NCBI GenBank assembly: GCA_030390025.1
Contig: CM059432.1
Location: 99,140,001-99,204,000, forward strand
From: Squalus acanthias
Taxonomy: Eukaryota
Length of the DNA stretch: 64,000 nucleotides
Direction of reading: 5' to 3'
The notes beneath the pieces are model-generated. The model worked only from the letters and a program-made list of their open reading frames with translations, made no database searches and was not told where the DNA came from. The first letter of the stretch is position 1. Every line of letters begins with the position of its first letter. Below, in pieces: positions 1 through 64,000 of the stretch. Both the position numbers and the translations under genes were made by a program.

Positions 1-813
1 TCAGCCTTGGCGATGATCTGCACTATGGATCTTGGCTTATCACCTATACCTCTTAAGTTAAAAATACCACAGAGCTGTTTGTAATACTGTGTTCTTTATG
101 AAAGAATGTCTCAACTAATTTCACAGGTTACTAAAAGCAAAAGAAAATCATCAAAGCATCCCAAAGTTTGCAAAATTACAGTTGACTGAGGAGGTGACTA
201 AATTGCTTGTGTTAACAATTTTGCAATCTAAGTTGTGTTCTCCTGTGTGTTACTGAAGATACCTTAGTTTTAAAATTTAGAAAAAGGCTTTTTCTTAAGT
301 ATTTACTGTCCCATCTTTAGGTTCCAATGATAACACGCAGGTATTCTCTGACTGGGAATAAAGGATTCCCAGGCAATCAGCTCCAGGGACTTCAACAACG
401 CTACTCTTCAATTGCCCACTAGAAGGTGCATAAGGCAGGCAATATTGACCATTTCTTGGAGCTTCTGCTTTGGGTAGTAAGCAGATTTGGGAATATGTGC
501 CAAGTTTTCTCTTCCCAAGGTTGGAGACACTGAAGTTAATTCTAGCCCCTAATCAACACTCTGACTCAACATGAAGCAATGATTAAATCTGGGACCCCTA
601 TGGACTGCATGTGTATCTTTCTCTCAGATTTTATGGTAAAGAGTATCAAATTTTATTTGTTTCTGTGCAAATGATAACAAAGTATTATAATGTAATTGTT
701 ACAATTATAAGTATATTTGTTATGTCTATTATTCACCTTTTATTATTTTACTTCAGAGCTAAAGTTGAATGATTGTAAAGTGATGTAACTCATATGGCTG
801 CTGGTAAATCAAC

Positions 814-952
814 GTACTCCATACAGCTGTGATTGTAAAACCATGTACTCCATACAGCTGTGATTGTAAAACCATGTACTCCATACAGCTGTGATTGTAA
901 AACCATGTACTCCATACAGCTGTGATTGTAAAACCATGTACTCCATACAGCT
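814..952. repeat. 31-bp tandem repeat, ~4.5 perfect copies (GTACTCCATACAGCTGTGATTGTAAAACCAT)
   Basis: Units start at 814, 845, 876, 907 and 938 (last one partial). Confidence 0.95.
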
Positions 953-1349
953 ATTGTTAAAGAACAAACTCATGCTGGCTCAATACAAATAATTATGGAT
1001 AATCTTTCCTTGGACTTATTTTAAAATAATTGTTGGTTAAATCTTTGCTTAAATCTTTGAAATAGGTAAGTTAGGGAAATCCATTCATCTGCCTTATTGT
1101 ATCAATCCAAGATGACCAAGATTTTAGTGGAATACGAAGCAAAAGTCCAATGTAGTATTTAAAACATGAAGGAATCATTTTTTTTCTTTAGTGTTCCTGG
1201 TGCAGAGGTTCACGTATCTGATGTGCATATCTGGAATCCAGGTGCATGAGCCCCAAGGTTTTACATCTGTATCTCTGTGCTATGAGCACTAAAGATGAAA
1301 ATTCCCTTCTAGATCCTGAAGACTGTGTAGTGCAGTGAGTTACAAAATC

Positions 1350-1720
1350 ATTGAATTCTACAGAACAGAAGACATGTATTTGGCCCATCATATTTCTGAA
1401 AGAGCTATCCACTTAGACTCAGTCCCCTGCCATATCACTGTACCATTTAATTTATTTTGTTTTCAAATATTTATCCACTTCCCTTTTAAAAGCTATTAAG
1501 GATTCTGGTTCCATGCACAGTTTCTGGTAGGGCATTCCGTGTCTTAACAACTCTCTGTGAAAAAAAAATCTCCTCGTATCTTCTTTCGTTCTTTTGGTGA
1601 TCATCATAAATATATGATCATAGTTACCAACTCACTGACCTGTGGAAATAGTTTTTCCGCCTTTACTTTATCAAACTTCTTATAATTTTCAACATCTCTA
1701 TGCAATCTCTTCTTAACCTA
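1350..1720 (-). mobile_element. Old CR1 LINE 3' fragment
   Basis: Degenerate match to the CR1 3' ends at 34616-35165 and 52487-53083; boundaries approximate. Confidence 0.65.
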
Positions 1721-2084
1721 ATGAAAGTGACCCATTATTATGGAACTTTTTTTTTGCATTTTTCTCTAATTTGTCTACTTATCTCATTCTCTATTAGCTT
1801 CAGCTTCCATCAGTGGATGAAAAATCGCAGGCTGTGCATATGTCATTTCCTAAGTTGCACTTCTTGCAACCGCTAGATTGACTCCTGCTCATACAGGTGC
1901 ACATCCCTCTCTGATGATTGTAAAATTAGTTTGGAAAGTCTCAATCTGATTTCCAGTGAATGTGAGCTCACAACACAAATGCAACAAAGCTTCGCACAAA
2001 TTGGCAATAAAAGGGCAACCTCATTCAGACAGGCCATAAGGACAGATGGTAGAGGAAATATGAAACTCTCATGGGTGTAATTTA

Positions 2085-4092
2085 AAAAAAGACATTTGTT
2101 CATGGGATGTGGGCGTCACTGGCAGGGCCAGCATTTATAGCCCATCCCTATTTGCCCTTGAGAAGGTGGTGGTGAGCTGTCTTCATCAACCGCTGCAGTC
2201 CTTGTGGTGAAGGTACTCTCACAGTGCTGTTAGGGAGGGAGTTCCAGGATTTTGATCCAGCGACGATGAAGGATCAGCGATATACTTCCAAGTCAGGATG
2301 GTATGTGACTTGGAGGGGAACTTGGAGGTGGTGGTGTTCCCATGCGCCTGCTGCCCTTCTAGGTGATAGAGGTCGCGGGTTTGGGAGGTGCTGCCGAAGA
2401 AATCTTGGTGAGTTGCTGCAGTGCATCTTGTAGATGGTACACACTGCAGCCACGGTACGCCGGTGGTGGAGGGAGTGAATGTTTAAGGTGGTGGATGGGG
2501 TGCCAATCAAGCGGGCTGCTTTGTCTTGGATGGTGTCGAGCTTCTTGAGTGTTGTTGGAGCTGCACTCATCCAGGCAAATGGAGAGTATTCCATCACACT
2601 CCTGACTTGTGCCTTGTAGATGGTGGAAAGGCTTTGGGGAGTCAGGAGGTGAGACACTCGCTGCAGAATACCCAGCCTCTGACCTGCTCTTGTTGCCACA
2701 GGATTTATGTTACCTGCCACCTATCAGCCCAAGCCTGAATGTCGTCCAGGTCTTGCTGCATGCGGGCATGGGCTGCTTCATTATCTGAGGAGATGCGAAG
2801 GTCACTGAACACTGTACAGTCATCAACGAACATCCCCACTTCTGACCTTATGATGGAGGGAAGGTCTTTGATGAAGCAGCTGAAGATGGTTGGGCCTAGG
2901 ACATTGCCCTGAGGAACTCCTGCAGCGATGTCCTGGAGCTGTGATGATTGACCTCCAAACACCACAACCATCTTCCTTTGTGCTAGGTATGATTCCAGCC
3001 AGTGGAGAGTTTTCCCCTTGATTCCCATTGACTTCAGTTTTACTAGGGCTCCTTGATGCCACACTCGGTCAAATGCTGCCTTGATGCCAAGGGCAGTCAC
3101 TCTCACCTCACCTCTGGAATTCAGCTCTTTTGTCCATTTTTGGACCAATGCTGTAATGAGGTCTGGAGCCGAGTGGTCCTGGCGGAACCCAAACTGGGCA
3201 TCAGTAAGCAGGTTATTGGTGAGTAAGTGCTGCTTGATAGCACTGTCGACGACACCTTCCGTCACTTTGCTGATGATTGAGAGTGGACTGATGGGGCGGT
3301 AATTGGCCGGAATGGATTTGTCCTGCTTTTTGTGGACAGGACATACCTGGGCAGTTTTCCACATTGTCGGATAGATGCCAGTGTTATAGCTGTACTGGAA
3401 AAGCTTGGCTAGAGGCGCAGCTAGTTCTGGAGCACAAGTCTTCAGCACGACATCCGGATGTTGTCGAGGCCTTTTCTTTATCCAGTGCGCTCAGCCGTTT
3501 CTTGATATCATGTGGAGTGAATCGAATTGACTGAAGATTGGCTTCTGTGGTGGTGGGAACCTCAGGAGGAGGTCGATATGGATCATCCACTCAGTACTTC
3601 TGGCTGACAATGGTTGCAAATGCTTCAGTTTTGTCTTTTGCACTCACGTGCTGAGCTCCACCATCATTGAGAATGGGGATATTCATGGAGCCTCCTCCTC
3701 CTGTTAATTGTCCACCACCATTCACGACTGGATGTGGCAGGACTGAAGAGCTTTGATCTGATCCGTTGATTGCGGGATTGCTTAGCTCGACTATAGCATG
3801 CTGCTTCCCCTTTTTAGCATCCATGTAGTCCTGTGTTGCAACTTCCCCAGGTTGGCACCGCATCTTTAGGTACACCTGGTGCTGCTCCTGGCATGCTCTT
3901 CTACACTCCTTATTGAACCAGGGTTAGTCCCCTGGCTGGATTGTAATGGTAGAGTGAGGGATATGCCGGACCATGAGGTTACAGATTGTGGTGGAATACA
4001 ATTCTGCTGCTGCTGATGGCCCACAGCGCCTCATGGATGCCCAGTTTTAAGCTGCTAGATCTGTTCTGAATCTATCCCATTTAGCACAGTGT
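2085..4092 (-). mobile_element. 5'-truncated CR1-group LINE with broken RT ORF2
   Basis: ORFs 2705-3448 (NYRPISPLS, AAFDRVWH, GVPQGNVLGP, FVDD) and 2274-2720 (IYKAQVRSVMEYSP); 3' tail ATAAATGCTGGCCCTGCCAGTGACGCCCACATCCCATG near 2100; internal deletion near 2705. Confidence 0.92.
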
Positions 4093-4265
4093 GTTCAGCT
4101 GCACGAGAGACCCCTCCACCCACCAGGGAATGGTAGCATAGTGGTTATGTTACTGGTCGTTCTCGTCGAACCAGTATTGCTGTTTCCTGGTCAAGTGACC
4201 GAGCGTCTCTTCACAGGTGCTGATTATGGAGGCCTTGAGTGCAGACCAGGCGCTGTGGACACTCT

Positions 4266-7200
4266 GGGCTCGATTTTGTCATTGGGGTGGACTGGGGGCG
4301 TGTCAGACGCTTTTCGTGTTAGCCACCCGACTCCAATTTGATGTGGGAAAAATATGCGATTTTCCCCTAATTGGGCAATTGATTTCCAGCGTGTGGGAAC
4401 CCCTGACCCAATTAGTCTTTCCATCCTGAAAATCGCCTCCGATGACATCATCAATGCTGCTGGATTTAAGGCCTGCAAGCAGCCTTGCTTCTTCTGCAGA
4501 CTGCAAACCTTATGCCCTTTGCTGTGGTAGATTACTCCAGCCAATATGTCCAGCAGTAGGTCAAAGTCTGCACCAAGGTTCGATGACACCTCCCTGCAAG
4601 CTCTGGTGGAGGGAGCAAGAGGGAATAAGGAGGTGCTTTTCCCTTACTCAGGGAGGAAGAAGTCTCCCCAGCAGACGAAAGCTGTGTGGATGCAAGTGGC
4701 CCAGGAGGTCAACTCTTTGTCTGTGTGCCGATGAACCTGGCTGCGGTGCAGGAAGAGGTTTCATGGCCTTCTGCGCAATGGAAAAGTGAGTATGACTTTC
4801 CCATCACCCTCAATCTGATCCCCATTGCCTCTCCTCACCAGCACTCAGCTTTGACAACCTCTTCCTCCACATCCCACTTGACACTGACATCCCTGCACCC
4901 TTACACATTCCCTCTCTCTCTATGGTCACATTCACCTAACTATTCGACTATGCAACCCTCACACTCCCTATCGCTGTGATGCTATGAAAACAACTTACAA
5001 CACACAGGGAGGGCCCTTGGTCTTGCCACCTCACTCCATCTTTGTCTCCTTCTAACCATCAATGCTATGGATTCTCTACACTCACTCCTTCATTCTCACT
5101 CAAACTCCACTTGTCTCCCTCATTGCAGGAAAAGAGAGCTCACAATAAGAGGGAAAGAGTGAGGACAGGAGGAGGGCCACCCTCAGTAGCCCAGCTCACC
5201 CCCTGGGAGGAGGCGGCCCTGGAGATCGTGGGAGTGGAGGAGGATGCGCAAGTGGGGGACGGACAGACGGGTGCATCAGAGCAAGCTGGTGACAGAATAG
5301 TTTATCATCTCTCTCATTGACATTGCATGAGTCACTGATAATGATTCTGATGCTCTAACAGATTGACTTTTGATCATCTGTAATATTCAATGTGCATGTA
5401 ACCTTGACCACACATCTCTGACTCTTTCCTTTACTCCCCCACAGGACCATCGAAAGCCCCCATCCCCACTATCCAGGTGGAACAGCCTGAGCCTCCAGAC
5501 TCCTCAGAGGAAGCTGCAACCTCTGAGGGCGCCGCGTCAGCAGAATTCAGCGCACCCAGCACCAGCGCAGACACTCACACCTCGGTGGTACCTTCGCGAG
5601 ATAGTGTAGTGTTGTCACCTGGTGTATCACAGCTCACAAGTGAGCATCAGCATATGGTGGAGACAGGGACAGCAGTGGAGAGTCCTAGTCAGAGGGCGCA
5701 GGACTCTGCCAGCTCGGCTCAGCTGCATGTCGACCCTCTGCCTCCGGGTCCATCCAGAAGAAGAGCGGTGCTGGAACTCCAGGAACAGGTGCAGGAGTCT
5801 CTGGCAGGTTTCGTCTCCAGGGTCGCTGAGAGTGTGGAGCGAATGGAGGAGTCCATCGCGAACATGAGCAGAGCCTTTGTGGAGGCATTGGCGCATGAAC
5901 ACATCACCACGGAAAGGATGGCAACCTCCATGGAAAGGATGGCTACCTCCATGGTAAGGCTGGCTACCATAGAGGAGAGGATGGCTACGTCCATGGAGGA
6001 GCTTAGTCGCCAGGGTATGGAAAACATGGTATTTGTTCAGAATAGCATGACATCTCTTGAGGAGCGATGGTCAGCTCTTGAGCAAATAAATCAGACCTTC
6101 AGGCAAGTCCTCGGGAGTAGGACTTCCAGTACAGAAATGGGTCCTCATGGCCCCCCTGAATTGCAGCAAGGTGCTGTCAAGCCACTTGCTAGCTCTGAAG
6201 TGGGGCTGACCCATGAGAGGGATGTTGCTGGCAGACAACAAGGAAGTGGGGGCTCCTCTCCAAGCGCTCACACGACCATTCCACTGCAAAGTCCTCGGTC
6301 AGAGCCCCACCAGAGTCCCCATCAAACTGAGATCGGCGTCTCAACCCCTGCACAGCTGCAGGAGCAGCAGACTGTTGCCGAGCCCTCACAGGTTCACAAC
6401 CCCAGAGGACACCCACCAAAGGTGTCAAAACAGGAGCAGCAAGAAAGTGAGCAAGGGGCCTTCACATCTGCTGAAGCCACAGGGGAAGCACCATGTAGGA
6501 GCAAATCTGGCCAAGATGAGTGCGTGCCTTGCATCCCGGCCAGCAATGTGCTCGCATGCTGCTAGCGCTGGTTGATGCGCCTCTGCAAGCTGGTCGTTGT
6601 TGCTCTCCTCCTCCTCCGACGGGCTTCCATGTGCTGGCGCCTTCTGGCCTGTGCAGCTTCAGGTGGGTGAGCAGCAGCTTGGAGCTCCCGCTGTTGCTCC
6701 TGCAGTTGGTGCTGCTGTTGTTCAGAGTTCTGCTGCTGCCGCGGCTGGTCTTCGTCCGAATCTGAAGTCCATTCTTCTGGTATATTCCTCAGTTGAGGAA
6801 GCGCTCATTCAATGTGGGGAGAGGGGTTTCCCAGGAGGTCACACTGGAGATGGGTGTCAGGCTCCAAACTTCCACAACAATGAGTAGGCCTGTAAAAAGT
6901 TCCCCCAGACCTGAGACAACAAAGTTCTGCCACCTGCAAATGAAGATTGCTGAAAACTCCTTTTTAATGGTGGAGCTGCAGCTGTTAGTAAGCAATCCAC
7001 TTGTGCTGCTGCCAGGTTTCACTGGCGTTTTTCAGAGGAGGCGTGCAGCATGTGGGAAAACTGTTAAAATCAGAAAGGCCTCTCAAAATTGGATTATAGA
7101 GGCACTTAACTGGTTGTTAAGGGCCTTAAGGGCCTATCCCGCCTCTTCGAGGCGGGATGGAAACGGGGTCAGAAAACTCGCATGTGGGAAAATTGCTCAT

Positions 7201-7302
7201 GGGCGGGATGGAGGCGGGATTGGGCCCGCCCGCCAGTTTTTGCGATTTTAACACCTCACACGCCTCCAATCCCGCCTCCTCGGGCCTGGCAAAATCGAGC
7301 CC
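4266..7302 (+). mobile_element. Harbinger element A (Myb gene retained, transposase core absent)
   Basis: TIR GGGCTCGATTTTG at both ends; 3-bp TSD TCT; interrupts the RTE reading frame. Confidence 0.93.
4546..6565 (+). pseudogene. Three-exon Harbinger Myb/SANT-like gene (exons 4546-4785, 5129-5288, 5445-6565), one premature stop
   Basis: APRFDDTSLQALVEG...W..VA..VN...TW..CRKRF trihelix motif; exon 2 KRAHNKRERVRTGGG; GT-AG junctions keep frame; TGA at 4732-4734; the last ~20 codons read across a deletion junction. Confidence 0.85.
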
Positions 7303-8901
7303 TCTGTGTCTCTGAATCACTGGGAGTCGTCAGGTTGGTTGTGAGGCCCAGGCTGAATAGGGCTTTCTTAGCGGGGTCTTTGAGTGCTCCAGCATTGATT
7401 TTCCTGCGGCATTGTTTCTGTTGCCGCCGCTGTTTTGGGGCTACGTTGATGGAGATGACAGAGCGGATTAGGCGGTAGTCTGTCCAGCAGTCGTTAGCTC
7501 CTGTCATGGCGCGGGTGATGCGGATGTCCTTGCGGTCCCTCGCTCAGACGATGACGTAGTCCAGCAGATGCCAGTGCTTGGAGCGAGGATGTTGCCATGA
7601 AGCCTTGTACTTGTCTGTCTGACGGAACAAGGTGTTTGTTATGACAGGGCCATGTTCTAAGCATTTCATCAGGAGGAGGGTACCGTTGGAGTTGGCTTTC
7701 CCTACCCGCTCTCTGCCGATCACACCTCCCCAGAGGTCTGTGTCCTTTCCAACTCTGGCGTTAAAGTCGCCAAGGAGGATCAGCTTGACGTCGTCTCCAG
7801 CCCAGATTCAAGGTCGTCCTATCCTCTGTCATCGAATTGCAGTATGCAGACGGCACTTGTGTCTGCGCACACTCGGAGGTAGAACTCCAAACCATCGTCA
7901 ACACCTTCACCGAAGCATACGAGAGCATGGGCCTTACACTAAACATCCGTAAGACAAAGGTCCTCTACCAACCTGCCCCCGCCACAAAGTACTGCCCCCG
8001 ATTATCAAAATCCACAATGAGGCCTTGGACAACGTGGACCACTTTCCATACCTCGGGAGCCTACAGTCAACAAGAGCAGACGTCGATGACGAAGTCCAAC
8101 CCCGCCTTCAGTGTGCCAGTGCAGCCTTCGGTCACCTGAGGAAGAGAGTGTTTGAAGACCAGGACCTCAAACCCGGCAATAGGCTCATGGTCTACAGAGC
8201 AGTAGTGATACCCGCCCTGCTGTATGCCTCAGAGACGTGGATCATGTACAGCAGGCACCTCAAAGCACTGGAGAGGCTCCACCAACGCTGCCTCCGCAAG
8301 ATCCTGCAAATCCATTGGCAGGATAGGCGCACCAACGTCAGTGTTCTCGCACAGGCCAACAGCCCCAGCATCGAAGCTTTGACCACACTCGATCAGCTCC
8401 GATGGACGGGCCACATCGTCCGCATGCCCGATACGAGACTCCCAAAACAAGCACTCTACTCGGAGCTCCGACACGGCAAGAGAGCCCCAGGTGGCAGAGG
8501 AAACGTTTCAAGGACACCCTCAAAGCCTCCTTGAAAAAGTGTAACATCCCCACCGACACCTGGGAATCCCTGGCCAAGACCGCACAAAGTGGAGGAGAAG
8601 CATCCGGGAAGGTGCCAAACACCTCGAGCCTCTTCGCTGGGAGCAAGCGGAAGCCAAGCACAAGCAACTGAAGGAGCGCACGTCAACCCAAGCACCCCAC
8701 CCACCCGCCCCTTCAACCACCGTCTGCCCCACCTGTGACAGAGACTGTAGGTCCCGTATTGGACTCATCAGTCACCTGAGAACTCATTTTTAGTGTGGAA
8801 GCAAGTCATCCTCGATTCCGAGGGACTGCCTAAGAGAGAGAGAAGGGGTTATGTTACTGTACTAGTAATCCACAAGCCTGGACTAATAATCTGGAGACAT
8901 G

Positions 8902-11900
8902 GGGCTCGATTTTAATTTCCGAGGCGGGTTGGAGTCGGGTTGCGTGGTGGGCGGGTTCGGGAGCCGCTTCCAACAGGAACAGCTGCAGAGTTGCAATTTT
9001 TATTAAAGTACCTTGTTAATTTCATGGAGGCGCGCTGGCCAGTCCAATGCGTGTGATCGGGTCAGCTGGCCGCCTCTGATGACGTCATAATAGCAGCTGT
9101 TTTTAAAGCTGCCATCCAGCTGCCATCCTTTCCATTGTGGTTTCCTGCACTTGTTTTCAAAGCTATGACTTCTTCCAGGGTCAAGCCAGCTCCTCGTTTT
9201 AATGATGACTCCGTCCATGTTCTTGTGGATGCTGTCAGAGGGCGCAGGGAGATTCTCTTCCCTCCTGATGGCTGGAGGAAGCCTCCTCAACAGACCAAGG
9301 CAGCCTGGCTGCGCATTGCTTAGGAGGTGAGCGCAAGGTCCATTTATACACGGTCATGGATTCAGTGCTGCAAAAGGTTTAATGATCTTGTGAGAACATC
9401 AAAAGTGAGTATCCCATCTCACTTGCCTTCACTCTGCTTCCCTTCCCTTCTCATCACCAGCACTCTGCTTTGTAAGCCTCCTCCTTCAGATCCCACCTTA
9501 CTCTACTTCCCTTGCACCCTTTCCTATCCATCTCTGTCTCTGCACTGAATCACTTCAGCATGCTGCCTATGCACCCCTTAGACTCACTCTCACTGTCATG
9601 CAGTGACAACAACTAACAACACACAGGGAGCTACCTTCCTCTTGGCACCTTACCCCATCTTAGTCTCACTCAAAGCTTCTATGGTAGGGATTATTCACAC
9701 TCCCTCCATCACTGTGGTTGAAACTCCGCTTGTGTCCCTCCTTGCAGGAAAAGATAGCCCACAATAAGAGGGAGAGAGCACTGACTGGAGGAGGTACATC
9801 ACCCTAGCAACATTGACCAGTGCCGAGGAGGCTGCACACAAAATTGTTGGAGTTGGCGAGGACCTGGAAGTAGGCGATGGAGAGACGGGCACACTAGAGG
9901 AAGCTGGTGACATAATAGAGTTTCATCCCTCTCAGAAAGCACTGCAATATGATGTTCCTAGAGAATCGCTTTGTATCATCTGCTCAAAAGGATGGGGGTG
10001 ATTTTATCAATGGGGACGTGATGGAGGCGGGAATGCTGCTTGTCGGGTTTTAGTCCCGCCTCCATCTACATCCGGCCAACCCACGCTATTTTCCCTTGAT
10101 TGACCTTGTTAAACCCGCCCAGCGGGCTTAGCAGGCCAATTAACGGAAAGCCGGTGACAGAGAACGTCAGCGTATGACGTTTCATCTGTCAATATTTTTT
10201 GACAGATGAATTTTCATCGTTTGACAGCTCTGTGAAGCTGTCAATCACTGACAATCTGTCTTTTAAGTTGAGTCTTTTACTGAAGACTCACTTAGAAAGC
10301 TTTCCTGAGCAGAAAGCAGAAGGCTGCTGCATTTAAGAATGCAGCGGCCATCTGCCATCTCTGCCGATGAGATGAGGCAGCTCCGCAGCCTAAAGGGATG
10401 AAGCCTGGAGGAAGAAGCAAAGGTAAGTAATCTTATTAAAACACTTTAGACTCACCTCACACACTTACCTCTCCACACTTGCACTCATCACTCACCTGCA
10501 CACCGGACATTTCGGCCCCTCCGACCCCCGCAGACCCACGGCTCGCCTCGCTGACCCTGGCGAGGTTCGGTGCTGTCGGGAAGCCCACACTTTAGGTCGC
10601 AAAATAGGGATTAGCCAAAAAACTGCCTGTTAACAGACAGTTAATTGGCACTAATCCCCTTCCCGCCTCGAGGAGACGGGACCTGGCGCGGGTCGGGTAC
10701 CCGCCTCCTGGGAAGATGGCACGGAGGCGGGTTGGGGGCGGGATGGGTACCCGCTCCCTGATTCTGTCATTTTCCCGGCAGTCCCGCCTCCCCAGGGCTG
10801 GCAAAATCGCCCCCGATGTGTCTGCTACATCAATATCAGATGTCTAATTCAAGCCTTTACTCTCCCACAGGACCATCGATGCCCCCCTCCCCACGATCCA
10901 GGACGAAGAGCCGGACAACTCCTCAGAGGAACCTGAAGCCTCTGAGGGAGCAGCGTCACCAGGACTCAGTGCACTCAGCACCAGTGCAACAATGCACACC
11001 TCGGTGGTGCCATCGCGAGTTAGCGTAGTGTTGCCACCTGGTCTATCACAGCGCACAAGTGAGCATCAGCAGATGGTGGAGACAGTGACAGCAGTGGAGA
11101 GTCCTCTGCAGAGGTCTCAGGACTATCCTAGCTCTGCTGAGCTGCATGCAGACGCTGTGCTTCTGGGGCCATCCAGAAAAATGGCCTCTCGGGAAATACA
11201 GAAACAAGTGCAGGAGTCTCTGGAAGGGTTTGCCTCCAGGGTTAGTGCGAGTGTGGAGGGAATGGAGGAGTCCATCTCTAACATCAGCACTGCCGTGGTG
11301 GAGGCAATGGCACATGAATGCACCACCATGGATAGGATGGCAACCTCCGTGGAAAGGATGGCTACCTCAGTGGAAAGGGTGGCTATGGCCATGGAGGAAA
11401 TAAGTCGCCAGAGTCAGGAAAACATGGTGACTGTTCAGAATAGAATTACATCTCTGGAGGAGCGATAGGCAACTATTGAGCAAAGAGACCAGAGCTTCAT
11501 GGAGATCCTTGTGATGAGGACTGCCAGTGCAGATACGGGTCCTCATGGTCCCCCTGAAGTGCAGCAAGGTGCTCTCCTGCCACTTGCAAGCACTGAGGTG
11601 CGGCTGACCCATGAGAGGGATGTTGTTGGCAGGACAGAAGGAAGTGTGGGCTCCTCTCAAAGCGCTCACACGACCATGCCACTGCGGAGCCCTTGGTCAG
11701 AGACCCACTTTGCAGAGACAACCGTTTCAGCCCCTGCACAGCCGCAGGAAGAGCAGACTGTTGCAGAGCCCTCCCAGGCTCCCAAACCCAGAGGACGCCC
11801 GCCAAAGGCGTCTAAGCAGGCGCAGCATCCTAGTCAGCAAAAGCCACAGGGGAAGCACCACGTAGAAGCACACGTAAGAGAAAGATTAAGCACCTATAGT

Positions 11901-12914
11901 CACAAGGGGACTCACTTGGGTGATGTTTCTTTTTTTCTGACTGTTGCTGATATATTTTGTTATGTGTTAAAGATAAATTATGTCAAACAGTTGATTGTGT
12001 GGCCTTTGTGTTCTGGGAAATGACAAAAGCGCATTGAGTGCTCAGGGCAACTTGCTGATGGTAAAAGTGATAGGAAATAAGAGGGTATAGCAGAGATGAA
12101 GTGTGACATTGGTCAAGTGTCGCCTGCAATTACAGAGCCATATGGTGGCCACCTATGGTTGAAGAGTAAGCTTATGGTCGTGTGTCATGGCAGTGTGCAT
12201 ACCCTGGTTGACGGCAGCAGTGAACTGGGGGGATGCTGCATTGGTCACAACAGGGCATGCAAGGCTCCCCTCATCCTCCTCCTACTCCTCTTCCCAGGAA
12301 GATCTGTGCTGAGCCACGCGGCTGCTACTACCCCAATTATGAGGGCCAGGATGAGAGGGCATAAATGTTTCCCATCCCCTTGCTATAGATTTCATTTGAG
12401 GCAACAATCTTGCAAGCGCACAGTTGAAGTGGCCTGAAATATTTCCATTGATGACACACTGCAGATGGGTGTCAGCATGAACAGTCACAAGGTCAATAGA
12501 TGTGTAAAATGTTATCCCATACCTACAACAGCAAAGTTGTTGCATTTGAATGTCAGCCATGTTTCGGGGGCGCTTTTAAAGCGCTCCACCAATGCATACA
12601 AATCATGTCCTCCAGCAACTCGTCTCCTTGAACCTGATCTGTTTCTGACTAGTCGGGAAACAGGAGCCAGAAGCAGGAAAATGGGAAACCTCTATGAAAA
12701 TAAGATTAGCAAGGCAGTTAACAGGCTGTTAACTGCCTTAACTACCTGTCCCACCGGTTGGAGACGGATCAGTTTGGGCGCGGCTAAACAGACACTCAGG
12801 AAAACGGGTGGGGGCAGATTGGAGACGGGTTGGGTATCTGAAGCCATTTTTCTTGATTTTCCCCAACAGACCCGCCTACAAACCCGCCTCCTCAGGGCTA
12901 TTAAAATCGAGCCC
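8902..12914 (+). mobile_element. Harbinger element B (Myb gene retained, transposase core absent)
   Basis: TIR GGGCTCGATTTTAAT at both ends; TSD ATG/ACG; Myb exons ~9165-9403, ~9748-9907, ~10871-11900 homologous to element A, with stops. Confidence 0.92.
9994..10814. mobile_element. Non-autonomous Harbinger MITE nested in intron 2 of element B
   Basis: TIRs GGGGGTGATTTT / GGGGGCGATTTT; TSD GAT. Confidence 0.9.
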
Positions 12915-12970
12915 ACGAGTTCAAATCCCATGGCAGCTGGAGAATTTAAATTCAGTTCATTAGAAAGATA

Positions 12971-13438
12971 GAAGAAAGAATTGCATTTATATAGCGCCTT
13001 TCATGACCACAGGATGTTTCAAAGCTCTTTACAGCCAACAAAGTACTTTTGGAGTGTAGTCACTGTTGCAATGTGGGATATGCGGCAGCCAATTCGCGCA
13101 CAGCAAGCTCCCACAAACAGTAATGTGATCATTCTCAGATAATCTGTTTTTGTTATGTTGATTGAGGGATAATTATTGGCCAGGACACCGGGGATAACTC
13201 CCCTGCTCTTCTTCAAAATAGTGCCGTAGGATCTTTTACGTCCACGTGAGAGGGCAGACAGGGCCTCGGTTTAACGTCTCATCTGAAAGACAGCACCTCC
13301 GACAGTGCAGCATTTCTTCAGCATTGCACTGGAGTGTCAGCTTAGATTTATGTGCTCAAGTCCTATTGAGTGGGATTATGAACCCACAACCTTCTGACTC
13401 AGAGGCAAGTGTGCTACCCACTGAGCCACAGCTGACAC
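12971..13438 (-). mobile_element. Near full-length DeuSINE (SacSINE1-like)
   Basis: tRNA-like head GTGTCAGCTGTGGCTCAGTGGGTAGCAC with B-box, Deu-domain-like core, tail GCGCTATATAAATGCAA-(TTCT)n; family name from recalled consensus. Confidence 0.85.
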
Positions 13439-13441
13439 ATA

Positions 13442-13710
13442 GGGCTGGATTTTCTCAATAGAGACGAGTTAGAGGCGGGACTGTTGCTTGTCGTGTCAAT
13501 GTCCCACCTCCATCCTCGTCTGACCAACCAGAGGGATTTTCCCCTGATTGACCTTGTTAAGCCCGCCCTGCGGGCTCAGTAGGCCAATTAGGGAGGAAGT
13601 CACTGACAGAGCACGTCAACATCAGACGTGCTATCTGTCAAGACTTCTTGGAAGAAGAAATGTCAGCGTTTGACAGCTCTGTGAAGCTGTCAAACACTGA
13701 CATTCTCTGT
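13442..13710. mobile_element. One-ended Harbinger MITE fragment related to 9994-10814
   Basis: Starts GGGCTGGATTTT; colinear similarity to 9994-10260. Confidence 0.8.
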
Positions 13711-14596
13711 AGTTTGATGAGACTTTATGTTCAGGACTCATCAAACCTTTCAACTTTGTATAACTCATTGCATTCAGATTCATCTCCTTCAAGGAACTCC
13801 ATAGAACAACTATAGCAACAACCTCCACATCTAGTTTAAACACTCTCCACATTCTATCTGTCTTGCCTGACAACACCTCAAACCCTTTTGTTTCGGTGGA
13901 ACCCATCAGGTCTCTATAAGCTCCCTCTATTCCGAAAGCTGTAGCACTGTTTCACTACAGCAAAGACTCAGCGACGCTTGGTCTGCCTAATTCCCCTCTG
14001 TCTCTCTTGACCAACACATGACATGGGTAGTATTTCAGAAAGTGCTACAATTGACACAGTATTGGGGACTCCAGGACAATCCTGGAGGGGTGTGTAAAAC
14101 ATGTTTTGAAATTAGCTGGAGAGAAATGTGAGGTGACAGGTCTCGAGGAGCAGACTGAGGAGAGGGTCTGTACATTGAATGGGGACATGTCAAAAAGAGC
14201 CAGAAGAGTTAGGGATTCAGAAACACAAACCTCTCCGAAGGGTTACTTCCTCCCCGCCTGTTCCGAATTTTTGCCAGACACTTTTCAGGTTTAACATGGA
14301 TGGTGCGGGGTGGGGGGTGGGGGAGGGGTGTGTTCGTGTCGTCACAGTCAAGCCTCTGCCCGAACCAAACTCCCACAGTGACAGCATTAGAATGGCGGAG
14401 GCCGGCAGATTCCCCTTCACTGTTGGTGCAATCATTCTTTTCACAATTAAGTGCTCTTTTTCTGTTACTTTCGATTTACATACTCGGTTTTTATCGAGCA
14501 GTGATTATTTTATATTGGAATAATGTTTAAGGGATGTGGTGTGTTCATTGTCTGTACAATAACTCCGTGACCCAGTGTGAGAAGTAAAACACAAAC

Positions 14597-14617
14597 CGCC
14601 CAGCGTGGGGCTCGAAC
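14597..14617 (-). pseudogene. tRNA-Lys(CTT) 3' fragment
   Basis: GTTCGAGCCCCACGCTGGGCG is 1 mismatch from the vertebrate tRNA-Lys(CTT) 3' end; followed by a T-rich tract. Confidence 0.7.
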
Positions 14618-14622
14618 AATCT

Positions 14623-14699
14623 GGACAGCTTTTATCACAGTTGTTTAGAGCGTGGTGCAAATATCGCTAAGGGCACGGGTTTAATCCCTGTACAGGTCA
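14623..14699 (+). pseudogene. Degenerate tRNA-Ile(AAT)
   Basis: CAGTTGTTTAGAGCGTGGTGCAAATATCGCTAAGGGCACGGGTTTAATCCCTGTACAGGTCA is colinear with vertebrate tRNA-Ile(AAT); B-box mutated. Confidence 0.8.
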
Positions 14700-15200
14700 T
14701 CAGCAGTTTATTTCTTACTTTTTCGGTTTCTCCTGACATTGAAAATCCAGACTTTACAAAAAATCTACACAAACTGTCAGGGGGAAATTATTTTCAATAA
14801 CATCCATTTCACCTTTGCACTGGGCGGAGCAAAACATCTTTCTGTTTATTTGTCTTTCTTCGGTTTGCTGATAAACGTTTAACTCGCGGCCTGTTCCCGT
14901 TAATGGTCACAAGCAGTAACAGACAGACAGAGCGTGTCTGATCGTCCCGAGATGTGTAAAAGGCATCAGTTTAGGACAAATGCATCAAATCAAATGTTCA
15001 CCCGGCACCGAGAGAGACAAAAACCACAGAAAGGGGCAGAAGGAGACAGAGAAATAAAAGCTAAATACAGCCAATAGTTTCCATCCTTGATGACTCTCTC
15101 TATTCAAACCCAACCCTTCAGTGGCGGATAAAAGACTTCAGTTTAAATTGGTAAGTTCGAGAAAAGGACCCAAAGAAAGAGACACAAAATATCTAAAAGC

Positions 15201-15228
15201 CGCCGAATCCCAAATGAGCTATTTCGGC
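15201..15228 (-). pseudogene. tRNA-Phe(GAA) remnant with internal deletion
   Basis: GCCGAAATAGCTCATTTGGGA (20/21 to the tRNA-Phe 5' end) joined to the TTCGGC 3' acceptor strand, then GCTTTT. Confidence 0.7.
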
Positions 15229-15718
15229 CTCACATCAAAGTGATTTTCGTGTCATTCTTTTAAAGAAACTCTAATCCCTCCTGCTCATTAATGACTTCGG
15301 GGGAATGGGACCCGAACAGATCTCGGAGCTCAGGTTATGTTAATGTTCTGCTGACGTGTTTATAAACATCTAAAGCTGACACTCCAGGGGAGACCTCACA
15401 GGGTTGGACACAGAGTGAAGTATACTGAAGTTTTTATAAGAAGTTACAGAGCACAACATGTGTGTAAAATTCCCCTTTGTTTTCCTGGCACTGATGCGTT
15501 GTGAAGGGTGAGACTGGCCGGAAGTTCCACTGAGCTGCACTGACGCCGAGCTGTAGGTGAAATGATGTGAAGTTCAACGAGAGTGAGATAAGAGTCCAGA
15601 ATCATGGAGAGATTTTCTGATATTGTTGTTGAATCTCATTTACATCAAGCAATCCTTGGACTCTCTGCTGCGGAATTCAGAGCTGAAGATCGCCTGTAAA
15701 ATCAGCAGTAAAAATAAC

Positions 15719-15753
15719 CGCCCAACGTGTTCTACCGACTGAGTTAGCCGGTC
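15719..15753 (-). pseudogene. tRNA-Lys(CTT) remnant with internal deletion
   Basis: GACCGGCTAACTCAGTCGGTAGAACA joined to CGTTGGGCG, followed by a GTTATTTTT terminator-like tract. Confidence 0.78.
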
Positions 15754-15877
15754 CTGTCTGCAGCAGTTCTCTCTGTCTGTCTTTATCAGTAAATCGAGCG
15801 GCCAAAGCCCGATTGAAAGATGGATTCCTCTCACTGACCGATCATAAAACCCAGATCTTCTATTATTTCACCTTCTA

Positions 15878-15967
15878 AGATCAGCCATGATCTCATTGAA
15901 TGGCGGAGCAGGCTCGAAGGGCCGAATGGCCTACACCTGCTCCTATTTCTTGTGTTCTTATGTTCTT
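15878..15967 (+). mobile_element. CR1 LINE / V-SINE 3' tail
   Basis: GATCAGCCATGATCTCATTGAATGGCGGAGCAGGCTCGAAGGGCCGAATGGCC followed by (TATGTTCT)-type repeats. Confidence 0.85.
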
Positions 15968-16074
15968 AAACATTCACATCCATTTTGCTTAGTATTTATT
16001 TCTCTCTTTTTTTATTCTGTTCGTGCTTTTTCTTATAAGCATTTCACTATAGTTATTTATTAGAAGGAAGAAAT

Positions 16075-16357
16075 GAACAGAAGTGATTTACTGGAATGGT
16101 ACCAGGGACGAGGGACTTCAGAATGTGGGGGACTGGAGAAGCTGGGGTTGTTCTCCTCAGAGCAGAGGTTTTGACAGAGATGTTTAAATTCATGAACGGG
16201 TTTGATATCGTAAATGAGGAGAAACATTTTTCCAGTGGTTAAAGAATCGGTGACCAGAGGACACAGATTGAAGGTGATTGGCAGAAGAATCCAGGGCGAC
16301 ATTAGGAACCATTTTTTTTTTACACTGCGAGTTATTGGGATCTGGAATGCACTGCCT
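16075..16357 (+). mobile_element. Degenerate CR1 ORF2 C-terminal fragment
   Basis: GLEKLGLFSSEQR and TRGHRLKV motifs. Confidence 0.8.
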
Positions 16358-16767
16358 CAATTCACAATTAAACAGATGTGTCCCAATAAATGAATAATTA
16401 ATTCAGATATATCTACAGAGACTTGTAACTTGCAGAGATAATAAACATTTACATCGAACACAAGTCAGGAATACATTTGTATCTAGTGGGAATGCACCCA
16501 GTATATTTACAGCTCTCACAGCTGCTGGGTGGAGCGTTCCTTGGTGGGCCAGGGGTTGGAATTCGGTGCAACCAGAGCACGGGCTTGATTTCCGGTCTGA
16601 TTTTTATAAAACAGTTGTGCAGTTTATTAAATCAATTACACGAACATATAATTAAAGGCAGTATCACGATGAATAAATGTTTTAATCGCCATTAATAAAC
16701 CGATAACTTTCTGTTGCAGACTGGAGGAAATGTTAGCATGTTGGCCGAATGACAGTCAGACTTTAAT

Positions 16768-17521
16768 GGGCCAGAAATTCGGCTTTCAGGCTTCCTGTGG
16801 GTGCAAGCATCGCGCGCATACTTGCCTACCGCGCCTGCCGTTGTGCTTTGGGCCCACGAGGACTTCGGCTCCTGGGCCTCCTCCAGCTGCCGGTGTGCAG
16901 TGCTTGCGTATCCCAGGGGCGCAGTTAGTTCGAAGCGTCCCCTGGGATCACGTGGGCCATGGAGAGCCAATCCTAACAGGGCATTTTCATTCATAGATTT
17001 GACAGGAAGACCTGTCAATAGAGATTGGCCCCAAAACCACACATAAACTTCAAATAAATTTTTTTAAAAATCACATTTTTAAAATAACTATAAGTTACAT
17101 AAATTAACTACTTTAAACAAAAATTTTAATTTTTGAAAAAATTTATTATACTTTTTAACGGTGCTAAAAATAAACTTACCTTTCTTTAAAGTATCTAAAA
17201 AAGATAAACCTGTTGAAAAAATGTTTAAATTGTAATTAATTAACCACTTACCTTGTTAAAAACAGGCCTTGCGCTTCCTTTTTAAAAGTGCAGCTTCTCC
17301 ATACTTACCCTTCCGGAGAAACCTAAAAAAAAAAACGAAGTTCGCTGCGTGCGCGCTGCCTCTCCCGCACACGTGTTCGACTTCTGAACCCCTTCCTTCA
17401 GGGGAACGGAAGTTCCGGTTTCCCGCGCATGCGCACTGCATGCAGGAAACCGACACTTCAGGTGGCCTTACGGGTGCATATACAGCGCGTACTCACCCGA
17501 CAAGAGCCGAATTTTTGGTCC
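16768..17521. mobile_element. Harbinger-type MITE (~755 bp)
   Basis: TIRs GGGCCAGAAATTCGGCT / GGACCAAAAATTCGGCT; flanks AAT/ATT; colinear with 33535-34299. Confidence 0.85.
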
Positions 17522-17635
17522 ATTATGTATTTGTGATGTGCCTTTGTCCGTTCCCATCCCAAAGGCTTGCAGCACTTTCAAACAAGAAGCAACCAACCTC
17601 TGTGGGATCATAAGAATATTTTGTTCTTTAAAAAA

Positions 17636-17710
17636 ATGCCCCACTGGGAACCGAACCCAGGCCCTTCCTGTATACTAGACAGGCGCTTTGACCAGCTAAG
17701 CCACGGAGCC
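17636..17710 (-). pseudogene. Full-length but mutated tRNA-Thr(AGT)
   Basis: GGCTCCGTGGCTTAGCTGGTCAAAGCGCCTGTCTAGTATACAGGAAGGGCCTGGGTTCGGTTCCCAGTGGGGCA followed by a T-run; first acceptor pair and T-loop altered. Confidence 0.88.
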
Positions 17711-18264
17711 AACTCACAACTAAAATTTCTCTGCTCCCCTCACTGATATCTGGTACCTGTGGTATCGCGTTCCACATTCCAACCACTCTTTGCATAAACA
17801 AGTTTTCCCTGAATTCCCTACTGGATTTATTATTGAGGATCTTATATTTATGACATCTAGTTTTACTTAGTGTGACACAAGAGGACTGGCGGCTGCTGTT
17901 GTATAAAATCCACTGTCAAAGACCCGCACTCCGTACATGCACACCTGAGGTTGTATAATAGAGGGACACTGGTGAAGATTGTTGAATTGAGGGGGCACTG
18001 GTTGGGTTTATATGACAGAGTGGAGCAGGACTTGCCGTTGTGTGGTAGTGAGGTGGGAAATATTTTGGTGAATTTGTCTGGAGCTGATTTTTTGGCCCAG
18101 TTGATTTGCTCCATCCAGAAAACCAACCCGCCCTCCATCCACGGCAGGTTTTCCCTTCCATCAGCTCATCCCCAAAACCCAGCTTTAAACAGCAATAAAA
18201 ACACTGGAACCACACAGCGGGTCATTCAACATCTGTGGAGACAACAGACACGTTTATTTTAGGG

Positions 18265-18347
18265 GTTTGGACCATTTTTTCACGGACCACCTGCAGTACC
18301 CTCGCGGACCACTGGTGGTCCGCGGACCACAGGTTGGGAACCACTGG
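18265..18347 (-). mobile_element. hAT-Charlie-like terminal fragment
   Basis: Terminus CAGTGGTTCCCAACCTGTGGTCCGCGGACCAC; partner end not found. Confidence 0.7.
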
Positions 18348-18525
18348 CTTAGATGCTTTCAAAAGGAAACTAGACAAGTACATGAGAGAAAAAAGAATGG
18401 AAAGATATGCTGAAAGGCTGAGATGAGGTAGATAAAATGGGAGGAGACTCATGTGGGATATAAACACCAGCACAGACCAGTTGGGCCGAATGGCCTGCTT
18501 CTGTGCTGTATATTCCTATGTAATT
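18348..18525 (+). mobile_element. CR1 3' end
   Basis: DAFKRKLDKYM followed by the GGGCCGAATGGCCTGCTTCTGTGCTGTA tail. Confidence 0.8.
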
Positions 18526-18854
18526 AATTCCCTATTTATATCAACTCGTCCATATTAAGATTGAGTGACTTGCTACATGTGAGTGGATCACATTCTCAAA
18601 TTAATGAAATTATCCCTGAGAAGTGTTCCACTTTTAATAATAAGAGAACAGATATATAAGTAATGCTAGTTGTGTTAAGATATGAAAATAAAATACTCGT
18701 ACACACAAATAAATAATCTTGTCAATGACTTGTCATTTGTCCTTCCTTTTAGCATGTGAGATGCCAGTAGGAGTTAAGTTGGGTCAGTCAGGGGACATAT
18801 CCCAGGGAATTTGGTACTTTTTTCCCCATTCTGTACCCCAGAAATGGGAGCAAT

Positions 18855-19035
18855 GGGGTACAATTTCTCCCCCAGAAACTGCCGAGTGTCCATAGCAAGA
18901 AAACCGTTAAAACTGTCACATGTACCATGTGGAGGGAGGTGGCACTGACACTGAGTGCCAACTCTCTCACCCACAAGACTGCAGGCCAGTGCCAGAAGAA
19001 ATTCAATGACCTGACCAAGGCAGGCAAGGTAACAC
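18855..19035 (+). mobile_element. Old Harbinger Myb exon-1 fragment
   Basis: MWREVALTLSANSLTHKTAGQCQKKFNDLTKAGK followed by a GTAA donor. Confidence 0.7.
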
Positions 19036-19364
19036 ACCGGCCACTTTCCCTTTTCTTCCCGAGCACTCGCTTCATCCTCTAAAAGTAACAGCTGTGCATT
19101 TAACCCTTCACAATGCACGCTGGTAAAGAGCACTAACCCAGGATCTTACAGTATGGCTACTCCTAAAAGCAATTACTTGCCACAACTCTGGCTGATATTA
19201 CTGAGCTCACACATGGCTGCTTGAAATGAGTGGGTGCAATAAAAGTAGAGGGCCTTGGTCACCGTTATAGCAACAGAGAGTACAGTGCAAGCAGATGAGC
19301 GTGGTTGCAGGTTGTCATGCAGTAGGTGACAGTGCTTCCCCTTTTCCTATTTGGTAAAATGTAT

Positions 19365-19969
19365 TGTTATCTAGTCAGCTTAGTTATGCAAGTTCAATCA
19401 ATGATGGCAAGACAATTGACTCACAAGCAAAGTTCAATTATTCAAAGCACTGATTTTTAAATAAGGTTAAGTATTTACAAACAGGTGTCTTTTGAATTAC
19501 AATTCTTGAGTTCAATCTTTCCAGGTTGAATCCAAATTCTTGTTACAATACATTGGTTTAAATACCTTTGTTTCTTACTAGTTTCTTATCAAAATACCCT
19601 TATATGACAGATCCAGCATGGCAGCATAACCTAATCACGCCAGGTTCACATGCAACTTGACATTTCTGAGCTGCAGTGTACATGATACGATGATCAATTG
19701 ATATGGCTGAAGCTGACTCAACATTCAATTATCAACCATCCTACAAACTAAAGTAAGCAAATTTCTCATCTTCCTTTCCTCTAGCTCTGCAGGTATTCTT
19801 TAAGTTTTAGTATCAGTCAGTATCATATTCAAGGTTCACAGAATGCAGGTGGAATCTATTTTTTCAGATTGTTGATTAGGCAGAGAATTTGTGTGCATTT
19901 GTGAGAAATTGTGTGAATTTGAAAAGAGCATTCTACATTTTTACCCTCTTCCACCCATATTGTCTAACA
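19365..19969 (-). mobile_element. Probable 3' LTR (605 bp) preceded by a polypurine tract
   Basis: On the - strand AAAAGGGGGAAC directly precedes TGTTA...; candidate end ...TAACA at 19365. Confidence 0.6.
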
Positions 19970-20622
19970 GTTCCCCCTTTTGTTGACTTCAATGCAATTA
20001 AGGTCAACACGTAATCACATTTCATTAGCATCATGTACCTATCTCGATCTATTATGCTGCATAGGTGTCTAACCATTTGTATATCAGCATATCATCATGT
20101 ACATTATGAGTATCATTACACATTTTATAGCAAGTAGAGCTTTAAAGCCTATTTATCCCCAGATACTTCCATATATCAGAAAGTCAGCACTGGGACTTCA
20201 AAGATCTCCAGCGCTCTTTTATTGCCATCCATCTTATGGATGACTTTGACTGTGCTCTTTCCACCCAGCCATCAAGTGCCTCAACTTCAGTGTTAACTCA
20301 GGGAATGACAGCTGAATTTAGGGATCTCCAATTATATATCAATTCTTCCCTGAGTCTGTTGCACGTGTATAAGCAGGAAACTCGGAGCTACAACACCAAT
20401 GACCCTCATTAATGTAAATGACCTAATTTGAGTCTCAGTAGGCAGATTTCAGGCTGGGCCAAAAAATTCACAAGAATTCTGTGGGATTGATTTTGGGGAC
20501 AACAACTGGTGGGAACGCCTTCTGTCCCATTTTGCTGCCAAAAGAAAACACTTGCCTTGATTATACATTTAAATTATACCAAAAACATTGAGAAATTGCA
20601 AAGCCATTTGCAAATTTTTCTT

Positions 20623-22123
20623 AAAGCAAAATACTGTGGATGCTGGAAATCTGAAATAAAAACAGAAAATGCTGGAAATACTCAGCAGGTCAGGCAGCAT
20701 CTGTGGAGAGAGAAACAGAGTTAATGTTTCAGGTCGATGACCCTTCGTCAGAACTGGAAAAAGCTGGAGATGGAACAGGTTTTTAAGCAAGTGCAGAGGC
20801 CGGGAAAGGGGGGAGGGGAGGAAAGAACAAAAGGGAAGGTCTGTGATAGGATGGAAGGCAGGAGAGATTAAGAGACATTAAGAGAGATTAAGAAATGGTG
20901 CAAGGCAAAAGGAGATGGTAATGGAACAAGTTAAGAAACAAAAGATGGCTCTAGATGAAGTATAAATGACACTGGCAGAATGAAAGACAGCTGCAATGTG
21001 GGGGAGAGAAAAAAAAAGAAAATAAATAAATAAGTGGAAAAAAAAGGATAGGGGCAGAGGTTATGGTCTGAAATTGTTGAACTCTATGTTGAGTCCAGAA
21101 GGCTGTAAAGTGCCTAATCGAAAGATGAGGTGCTGTTACTTGAGCTTACGTTGAGCTTCATTGGAACAGTGTAAGAGGCCGAGGACGGTGAGGTCTGAGT
21201 GGGAGTGGAGCGGAGAATTAAAGTGACAGGCGACCGGAAGCTCAGGGTCACCCTTATGGACTGAATGGAGGTGTTCCGCAAAGCGGTCACCCAATCTGCC
21301 TTTGGTCTCCCCAATGTAGAGGAGACCGCATCGTGAGCAGTGAATACAGTATACTAAATTGCAAGAAGTACAAGTAAATCGCTGTTTCACCTGGAAGGAG
21401 TGTTTGGGACCCTGGACAGTGGGAAGGGTGGAGGTAAAAGGGCATGTGTTGCATCTCCAGTGCTTGCACGGGAAGGTGCCGGGCGAAGGGGAGGGTGTGT
21501 TGGCGGTGATAGAAGAGTGGACCAGGGTGTCGCGGAGGGAGCGGTCCCTTCGGAATGCTGAAAGGGGAGGTGAGGGGAAGATGGGTTTGGAGGTGGGATC
21601 ATGCTGGAGGTGGCGAAAAATGACGAAGGATGATCCGTTGAATGTGGAGGCTGGTGGGGTGAAAGGTGAGGACAAGGGGAGCCCTATCGTGGTTCTGGGA
21701 GGGTGGGGGAAGGGGTGAGAGCAGAAGTGCGGGAAATAGAACGGAGGCGGTCAAGGGCCATGTCAACCACAGTAGAGGGGAATCCTCGGTTGAGGAAAAA
21801 GGAAGACTCGTGCTTCCGACGTGTGCTTCCGCCATCTTTTGTTTCTTAACTTGTCCCATTACCATCAACTTTTGCCTTGCACCATTTCTTAATCTCTCTT
21901 AATGTCTCTTACTCTCTCCTGCCTTCCATCCTATCACAGACCTTCCCTTTTGTTCTTTCCTCCCCTCCCCCCTTTCCCTGCCCCTGCACTTGCTTAAAAA
22001 CCTGTTCCATCTCCAGCTTTTTCCAGTTCTGACGATGGGTCATTGACCTGAAACGTTAACTCTGTTTCTCTCTCCACAGATGCTGCCTGACCTGCTGAGT
22101 ATTTCCAGCATTTTCTGTTTTTA
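20623..22123 (-). mobile_element. Penelope-like element: GIY-YIG fragment between inverted pLTRs
   Basis: ORF 21136-21675 (NLVYCIHCSRCGLLYIGETKGRLGDRFAEH); ~300-bp inverted arms at ~20650-20950 and ~21830-22123; 15-bp TSD TTGCAAATTTTTCTT at 20608-20622 and 22124-22138. Confidence 0.92.
22025..22061 (+). ncRNA. Minimal type I hammerhead ribozyme motif in the Penelope pLTR
   Basis: AGTT-CTGACGA-T-GGGTC-ATT-GACCT-GAAA-CGTT-AACT: core boxes CUGANGA and GAAA, stem I AGUU/AACU, stem II, palindromic ACGU in place of stem III. Confidence 0.75.
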
Positions 22124-22482
22124 TTGCAAATTTTTCTTGATTACTTTTTAACTATAACTTAAAAGTAACTTGTAAACATTTCTTTTTTTAGGCTAACCTG
22201 CAGATGCACATTTAGCAAGAATCTGAAAAGTGGGGGAAATGGCAAAGTCTCTGTTACTGCTTTTTTGCTCATCTGGTTATTCAGATCTACTTTGATCTAC
22301 CTTGTTAAACTTTTCACAAAGAGAAAAATATGCCTCAAGTTGCTTTTTGCCAATAGGCTTCAGCTACTTAAAGCCATTAGCTTCTGCTGTGCCAAACAGT
22401 ATTCTGGGAAGAATAGCACCTGGTTTACTAAGTATACAATTGTCTATCATAGTATCTAGCTTTTTGCTTGCTTTACTCATTA

Positions 22483-22705
22483 AAAAGAGAAAGACTTGCA
22501 TTTATATTGTGCGTTTCATGACCTCAGTAGGTCTCAAAGCAATTTACAGCCAATGAAGTACTTTTTTGAAGTGTAGTTACTGTTGTAATGTAGGAAACAC
22601 AGCAGCCAATTTGCACCCAGCAAGGTCCCACAAACAGCAATGAGATAAATGACCAGATAATCTGCTTTTAGGTATTGGTTGAGGGATAAATACTAGCCAG
22701 GACAT
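22483..22705 (-). mobile_element. 5'-truncated DeuSINE
   Basis: Colinear with 12971-13190. Confidence 0.85.
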
Positions 22706-22884
22706 ATACTGAGTATATGTACAACCAATAATCATGAATGTTGATGAATATGTTTGCGCCTATTTTACTTGACTGTAACATAAATTTGCCTCATTGGATT
22801 GTTTCATTGATGTAAGGCCATTGTCCACCATTGTGAACATTGAAGTACTTTTTACATGGTATTTGAATCCTCCTCCCACACCTG

Positions 22885-23235
22885 TTGGTCTCTCCCATCT
22901 ATTACTCCTGTCCTCACTGACCTATATTGGCTCCCAGTCCCCAAAACCTTCAATTTAAAATTCTCATAACCTAAGAACATAAGAAGTAGGAGCAGGAGTA
23001 GGCCATATGGCCCCTCGGGCCTGCTCCACCATTCAATAGGATCATGGCTAATCCGAACCTAGACTCACGTCCACTTCCCTGCCCGCTCCCCATAACCCTT
23101 AATTCCCTTATCAGCTAGGATGTTTAAATCCTTCACGGCCTTGCCCCTCCTTATCACTGTAACCTCCTTCAGCCCTACAAACCCACTCCAAACTCTCCAG
23201 TCTTCTGATTCTAGCCATTTGTGTATCCATTGCAC
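22885..23235. mobile_element. L2-like fragment (+) interrupted by a CR1 3' tail (-, ~22966-23115)
   Basis: ITPVLTDLYWLPV...QFKIL motif; AAGAACATAAGAAGTAGGAGCAGGAGTAGGCC tail. Confidence 0.7.
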
Positions 23236-23907
23236 ACCCCCCACCACCGCAACCCCACTCCCTCAACATGCCACCTTTATCCCGCTGCTAAATTTTCCTA
23301 AGTCCTTATACAGTAGAAAATAATAAATAGTTCACAAATCTGTGCTAAAGCTATGGGGGTGATTTCCCCCAGATAATTTAGATGCTAAAGAGTATTTGAG
23401 GTGGCCAAGATGGGGTATTAAGCTGCAACGCTGGTTTACCCAGTGTTTAGCCCAAGACGCCATCTTGGTAAAGGAGTTGAAGTGCGTAGACTCAGTGCCA
23501 GAAGGAACATTATGAGGCTGATTGACAATTAAATTGCCTGCTAGCGCTCATTAAAGAGGCTGCACGGCATTTTGGTGGGTAACGCTTCATTTAACGACCT
23601 CTCCTAACAGCGACCAGCTGAACAAGAGTACCAAGTCGTTTCCAACTATTTCAAGCGCTACTTAAAGCCATGCTCAGCTTTCACTGTTCACTTGCTGATG
23701 AGATCAACTAACTACACTGCATTTGAAGAGGACTTTTGAAACACATCGGGAGACTTTCTGGGACACTTTGTCAAGACTTCACCAACACTCTATCAATATT
23801 TTTCCCGGAAATTCTCTCAGAATTTCACCTAAAAATAGTGAGTGCTGTGCTACTCTACCTTATTGGACACCTTATAGGAATCATCAAGAGAAAGGGAGTG
23901 CTTGGTC

Positions 23908-25029
23908 ATGGGCATCTTGCTAAGGGTCCTCCTTGGTGGAGGAGATGAGGCAAGGCAGAGCAGCACCAGTGCTGCAGTAGAGAGGGACAAGAGGGCGAGA
24001 GGGTTCTCAGCAGGAGGCCCTACCCACCCAGGGTCTTCACATGATGCAAGACCAGTGCATGAGGAGGCTGCACTTTACCAAGGAGGTCGTCACAGAGATC
24101 TGTGGCCTCGTTGAACGAAGACTCAGATGTCACAGCACAGCCAGGACGGCATTGACTGTGGCAGCCAAGGTCACAGTGGCACTTAATTTTTATGCGACTG
24201 GAACCTTCCAGGCTACCACAGGTGATATAAGTCACATCTCTCAATCCTCTGTGCACTTCTGCATAAGGGAGGTCTTTGTGGCTCTATACACTCTGAGGAA
24301 TGACTACATATCATTCCCTATTTCCAGAGAAGACCAGAGGCAGAGAGCTCTAGGATTCAACAAGATTGTGGGATTCACCATGGTCCAGGGAGCCATTGAC
24401 TGTGCACATGTGGCCATGCGAGCCCCACAACGAAGGTGTTCAGGAACAGGAAGGGATTCCATTCCCTCAATGAGCAGCTTGTCTGCGACCACCAGCAGCA
24501 CATCGTGCAGGTGAATGCCTGCTATATAGGGAGCCACCATGATGTATTTATAATGAGGCAGTCACCTGTCCCACAGATCTTTGAGCCCCAGCAATGTGTG
24601 CATGGCTGACTAGTAGGTGACAAGGGATACCCTCTAATGCCATGACTCATGATTCCCCTGAGAAACCCCCAGACACCAGCTGAGCACTCATACAGTGAGA
24701 GTCACTCAGCTACCAGGAATATCATTGAGCAGATCATTGGGGTCCTCAAGCAGAGGTTTAGATGTCTTGACTGGTCAGGAGGTGCCCTGCAGTACATGGC
24801 CGAAAAGGTCTCCACATTCGTGGTGATTTGTTGCATGCTCCACTATCTGCCGATCATGAGAGACCAGCCGTTACCACCAGCAACTGTGCCAGAGGGTCCA
24901 GCTCAGGAGCCACAAGAGGAGGAAGAGGAGGAAGAGAAGGAGGACCAGGGGACGTACCAGAGGCTTCCAGGAAGACGGCCCACACATGAGAGGGATGCTC
25001 ACCATCATCTAATTGAAGGGCGTTGTTGA
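23908..25029 (+). pseudogene. Harbinger (HARBI1-like) DDE transposase, disrupted
   Basis: KVTVALNFYATG, GAIDCAHV, GDKGYP, IIEQIIGVLKQRFRCLD; frameshift and stop present. Confidence 0.92.
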
Positions 25030-25259
25030 GAGATGTGATCCACCATCAGACTCCAGAGCACTGGTGCCACATGATTTAATTTCGGATCCATCAGGCAGTC
25101 CATCATCTACACTCAATCCTTTAACCCCTTCCCCATGAAGATCATAATAGAAAAGGCCACCGATTCCACCACTACCCAATTACCATCATTACTCTTTATC
25201 TACATCAAAAACAAACAATGGAAACATGACACAACTGACAGCACTTACAAATATTAATC

Positions 25260-27010
25260 TATTCACCCTAGTGCTTACCCTTAGTGGCGATCTATAAGTG
25301 CTCTTGCCTAATCTGATGCTTCTATGAAGTGCAACCTGAGTGGCAGCAGCAGGCGAGGTGGATGGCTGCTGAGATTCTGAAGAGGGCAGTTCAGATGTCC
25401 TCCTGGGATGCCCTCGAGAGGCTGTGGGCCATGATGGCCCCGCCTCAGACTGCACCATCTCAGCATAACCTTCCGCAGTCTGGGCCGCCTGGCTGACAGG
25501 CAACTGGAAGGGCAATGGTGCCGTTGCACACATGGGAGCAGCAATGCTGGTATCCAGAGAGAGGCCAGTAGGTTCGTGTTCCATGATTCCCACGCCGCTA
25601 CCTCGGGGCCTCTGTTCAGCCCGCCCAGTGATCTGGTGGAGGACAGATCTCTGGCCATTGGAGATACTCTGCAAGCCCCTTTCAACTGAGGAGCCCAGAG
25701 CCACCATGGCAACTGCCTGAGCTTCCATTGCAGCACTTTGTCATTCCAGGTAAGCTGCAATGATTGCATCGGAAGCTGCAACCTTATTCATCAGACGCTG
25801 CTTGATGTCAGTCTCCACAGGCCACTGGCTAGAATTGGCCAGCTGGAGGCTCTGCATTAAGCCACGGACCAAGGTGGAGGTGGACTCCTCAATCCCTCTA
25901 GTCACAACCCATAAGTTTTCGGGCAGTCTCTCCATTGCACCAAGCACTTGGTTTGTCACACACTTCATCTGAAGCTTGGCCCTGCAAGGTCCTCATCTGC
26001 CTCCTCTACAGCAAAACTAGTATGCGGCCTGCGGTGTACCTTCCACCCTGCATGGCTGCTGCCCCCTAGTGCCTGGTGTGTCCCACTGAGAGGATTCCTC
26101 TTCTAACCCAGTCTCTAATTTACGCGTGGTGCCAGTTTCTGAGCTGGTGCCTGTAACAGTGGTAGCCATTGACACAGCGCATTCTTCCTCACTCTCCTCC
26201 TCCTCCTCTTCCTTCAGGGGGCAAGGTGACTGTTGCTCATCTTGAACTTGCTCCGGGGGCAAGGTGGATCTTGCTCCTGGCAGCCACAAATGATAAAGCT
26301 GGAAGGATTAGGGTGCAGTGCATGTGGTCATTGCAGGAGAATGTGTGTGATGAGACCATATGGAGCTTGGGAGTGAGGATAGCTTCAGGGGATTAGGGAT
26401 CAGGAATAGTTGTGCATCTATAAGGAAACTGGAGTGGGCACATACCTCGAGGCTATATGGCCCCATGCTCTGCCTCTGGCCACAGCATTTCCCACTCCCC
26501 TCCCGATCACGGCCAGCACTGCCTCCTCAAGAGGAGTATTCTCATGCAGATGTGGTTGACTCCCCTGGTCAGGTCCTGCTGCTGCCTGTTATGTGCTATT
26601 TTATTTCCTGGAACAAAATGTGGTGATTGTGAATGAGTGTATTGGCAGGTGTATTTGTGTGTGTGTGAAGAGCTGTGAGATATGTGTGAGCAGTGTCTGT
26701 AAAGGATGCAATAGTGTATGGTGTGTGAATGTCAGTGTATAGTTAAATTGTGGGTGAAGTATGTTGAGGTTGTCATGCTGGTGTGTTTGTGAGATGGGAT
26801 CTTACCTTGACCACTTGTGTCAAGTCATTAAATTTTGCGCAGCAGTGGAGCCATGGCCTTGGGTGATCTCCTCCCACATGCGCCACATTAGCTGTCTCTG
26901 TGGCCTCCTTCCCCCCTGTGGGTAGAGGACATCCCTCCTCCTCTGTACCTCCTCCACCACGACTGCATCGGAGGACCTGGGCACTCTTTCTCTATGTCTC
27001 TCAGACATCC
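25260..27010 (-). pseudogene. Harbinger Myb/SANT gene of element C, disrupted
   Basis: RERVPRSSD..VVEEVQRRRDVLYP...MWEEI; downstream acidic, S/T-rich and helical exon resembling elements A and B. Confidence 0.8.
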
Positions 27011-27292
27011 TTCCACGTTGGCTTCCCTCCCAGCCAGCACACTCCACATCTTCAGTGGAAATGGGTGAGGGCAGGCTATATGTACAACTCCAGGAAAATT
27101 GTGTCTAATCAGTGCTTGAGTGCTAAACCTGCAGTTGTCGGTTTCAGTGTCTGCAGGCACATTTAAATCATGATAATCATCAATTAGCCCAAAAAATGCC
27201 TGCTAAATCCACACTTACAAACAGGCGTTTCTTATTAGTACAGCACCCATTTGCCCAAAATAACCCCCTATGTTTTAATTATTCTTCAATTT

Positions 27293-27448
27293 GGCCCAGA
27301 ATTTCCTCAAAGCTGCTCCTGCTCCTCTGCTGTAACTTTGCTGGAATTGTGGCGGAAATTTCGCTTATGCACATAAATGGGGTTTCTGTCACACTTCCGG
27401 GGAAGTAATGTTGGCAGAGCAGAAGCAGCTCTGAGGAAATTCTAGGGC
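27293..27448. mobile_element. ~155-bp hairpin MITE, Harbinger-type ends
   Basis: AGAATTTCCTCAAAGCTGCTCCTGCTC vs reverse complement AGAATTTCCTCAGAGCTGCTTCTGCTC. Confidence 0.8.
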
Positions 27449-29084
27449 TATGTCTTTTATAATCCTTTCGTCATCATTCACAGAATTTGCTTGGCCTATC
27501 TAGTTTTCTTCTGAGATTCCAGTCAGACAATTATTTTTCAAAGGCTCCAGATCAAACTCAGTGATCTGAAAAAGAGAGGATGGTAAGTTCTCTGAAATAC
27601 TAACTGGAGTCATGCAGATTTTGAATAACTATCTTTTAAATTCAATAAAGCTACCTCCTGCTCTAAGTAATTATCTACCAAGAAGTTTAATTTCCTCTTT
27701 GTGCTATGTTTGACACATAGTTTAACTCTTGTAGATGCTATTTTAATGCACGATAAGAATAACACGCAATTAAATTAAGCCCCTAAAATTGATTAGCTAA
27801 CAGTAACAAATCACTTATAGATTACTTGGTTTTGTAAAGTGTGATTTCTAAATGTTTTATTTATACAGATATATATACCAACCAATCAAGTTTAGCTGTG
27901 CAGTTTCTGATAGTATTTAAGCGGCCTTTATAGCAATTACCAGTAGTAATTTATGGTCAATTGCTACAGTGATGGAAGGGGACCTCTGTTGAAAGCTCAA
28001 CCAATCTGTCGGAGCATGAGACTGACAGAAAGCATCCCATGTTCTAGCTGCATAGGTTTGCACCTAACATTCATAACTTGTTTAAGAACAACTCAGTGAA
28101 ATTGGAAGATATTCTTTTCCAATGTGTGATTTATAATTTGGTAATTATGGACAATCTTCCCAGATTGAGGATAGGTTGCCTGGTCGAACATAATGACTGA
28201 GGAGCAATTAATCACTTTATCTTCAGCACTATAGCAGTTCTTATGCTGTTGTGATATGAGGAATACATCTGGTGTGCTGGTTTTATATAATGTTAGATTG
28301 AAATAATAAAAACAGAATAACATCAATGGGCTGTAGAATTAGAAAATAAACCTCATCTGCTATCAATCAGTAACAAAAGCTATTCAACCACACTTTAAAT
28401 ATTTTCCCTTTTAAGATCACTGTGAGCTGCATGTATCAAATTCCTCACTCTGCTATTCTTATGAAAGTATTAACCTAAGCGTTCATGCCATCACAGTAAT
28501 TTGCAGGCTCTACACTTTCTTTTCAAAGTTTGTTAACTTGGTTACCAGAGACTAGACTGAGTCATCTGTCCACCCACTATACCATCATGACAATGTTACA
28601 TCATCTTTCAGTTTAACTGCTCTGGGATGAACAAATACAATGAATATGTTAATGTTCATCCTTGATCGACTGACTTATTCTGCCTGCAATTCTTACATTC
28701 TTACACTGGCAGGAGAGAATTTTACATCTATAATTACATTAAATAAAAGTTAATTGTTTAAAATACAAATATATATATTAATATTTTAAGATTGATGAGT
28801 AGGTTGTAAAATTTTGTTTCAAAATGCACTAAAACACCTATGTCAGGCTGTCTATGGCAAAATCCATTTTAAAAGTGTTAACATTTTGCAGCAGTACCTG
28901 TTATTCCTGTGGGTGCTGCTGTTTTAGATGATTTCAATGTTAACTTGTCACATAACATTAGTACCCACAACAATAGCACCTACAGTACACTGGTAAATTG
29001 GGTCAGCATCAATTTACCACTATGGCCATCAGACGGCTTTCCATTATTTTGTTCTGCTGTAGCCCAATCAACGTCACAAATAAC

Positions 29085-29453
29085 ATCCTCTGTGACTGTG
29101 ACCATGCTGCACTTTCCCTCTTTGTACATCTCAACCTCATTGCAGCCTTTAACATGGTAGACCACACCATCCTCCTTTAACGCCTCTCCAGCTCAGTGCG
29201 TCTGCTCTGACTTGGTTCCACTCTTCCCTATCCAATCATAGCCTGAACAATCTTGACATCCTATTCGACCCCGAGGTAAGCTTCTGACTCCATATTTTCT
29301 CCATCACAAAGATCTTCCATCTAGGAAACATCATTCACCTCCACTCCTGCCTCTGCCCATTTGCTGCTGAAATCCTAATTCACACTTTTGTCACCTCCAG
29401 ACTTGAGTATTCTAATGCTTTCCTGGCTGGTCTCCCATCCTCCAGTCACCATT
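29085..29453 (+). mobile_element. Degenerate L2 LINE fragment, resuming after the Tigger at ~31929
   Basis: AAEILIHTFVTSRLEYSNAFLAGLP motif. Confidence 0.75.
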
Positions 29454-29674
29454 TACAGGAAACTCTCGTTTAACCAGCACCTAAATATCCGGAATTCTCT
29501 ATTAACCGGCAAAAATCATACTCCGAAAACTCCTCTCAAATAACCGGCAATGTTGCCGAGTCCGAGTCTCCCGCGAACGCCGAGTTAGTCAGTGGGGGTA
29601 GTTCTCCAAAGTGCCACTACTTGGCTTCCTGGCGCTGTCGGAAGTCCGAACACTGCAATAACAGGAGTCTGATT

Positions 29675-29822
29675 CTCCCGCGCTGCCGGGAGTCTCTTCT
29701 GATTGGCCATTTTACTGTGTGTCTCCCGCGCTGCTGGTAGTCTCTTCTGATCCACCATTTTACTGTGTGTCTCCCACGCTGCTGGTAGTCTCTTCCTAGT
29801 CACCATTGTTCTGTGTGTCTCT
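29675..29822. repeat. ~48-bp tandem repeat, ~3 copies, in the Tigger 5' region
   Basis: TCTCCCRCGCTGCTGGTAGTCTCTTC...CCATTTTACTGTGTG repeated. Confidence 0.85.
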
Positions 29823-29859
29823 CCATCTTTATCGGGAATTATCTCCCCCATCTTGCATT

Positions 29860-31624
29860 ATGGAATTCCCAAAAGCTGGTCCAAGCAAAAGGAAGAGAGT
29901 GGTCTTAACTTTAAAGCAGAAAATCGAGATATGCCAATGACTAGAAAGGGGAGAGAAGCGTATCAACATTATGAATGAATTCAAAATCGGTTCGTCAACA
30001 ATCTACGACATCAAATCGCAGAAGGATAAGCTGCTCAAGTTTTATTCAAGCTCGGAGACATGTAAGAGTGTAGAGAAACGGCGTACGCTTCATAAGCCTA
30101 AGCTTGAAGAGCTGGATACCGTGCTTTATCAATGGTTTTCTCTTAAGCGTTCAGAGGGTGTTCCAATTTCCGGACCCATGCTAATCGAGAAAGCGAAGGA
30201 TTTCTACGAAAGGATGGAGCTCACTGACAAGTGTGCTTTCTCCGAGGGATGGCTAACGTGCTTCAAGTTACGGCATGGGATACGACGACTCGATATTTCC
30301 GGGGAGAAGAAATCAGCTGATCACGACGCCGCAGAAGAATACTGCGATTATTTCAATCGGATTGTGCAGCAACATGATTTGTCGCCAGCACAGATATATA
30401 ATGCCGATGAAACTGGCTTGTTTTGGAGGTTTTTGCCAGAATCAACGCTTGCTGGGGCTAGTGAGGCTAATGCTTCAGGTTACAAGAAAAATAAAGATCG
30501 TGTAACAGTGCTAACATGTGCGAACGCTGCTGGATCACACCGGGTTAAACTTCTTGTTATTGGGAAGTATAAAAATCCCCGTGCATTTAAAAATGTGAGG
30601 CACTTACCTGTTGAGTACGAAGCTCAAAAAAATGCTTGGATGGATAAGGAAATCTTCTCCGATTGGTTCCATCATATTTTTGTTCCATCTGTGAGGGAAC
30701 ATTTCCGTAAAATAGGGAAACGTGAAGATAGCAAATGCATTTTATTGCTTGATAATTGTTGAGCCCATCCGCATGAATCCGAGTTGGTTTCGGGAAATAT
30801 TTTCACCATTTATTTGCCACCAAATGTAACTTCTCTCATACAACCCATGGACCAGGGCGTTATCCAAAATCTGAAGTGTCATTACAAGAAAGACTTCCTA
30901 CGTAAACTGATAAGCCAAGATGACAATATTCACGCATTTCAGAAGGAATACAATTAAAGATGCCATCTATAATGTTGCATGTTCCTGGAACTTTGTGAAA
31001 GGTCACACTCTGAGGCAAGCCTGGCGCAAATTGTGGCCTTCTGTAATGTTTGCTGAAGGTTCTTCAGAGGAGGAGGAATTTCATGGGTCCAATGTTCGTC
31101 CCAAGAAGAGTACAATAATGGAAATGGCTGGCATGGTGAAAAATGCAGGCCCAGCAAACCCTTTACGTTACCTCAGTGAAAGTGATATCGAGCAGTGGGT
31201 TGATGCAGATAGAGAAGTTGGTGTTGTGCATATGCTAAGTGATGATGAAATAATTGAGAATGTTTTGAATCCAAAGAAAGAAAAGGAAAGTGAGATGGAA
31301 AGTGAAGAGGATGATATTTCTGAAGAGAACAAGATTTCTTGGGCTAAAGCTGCAGAAGGATTTTCTTCAATCCTCAAATTTGCTGAAAGGCAGACTTGCT
31401 ACTCTGCCCAAGAAATTATGCAACTCCATATTCTGCATTCCACGTTTCTACAGAAAAGGCAAGAGTCCACTAAGCAAACCGACATCCGCAACATGTTTAA
31501 GAAAGCTTCCAAAAGAGTCGAAGCAGCGGAAGTGCCTGAAGAATCTGTGGAATCTGTGGAACTGCATGTTCCTGATGACCCAGCTGGCACGGATATTCCT
31601 GATGAACCAGATGACTCGGAATAA
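29860..31624 (+). pseudogene. pogo-family (CENP-B/Jerky/TIGD-like) transposase, two stops and one frameshift
   Basis: KRKRVVLTLKQK, WF..KR...[32 protein letters not shown] at 29938 and 30760; frameshift near 30945. Confidence 0.93.
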
Positions 31625-33534
31625 GTGTACAGTCAACTACAGTACTGTATACAGTCGTTTATAAGTTTTGTTTTACTGTTAAGTAATTAAAGAGTTATGG
31701 ATTACCCTCAACTGGCAGTACTGTACTTAATCAAGCATCTTCCACCATCCATTTAACACAACTTTCTATAAGTGAGTACCCAAATACTGTATACTGCACA
31801 TTTCTTGATTTTTTTATTTTTGTTTTTAAAAATAGCCTCGGTAGATATAACTCTCCGTTATCCGGAATTTTTGTTCAACCGGCACCACCCCGGTCCCGTC
31901 GGTGCCGGATACCAAAGAGTTTCCTGTACTTCATTTTCTCCAAAACTCTGCTGCCCATAACTGATATTGCACCAGGTCTCACTCACTGGAAGAAGGTGAG
32001 AAGGAAGGGGCAACCTACTGCAGTATGGCCATGCATGATAAGCATTCAAAACCCTATAAAATTGTCTGGCTATTTTGCATAAGCAGCACAGAATGTGTCA
32101 CAGGTTGAGATAAATCGCTTTGTGGCATGCATACTTGGGCCATGCACTGGCTACAGAGAACTGTTGGGTAGCCTCACATTGGCAGTTTTCTTCAGGTTTG
32201 CTGTCTTATTTTGTATTTGTTTCTATGTTCTCTGGGCATTGAAGAATGCATTAGAGATGGTGAACACCTCCTCACAGGCATTTAAATAATGCTTCGATAG
32301 TCCAGTCAGGGGTCTGCAAGTAGCCCACTGTTTTGGTGCATAATAATTGATGCTAGCCTAGAATTTCAGATAGAAACAGCGTGCACAATACACTGCACAT
32401 GGTTCCTGGCAACTATTCCACTAGATTGAAATTTCTATCCCAAAAATTCTCCTTCCTCTAAAGATTTTGCTCCAAATCAGATGTCACTATCGAAATAATC
32501 GAATCTACTGTTGTGCCAAAAAGAAGAAGAAAGCAGTCCCAAGACTCTGTTCTCTGAAAGTATTTGCAGGATAAGTTTGGCTTTTTTTTAAAAAAGGAAG
32601 CCCAGGCACCCTGCCAGTTTGATTGATAGGTGATTTTAAAAGGCAGTATAATATTCCTCATTTCTTCAGATGCTCGTTGTTTTCTTTAAATTCTGCACTC
32701 ATTTTTAGTCTGGCACACTTCGAACCAAGTCCATACAATATGACTGACGGTGCAATGTGCAGACTACATAAGTGTTGCTTCACATGTGGCGAATTTCACT
32801 TTGAGAAAGAACTAGATGGTCGCTGGTGTCTGTACAACTGTACCTTTAGCGTGAGTCACCCTCCTCAAAGGATCAGGAGAGACGTTTCAAAGGGGGGGGA
32901 AAAAGAAAAGTAACTACAATTTGTTAATTAAGGATGAAAAATAGTAAGGGTACAGAATGATAAAATACAAACTGGGTTGCTGCAGATAACAACTTCTAAC
33001 TTCCTTGTACTGCCGACCTATGCCAAGCCTGTCTAGGCTGTGAGGGTATATTAGCCTTTCTCTCATAAATGTGGTTAATTGATTCCTTCTTGGGCTCAAA
33101 GCAATTTCTAGTAAGATCCCTAAAAATCTAATGGGTTGTTGTTAGGACAATTGGAACGGAAGCTCACATTCCTTTGATATTCTTCAACTAATCCCTTCTC
33201 TATCCTTTGTCACACATTCTTATTCACCTGTTAAATATGTTTCACAAATATTCATGAACTCTGCCAGGGGTTTGAGAAGTATTTTACCATATTTTTCATG
33301 TACTGACAGATCATTGAAATATTAGAGCTATTTCTTCATACATAGCCATTATGCATATATTAACTTGTTACATTTAATTTTCACATTGTTATAATGTATT
33401 TCGACAGTGCAACGAGCCTTTATATGACATTAATTTCAGTCACACATTTGTGTTTTAAAGGAATGTTTACTGCCTCTCTCCAGCCAATGCCATTTGTCTG
33501 CTGTTTGCCTGGTGCGCATTTTTAACCCTTCAAT

Positions 33535-34299
33535 GGCCCAGAAATTAAACATGGATGGTTCCCGCGGGGGTAAGGATTCCCCGCGATATCGCACTCCGCG
33601 CCTACCTTTTTGCTCCGGGCCCACACGAACTTTAGTTTCAAAGCCTCTCCCTGTTGCAACCGTGCAGTGCTTGCGTGTCCCAGAGGCGCAATTAGTTCGT
33701 GCGAGCTCTGGGATCACGTGATTCAGTTAGAACCAATGGCAGCACACCATCTTTCATTCATAGTTTTAACAGCAAGGGCTGTCAAAGCTATGAATACTAC
33801 AAACCCCCAAAAGAACAGCTAAACCTCAATTAAATTTAAAAAAAAAGCCATCACATTAATAAAATAAGTATAGTTAAATAAATTAACCACTTTAAACAAA
33901 AAATTAAATTTTTGAAAAATTTTAAAATCTTTTTAAAAGTTATAAAAATAAACTTACCTTTCTTTAAAGTCTCTAAAAAAGATAAACCTGTTGAAAAAAA
34001 TTTAAAGTAACACTTAATTAACTACTTACCTTGTTAAAAGGGGGTCCTACGCCTGCTTTCTTTATGTGTAAAATCTTCACCACTTACCTGCGCGTTCAAA
34101 GCTGAAAAAAAAACTAAGTGCACTGCGTGCGCGCAGCCTGTAGTGCGCACACGGTTCACTTAGGATCCGCCCCCTTTGCAATTCACGAAGTGCTGGTTTC
34201 CCGCGCATGCGCAGTGCATGCAGAAAACCGGCAATTCGGGATCTAATACGCGAGAGTACACAGTGCGTACTCTCGCGTATTAGGTTTAATTTTCGGGCC
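33535..34299. mobile_element. Harbinger-type MITE (765 bp)
   Basis: TIRs GGCCCAGAAATTAAAC / GGCCCGAAAATTAAAC; TSD AAT. Confidence 0.9.
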
Positions 34300-34372
34300 A
34301 ATATTTTAATTCAAAAAGCTTGAGGTTTACAGTTAAATCTCCATATATAATACACTTAGACACTTTAATGGG

Positions 34373-35645
34373 TGCTGTAGGGTAGTGGCTATGTTACATG
34401 TCTAGTAATCCAGAGACTTGGACTAATAATCCAGAAGTTCATGAGTTCAATTCCTACCATGGCAGTTTAAGAATCTGAATTAAGTTTAAAAGATCTAGAA
34501 ATAAAAAGCTGGTTAAAGTAAACATGAGCTGTTGGATTGTTGTCAACAATGAAGCCACTGACAGTGGATACAGAAATGGGTGTGGTTGTCTAGTCGTTAT
34601 GGTAATTGACCAGCAATCATAGAATCATAAAATGGTTACAGCACAGAAGGAGTCCATTCGGCCCATTGAGCATGTGCCGGCTCTCTGCAGAGCACTTAAG
34701 CTAGTCCACCTTTCCTGCCCTTTTCCCGTAGCCCTGCAAATTTCTTTCCTTCAGGTACTTATCCAATTCCCTTTTGAAAGCCACGATTGAATCTTCCTCC
34801 ACCACTCTTTCAGGCAGTGAATTCCAGATCCTAACCACTCGCTGCATAAAAATGTTTTTCCTCATGTCGCCTTTGGTTCTTCAGCCAATCACCTTAAATC
34901 TGTGTCCTCTGGTTCTCGACCCTTCCACCAATGGGAACAGTCTCTATCTACTGTCTAGACTCCTCATGATTTTGAATACCTCTATCAAATCTCCTCTCAA
35001 ACTTTTCTGCTCTAAGGAGAACAACCCCAGCTTCTCTAGTCTATCCATGCAGCTGAAGTCCCTCATCCCTGGAATCATTCTTGAAAATCTTTTCTGCACT
35101 GTCTCTAAGGCCTTCACATCCTTCCTAAAGTGTGTACCCAGAATTGGACACAATACTCCAGTTGATGTCATGTACTACAGAATGCAGGGATTACGAGTTC
35201 AACTTGATTCCAATAAATCAGGCACCAATATAAAAATGACTATGAAAGCTGCCAGATTTTTGGACTCCAGGGAAATCAAGGGATATGGAGATCAGGCGGG
35301 AAAGTGGACCTGATGTCGATGATCAGCCATGATCTTATTGAATGGCGGAGCAGGCTCGAGGGGCCGTATGGCCTACTCCTGCTCTTATTTCTTATGTTCT
35401 TATTCCCTTCAAAACTCAGCTGGTTCACAACTGTCCTTCAGGGAAGGGAACCTGCTCACCCTGCCCAGTTCAACCTAAACTTGACTCCCACCTCACCCTA
35501 TGTGGTTGACTCTCAATGAACTGACCCAGCAAGCTACTCAGTTATAAAACCAATCACTTTGATACACCATCATCTTCTCCAGGCTGCTAGGCATAGGCAA
35601 TAAATGCAGCTTTCCCAGCATTGCCCATGTCCCAAGAAAAAATAT
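34373..35645. mobile_element. tRNA-SINE pieces interleaved with CR1 fragments (34616-35165 on -, 35260-35402 on +)
   Basis: SINE head at ~34375 and tail at ~35410-35645; CR1 motif HFRKDVKALETVQKRFSRMIPG. Confidence 0.8.
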
Positions 35646-37689
35646 AAAAACATTCAATAAAGGATGCTGACCTGCATCAAAATGGAAACAGCGAATTTTA
35701 GATTCAACAAACTTTTTGCGTGGAAGTGTGCCAATGCTAAATCCATAACTGGAGCTATCCGAGACAATTTTACTGACCTTTGCCTCCAAGGAACATCTAT
35801 TTCCTCAGGCACAAGGGTTGGGCTAACAGGGCAGAGAACAATTTTTCTGTGTCTTCACCCCTTTACGTTGCCTTGCAATGACTGGGACTTCCTGTGGGGG
35901 AGGAGGTAGAGGAGTGGAGCTTGGCCTGTGTCTGCAATGCTAGACAACCAGTGCTAGACAACCTTTGAAACCAAGCATAATCCTTCATCAATCAGAGGGT
36001 CTTCAAGGTCTCGGGCAGGCCAAAGACAGGAAAGTAAGATGAAACTTTAATTTTCTTCAACCCCTCACCCCAGAATGCTTGCAAGCAATGGGGGCTACTT
36101 GATATCAAGAACCAGAAGGTGCTGCTTTCCAGAGGCCTGCAGCTGCACTCAAATTTCCTCCTCCTTCTGCTAGCGCTTGGCACTGCTTGGGATGGGAGTT
36201 TTCTAGTCTGGCCCGTAGGTACTGCCAGGGCATGTTAATGGACCAGGATAGAAACTACTGGTACTTCTGTCCATTGTGGGGCAGGGGAGGGACAGGAAAA
36301 TTAGTCTATCTACTCTAATCGATTTGCCCTGCTCATTCCCCATATATTTTTATATTCTTCTTTTCCAAATACTTATCTAATTCCCTTTGAATGGAAAGTG
36401 CTCCTATTTAAAATAAAAATGGAAAGGTGACACCAGCCAGTATGTTAGAATTTTATGCTGCTTCTAATTTGTAGAACTGCTAACATGAATGTGCCAATGT
36501 TCTCACAGAGAACATCAGTTTCCCACACCATTACCTTCAAAGGCAATTGTAAATTGGCAAAGTGTGCTCATAAATTTACCTCAGTATTTTTGACAAATGA
36601 TGATGCAATTGGTAGCAGAGCAGTACCACAGACCAGAACACCCAGCATCACCACTTGCACTACATATTAGTCCACATACTGAAATATTGAGATCGATGGA
36701 TGTAGAGGAGCAGCAGGAAGCACAGCATATTGCAAAATATAGTGATAAGGAAGGGATGGAGGAGGTGACGGGTATTCAGGGACCAATAAGCACAAAACAG
36801 GGAGCCATTGTACTGGCATACTTAATCTTCCTGTATTTCAAAAGTGGCTGATTGATTAGACTGTGTGGAGAAGTCCCTTGACTCCGTCTCTCAAGTAGTG
36901 GGAAGGATGGATGGATTGTTGTCTGGTATGGAGTCTGCTTATATTAAGGCTCCAGCAACATTTATGTCTGCAGTAGCTATTGCAGAAGCCTGCAACGTGG
37001 AATCTATCAGTGAAGAGTTACTGACATACAGCAGGAAGGAAATCAGGAGTTTCCAAGATGCACACTCTACGGTTTTCTCCTGAACAAAGACCAACCAGCA
37101 GCAACCTGTGAGCATAGGAGCAGTCCAGCAACTGAGATGTCACTGTTTAGCTGGGGGACTGATGTCAGTTAGTTCTTTGCTGACACCAGGCCCGGCACAA
37201 GTGAAATCTTGTGATTTTCCTGTAAGTAGGCACACCACTGTGGCTGAAGTACAGGAGCCTCCTGGAACTGATGAAGAGGCACCAGGGATAGATACCACTC
37301 TAGTCGGTGGGAACTCTCAGTTTCAGAAACCGCAGTCTCCCCCAAACTTCTGGCCTCGTATAGCGAAGCATACAGATCAGGAAAAGCAGCACCATACCTA
37401 TGGTTTGTATAAGCGCGTGATCAGAGCTGGTGGTGAGTACACAAAGTCATATTGAGGAGGTAACACATATGTACTTAGGGGACAAATGCATTATAAACAT
37501 TTTAATACATAGAAACAAAAATCAATTTTAAAAAAAAAATCCCTTCAGGCTACATTCTGTAACTCCATTACAAAGAAAAAGTAATCAAAACGTATTATTT
37601 CAAAAGGGAAAACATGCAACTCTTTAAAAAAAAAATCACTAAACAAACTACTCAAGTACAATCAATTATGCGTTCACAGGGAAATTAAA

Positions 37690-38640
37690 GATTTTTCCCA
37701 GGAGAGTGTACCACCTGTTCCATTCCTGGCCTTCCTATTATGTGGGTATTTTGCTTTTACACATAAGAGCAATGTTGATTAATGCAGGATGATTTGGTTC
37801 ATACAAATGCCTTCCTATAGCAGATTGTATTCCATTAGGGCATGTTGCCTGCTAATTATACTTGTATTAATTTCCATCAAACATTCTTTGTAACATTTCT
37901 CTGTGTGACTGAAGCTTTTCCCCATGTATCTGTAACAGCAGACTCTTCTCTGGTGCCGCTATTTTATTCCTGCTTTACTTTTCTGCTCTTTTTGAGAAAA
38001 TTAAATTTCTTCTGGACTTCCTTCCAGGCCTTCACAGTAGTCAACCCTGAGTTCACATGATTAACATAGAATTTACAGCACCGAAACAGGTCATTCGACC
38101 CAACTAGTCCATAAGCATGGTGTTTATGCTCCACATAAGCCTCCTCCCACCTTACTTCATCTCACCCTATCCTTCTATTCCGTTCTCCCTCATGTTTTTA
38201 TCCAGCTTCTCCTTAAATATATCTATGCTATTTACCTCAACCACTCCACGGGGTAGTGAGTTCCATATTCTCACCAATCTCTGAGTAAAGACGTTTCTCT
38301 TGAATTCCTTATTGGATTTATTGTGACTATCTTATATTTATGGCCCCTAGTTTTGGACTGCCCCACAAGTGGAAACATCTTCTCTACATCTACCCTATCG
38401 AACCCCTTCATAATCTTAAAGTCCTTTATCAGGTCACCCCTCTGCCGTCTCTTTTCCAGAGTAAAGACCCCAACCCCTTCAGTCTTTCCTGATAGATCTG
38501 TGATGTATTGCTGCGTTTTTTGTAAATGGGGCGTGCTTGTGGTCTGCCTGCACTGCCAAAAATATCATCCTGTTTGTCCAGGATAGATTCCAGTAGGATG
38601 CCTGTGGCCTGGTCACTACAACTGTAAATTTGACAATGTG
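37690..38640 (-). mobile_element. Ancient Harbinger Myb fragment interrupted by CR1 (38065-38495, -)
   Basis: CSDQATGILLESILDKQDDIFG, then after the CR1 AWKEVQKKFNFLKK, then PHNRKARNGTGG. Confidence 0.6.
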
Positions 38641-39467
38641 CCATTATTAAAAATGTTGTACACTACACAGCTGAATGAATTACATTTTCATCAGTTATGC
38701 CAGTTAAGTGGCTTGTTACCTGCTTGAGATGTGTGAAAGAAGCATGATTACAGGTGTATCATGATTGGCTGGTTTTCTGTCATTCCCACTAATTAAATCA
38801 TGTTGCACGAAACCACTCAAGAAAAATGCTCTCTGATTGGTGGTCATGAAAATCTACAAAAAAGGGGTGAGGGAAAATTTACCGTAATGTACTGAAAATG
38901 ATGATTCAAAATATATCTCAGTCAAACCTCCTGGGATCAAATAACATTTTATCATTTATCAATATACGGAACAGTCTTTCATCACGTACCTGAAACCAGA
39001 AAAAAACTAGTAATAAAAAAGGCATCAATAACAAACAGCAAGCACTTTGTGACAATGTTAAGATAAAGAAACACTGAGGAGCACAAATGAATTATGCATT
39101 ATGGTGCAAACATTGAGGAAAATAATATAACTATTGATGGAGGTTTCAGATACTTTTAATATTTAGTTAATTATTGCCAATCATTTATACAATCCACTTT
39201 CCTAAGAGAAACTAGTAATTTTCAGAGACAGGAAAAATATTTTTTCTAATATACTTTTCTGTGCCAGCCTCGCCATGTTTCATGCTACTTTTCACCTTGA
39301 TGTTGATGCATTTTCAGCAGCAGTGCCCATGAGGAAATGCTCAAGACATCAATTTCTTCACGAAAGCTACAAAAGTTCTGTTAAAAGTGCTGAGTCAATT
39401 ATCTCTTTGTTTAATTGCAAAGAGCTCATGATTCACAGGGCTGACACAAGTCACGGATCAGGTTGAT

Positions 39468-39943
39468 AACTTAGCAAAATATATGAACTTCCAACAAAAG
39501 AGCCCTGAAAAGATGCCTTAGGCTCATTTCATCTGAATTAATTCATGTTTGAATTGTCATCAGCAAATGACAATTTCAGCCAAGTACAGCAGTCAACTGA
39601 CGTAAGGTTTATTACTCTTTCCTTTTCTCCTTCTCGGCTGAGAATGACAAATAGTGTCATTAGTGTTAGGCTTGTTTTTCTGGAAATCACATTCCGGTTT
39701 TGATTGGCTCCAACCAGTAGGTATACTATGGAGACATCCGAAAAGTTAAATTCAGTTCTGGAGACTGGTTGATGCTGGAAATGTGTCTGGATGGATTATC
39801 CTCTTTTTCAAATTTTTCCCCTCTATTAAAATTTGAGAGTTATTTTCAGCTCAGCCAGCTGGGTTTCTCTCTATTCAGATGAAGTGAGCCTAAGGCATCT
39901 TTTCAGTGGTCTTTCATGGGAAGTTCATAAATTTTGCTAAGTT
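39468..39943. repeat. 71-bp inverted repeat pair (64/71 identical) around a ~335-bp spacer
   Basis: Arms at 39468-39538 and 39873-39943. Confidence 0.9.
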
Positions 39944-39971
39944 CTGACGAAAGTTCATCGACCTGAAACGT

Positions 39972-41734
39972 GCGGGGGGTCAGCGGGCACGATCGGTGGC
40001 GGGTTGGGTGGGAAAATGTTTTTGGAAATGTGGGAAAATGGAACCCCGCTGTCAACCCGCCGCCATGCACCTTTCCCAAATGTCGGATCTGTCATCGCTA
40101 AGCAGACCTGACACGCAGCGGCGGGGGAGGCAATTCAAGTCATTATGACCCTGTTAACAGAGCATTAAGAACTATTTTCAGCTCACCTTCAGAGTTTACC
40201 AGGTTGCCCACGGGGTTTACGCTGCTCGGGGATCATGTCCGGTAAGCAGGGCAGGAGTTGAATGGCCATGGAATCATCTCATTACTTAACAGCTGCAAAT
40301 GTGCTATACAAGTTCCCATCTCACAGCTGTTTACTTTCCAAGCTCAGAAGCTGTTGCTTACTGCATTTGGAAGACAGATTGAGCTTTATGCAGGTTGCAA
40401 GTGTTTGGAGCAAACTCTCTATCCAGTGGTCACCTCATTGGAACAGCGTCTCTCACCATTGACAGATCGCTTCTGTCATCTCAACCTCACCTGCCATCTA
40501 TTCCATCAGCATCGGTGCCCTTGAAAAAATCTCACCCTGGTCCTCAGAATCCCACCACAATCAGCCCCAACACCAGCAGCACCAGGCACACCAGCAGCAC
40601 CAACAACACCAACCTTCTCCGCAATCAACTGATGCTGCACAGGACACAGGGCATCAGCACCCGACCACATTGCTGCCCGGGACGCGAGAGATGGCCTCAG
40701 CATGGCCAGATTTACTTCACTTGACGCTGCACACCCTGGCTGCCACCTGATGCGCCAGGTTGGCACCACCCCACACCAACACCATAAAGCATCCTACAAT
40801 GCCCAAGCCATTCATTTCACACTCATCAGTATTGCGGGGGGTACTGTTATGTCTCACCATTCACTGCAACTCAATAAACCATTTCCAAAGATGCACACAA
40901 ATCTGTCCAAGAACGCAAAGTGTTGAAAATAAAGATTTCAATGTTTGACAGCACATTAACAGAAACTTCACATGAACATTGACTAAAACACACAAGTGCC
41001 TACCCTTGTGTGTTGTTAGTTGGTATGATTGGACTAGGGTGAGTGTGAGGGGTGGCTAGTGAGATGGGGAAGTGATTAACGTAGATAGAAAGGGATGGGT
41101 GGAGGTGCAAGGTAAGTTGGTGTGAGTAAGGATGTGGAGGAGTAGGGTAGGGAAGGCAGAGTGATGGGGATGTGATGAGTGGCACAGGAGGATAAGGTTG
41201 AGTGTGGCTTTGCAGTAACGTTTCATGATCCACTGAGATCATTGAAAGGTTTGTGCCACTGCAGCCTGGTCCTCCTGACGACATCCCTGCTTTTGTCCTC
41301 CTGTGTAATGTGCAACCAGGCTGTGTTGATCTCCTGGGGAGGTCTCTTCCACCCTTGGAAGAGAAGAGAACCTCCCTGTGTGCTCTGAATCCCTCCATAA
41401 GCATATGGAGGGAGTCATGGGAGAGCCTGGGTGCAGCCGTGCACCTCTGTGCAGTGCTTGTCTGTGTTTGCAGCACCTCAATGCTGTAGAACACTGACAG
41501 CACAACTGTCAATCAATTTGCGCATGATCCCTTTAAGGAAACCAACTGATGACACGTCATCAAATGATGTCATGAGACCCGTTTCCTTCAATTGGCGGTA
41601 AATGTGCTGGGCGGGCTTAACAAGCCCAATCAGGGGAAAATCATTTTGGAAAGCGGGCTGGAGCCGGCAGCAAGTTGGGACCTGCCACCGACGTTGCCTG
41701 GCACGGACCCACTGAGGTTGGTAAAATTCAGCCC
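39972..41734 (-). mobile_element. Internally deleted Harbinger element D (left TIR lost)
   Basis: Right TIR GGGCTGAATTTT on -; frameshifted Myb exon 1 on - (AAPRLSHDSLHMLMEG..REVLF); transposase N- and C-terminal scraps on + at ~40510-40725. Confidence 0.8.
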
Positions 41735-41909
41735 ATCATGTTCACAGATTCACCTCACCACCTACTCCCAGATTCTCTAGATCAGAATATTGCTCCCACT
41801 GGTTATACTCCTTATTCAGAATTGACAGGTCCAATTTTGAATGCGCATGGAAAACTTCTCGAATGAACCATCTTTTTGCTTAAACAGGTTAACATCTGCT
41901 TTAAAGTAA

Positions 41910-43561
41910 TGTAAGGGGTTTTGTCTCTGGGACTGATGCGAGGTGAGGCTTTTGTTGCCTGTATTATTGTTTGCTCTGGTCTCCGGCCAGCCTTTGACAA
42001 TAAGCACATGTGAGTGGTTCGACCCACTCGCCCCTACGGTTCTGACACCTGGACTTAGATGCAAGGAGCAGTAATGCAGAGAAAAGACTCACATAGACCT
42101 GGTTGAATATCACAAAACGAATGTCTTTATTGCATGGCGTCTAAAATCATGAAATACATATCATAGGCACAGATCAAAGAGAGTACCAGTATACACACGT
42201 TCATAAAACTTGGTCTATGGAAATGGAGAACACACGGCACATCGTAAAAAGGGGAACACATTATACCTTAACCTTATTAAAAACCACCCTCCCTTAACAA
42301 TACCTAAACTACGTCTGGATTTGTAGGATCGGGAAACATGCTCACCACTCGGTTTACTTCGGAAATTTAAAATGAGGCTCTCGGCTCGCTCCGCTGTGGC
42401 ACCTGACTGTCACGTGGCTGTAAGAGTTTCTGCACCCCACTTGTTTACGCTCGCTGCTGCGAATGGGTCCACTTGGGGCGGCCCCCGGTAAAGTTCGTTG
42501 CGGGTGGCTCAGGCTACCTGCTCAAAGTGCCGGAGGGTAAGCCAGACTCCCTGATGTTATGAAGTGGTTCTTTGGACACAGACCGTCTTAGAATTCAAAG
42601 AAGAATCTTCCTGTATTACTTTCGGGCGCGGTCGGGGTTTACTGACCGCGGCGGCACGTGGAATTTCTTCTCGTCTTTCTTCTCGTCTTCTTCTTGATGA
42701 CTCGGGCCTCCGGGTCCGGCCACCGTTTACCGACACTCGGGATGGTGCACCCCGGTACCTGCCCTGTCGAGGTGACTCGTTCCGATCGAGCTCCACCCAA
42801 CACTTGCTCCGCTGAAGGAACCAGCGAGCGGGGAAGAGACCCACGAAGAGTCCGACGTCACGAGCAAAACCGTCAAGAGTCCAGAGCAGAGAATCAGGAG
42901 TCAGGCCAAGAGTCAAGAGACCAATGGACATTTGTCCGGTGTAGTTATACTGTTTGTCGACCTTATCTCCCGCTCAAATCTAAACGGTTATTCTTTGTGT
43001 AATTTTGGCGCCCAAGACTCCCAGCATGGGGCAATTATCTTCTTAACGGGTTTCGGTATCATCCGAAACTGGCCAACTATCCGTTAATGTCTTTACCATT
43101 GTTGAACCAGCCAGGGCGGGTCTGAATCGTCTCCTCGACTGGTTTTGGGGCCCCCCCGAATACTGGTTTAATCACCCGTCAATGTCTCTCTCATTGTAGA
43201 GCCGGGGGGGTATTTGTGTATTGATGTGTCTGGATGGGTTTTTGATGGCTTAGTTCAGCGATACTTAATGTGTGTGTAAAGCGATTCCAGCACTTATCTC
43301 ATTGCTCAGTTCAAAAATGCAAACGGGTTGCATCCTGTCTTTTCAATGTGTACCGAGTATGATCTCATATCGAATGTATATTCGACGCCATCTTGTCTGC
43401 CCACTGTGTTTCTGGAAGCTTCTGCCACGATGCGCGGTGGCCATTTTACAGGCTTCTGTGTCCTTTATTATCAGGACAGCATTCCGTTTAATAAAAATGA
43501 TCAATCGAATTATACTGTTTCTCTCGTCTTATTTGAATCGCGATAATTGCGAAACTCTACA
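41910..43561 (-). mobile_element. Long solo LTR (1652 bp)
   Basis: TGTA...TACA termini; 4-bp TSD GTAA (41906-41909, 43562-43565); AATAAA on - at 42126-42131; CpG-rich relative to flanks. Confidence 0.85.
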
Positions 43562-46128
43562 GTAACACTGGCTGGAATTTGGATTACCAATCAAAGAATT
43601 TTCCACTATGTTGCCTACAAGTGTATCCGAGAGCTCAAACTGATAGAAAAGCTTAACAGTTGTCCAATCAACACCTTCATTGTTGGTCTGCATTTGAGGG
43701 CTAACATGAAGCGCATGGAAATGAAGAAAAAAGTTTGATCCCTATATCACTTACCTTCCAGTTTGAGCTGCACCAAGTAAGAAGGCACTGTTCCGAGGCC
43801 ATGGGATCTCCCAGCAGGAATGAATGATAAATCAGATGGAATATCATCATTGGGTAATGATTATGTACCTGTCAGCAACTGGCCAAAGGTAATATTGGCA
43901 GTGGTAAGCAAAGAAGCCATCCAAACCCCATCCAACCTTTTGGTGCCAGGAGGCTTGCAGTGGGACATATAATTAAAACAGGGAGAAAAATAAGGGTATC
44001 TGCACATCATTAGAGGATAAATACCCTTATTGAAAATGTGTGTGTATTTCAAATATGTTCCAAATTCAAATACCAAGAAACCTTTATTCAAGTAGCCCTT
44101 TTAAATCACATACCTGGCTCCTGTCTTCCATATTTCTGAATTGCAGGTCGTGTGGAACGTCAAGAACCTGTCATTGCTGTTGCCTACTTAACAGGGACTG
44201 CATTTCAAAAGCAATCCTTTGGTTCTAAGCTTTTTCTTATTCCACACTTCCTTTATGGATCTTCAAATCCTTGTGAGTAGCCATTTGCTCCTATTAATTT
44301 TTGTACATATTTCATTTTGGACTTCCTTTATTTTTTCACCATTATTTTAATATCTTTATTCAATGGATTAACGACTATTAAAATAATGCACCAAATAATT
44401 TAATGGAAATGCCGTAAGAAATGTGCCACCAGAGGAAGATAATTGGCTGTTTATTCATATATTTTACTTTTTCCTCCAGTATTTTTAGAAGTTGGACATG
44501 TTTGTAGGAGTTTCTAAGAAAGACTGATATACATAAATACCACGTACACAGGCCGGAATTTTCACTACCAAAAGCGCTGGCAGCGGGGGGCCCTAGATTG
44601 CATGGGGAACCCAGAAGTTTGTCGGCTTTTTAACAAAGCCACTGCATTTGCATCTGACTTCCAGGTTTCCCGACCAATTAACACAAGCAGGCGTGATGAC
44701 GTCATGCATGGGTCCAATTCAGCTGAGGTATTTAAAGGATTACTGCAAAGATGACAGTTAAAGGTTTGTGGAGGTGGCAGAATGATTGCATGGAGAAAGA
44801 AATTGAGTCGCAGCGTACAAAAGCTGCCCCTCGCTTCAGTGATGCCTCCCTGGACCTCCTGCTGCAAGGTGTTCGGGCCTCAGGGAGGTTTTATTCCCTG
44901 TAGACGAGAGGAAGATGCCAGCCTCCATGACAAAGGTGAGAAGCAAGAGTGTGGTGTTATGGTCATGGCTACAGTGCAGGAAGAGATTTAATGACCATCA
45001 GGAAAGGTGAGTACAATGCCACATTCAACTACATCCTGATGTGCATGTCACCCCAACCCCCTCACTCTGCCTTCCCAAGCCTACTCCTGCACATCATTAT
45101 CACACCAACCTACCTTGCAGGTGCACGCATCCGTCACTGTCTATGCACTTACTTACATCCCCATGTGACCATCCACCACTGACACTCACCCTCATCTTAA
45201 TACAATGTCACGTCTCTCCCTCATAGTCACCCTCGACAGATGTTGCCCATCCATCTGTTCCACTCATTCCATGAATCTCACTCAAAGGTCTCTTATGTCC
45301 CTCCTTGCAGGAGAAGAGAGCACAGAACACCAGGGAGAGGCAGAGAACTATAGTTGGCCCTTCAGTCAGCACCACGCTGACAGCAGCGGAGGAGGCACTG
45401 GAGTTAAGTGGAGTTCGGCATTCATGGTGGTTGGAGATGGAGAGACGGAGGACCTCCCAGCTATCTGGTGACAGAATTAAATATTTCACAGCCACATGGC
45501 ATACAACAATCACTCATGCTGACTTGATGTCAGCAGCCAGTGAAATATGATCATGTGCATAATGTTCACTTAAAACAGTCTAACCATGACAGTTCTAATT
45601 CATGTCTTTACTCTCCTACAGGCCCATCAAGTGTCCTCTCTCACTGTCCAGCCAGATGAGGAAGAAGAGTCCTTAGAGAAGGTCACTAATTCTGAGGGTG
45701 CAACATCACAGGGCGCATGCACACCAAGCACAAGCGCAGATATACACACGTCGGTGGGACAATCAAGTCAGATAGTAGTGTCACCTGGTGTCTCACAGAT
45801 CACATGTGAGCAAGAGCAGATGGTGGAGACAGGGAAAGCAATGGAGAGTCCTCGTCAGAGGGAGCAAATCACTCCAAGCTCTGCACAGCTGGGCGCAGAT
45901 GCTGAACCTTGGGGGCCATCGACAAAGAGGATGATTCTGGAGGAGCAACAGAAAATGTGTGAGGTTCTTGCAGGATTTCCTGCCGCGATGTGCACACTTG
46001 CAGAGAGAATGGAGGAGTCCATCTCACGCATGACTGGCATGATGTCGCAGGCATTAGCTATGATATGTTCGTCCATGGAAAGGGTGGCCACCTGCATGGA
46101 GCATCAAACCTGGCACTCTAATGAGTGC

Positions 46129-47050
46129 TGTAAAATTTCCAAAATTTGCAGATCCCCAAAAAAATATCTAAAGGAAAAAAATAAGGACATTGGAACTTTA
46201 AAAGGAACATGTCTGGACATGTACGGCACGTGGATTGTCTGGGAATTCAAAGCCCAGCAAAGATTAACATTTGGACAATAGGCCCTGGGAGAAGGCCGCC
46301 CCACCCAAAACACAGAGCCCATAGGAATGCTAGGCCCAGCAAGGAACCCAAAGCATGAGAACAATGCAAGCTTCCATGGAACAACAGCGCAACAGGATGT
46401 AAGCCATTTGATTTGGTTTAGCATAGTTGAAGGCCCATCAAAATTTAACAAGACAATGAACAGGCCTCACCTGAAAACTCACTGCATTACGAAACCAGTT
46501 TTCGTGAGGAGTTTTGTTGGGGGGGTGGTGGGGGGGGCGCGAAAAAGGACTATATCTGCAGCAGGACCCAAGATTTCTTTCTCTTTTGACTCGCCGACCA
46601 TGCTGGAACAACTCTCCCTCTCAGCTCTGCCCAGAAGCCACATGGTAAAGGAAGACACTCGATGACCAGAATCACCATCGACTTACCTGGCTGGATTTCT
46701 TACTGTTAATACCCCTGTTTGGTGAGCATTATCCCTGATCTCCTGAAACCGAAACCTAGCTAGAAGTGGGATTTTTGGGAGGGATAAAGGTTTTTTTTTC
46801 TTGTATACTGTCATTTTCCCTCACCTGTAACCGTGTGTTCCCCAAACCTGTTTAAGTGTGAAGTGTGTTTAAGCTTGTTACCTTTTAATTTTAATAAAAG
46901 TTATAGTTCTTTCATCGGAACCTGTGGTCTACTGCATCTTTATTCACAACCCCTAAATAAGTCCAAGTTTTGAACCTGGGGCGTGGGAGCGATTCGAACC
47001 GCTCACTAAGTCAGGGGAAAGGCTGACCCCTACCACAACCACCCCCTACA
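46129..47050 (+). mobile_element. Solo LTR (922 bp) inside the Myb exon 3 of element E
   Basis: TGTA...TACA termini; TSD GTGC; AATAAA at 46893. Confidence 0.9.
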
Positions 47051-47236
47051 GTGCACGCCCTCATCAACAGCTTGCACATTCTGAATGCCACCTTAACTAG
47101 GTTGGATCAAAACCTAGCCTTGGCCGTTCATTGTCCCGCTGATGTGCAGCAAAGTGCTATCCAGCTCATTGCTAGCAGAGAAGTGCACGTGGGCCGTGAG
47201 AGGGATGATGGCGAAAGGGGACATAGAAGTGAGGAC

Positions 47237-47377
47237 CAATGCTCCCCGTAAATTCTTTTGGGTGCGTGGCCCATTTAAGGGGCTGCGAGACCCATTCACA
47301 GGTTCGGGCATGCGCGAACTTTAACATAGGAAAACCGGTCCCGGGTTGCGCGGCCGCGCAGCTTATCGGGAACGTTG
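47237..47377. mobile_element. 141-bp hAT-type MITE
   Basis: TIRs CAATGCTCCCCGTAA / CAACGTTCCCGATAA; 8-bp TSD GTGAGGAC/GTGGGGAC. Confidence 0.85.
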
Positions 47378-48699
47378 GTGGGGACTCTTCAAGTGCTTTC
47401 ACTTCTCACCCGTTGTCACCACCCTCCGCCCCAGTCAGTGCCCCACATGCTGCCTCATGTCCTGATGGCTGAGTCTGCCCCTGCACAGGTGTAGGTGGAG
47501 CAGTCTTTGGCGGGGCCCTCACGGGCTCCAAAACCCAGAGGACATTGGCCAAGAGCATCTGAGCTGTCAGAGCAGGGAAGTGAGCAGCCTGCCTCTACCT
47601 CTGCTGAAGCCACAGGGGTTGCATGACATAGAAGTGGTAGGAAGAGGAATATGAAATAATTCTGGTTGCACAAAGGTATTGCACATGGATGTGTTCGCCA
47701 ATGTTACAATGTCAAGTTTATGTTTAAATTTTGAGGCACATAAAATTATTTCTTTGCACCACTTTCCCATCTTGCCCATTTTTGCCTGCTGCCTGGCAAG
47801 TGGCCTTGTCACTTGCAATGAATGGTAAGACTGTGAGCAATAGGTGTCTGTGAAAGAAATGTTTTGGTCATTGTAGGACTGCTTTGTAGTTGTGAGTGTG
47901 TGGGTGGGGGGAAAGTGGGTTCAGCATCTGGGTGCCAGATGGGTGCACTGGTGCAACCTAACTAAATTGTGCCTTTGAGGCCATCCCAGGCATCCCACGC
48001 AGCAGTGTGCGGCGCTGCTGGTTCCATGTCCACAGCAAGTTCCTCCTCCTCCTCCTCCTCCAAAGAGGCTCTGCGCCTTGCTCCTCCTGCAGCTCCAATC
48101 CTCACTGCTGCGCTATCTTGTGCAGATTGCAGCATACCGTGATCATTCTGGAGACCCTGGCTGGTGCTTATTGAAGGGCTCCTCCAGATCTGTCCAGGCA
48201 TCTGAAGCGCATCTTCAACATCCCGATCACTTGCTCTATTACACATCTCATCATCATCTGGCTTTGAGTGTAGTGCTCTTTGGCCTCCTCAAGGGTGTCA
48301 TCAGCCACATCTTCAGTGGATACCCCTTGTCTCCAAGCAGCTAGATGATGAGTCTGGTCGGAGGTGTGAAGAGCTGAGGGAGAGTGGACTGGTGCAGGAT
48401 GAATGAATCGTGGCAGCTCCCTGGGATTCTGGCACACCCCTGCATGATGGTTTTTTTGTGGTTGCTCATTGATGGAGTGGAAGCCCTTGTGGTTCACAAA
48501 CACTCCTGGGTGATCTGGGGGTGCCTTGATCGCTACATGTGTGCAGTTAATGATGCCCTTGGCAGCTGGTCTTGTTCCAGCAGGCTACAAATGTCTGTCA
48601 TGACTTGACACGATACTCTGAGCCTCCTGAGGCACTGCTGTTCAGATATGTCCAGGAAACTGATACTCTGCCTATATACCCTGTGAGAAGTCGCTATTT

Positions 48700-48855
48700 T
48701 TACTTTTTTTGCTGGAAATTACAGCAGGCCGCATCTGTGTAGAGAGAACAAGCCAGCGACGACTCGAGTCTGGATGACTCTACGTAAGGTGGGGTTACAT
48801 GTAGCGTGACATGAACCCAAGATCCCGGTTGAGGCCGTCCTCATGGGTGCGGAGA
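48700..48855 (-). mobile_element. Penelope 3' fragment (second family)
   Basis: RTHEDGLNRDLGFMSRYM* resembles a PLE C-terminus; followed by degenerate pLTR (CACAGATGC...TTTCCAGC). Confidence 0.65.
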
Positions 48856-50054
48856 TCATCTGAGGTCCAAGGTGAAACCGCATAAGCGGCACACATACTG
48901 ATCTGATATATGACAGATGTAAAGTTGAGATCAGATGCACAGTCCTCCAATGTAGTGAGAGTCACCTCTAAAGTTGTAGACATCACCTAAAAGTACTAAA
49001 ATCACCTGCAAAGTACTGAAAGCAAACTCTCAGAACATGTGCTGTGAGCAAAAACCTTTCACTTAGGCAAGGAAGCAGGTGTGAGGTCTCAGTACTTAGG
49101 CAATTTTTTTTTTTGCCTCTCATTTGTTCAGCCCGCTCAGTTGCCGCTGTGCTCTCGCCTTGCTTTCACTGGTGAGGTCCAGGAAGCCCGGGAATCCTGC
49201 GCACACACAGTTAAACTTGAAAGCCTATAACAAACACTCTTAATAGCCTCTTAACTAGCTATTAATAGGTTTAAATTGGCAACCCACCTCTCCCGAGGGG
49301 GTCTATCGCTCGCAGCCAAATGCGCTCAAGTGAATTGCGGCAGCCAGAGGTTTGAAGCCGGCTTCCAGACGCGCTGTCAATTTCAGCGCATTAACCGCCT
49401 CCCCCCCACCACCCACTCCCAAACCCACTCACTCACTCGTTCCTGTTAAAATTCTGGCCAGAAAGATTCCTTTAATTGTTTGTAAAACTTTAGTCTTAAA
49501 TTTATGAGGTTTAGTTTAGTTATCATAAAAATATAGAAATGGGAATTAGAATACCTGGTGCTGGAAACTGCTGCAAAATATTTCATTTCATTGCAAAAAA
49601 AAAATCCCTTTCAGTTTAATTTATAGGCAAGTTAAAGTAATAGCAGGAAGTCAGCTTTGTTGATATTATACTTTGTTGCTGCCTATGCATTTAAATGTGT
49701 CATGAGATTTGAGGATATGTGGTGGGGGGGAAAAAACAATAAAAATCTTAGGAAGAAAATGTACAATTCCAATGACAGCTATTTCAATGGCACTGTACAA
49801 AACTTCAAGTATAATATTTCTTCACTGAATGAACCTGCACTGTTGAACAGTTACTTTTGCAAAAAGCTATGAAAATGGAAAGCCTGCTTTCTTGTGTTAC
49901 CATGGTGTTGGTGATGATGACAGGCAATGGTTTTATGAAAAGTGAAAATAGTTTTCTCAATAGTTTTAAAAGTTACACATCAAAGCAGGATGGCAATCTT
50001 CAATCCCAGTTACAAGGAAAAGAATAGATCATGGCCATTATTCTGAGGAAAAGT

Positions 50055-51278
50055 GAACATGAATTTACAGTCGGTATGACGGCTTACTCTCAGAGTACGC
50101 AGTCATACCGCCTTTGAAATTGACCGCAAGTTCTCATGCACTAAATCCTGAACTTGTGATCTGTCAAGTTCTGACTGCACATAGGCTTCGCTGCATCTTT
50201 CACCTCCTCATACAAATGAACGTGCCAGCGAAAAGTTGGGCTAATTGGCCACCTACTGCAAGGTAATTATGCTGAAAATTTTTAAGTCTGGTGCAAACAG
50301 GTGCAGGAAGCCTGTTGCACAGCATAAGGGGACCGAATAAGAAAATTGTATTACAAAAAGTTCTGTAACAGGACAATGCTAAATGGGAGATTTGTTTCAA
50401 AAGGTTATCATAATGAAGTGTTTGTAAGCGCACTGAATAAAGCATTAAATGAGTGGTTATTAACTTCTCATTTAAAAACGTTACAAACCAGAGTGTAAAG
50501 TAATGAGACTTGTATTGCCAGTATGTGTTATAAGAGGTTTGTAACAACTGATGTTTGTGAATTTTGAATAAACATACTTTGTTCTAATGTGAAATTTACA
50601 ATGACATTGTTACCATGAGAAGATTGCAGTTACAGAATTTATTATAAAGGCAGCCTTTTAGTGTTCGATTCCACTTCGTCATCACGTATGTCTGTATGAA
50701 GGAGAGACAAAGAAAGGTCCCTGGTATCCCCGTTGGGTTTACCCTGAATTTCACTTCGGGTGTATTACGTAAATCAATTGTCTGTCAGGTTCCCAGCACA
50801 AAGATAAATGCTTTGATTTACACAACTTTAAAGATTGTCAGAATGTTAAAATAAATATTTCCCTGTTATTTGTTGTTTTGAAGATTTCAGTTGCTACCAA
50901 GCCTATGCAGTTTACTGCAGCTGATACTGTCAGTGTAAATGTGATGTACTCCCATCAGCTCATAGCTTGTACCGCCATGAAGCTTGGATCTGTGTTTTTT
51001 ATTGAACACTTGATACGGCCTTGCCTTCTATAAATCATACAAATCAACAATCTCCTCTGTTTCCTGATTGGCTAAGAGTCAGGAAGTGAAAGGAACACCA
51101 CGTGACCCCAGGTTCGCATATGCAAAGCAGTGGGCTCCGTGGGGTACTATGCTGCACACAACTCTGCAGCATTTGAAAGCAAATTCTCGAAGGGGCGTTC
51201 ACGTGATGTAAGTGCAGATTTCCTTCGGATGTCGGCGGCGTACTCCTTAGCTATGCCTCCAAACATGAATTCAGGCCC
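50055..51278. mobile_element. Older non-autonomous Harbinger-type element
   Basis: Right end AATTCAGGCCC; left end degenerate (GAACATGAATTT); no TSD confirmed. Confidence 0.5.
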
Positions 51279-52122
51279 TATATAAAATATATATATATAT
51301 ATTTTACTTTTTTTGCATTCATAATTTGGTTTTATATCGTTCTGAATATTAGAACCAGTGTTCCTCATAGCTTCAATTCACTCATGTCCAGTTATGAAAT
51401 AAGACCTAACCTGCTTTACTTTACATTTTTAATTTATTTTGTGTTTTCATGTTCATGATGTGGCTTCAGGGGTGAAGCTGTTTTTTTTATATTTTATGCT
51501 CTAAAATTCCACTAACAGCCACAAGATAAGTGATTAGATAATCTGTTCTGGTGGTGCTTGGGAATGTTGGTATGGTAATAATAGTATCAGATGGCCTTTA
51601 ACCCATCTGCCTGTTCTGAGGGATGTTAATGTCTCACCCTATGGATGGCAGGATGAAGAATTAGGAAGTATCTTCTAGTCTAAAAGGGAGGTGCTGATAT
51701 GCCAATCCTATCTCAGCAAACTAATGGGGAAAGACCTTTATGGCGAGGAAGGAACACTCAGGGAAGGAATATGAAGGCTTGTGCTTGGATTCTTGTATCC
51801 AATACTGCTAAATTACCGTAGTATCAACCTATCTAATCTATAACCTCGTGAAGTGGTGTCATCTATGCCTAGAAACTTATTTTAATCAGTTAGTGAATAG
51901 TTCAAATGGGGACACAAGTTAAAATGTAGGAAGTTGAAAATAAGAAAGGGAATCAGAAGGATGTTATTTGCTTGAAGATTCATAGAGTTGTGGAATAAGT
52001 TACCAGTTAAGTCCCTTGAAAGAGGTAACTAGATATGCTTCTGGAGAGACTGAGGAATGTGAAGGTGGCAATAATTGCTCTGGTCACTGTGTAGCAATAG
52101 TATGCATGAATTAAAAAAATAA

Positions 52123-52486
52123 TGGCCGGAGTTTTAACTTGGAGGTCGGAGTGGGTGGAGGAGAGGGCTGGAATGTGGTCGGGAAACCCAGGAGAACCGG
52201 CAACATTTTGCTTCTCTATTTCCTGCCTGCAGCCAGCAGTGGAAAGACACTTTTCTCCTGGATCCAGCAGTCCTCGCCTTCCTTTACCTGGTGGGTTCCC
52301 CGAGCCGCCCAAAGTTAAATTTAAAATGGAGCTCCAAAATGAGGCATGCAGCCTCATTATAATATTTAAAGTGCCAAACCGCCTCCAGAGAGTAGGCTGG
52401 CTGCCCGACCCCCATCCCACCTCCATTAAAACCGGAAGTGGGCAGGTTGAGTTCGGGATTCATATTTTTAACACTTTAACCTCTCA
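52123..52486. mobile_element. Harbinger-type MITE fragment
   Basis: GGCCGGAGTTTTAAC end with GC-rich subterminal motifs; truncated by CR1. Confidence 0.55.
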
Positions 52487-53083
52487 GGTTATGATGAAGT
52501 TATGATGAACCTTTATAAAACACTGGTTCAGCCTCAACTGGAGTATTGTGTCCCATTCTGGACGCCACACTTTAGGAAGGATGTGAAGGCCTTCGAGAGG
52601 GTGCAGAAAAGATTTACAAGAATGGTTCCAGGGATGAGGGACTTCAGTTATGTGGATAGACTGGAGAAGCCGGGGTTGTTCTCCTTAGAGCAAAGAAGAT
52701 TGAGAGGAGATTTGATAGAGGTGTTCAAAATCATAGGGGTCTAGACAGAGTAGATAGAGACAAATTGTTCCCATTGGCGGAAAGGTCGAGAACCAGAGGA
52801 CACAGATTTAAGGATTTTGGCAGAAGAACCAAAGGCGACATGAAGAAAAACTTTTTTACGCAGCGAATGGTTAGGATCTGGAATTCACTGCCTGAAATGG
52901 TGGTGGAGGCAGATTCAATCGTGGCTTTCAAAAGGGAATTGGATAAGTACCTGAAGGGGGAAAACAAATTCAGGGCTATGGGGAAAGGGGGGGAATGGGA
53001 CTAGCTGAAGTGCTCTTGCAGAGAGCCAGCAAGGGCTCGACTGGCCGAATGGCCTCCTTCTGTGCTGTAACCATTCTATGATT
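52487..53083 (+). mobile_element. CR1 LINE 3' part
   Basis: LYKTLVQPQLEYC...HFRKDV...RLRGDLIEVFK...TRGHRFK; tail CATTCTATGATT. Confidence 0.93.
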
Positions 53084-54036
53084 TTACCTGACCCCCAATC
53101 CACCGGTTTTTGGGGTTAAATTTTCCCCCAATGTGTCTATGATGTTGGTAAATATAGAGACCAGTGCAATTCTTTACCATATGAAGAGATTGTGGATAAA
53201 TGAGATTAGACCAATCAAAAGTGAATGGACTTGTTGGATATAGGGCCCAAAATTCCGATTTGGCTCTGACTGCTTCCCTGGTGGAAATGCCATATAAAGA
53301 CCACAGCAAAATTCTGGTGGGTGGGTCGCGGCGGGGGGTAAGAGAAAATCATCCATCTGTTCCCCTCCATGTCAAGGGACATGTTTGAAGGAGTTCCCAC
53401 CTACTCCAGGAATCAGGAATTCAAGCCAATACACGCTTATAAGGACTCCGAGGAACTCTTGCTAGAAAGCTTATAGCCGATGAGAATCCCACTGAGGGTT
53501 TTTCTAAGGCCTCAAGACTGCACCAGGAAGAGGTAATCAATCCTAGAAAGAATTGATTGCCTTCAACTAGAAGTCTGTTTGCTCCAAGAGGGGTAAAATA
53601 TAACCAGATAGAGCATGGAAAGGACCTATTTCCGTCCTCAGAATGGCACCACGTTACTCTGAGTTTCCTCCTGGCATATTGTAGCAGGTGCAGCTCACCC
53701 CCTTCCTCCCCTGAATATGCGAATGAACAATCAGCTGTAATTTGGGAATGGGTCTGGACATCCTCACTTTAGTAGACTTAGGATCAGTTACATTGCTGTT
53801 CCATCAGTGAAGTAACCCTATTGGAATTTCAAACCCAATTGTTGCTTACCTATTGAGAAGTTCTTATGGCTATTGATCAATAAATCACGATAATTGTTTT
53901 CAATAACTTAAGTGCAAAATTTGTCATGTTGAATTCCAATCTGTCTGTCATAATAGATTTAAAAAAAATATTTACTTATGTATACAGGCCAATATTGTTT
54001 TTCTTGTTTACAACTAATATTGCATAACATTCTTAA

Positions 54037-54640
54037 AGGGGAATTTTAGCTCCTAGATATAAAGCTAGTGGGGGCTGCTCGTTAGTGAGCTGCAAGCTGG
54101 AGGCTCGGTCCTATTTAACGGCCGGGCCTCATTAACATTCCCCCGGTCAGCTGCCTGCTTGAAATGGGCATCCAGAGGCAGTTGGCTGGCTTTGGGCCTG
54201 CGAAGATCAGGTAACCCGGAGGCTGCTAAATTAGCAGTCCGGTAAATCAGTGAGGGAGGTTCCGGAGGGTTCATTAGGGCGGGGGGGGGGGGGGGGGGGG
54301 GGGGGGCGGTGTGGGGAACAGCTGGGGGAGGTAGCACTCCTGTTTCTCCTGCCCCATAGATAAGTTTTAAACAGATGACAGGGCCTCTGCAGGGTGTCTG
54401 CCAAGTTTTACTGAGCGGAGCATCCTCTGCAGATACTCCATTTAGTGTGCAGTTAAAATTGACATCCTAGGACCCAGATTTATATTTATTCATGGAGCTC
54501 CCTCTGAGTCAGTCAACCTCCCAAAAAAACAGCGGTGTTAAAATGGCTGCGGGGCGGGTAAGGAGTGGTAGGTCCACCGCTTGGATTTTAACTCCCATTC
54601 CACCCGGTTTATGCTGGGTGAAGGGAGTTAAAATTCCCCC
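54037..54640. mobile_element. Harbinger-type MITE containing a 26-G homopolymer (54281-54306)
   Basis: TIRs GGGGAATTTTAGCTCC / GGGGAATTTTAACTCC. Confidence 0.8.
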
Positions 54641-55799
54641 TTTTTACTGTTTGTTTTGAGGCAAAGTACTCAAAATATTTTAACATATCTATCAATATAT
54701 TATATTACAAACTACTTTTATTGCCTCAAACACCACGCCATAATCTACTTTGGGATATATTTACCCAAAATTTAAGTGTCATGTTTGAATAGTGTTTTGG
54801 TGGTAAACCTATTTTTGTTGTCATTGTACTGTGCCATATATATATTTTACTTGCTTGTGTCATTCTTACTGGTGTGTTATTGTGTGTCACCGCTTGTTGT
54901 GCATATATAAATTACCTGAAATATGACACTTCGTAGCTTCTAATTTGTACTTGCATCCTCATTATTGGTGATAAGAGAGGAGGAATACAAAATCCATTAT
55001 GCTTTTATATCCTGAAACACTTCCTTATAGATGATTGAAGCTTACTGAAAAATTCAGTCGGCACGTACATACCTGAAGGATCTGTAGAAAGATTATTAGA
55101 TTTTTTTTTATACCGTAGTGACACACAATATAATAGGCAAGTGTTATTAATCAAACAAACGTTTTTTGATCTGTGTGAGAAGTTAACAGAAGGTTTACAG
55201 TGTCAGGCCTCTAGGAATGTTGAATGTTAATGTGCATTAAGTGACTGTGGCATACACCTATGTTACTGGTAAGTGACTGCTTGTCACGTACTGAAACTTT
55301 CCAGGGGATTCTTCTACTTCTCTTTGTACCATGTTAGCTTTGCAAGGAGACTGGTGGCTCAACCATATTTAACATGCCATTTGTAATCCAGAGCTGTTAA
55401 TGCTGTTATGATGTACATGGACTGCAGAGTTTTCCAGTAATCAAATGTAAATTCTGTCTTAATAAACTTGCAATAATGTTGCAAATATTAATCCTTCGGT
55501 GTGAATGCCATCATTCATCACTGCCGTGGAGCACACTAACAGTTGCCATGGTGTTTGTCAGCTGCTGCAAGCATAGGATGGACCAATAAAGGGATCGGAA
55601 GTATAATTATACCACTGCAGATAACTAACTGAGCCCTGACAAAAATATAATTCTTCTTATCTGTGTATCCCAGCCACCAGTTCACCAGATGATGAATGTT
55701 AAGACATTGGGCAGTGTATGAACAAAATACTCATTCCATATAAAGGAAAAGCAAAATAGTGAATGCCTTGGCAGGGAATTACTGGCACTAAAGTAGACT

Positions 55800-56018
55800 T
55801 GGGTTATGATCTGGAATGCACTGCCTGAAAGGGTGGTGGAGGCAGATTCAATCGTGGCTTTCAAAAGGGAATTGGATAAGTACCTGAAAGAAAAAGATTT
55901 GCAGGGCTACGGGGAAAGGGTGGGGAATTGGGACTAGCTGAAGTGCTCTTGCAGAGAGCCGGCACGGGCTCAACGGGCCAAATGGTCTCTTCTGTGCTGT
56001 AACCATTCGATGATTCTA
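55800..56018 (+). mobile_element. CR1 3' end
   Basis: Close match to 52868-53083. Confidence 0.9.
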
Positions 56019-56466
56019 GTTGGGTTTTTTCATATTTGGGTCACAGTTCCTTTCTATTTCTGACTGGCTCATTGTTTTCCTATTATGCAGGTTTTCTTAC
56101 TATACTTCAAATAGTTTTTCGGGGTGGGGGAAGATTTCCTCACAGTTTGTCCTGCCTGAGAAAAATTCCAGCTAATCTGTTGCAATCAGGTGGAAGCTGC
56201 CGATTTCCGTCATTAAAATACTTCCCCTGAGATCCGTCACGCTTTTTGGACCTACCTGCAGTCAGAGCTGACCTAATTTGTATACAGCACATCAAAATGA
56301 AAGCCAGTAGCGCAGCAGCTTTGTGTTGCCGCCTTTTACACTCTTCATGCGCTCCTAAGTCAGACTGAGATTTAAAGGTGTACCAGCTGCCAGGATCAGT
56401 TGATACAGATGGAAGCAAAGAGTTTCTGAGCCTGAAGAGTCTGGAGAGTTTGAATAGGAGAGATTG

Positions 56467-58060
56467 GGAGTTAAATTGGACCACATAGCGCCCATTTATT
56501 AGGCGCTATGCAGCCAGCTAAGGTCCATAAATGGTGTCCAAGATGTGCACACACAATCCCGACGGGAAGGGCGCAATGTGTCATCTTGGTAAAGGGCTCA
56601 ATGCGCGCCTACTAAATGCCAGCAACATGAAGAGGAGGGAGATCATGACGTGGATCAGCGTAGAATGCAGAATTGAGGCCACCATTGCCAGTTGGAAGGC
56701 CTGTGTTGACCTCGATCATCTGAACTTACTAAATGGCATGAAAGACCAGCGTTATTTAAAGGGATCATGCAAGAGTCATAGGTAAATTGCTGGATTATTA
56801 CTTTTGGCCGCAGCTCAACTTCTAGGCATTCTTTGCTGAGTTCTAGGGCTGTTAGGAGGACACACCAGAGCAAGAAAAGCTGCCAGAAGTGGGAGGAGGA
56901 GGAGGAGCAGGGCACTCAGCAGGTAGCCATATCTACAGAGGGTCTGCAGGGACCACCTCCTACTTCAACTTCAGTGAGGAGCAGTGCATTAGCCTCCTTC
57001 GCTTCACCAAGGAGGTTGTCACTGAGACGTGTCATTTGGTGCAGCCACAACTGTAGCCTCAAAGTAGCGCATGGACAGCACTGTTTAGAAACATAGAAAC
57101 ATAGAATCTAGGAGCAGGAGTAGGCCATTCGGCCCGTCGAGCCTGCTCCACCATTCAATACGATCATGGCTGATCATCCAAATCCAGTACCCTGTCCCTG
57201 CTTTAATCCCCACAGTACACATATCCCACCCTACCCCCGTAACCCCACGAATTTAATTCCCCCTAACATATCCCATCCTATCCCCATAACCCCACATATT
57301 TAATCCCCCCTTAACACTAAGGGTCAATTTATCATAGCCAAATCAACCTAACCCGCACATTTTTGGACTGTGGGAGGAAACCGGAGCACCCGGAGGAAAC
57401 CCACGCAGACACGGGGAGAAATGTGCAAACTCCACACAGACAGTTTGTGGCTTTCAAGGTAACCGTTGCTCTAAACTTCTATGCTATGGACTCATTTCAG
57501 GCTACAATAGGAGATATTAGCGCCATCTCCCAGTTCGCAGTGCACTGCCGTATCGGGGAGATCACTGAGGCTCTCCATACCATGAGAAATATGTACATCT
57601 CATTCTCAATTGCTGGAGAAAAGCAGGAAGAGGGAGGACTAGCTTTTGTATGTTTTGTATGAAGTTTTCAATAGTGCTGAGTGTGAGGGTGAGGTTAAGC
57701 TTAAGAATTGAAGTGTTCAGTGCTGATTGATAGAAGCTGTAGGTAGGTGGGGTATGGAAGTGGCGTGAATTTGGCAGTTGATGAGGCTAGTGGTGTAGCA
57801 GCTATGAGATGCCATTTGAAGATGGATCTTACCTTGACAACTCTTGTCAGATCATTGAACTTCTTGTGACACTGCACCCAGGTATTGGGAGCCATAATCC
57901 TGGCATTCACATCCTCTGCGACCTCCTCTCTGCCTCCTTATCATGTGCCGTGAAGGCTCCCTGACCCCCGGTGAATGTCCCTCCTCATTTGCACTTCCTG
58001 CACCAAGGCCTCCAGTGCAGCAACAGCCAAACTTGCTGCATGCTCTCGGCCACCTTCTGC
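56467..58060. mobile_element. Deleted Harbinger: transposase N-terminal half (+) and Myb exon 1 (-)
   Basis: RFTKEVVTE...KVTVALNFYAMDSFQATIGDISAISQ on +; TWVQCHKKFNDLTRVVK on -. Confidence 0.82.
57086..57443 (-). mobile_element. 5'-truncated V-SINE (HE1-like)
   Basis: V-domain CTGTGTGGAGTTTGCACATTTCTCCCCGTGTCTGCGTGGGTTTCCTCCGGGTGCTCCGGTTTCCTCCCACAGTCCAAA; CR1-derived tail. Confidence 0.9.
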
Positions 58061-60168
58061 CATTCTAAAGAAAGAGTAGGGCCTATTAGAGACCAAAAAG
58101 GAAACTTGTGTGTAGAGGTGGAGGACGTGGGTATGGCTCTTAATGAATACTTCGCATCTGACTTCACAAAAGAGAGGGATGATGCAGACATTGTAGTTAA
58201 GGAGGAGGAGTGTGAAATATTAGATGAGATAAACCTAGTTCTTTTTAATTTATTCGTTTACAGGATGTGGGCATCGCTAGCAAGGCCGGCATCCCGAAAT
58301 TGCCCTTGAACCACTGCAGTCCTGTGGTGAAGTTACTCCCACAGTGCTGACTTTGTTGCAATGGTTTGTTACAACTGAGTGGCTTGCTAGGTTTCAGAGG
58401 GCAGTTAAGAGTCAACCACATTACTGTGGGTCTGGAGTCACATATAGGCCAGACCGGGTAAGGACGGCAGATTTCCTTCCCTAAAGGACATTAGTGAACC
58501 AGATGGGTTTTTACGACAATCCAGTAGTTTCATAGTCACCATTACTGATACTAGCTTGTTAATTCAGATTTTTTTTTTAATTAACTGAATTTAAATCCCC
58601 CAGCTGCCATGGTGGGATTTGAGCTCTTGCCTCTGGATTATTACTCCCAGCCTCTGGATTACTAGTCCAGTAGCATAACCACTGTGCTACCGTACAGTGA
58701 GAGTGGATGTACTAAGGGGTTTAGCATCTTTGAAAGTAGATAAATTACCAGGCCCAGATGAAATGTATACCAGGCTGTTAAGAAAAGCAAGGGAAGAAAT
58801 AGCGGAGGCTCTGACCATCATTTTTCAATCCTCTCTGGCTACAGGTGTGGTGCCGGAGGACTGGTAGTGATGTACCGTTGTTTAAAAAGGGAGAAAGGGA
58901 TTGACCAAGTAATTACAGGCCAGTCAGCCGAGCCTCGGTGGTGAGCAAATTGTTGGAAAAGTTTATGAGGGACAGTATTAATCATCATTTAGAAAGGCAC
59001 AGATTAATCAAAGGCAGTCAGCGTGGATTTGTTAAGGGAAGGCTGTGTCTGACTAAATTGATTGAATTTTTTGAGGCGTAACAAGGAGGATTGATGAGGG
59101 TAGCACATTTCCTGTAGTCTACATGGATTTTAGCAAGGCTTTTGACAAGGTCCCACATGGCAGACTGGTCAGAAAAGTAAAAGCTCATGGGATCCAAGGG
59201 AAAGTGGCAAGTTGGATCCAAATTTGGTTCAGTGGCAGGAAGCAAATGGTAATGGCCGATGGATGTTTTTGTGACTGGAAAGCTGTTTCCAGAGGGGTTC
59301 CACAGAGCTCAGTACTTGGTCCCTTGCTTTTTGTGGTATACAGCAATGATTTAGACTTCAAATGTAGGGGGCATGATTAAGAAGTTTGCAGATGATACAA
59401 AAATTGGCCGTATGGTTGACAGTGAGGAAAAAAAGCTGTAGACAGCAGGTAGATATCAATGGACTGGTCAGGTGGGCAGAAAAGTGGCAAATGGAATTCA
59501 ATCTGGAGAAGTGTGAGGTAATGCATTTGGGGAGGGCTAACAAAGCAAGGGAATGCACAATAAATGGTAGGATACTAAGAAGTGTAGAGGAACAGAGGGA
59601 CCTTGGAGTGCATGTCCACAGATGCCTGAAGGTAGCAGGACAGGTAGATAAGGTGGTTAAGAAGGCATACAGGATACTTTCCTTTATTAGCCGAGGCATA
59701 GAATATAAGAGCAGGCAGGTTATGCTTGAACTGTATAAAACACTAGTTAGGCTACAGCTAGAGTACTATGTAAAGTTCTAGTCACCACATTACAGGAAAG
59801 ATGTGATTGTACTAGAGAGGGTATAGAGGAGATTTACAAGGATGTTGCCAGGACTGGAGAATTTTAGCTATGAGGAAAGATTGGATAGATTGGGGTTGTT
59901 TTCTTTGGAACAGAGGAGGCTGAGGGAAGACTTGATTGAGGTGGATAAAATTATGAGGGGCCTAGATTGAGTGGATAGGAAGGACCTATTTCCCCTAGCA
60001 GAGAGATCAATAACCAAGGGTTATAGATTTAAAGTAATTGGTAGAAGGAAAGAAGAGAGTTGAGGAGAACTTTTTTTCACATGGAGGGTGGTGTGGGTCT
60101 GGAATTCACTGCCTGAAAAGTGGTAGAGGTAGGAACACTCATCACATTTAAAAAGTACTTTAATATGC
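58061..60168 (+). mobile_element. CR1 LINE, 5'-truncated, broken RT
   Basis: NYRPVS, DFSKAFDKVPH, GVPQSSVLGP, KFADD, WAEKWQMEFN. Confidence 0.93.
58240..58694 (-). mobile_element. tRNA-derived SINE nested in CR1; tail shared with the LINE at 2085
   Basis: Head GTACGGTAGCACAGTGGTTATGCTACTGG; tail region 58260-58350 matches 2100-2230. Confidence 0.85.
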
Positions 60169-61148
60169 GTTTTGCACTCCCCTTATCGAGCCCACTCCTC
60201 ACATGTGCAGACAATCAACAGCGGGGATTTAACGTGTTGCCTGCATCGTTATGAATGGACATGGTTTATTCACGTACTGCGATCACCACGCCCGTTTTCA
60301 TGTTTTATCCAATTTAACCTCCACTGAATAGCAATTTCTGCATGTGGGAATGAGTAACATTAAAAATTGAAAAGTTTCCACAATTGTATTTTTTTAAACA
60401 TGCTGGCCAAGAGTTTCCACTTTGGGCATAATCGACAATCTGGGCGCAAATTTCAATTAAATTTGTATTCATTTTCAGAAGTGTGTTTTTCTAAGTTTCT
60501 GCGCAAACTCATTTGCATATCACCGGGCATAAAATCTGCAATGAACCAGCGCAATTGGGCAGCATTTTTGAACGTAATTTTTTTTTTAAATTGTGCATTA
60601 AAAAATATTCCTTCATGTATTTAAGAGTGGTAACCTGGTGCAGCTTTATTAATACAGCTGAAAATGGGTTTATCACAAAAAATAAGCATTTTAATAAGTG
60701 TCTAGTCCACCACCTGTGAGTAACCTGATTTTAAATAACTGAATTTACTTTAAAAAACTATATATAGAACTATTTACTGTACATTGGTGTAGTCAGTTAC
60801 TTCATAAATTTAAAAAAATATATTTTTTGGCAGTTTTTAAATCATGCCTATTCGTGTCCTTGCGCCTAAAAACACCAGCTTAATTTTAAGAGCCTCCTCG
60901 AAGGCCCGCAAACCAGAGCAATTAGCGGAAACTCACAATAGTGATTAATGTGATCTAGGGGCATGGCCAGTGTTGTGGGTGGGGCTGACTTCTAGTGCGA
61001 TGTTTTTTCAACTAGCACAAAAAATTGCAGAAACTTGATTTGCGCTGAACATAATTTGCATTTAAAATTCTCGATCTTTTGCACTGGTTTGGCCAATTTT
61101 GGGCGAATTGTACTTGAAAAAAATGCAACCTTGCGTAAATTCCTGCCC
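60169..61148. mobile_element. Non-autonomous Harbinger-type element, left end lost
   Basis: Right end AAATTCCTGCCC; AT-rich centre. Confidence 0.5.
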
Positions 61149-61854
61149 GTTGTGCTTAATATGCATAAGTGCTGGTTAGATGGTTTCAAACTTTAAATTT
61201 CATAACAGTAAGATAAAGAGGGACTTAACGAAGGAAGATGGCGTATGTTCTGCGCTTTCCTTGGGCCCCGATTGTTCATACTAATTTCCGCTTGTTTTTT
61301 CTAGCACTTGCACGATGTCTAAGGATGTTGTCTATATGTACTTCCAGAAGGCACATGATAAGATTTCGCACAAAAGATTATAAGTAAAAATCAAAGGGCT
61401 AAAAGTTCAGGTGTTTTATGCTACCCGTTACCGGCAAAATTCAGCTAAAACACGGCAGCTGACACTCTTTCACCAGCTGGTCATGCGGCGTCCGCCATTT
61501 TCCGAGAGCTGGCAGCGCTGTCGGTAAAAGCGATGGCCGTGGAAATTTAATTTAGGAAGCGGGTGGCATCAGTCGGCGTGCAATGCCAACTTAATGGCAC
61601 CTAGACAAAATTGGGACTTAGCGCTGAGTTCAGCACTGAGTCCGAAGCTCTCCATGAAAACCCAGCTGTCAGCGCCTCTTAAAGGGACACACACATCTTT
61701 CAGGTAAATTTGCATTTAAGCTTTTGGACTGGATTTTTTTGATTTTATTGAAGTAGTGATTTGGTGCAATACATGTTAAAAGTTTTTTAAGTGTGCAGGG
61801 AGTGCTGCAGGACACTTGGAAGGCCTCGGATGGTAAAGGAAGGCCTCTGAGAAG

Positions 61855-61975
61855 ACAGAAAATGCTGCAAATACTCAGCAGGTCAGGAAACATCCATGGA
61901 GAGAGAAATAGAGTTCACATCTCAGGTTGAGATGCTGCCTCACCAACTGAGTATTTCCAGCTTTTTATTTCAGAA
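61855..61975. mobile_element. Short fold-back Penelope pLTR remnant
   Basis: Two inverted pieces of the pLTR seen at 20660-20735. Confidence 0.75.
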
Positions 61976-61989
61976 TTACAGTATACGCT

Positions 61990-62520
61990 CACAGAGGGAA
62001 GAGGAAGACGCAGAAGAGGAGGAAGCAGATGGAAGGATGCAACCCAGACAGCCGCTTTCTGGCCGAGATATCCGGGATGGAATGATCCGCCTGAGGTACC
62101 AGTAACCAAACCTCAATTTCCCTTTCAACATTTGTCCCCCACCTTAACTTCACTCTGTTATTGACCATCACAGCGTTCTCTTGGCCACAATGCTGAAATA
62201 AAAGCCACCACAAAGCAAACTTTCCAATCCAACATTATACATCTATCCATCTAATATAACATCAAGCAATCAACTCATCTCCCTTATGTATTCCCATAGT
62301 GACTGTCTTGTGTGTGCCTTTGCCTATCCTACTGATGTCATGCAATGCTACCCCAGTGGCAACAACTTGGCTGGTGGAAGGCTGCTGACTTTCAGTGACA
62401 ACCTCAGTGATGTGGTCCCACATCGTTCTTTCTAGAGGGCCTCCTGGACCCTGTGGGTAGAGGACCTCTCTGGCAATGTTGACCCCCTGCACAAAGCTGG
62501 AGTGTTGCATGTGAGATCTT
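61990..62520. mobile_element. Harbinger scraps (transposase C-terminus +, Myb -)
   Basis: EEEDAEEEE...LSGRDIRDGMIRLRY; REVLYPQG...MWDHITE. Confidence 0.7.
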
Positions 62521-62815
62521 GGGTGTCCCTTCCCTGGATTGCTAAGCCATTTGTGTTAGTGCTGAAGCACTTTTCCCATTTTTTGAAGTGCGGAAGGGAA
62601 TTCAGCTTTAGAGCTGAAGACTCCCATTTGGGTATTTTTTTCAAATGTAAAATTTTTTTTTTAAGGCAGTAGAGCTGCAAGGGCTGAAAACTGCATTTTT
62701 ATTTTACTTCATTTTTATTTTTATCAGTTCAGAAGGCATTACCCTTTTAAGCAAATGACAATGCATTGCCCTTTTAATATTCCACAATGCCTAGCGAAAT
62801 CATAGCCTCGCGATT

Positions 62816-63900
62816 GGCCGCGATTTTCCCAGCGGAGGCGGGTTGGAGTTGGGTTGGAGTTGGGTTGAGTGGTCGGCAGCTTCCATCCCGCTCCCAGTTG
62901 CCGGTGCCCAGCAGGTGAAAATTTACCTTGATTGGCCTCATTACGGCCGACGTGTGGGTCCCTCCAGGCAATTGCTTGGAGCGTGTCAGATGCTTGTGTC
63001 TGATGACACGTTGTTTCAGTGAAGATTTAAAGGGGTCATGTCCCCTTTGCAGAAGCATTAGCTTCTTTCTCTCAGAAGTGCTGGCTGCTGCAGGAATGGC
63101 AGCGCAACAAACTAAGGCTGCACCCAGGTTCGATGAGGGCTCCCTCCATGCTCTTGTGGAGGGAGTTAGAGGACGTCAGGAGCTCCTCTTCCCTGGAAAC
63201 GGAAGGAGGAGGCCCCCTCAGCAAACCAAGGCAGCTTGGCTGCAAATTGCTGAGGAGGTGAGTTCGAGGTCTGTGTGCAGACGCACATGGGTTCAGTGTC
63301 AAAAGGTTTAATGATCTATTGAGGAGAGAAACCAGAGGTTCGTAGACGTCCTTGTCATGAGGAATGTCAGTACAGTGACGGGTTAACATGGCCCCACCAA
63401 TGTACAGCAAGGTGCTCTCCAGCAACTTGCTAGCAGTGAAGAGCGGGTGACCCATGAGAGGGACGGTGATGTACGAGCACAAGGAAGTGGGGGCTCCGCT
63501 CCAAGCGCTCACACTCCCTTGCCACTGCCGAGCCCTCGGTCAGAGCCCCATCTGCCTGAGGCAACAGGAATGGCTGTGTCTGCCCCTGCACAGCCGCAGG
63601 AGGAGCAGACTTTGGCGGGGCCCTCGAAGGCTCCCAAAACCAGAGGACGGCCGTCAAAGGTGTCTAAGCAGGAGCAGCAGGGAAGTGAGCAGCCTGCCAC
63701 CACATCTGCTGAAGCCACAGGGGTCTCACAACGTAGAAGCTCGCATAAGAGAAAGATGTCACGTTAGTTATCATAAGGGTTATCACTTGGGTGGTATGAT
63801 ATAATTATTTGAACATTTTCTGTTCATAGCGATTTTTGTAATAAAATTATGTTGAACCAAGGTTTGGCATCGTTGTGATGACAACTTGAGGTGGCACAGT
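62816..63900 (+). mobile_element. Harbinger element F, Myb-only with internal deletion; right end uncertain
   Basis: Left TIR GGCCGCGATTTTC; Myb exon 1 from 63096 (AAPRFDEGSLHALVEG...TWVQC) joined at ~63325 to late exon 3. Confidence 0.85.
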
Positions 63901-64000
63901 TTAGGGTAAGTGCGCCTTTAAAATCCAACAATGCTGGTTAGAGTGCATCTACAGTGCCCAACACAGACTTGCAGCCTAAAAACGAAAATGCCCCCCAAAT

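Follow-up and report, generated by a model that had tools for sequence, protein, structure and literature searches.

Harbinger elements of a shark genomic window that lack the transposase core and retain disabled Myb genes

Two Harbinger elements, termed A and B, of the shark window analyzed here (the whole stretch of 64,000 nucleotides) retain both ends and a Myb gene, contain no DDE core, and fit the anatomy of Myb/MADF-only non-autonomous Harbingers. We read them, with moderate confidence, as dead copies, likely of non-autonomous families that spread on the transposase of complete elements, the Myb gene likely being a passenger. That A and B are non-autonomous and would have to borrow transposase is supported by their sequence. 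Myb-only Harbingers as a class are already published, as the cited sections of two reports describe (Harbinger-1M_cIno, PMC13668399; Harbinger-Snek, PMC8437027). The features are located in Table 1.

Table 1. Location of the features discussed in the text, in window positions.
Feature	Position	Strand	Remarks
Element A, transposase-deleted Harbinger, 3037 bp	4266..7302		basis: TIRs, TSD, empty site
A left TSD TCT	4263..4265	+	right copy 7303-7305
A left TIR	4266..4277	+	right TIR 7291-7302, complementary 12/12
A Myb exon 1, Myb/SANT domain PF13873	4546..4785	+	with TGA 4732-4734
A Myb intron 1, GT..AG, 343 bp	4786..5128	+	spliced joint in one contig, run guessed to be RNA
A Myb exon 2	5129..5288	+	
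A Myb exon 3, truncated at 6503	5445..6503	+	AT-hook-like motif 6407-6415
Second deletion junction in A	6500..6505		loose ends in contigs and A-B alignment
A transposase C-terminal tail, acidic run, end HIAGRDARHALILARF	6503..6617	-	aligned to HARBI1-like P0007 tail
A core-deletion junction, 13-bp triplet run	6605..6617		likely microhomology
A transposase N-terminal remnant, Q/P-rich	6618..6772	-	ATG 6772-6770, then 26-bp frameshifting deletion
CCCGCC motif cluster, n=7, candidate Myb-binding sites	7138..7276		near A right end
Element B, transposase-deleted Harbinger	8902..12914		3189 bp minus nested MITE
B Myb pseudogene	9165..11899	+	exons 9165-9404, 9748-9906, 10871-11899
Harbinger-type MITE, 821 bp, in B intron 2	9994..10814		TSD GAT/GAT; 8 CCCGCC motifs
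B transposase remnant	12153..12375	-	about 20 N-terminal codons fused near 12315 to acidic tail
D transposase remnant	40500..40740	+	junction near 40655-40660
Element F, about 1180 bp	62817..63996		without transposase; Myb exon 1 fused to final ~140 codons of exon 3

Among the six Myb-bearing elements of the window, all of which are broken, four (A, B, D, and F) lack the DDE core (PF13359), which is present but broken in C and E. Five transposases (four from sharks, one from a sturgeon) used as queries matched C and E, with E values down to 1e-66 and 1e-44, and gave no match to the core in any of A, B, D, and F, in good agreement with the earlier note, which had reported the catalytic core missing from A and B. 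C and E, taken there as the core-bearing reference, do carry core motifs, but E is incomplete, its transposase being unmatched at about residues 79-152 of P0012. The sole meaningful match of this search to the core-less elements joins the tail of the shark HARBI1-like protein XP_067838454.1 (P0007), which resembles that of A, to A 6646-6500 (E 0.036); this alignment is weak, as 45 of 2000 shuffles score equally high. The other two matches, in B and in F (E about 0.02), are located close to the left ends.

A and B display the traits of PIF/Harbinger elements: terminal inverted repeats, a 3-bp target site duplication (with one mismatch in B) and a Myb/SANT-like gene. The perfect 12-bp TIR GGGCTCGATTTT is common to both (12/12 each), as had been claimed. 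The same claim for the target sites holds for A (TCT/TCT) and not for B, whose flanks read ATG (8899-8901) and ACG (12915-12917). A 12-bp TIR combined with a 3-bp TSD occurs once in the 64-kb window and zero to three times across five shuffles and is thus within chance, so that the confirmation of A comes from its empty site. The joint from 4261 to 7302 was found in contigs of all four sequencing runs, representing four organisms, and excision of A plus one TSD in silico recovers an in-frame LINE-like reading frame. B is inserted into a SINE-like repeat. The target consensus TWA, given in the cited section of PMC13668399, is matched by none of the five readable TSDs (TCT, ATG/ACG, GAT, TAT, and ACA/AGA); as it is also missing from C and E, the elements of complete type, non-TWA duplications are a trait of these shark families. 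Seven of the 42 CCCGCC copies of the window fall within 139 bp at the right end of A.

The joining of the transposase N-terminus to the tail, noted earlier for A and D, is seen in both and likewise in B; in A the join is out of frame. The triplet run at the junction encodes Arg-Arg-Arg when read in frame with the N-terminus and Glu-Glu-Glu when read in that of the tail, and the deletion likely arose there at microhomology. A direct parent transposase of A was not found (none of 26 candidate longer proteins carries A's 40-residue tail), and we infer the microhomology. A further deletion of 26 bp directly follows the transposase ATG and gives a loose end in contigs at 6769. The core junctions readable in A, B, and D are all different. 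The earlier note had regarded unique junctions as a sign of decay after insertion; although all three are indeed distinct, the elements belong to separate families, about 60-75% alike, and different junctions are therefore expected whether core-less families spread or single copies decayed.

Under the reading that we prefer, an internal deletion, possibly by gap repair at short repeats, would have removed about 0.8-0.9 kb of the transposase gene that separated its low-complexity start from its acidic tail. The shortened element would retain both ends and the binding sites and could be copied in trans, aided by its smaller size, while every new copy would decay neutrally afterwards. Seen directly are insertion with TSD, the missing core, the three junctions, the abundance of A-like sequence and the private lesions of A. 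The cited part of PMC10288884 reports more frequent excision and insertion for smaller PIF/Harbinger elements. In the sea krait Laticauda colubrina, according to the counts cited from PMC8437027, 2263 transposase-only variants stand against 452 DNA-binding-only ones, so both solo forms are able to spread. Against a passenger role counts Caenorhabditis inopinata, where the section cited from PMC13668399 describes a MADF-bearing branch expanded far beyond the DDE branch.

The sequence family of A is very abundant, as is supported by 111,878, 23,490, 1,049, and 750 A-like contigs in the four runs (at least, for run X1); summed contig depth was not taken as copy number, overlapping short contigs being counted many times. 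A contig joint from 6535 to 6633, linking tail and N-terminus, is present in two of the four runs and hints at a spread of A's core-less form as a multi-copy family; a second full-length copy with A's junction was not recovered. No loose end was found at the core junction 6605-6617 among the rows listed (3278 more exist). Beyond these runs, a metagenome scan with the exon 3 protein of A gave 104 pattern matches, none confirmed; a metagenome scan with a DNA motif and a scan of viral contigs had no match.

It is less probable, though still worth weighing, that A and B were complete when inserted and that short-repeat hotspots cost each of them its core afterwards, without the spread of any core-less family. 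All six elements of the window are broken, the three readable junctions differ, and the triplet run of A, which has no counterpart at the junctions of B and D, is a place where a deletion could recur. Two more deletions of A, at 6503 and 6769, are missing in most relatives: the loose end at 6503 occurs in 260, 93, and 6 contigs of three runs and is absent among the rows listed for the fourth. The core junction itself, however, shows no listed loose end even though those at 6503 and 6769 are listed, and the joint of tail and N-terminus in two runs likewise speaks against decay in place.

The Myb genes bear on whether the retained gene still serves the element. The joined exons of A form 506 codons with a single TGA at codon 63, within the Myb domain. 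The frame of about 500 codons open but for one TGA, as described earlier, is thus present, but it continues past the deletion at 6503 into the transposase tail, read antisense, and its last ~20 codons are therefore not Myb. Lost at 6503 are the basic C-terminus of the Myb protein with its stop, the spacer between the convergent genes and the transposase stop. The TGA is a private change of A: AGA (Arg) stands at this position in about 99% of read depth, and an origin by CpG decay was rejected because the relatives carry AGA. In A, B, and F, exon 1 scores above the Pfam cut-off for PF13873. The AT-hook-like motif reads G-H-P in A and G-R-P in B, F, and P0023.

Both A and B have the three Myb exons ascribed to them, and neither gene is intact. 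B contains stops at 9321 and 11466 and, relative to the frame of A, four frameshifting gaps (~9799, 10879, 11713-11723 (net), and 11841), and is further interrupted by the 821-bp MITE in intron 2. D and F have lost most of the Myb gene in addition to the core. With two of four core-less elements affected in this manner, core deletion does not spare Myb, and an intact Myb gene is found in none of the four in the window.

Less probable again is the proposal of the earlier note, a semi-autonomous class whose core-less lineages keep a working Myb protein under selection that binds their own ends and recruits foreign transposase. Borrowed transposase, the abundance of A's sequence family and the apparent splicing of a related Myb transcript agree with our results; a working adaptor under selection is not supported, with zero of four genes intact, two of the four mostly lost and the three readable junctions all different. 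In contigs from the four organisms the relatives of A have an open frame at its stop position and retain the basic C-terminus; the difference rows listed (40 of 623) show no exonic indel that is common relative to A. The majority of the family may thus be open, which fits selection too. Of the two splice joints predicted in A, the GT..AG joint from 4785 to 5129 is found in a single contig, from one of the runs guessed to be RNA (X16 and X18), and is absent from both DNA-like runs; the 15 joints listed (190 more exist) do not include that from 5288 to 5445. Joints from ~5795-5798 to 6662 and from 5055 to 5660 have short sides and were taken as likely repeat artefacts. However, the contigs do not separate core-less from complete elements, and open frames and splicing may therefore come from the complete ones.

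The A-B comparison gives dN/dS values of 0.23 in exon 1, 0.20 in exon 2, and 0.72 in exon 3 (0.53-1.04, a range that includes 1), with dS of 1.78 in exon 1 and 0.25 in exon 3. The constraint of about 0.2 in exons 1 and 2 is in line with a selected adaptor but probably predates the core deletions: since the junctions of A and B differ, the long branch that divides them (dS 1.3-1.8) lies probably in autonomous ancestors. Among the 40 of 623 difference rows listed, nine exonic sites differ from A in at least 85% of X1 depth; six are residue-changing (one being the stop) and three silent, close to the 76% residue-changing expected without selection. In a neutral simulation of 486 codons, one stop and no frameshift resulted in 43%, 19%, and 7% of cases at 1%, 2%, and 3% divergence, and in 2.4% and 0.25% at 4-6%, the private divergence of A being an assumed range of 1% to 6%; at the upper values the nearly open frame of A would hardly be a matter of luck. 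In DNA transposons, the protein is made in the cytoplasm and serves all copies alike, so that the encoding copy gains little; this counts against a selected helper, as does the loss of Myb in D and F. In its favor, cited sections report that ORF1 and TPase of Ping and Pong function in mixed pairs (PMC2836001) and that C. inopinata has an active MADF-only element (PMC13668399).

A and B look mosaic in sequence. Of the three pairs formed by A, B, and F, A-B has the greatest distance in exon 1 and the smallest in exon 3 (p 0.0005); element ends and Myb domain of A and B are divergent together, while exon 3 appears to be recently shared, a pattern that would also suit the helper class. The pair A-F was compared through identity and counts of sites; for intron identity the shuffle control is lax (gapped shuffles reach 0.59), and the near-ungapped A-B figure alone was used. 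One might speculate, and we consider it doubtful, that shark Harbingers are modular, with ends and Myb exon as a lock and key specific to each family and exon 3, likely the transposase-binding part, swapped among families; core-less elements would in that case be selected adaptor parasites that carry their own key and recruit any transposase able to bind the shared module.

Domestication of the Myb gene of A by the host is hardly tenable: rays and sharks do retain Myb genes of this kind in annotated form (P0020 cluster, four ray species), but A and B are refuted as cases by their stops, that of A lying in the DNA-binding domain of an element with intact TIRs, a TSD, a LINE fragment as insertion site and thousands of look-alike contigs, and A falls short of the single copy, missing TIRs and intact frame of NAIF1-type domestication (NAIF1 as presented in the cited part of PMC5741667).

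Reading A and B as dead members of non-autonomous families places them next to several known systems, each described here from the cited sections of the respective papers. Harbinger-1M_cIno of C. inopinata (PMC13668399) shares with them the 3-bp TSD with TIRs, a MADF/Myb gene and the lack of a DDE frame; it is multi-copy and inferred there to move with transposase supplied in trans, a supply that the paper calls hypothetical. In C. inopinata the TSD is TWA, 14 of the 19 MADF-only loci remain intact and a new insertion was observed, whereas A and B are both pseudogenes with non-TWA TSDs and retain stubs of transposase start and tail. In sea kraits, Harbinger-Snek has solo-ORF variants, ascribed to large deletions (PMC8437027); they are a vertebrate case of DNA-binding-only multi-copy elements, of which 452 are intact in L. 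colubrina. Unlike A and B, Harbinger-Snek invaded recently by horizontal transfer and has many intact copies, and transposase-only is its commoner solo form. Harbinger3_DR of zebrafish works with two proteins, the Myb-like one binding both the element ends and the transposase and carrying the latter into the nucleus, while Harbinger3N_DR encodes neither protein, in contrast to A and B with their Myb gene (as cited in PMC2836001 and PMC13668399).

If the preferred reading is true, sharks join the hosts of Myb-only Harbingers, and the core-less anatomy was reached by three separate routes. A survey from 2022, in the part cited, looked for Harbingers in elephant shark without finding any and called for testing other cartilaginous fish (PMC9179366). 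For the field, the question is whether selection maintains the Myb-only branch or whether it rides along; several independent and abundant core-less families in one genome would allow a dN/dS test on post-deletion branches. The Myb-like protein XP_067827223.1 (P0023) of the shark Heptranchias perlo matches A exon 3 over 337 residues (36% identical, E 7e-33) and has the same AT-hook-like motif together with a basic end.

The window is vertebrate DNA rich in repeats, and its Myb and transposase proteins have their closest named relatives in sharks and rays (Heptranchias perlo, Pristiophorus japonicus, Heterodontus francisci), which makes a shark source likely. Among its six Myb-bearing Harbinger-type elements (A to F, see table), A and B have the TIR GGGCTCGATTTT in common, with a 12/12 match at both ends in each, as the earlier note had described. 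The TSDs that it likewise took to be intact hold for A (TCT), but the two copies of B differ (ATG/ACG). Excision of A in silico regains a continuous LINE-like reading frame, and the empty-site joint was found in 4/4 runs aligned. This evidence matters because shuffled windows also yield inverted 12-bp matches accompanied by a duplicated 3-bp site (0-3 times). TWA is absent from all five readable TSDs: TCT (4263-4265), ATG/ACG (8899-8901), GAT (9991-9993), TAT (23352-23354), and ACA/AGA (44548-44550). The Harbinger-type MITE inside intron 2 of B (9994-10814) has a right end similar to that of A; 500 bp beyond B, a left end related to this nested MITE is found at 13442-13706 (79% over 259 bp).

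Five full or near-full transposases used as queries matched C and E strongly, and with the same queries no transposase core was found in A, B, D, and F, which bears out the reported loss of the core from A and B. The joining of the transposase N-terminus to the C-terminal tail, proposed for A and D, can be read in both and also in B, at a third position. In A, this join is out of frame, 26 bp are missing directly after the transposase ATG (loose end of contigs at 6769; same gap in comparison with B), and the tail remnant is weakly similar to the C-terminus of the shark HARBI1-like protein XP_067838454.1 (45 of 2000 shuffles score as high). The core deletion of A may have involved microhomology, to judge from its junction sequence. 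The parent transposase of A was not found.

Harbinger-type elements of the window, Myb exons and lesions, and core junctions
Feature	Position	Description
Element A	4266-7302	Harbinger-type, Myb-bearing
Element B	8902-12914	Harbinger-type, Myb-bearing
Element C	23355-27268	Harbinger-type, Myb-bearing
Element D	about 40000-41734	Harbinger-type, Myb-bearing
Element E	about 44551-49460	Harbinger-type, Myb-bearing
Element F	62817-63996	Harbinger-type, Myb-bearing
Myb exons of A	4546-4785, 5129-5288, 5445-	506 codons, single TGA at codon 63
Myb lesions of B	stops 9321, 11466	several frameshifting gaps; 821-bp MITE in intron 2
Core junction of A	6605-6617	Arg run to Glu run inside 13-bp triplet repeat
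Core junction of B		~codon 20 to a site about 8 codons ahead of the acidic run
Core junction of D		few codons ahead of A's break to ~20 codons past the acidic run

Words of A were searched in 24 sequencing runs; part of A occurs in 20 and at least half in 10 of them, the best share being 0.62. In four of these runs, from four organisms, contigs were aligned to A at 85% likeness, giving 111,878, 23,490, 1,049, and 750 contigs, most of them with 90-99% likeness (counts for run X1 are to be read as "at least"). In the two DNA-like runs, per-contig depth is ~3-15 and summed depth reaches 10^4-10^6; A-like sequence is present in high copy number, although summed depth gives no copy count. Loose ends at 6503, leading into the normal basic end of Myb, were seen in 260, 93, none listed, and 6 contigs of the four runs. 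No loose end at the core junction of A is among the best 24 of 3302 loose-end rows, and no contig crosses this junction among the pieces listed. A 6535->6633 joint was found in one contig each of X1 and X15, with sides of 29 and 36 letters (15 of 205 joints listed). The absent loose end and this joint hint weakly that core-less forms are multi-copy.

Beyond the observed insertion, core loss, independent junctions, abundance, and decay, we consider it somewhat probable that core-less families spread with Myb as a passenger. The core would be removed through gap repair at short repeats, and the shortened element would be copied by transposase supplied in trans, its small size possibly aiding the copying. 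More frequent excision and insertion of smaller elements is described in a passage of PMC10288884. Parts of PMC2836001 state that Harbinger needs both proteins, that the ends are bound by the Myb protein, which also brings the transposase into the nucleus, and that Ping/Pong proteins function in mixed pairs. The three readable core junctions (A, B, D) are all distinct, as if cores had been lost copy by copy during decay in place, which we regard as rather unlikely; A, B, and D are separate families, and distinct junctions therefore mean independent origins, not lack of spread.

Regarding the Myb gene of A, the previously described three exons and one TGA stand (506 codons), but the stop falls within the DNA-binding domain, and the AT-hook-like motif reads G-H-P in A versus G-R-P in B, F, and the Myb-like XP_067827223.1 of H. 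perlo. Furthermore, the deletion at 6503 has cost A the basic C-terminal end of Myb together with its stop and the region separating the two convergent genes; the Myb frame consequently terminates in the antisense transposase tail. Functionally, this gene is not near-intact. The stop is private to element A, since in each of the four runs ~99% of the depth at position 4732 (41, 15, 2, and 2 contigs) has the letter A. In A, B, and F, exon 1 scores above the PF13873 cut-off; of its Myb gene, D retains nothing beyond exon 1 and a portion of intron 1, and in F exon 1 is fused to the last ~140 codons. F, with ~1.2 kb, is intron-free and devoid of transposase, carries a frameshift where exon 1 meets the end of exon 3, and is a step towards a MITE.

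Between A and B (Nei-Gojobori, 460 codons), dN/dS is 0.23 (0.10-0.45; dS 1.78) in exon 1, 0.20 (0.07-0.42; dS 1.27) in exon 2, and 0.72 (0.53-1.04; dS 0.25) in exon 3. Because the A and B deletions are independent, the long branch seen in exons 1-2 probably belongs for the most part to autonomous ancestors, and the comparison is thus not the test within core-less lineages that the earlier note had in mind. Near-fixed changes private to A comprise six replacing and three silent ones (best 40 of 623 rows, excluding eight exonic rows below 85% in X1), which is the expectation without selection. In neutral simulations of the A frame that assumed one indel per 15 substitutions, 43%, 31%, 19%, 7%, 2.4%, and 0.25% of runs stayed free of frameshifts and acquired no more than one stop at 1, 1.5, 2, 3, 4, and 6% divergence; luck is a plausible source of the near-open frame, provided that the private divergence of A is low. 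A helper class of core-less elements with Myb under selection is unlikely, and the proposed supply of a working adaptor of their own is unsupported by these copies, Myb being broken in both A and B.

The earlier note proposed a look for spliced reads across 4785/5129, and a single contig of X18, a run guessed to be RNA, has a 4785->5129 GT..AG joint that the two DNA-like runs lack; its source may be a core-less or a complete element. A 4596->5611 joint occurs in both guessed-RNA runs, at depths of 373 and 8, and is missing from the two DNA-like runs; perhaps it reflects transcription of a Myb copy that has diverged or suffered a deletion.

At the ends and on the transposase side, likeness between A and B is 55-65%, versus 79-86% in exon 3. 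Among A, B, and F, the sites at which only A and B agree form the smallest class in exon 1 (11 versus 27 and 30) and the largest one in the exon 3 tail (47 versus 24 and 36), and the closest pair changes between exon 1 (4546-4785) and this tail (6075-6502, A coordinates; chi-square 15.1, p 0.0005). Depth is several-fold greater over exon 3 and intron 1 than over the ends and exon 1. This pattern would fit module exchange between families, with rate differences as an alternative in a comparison of three sequences. In plant HDP1/HDP2, a part of PMC5339849 describes the transposase-derived protein as bound by the C-terminal part of the Myb-derived one, for which reason exon 3 is likely, by analogy, the transposase-binding module. 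Myb intron 1 has 343 bp in both A (4786-5128) and B (9405-9747) and is 73% identical, nearly ungapped; synonymous sites of the exons on either side reach only 32-39% identity. Either constraint or exchange between families may account for this likeness.

The core-less Harbingers of the window are a real feature of a kind already known, in a new host group; no report of Myb-only Harbingers in sharks was found among the open-licence papers listed by the searches. Harbinger-1M_cIno, as portrayed in sections of PMC13668399, is MADF-only, lacks DDE, is multi-copy and recently mobile, and its supply in trans is there termed hypothetical. Solo-ORF variants of sea kraits are multi-copy, with 452 DNA-binding-only and 2263 transposase-only copies in L. 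colubrina (passage of PMC8437027), and Myb-carrying Harbingers of Pleurodeles are expanded and expressed (excerpt of PMC5741667).

Elsewhere in the window, two long transposase-like frames (273 and 236 residues, one break) lie at 29941-31621, which we take from their motifs to be pogo/Tigger-like. At 20647-22133, two inverted 303-bp copies, 96% alike, flank a reading frame that presumably resembles the end of a Penelope-type element. Among the related proteins, two of P. japonicus (P0015, P0016) carry two or three Harbinger-type Myb domains in tandem, and the P0019/P0020 cluster, retained in four ray species, contains candidate domesticated genes.
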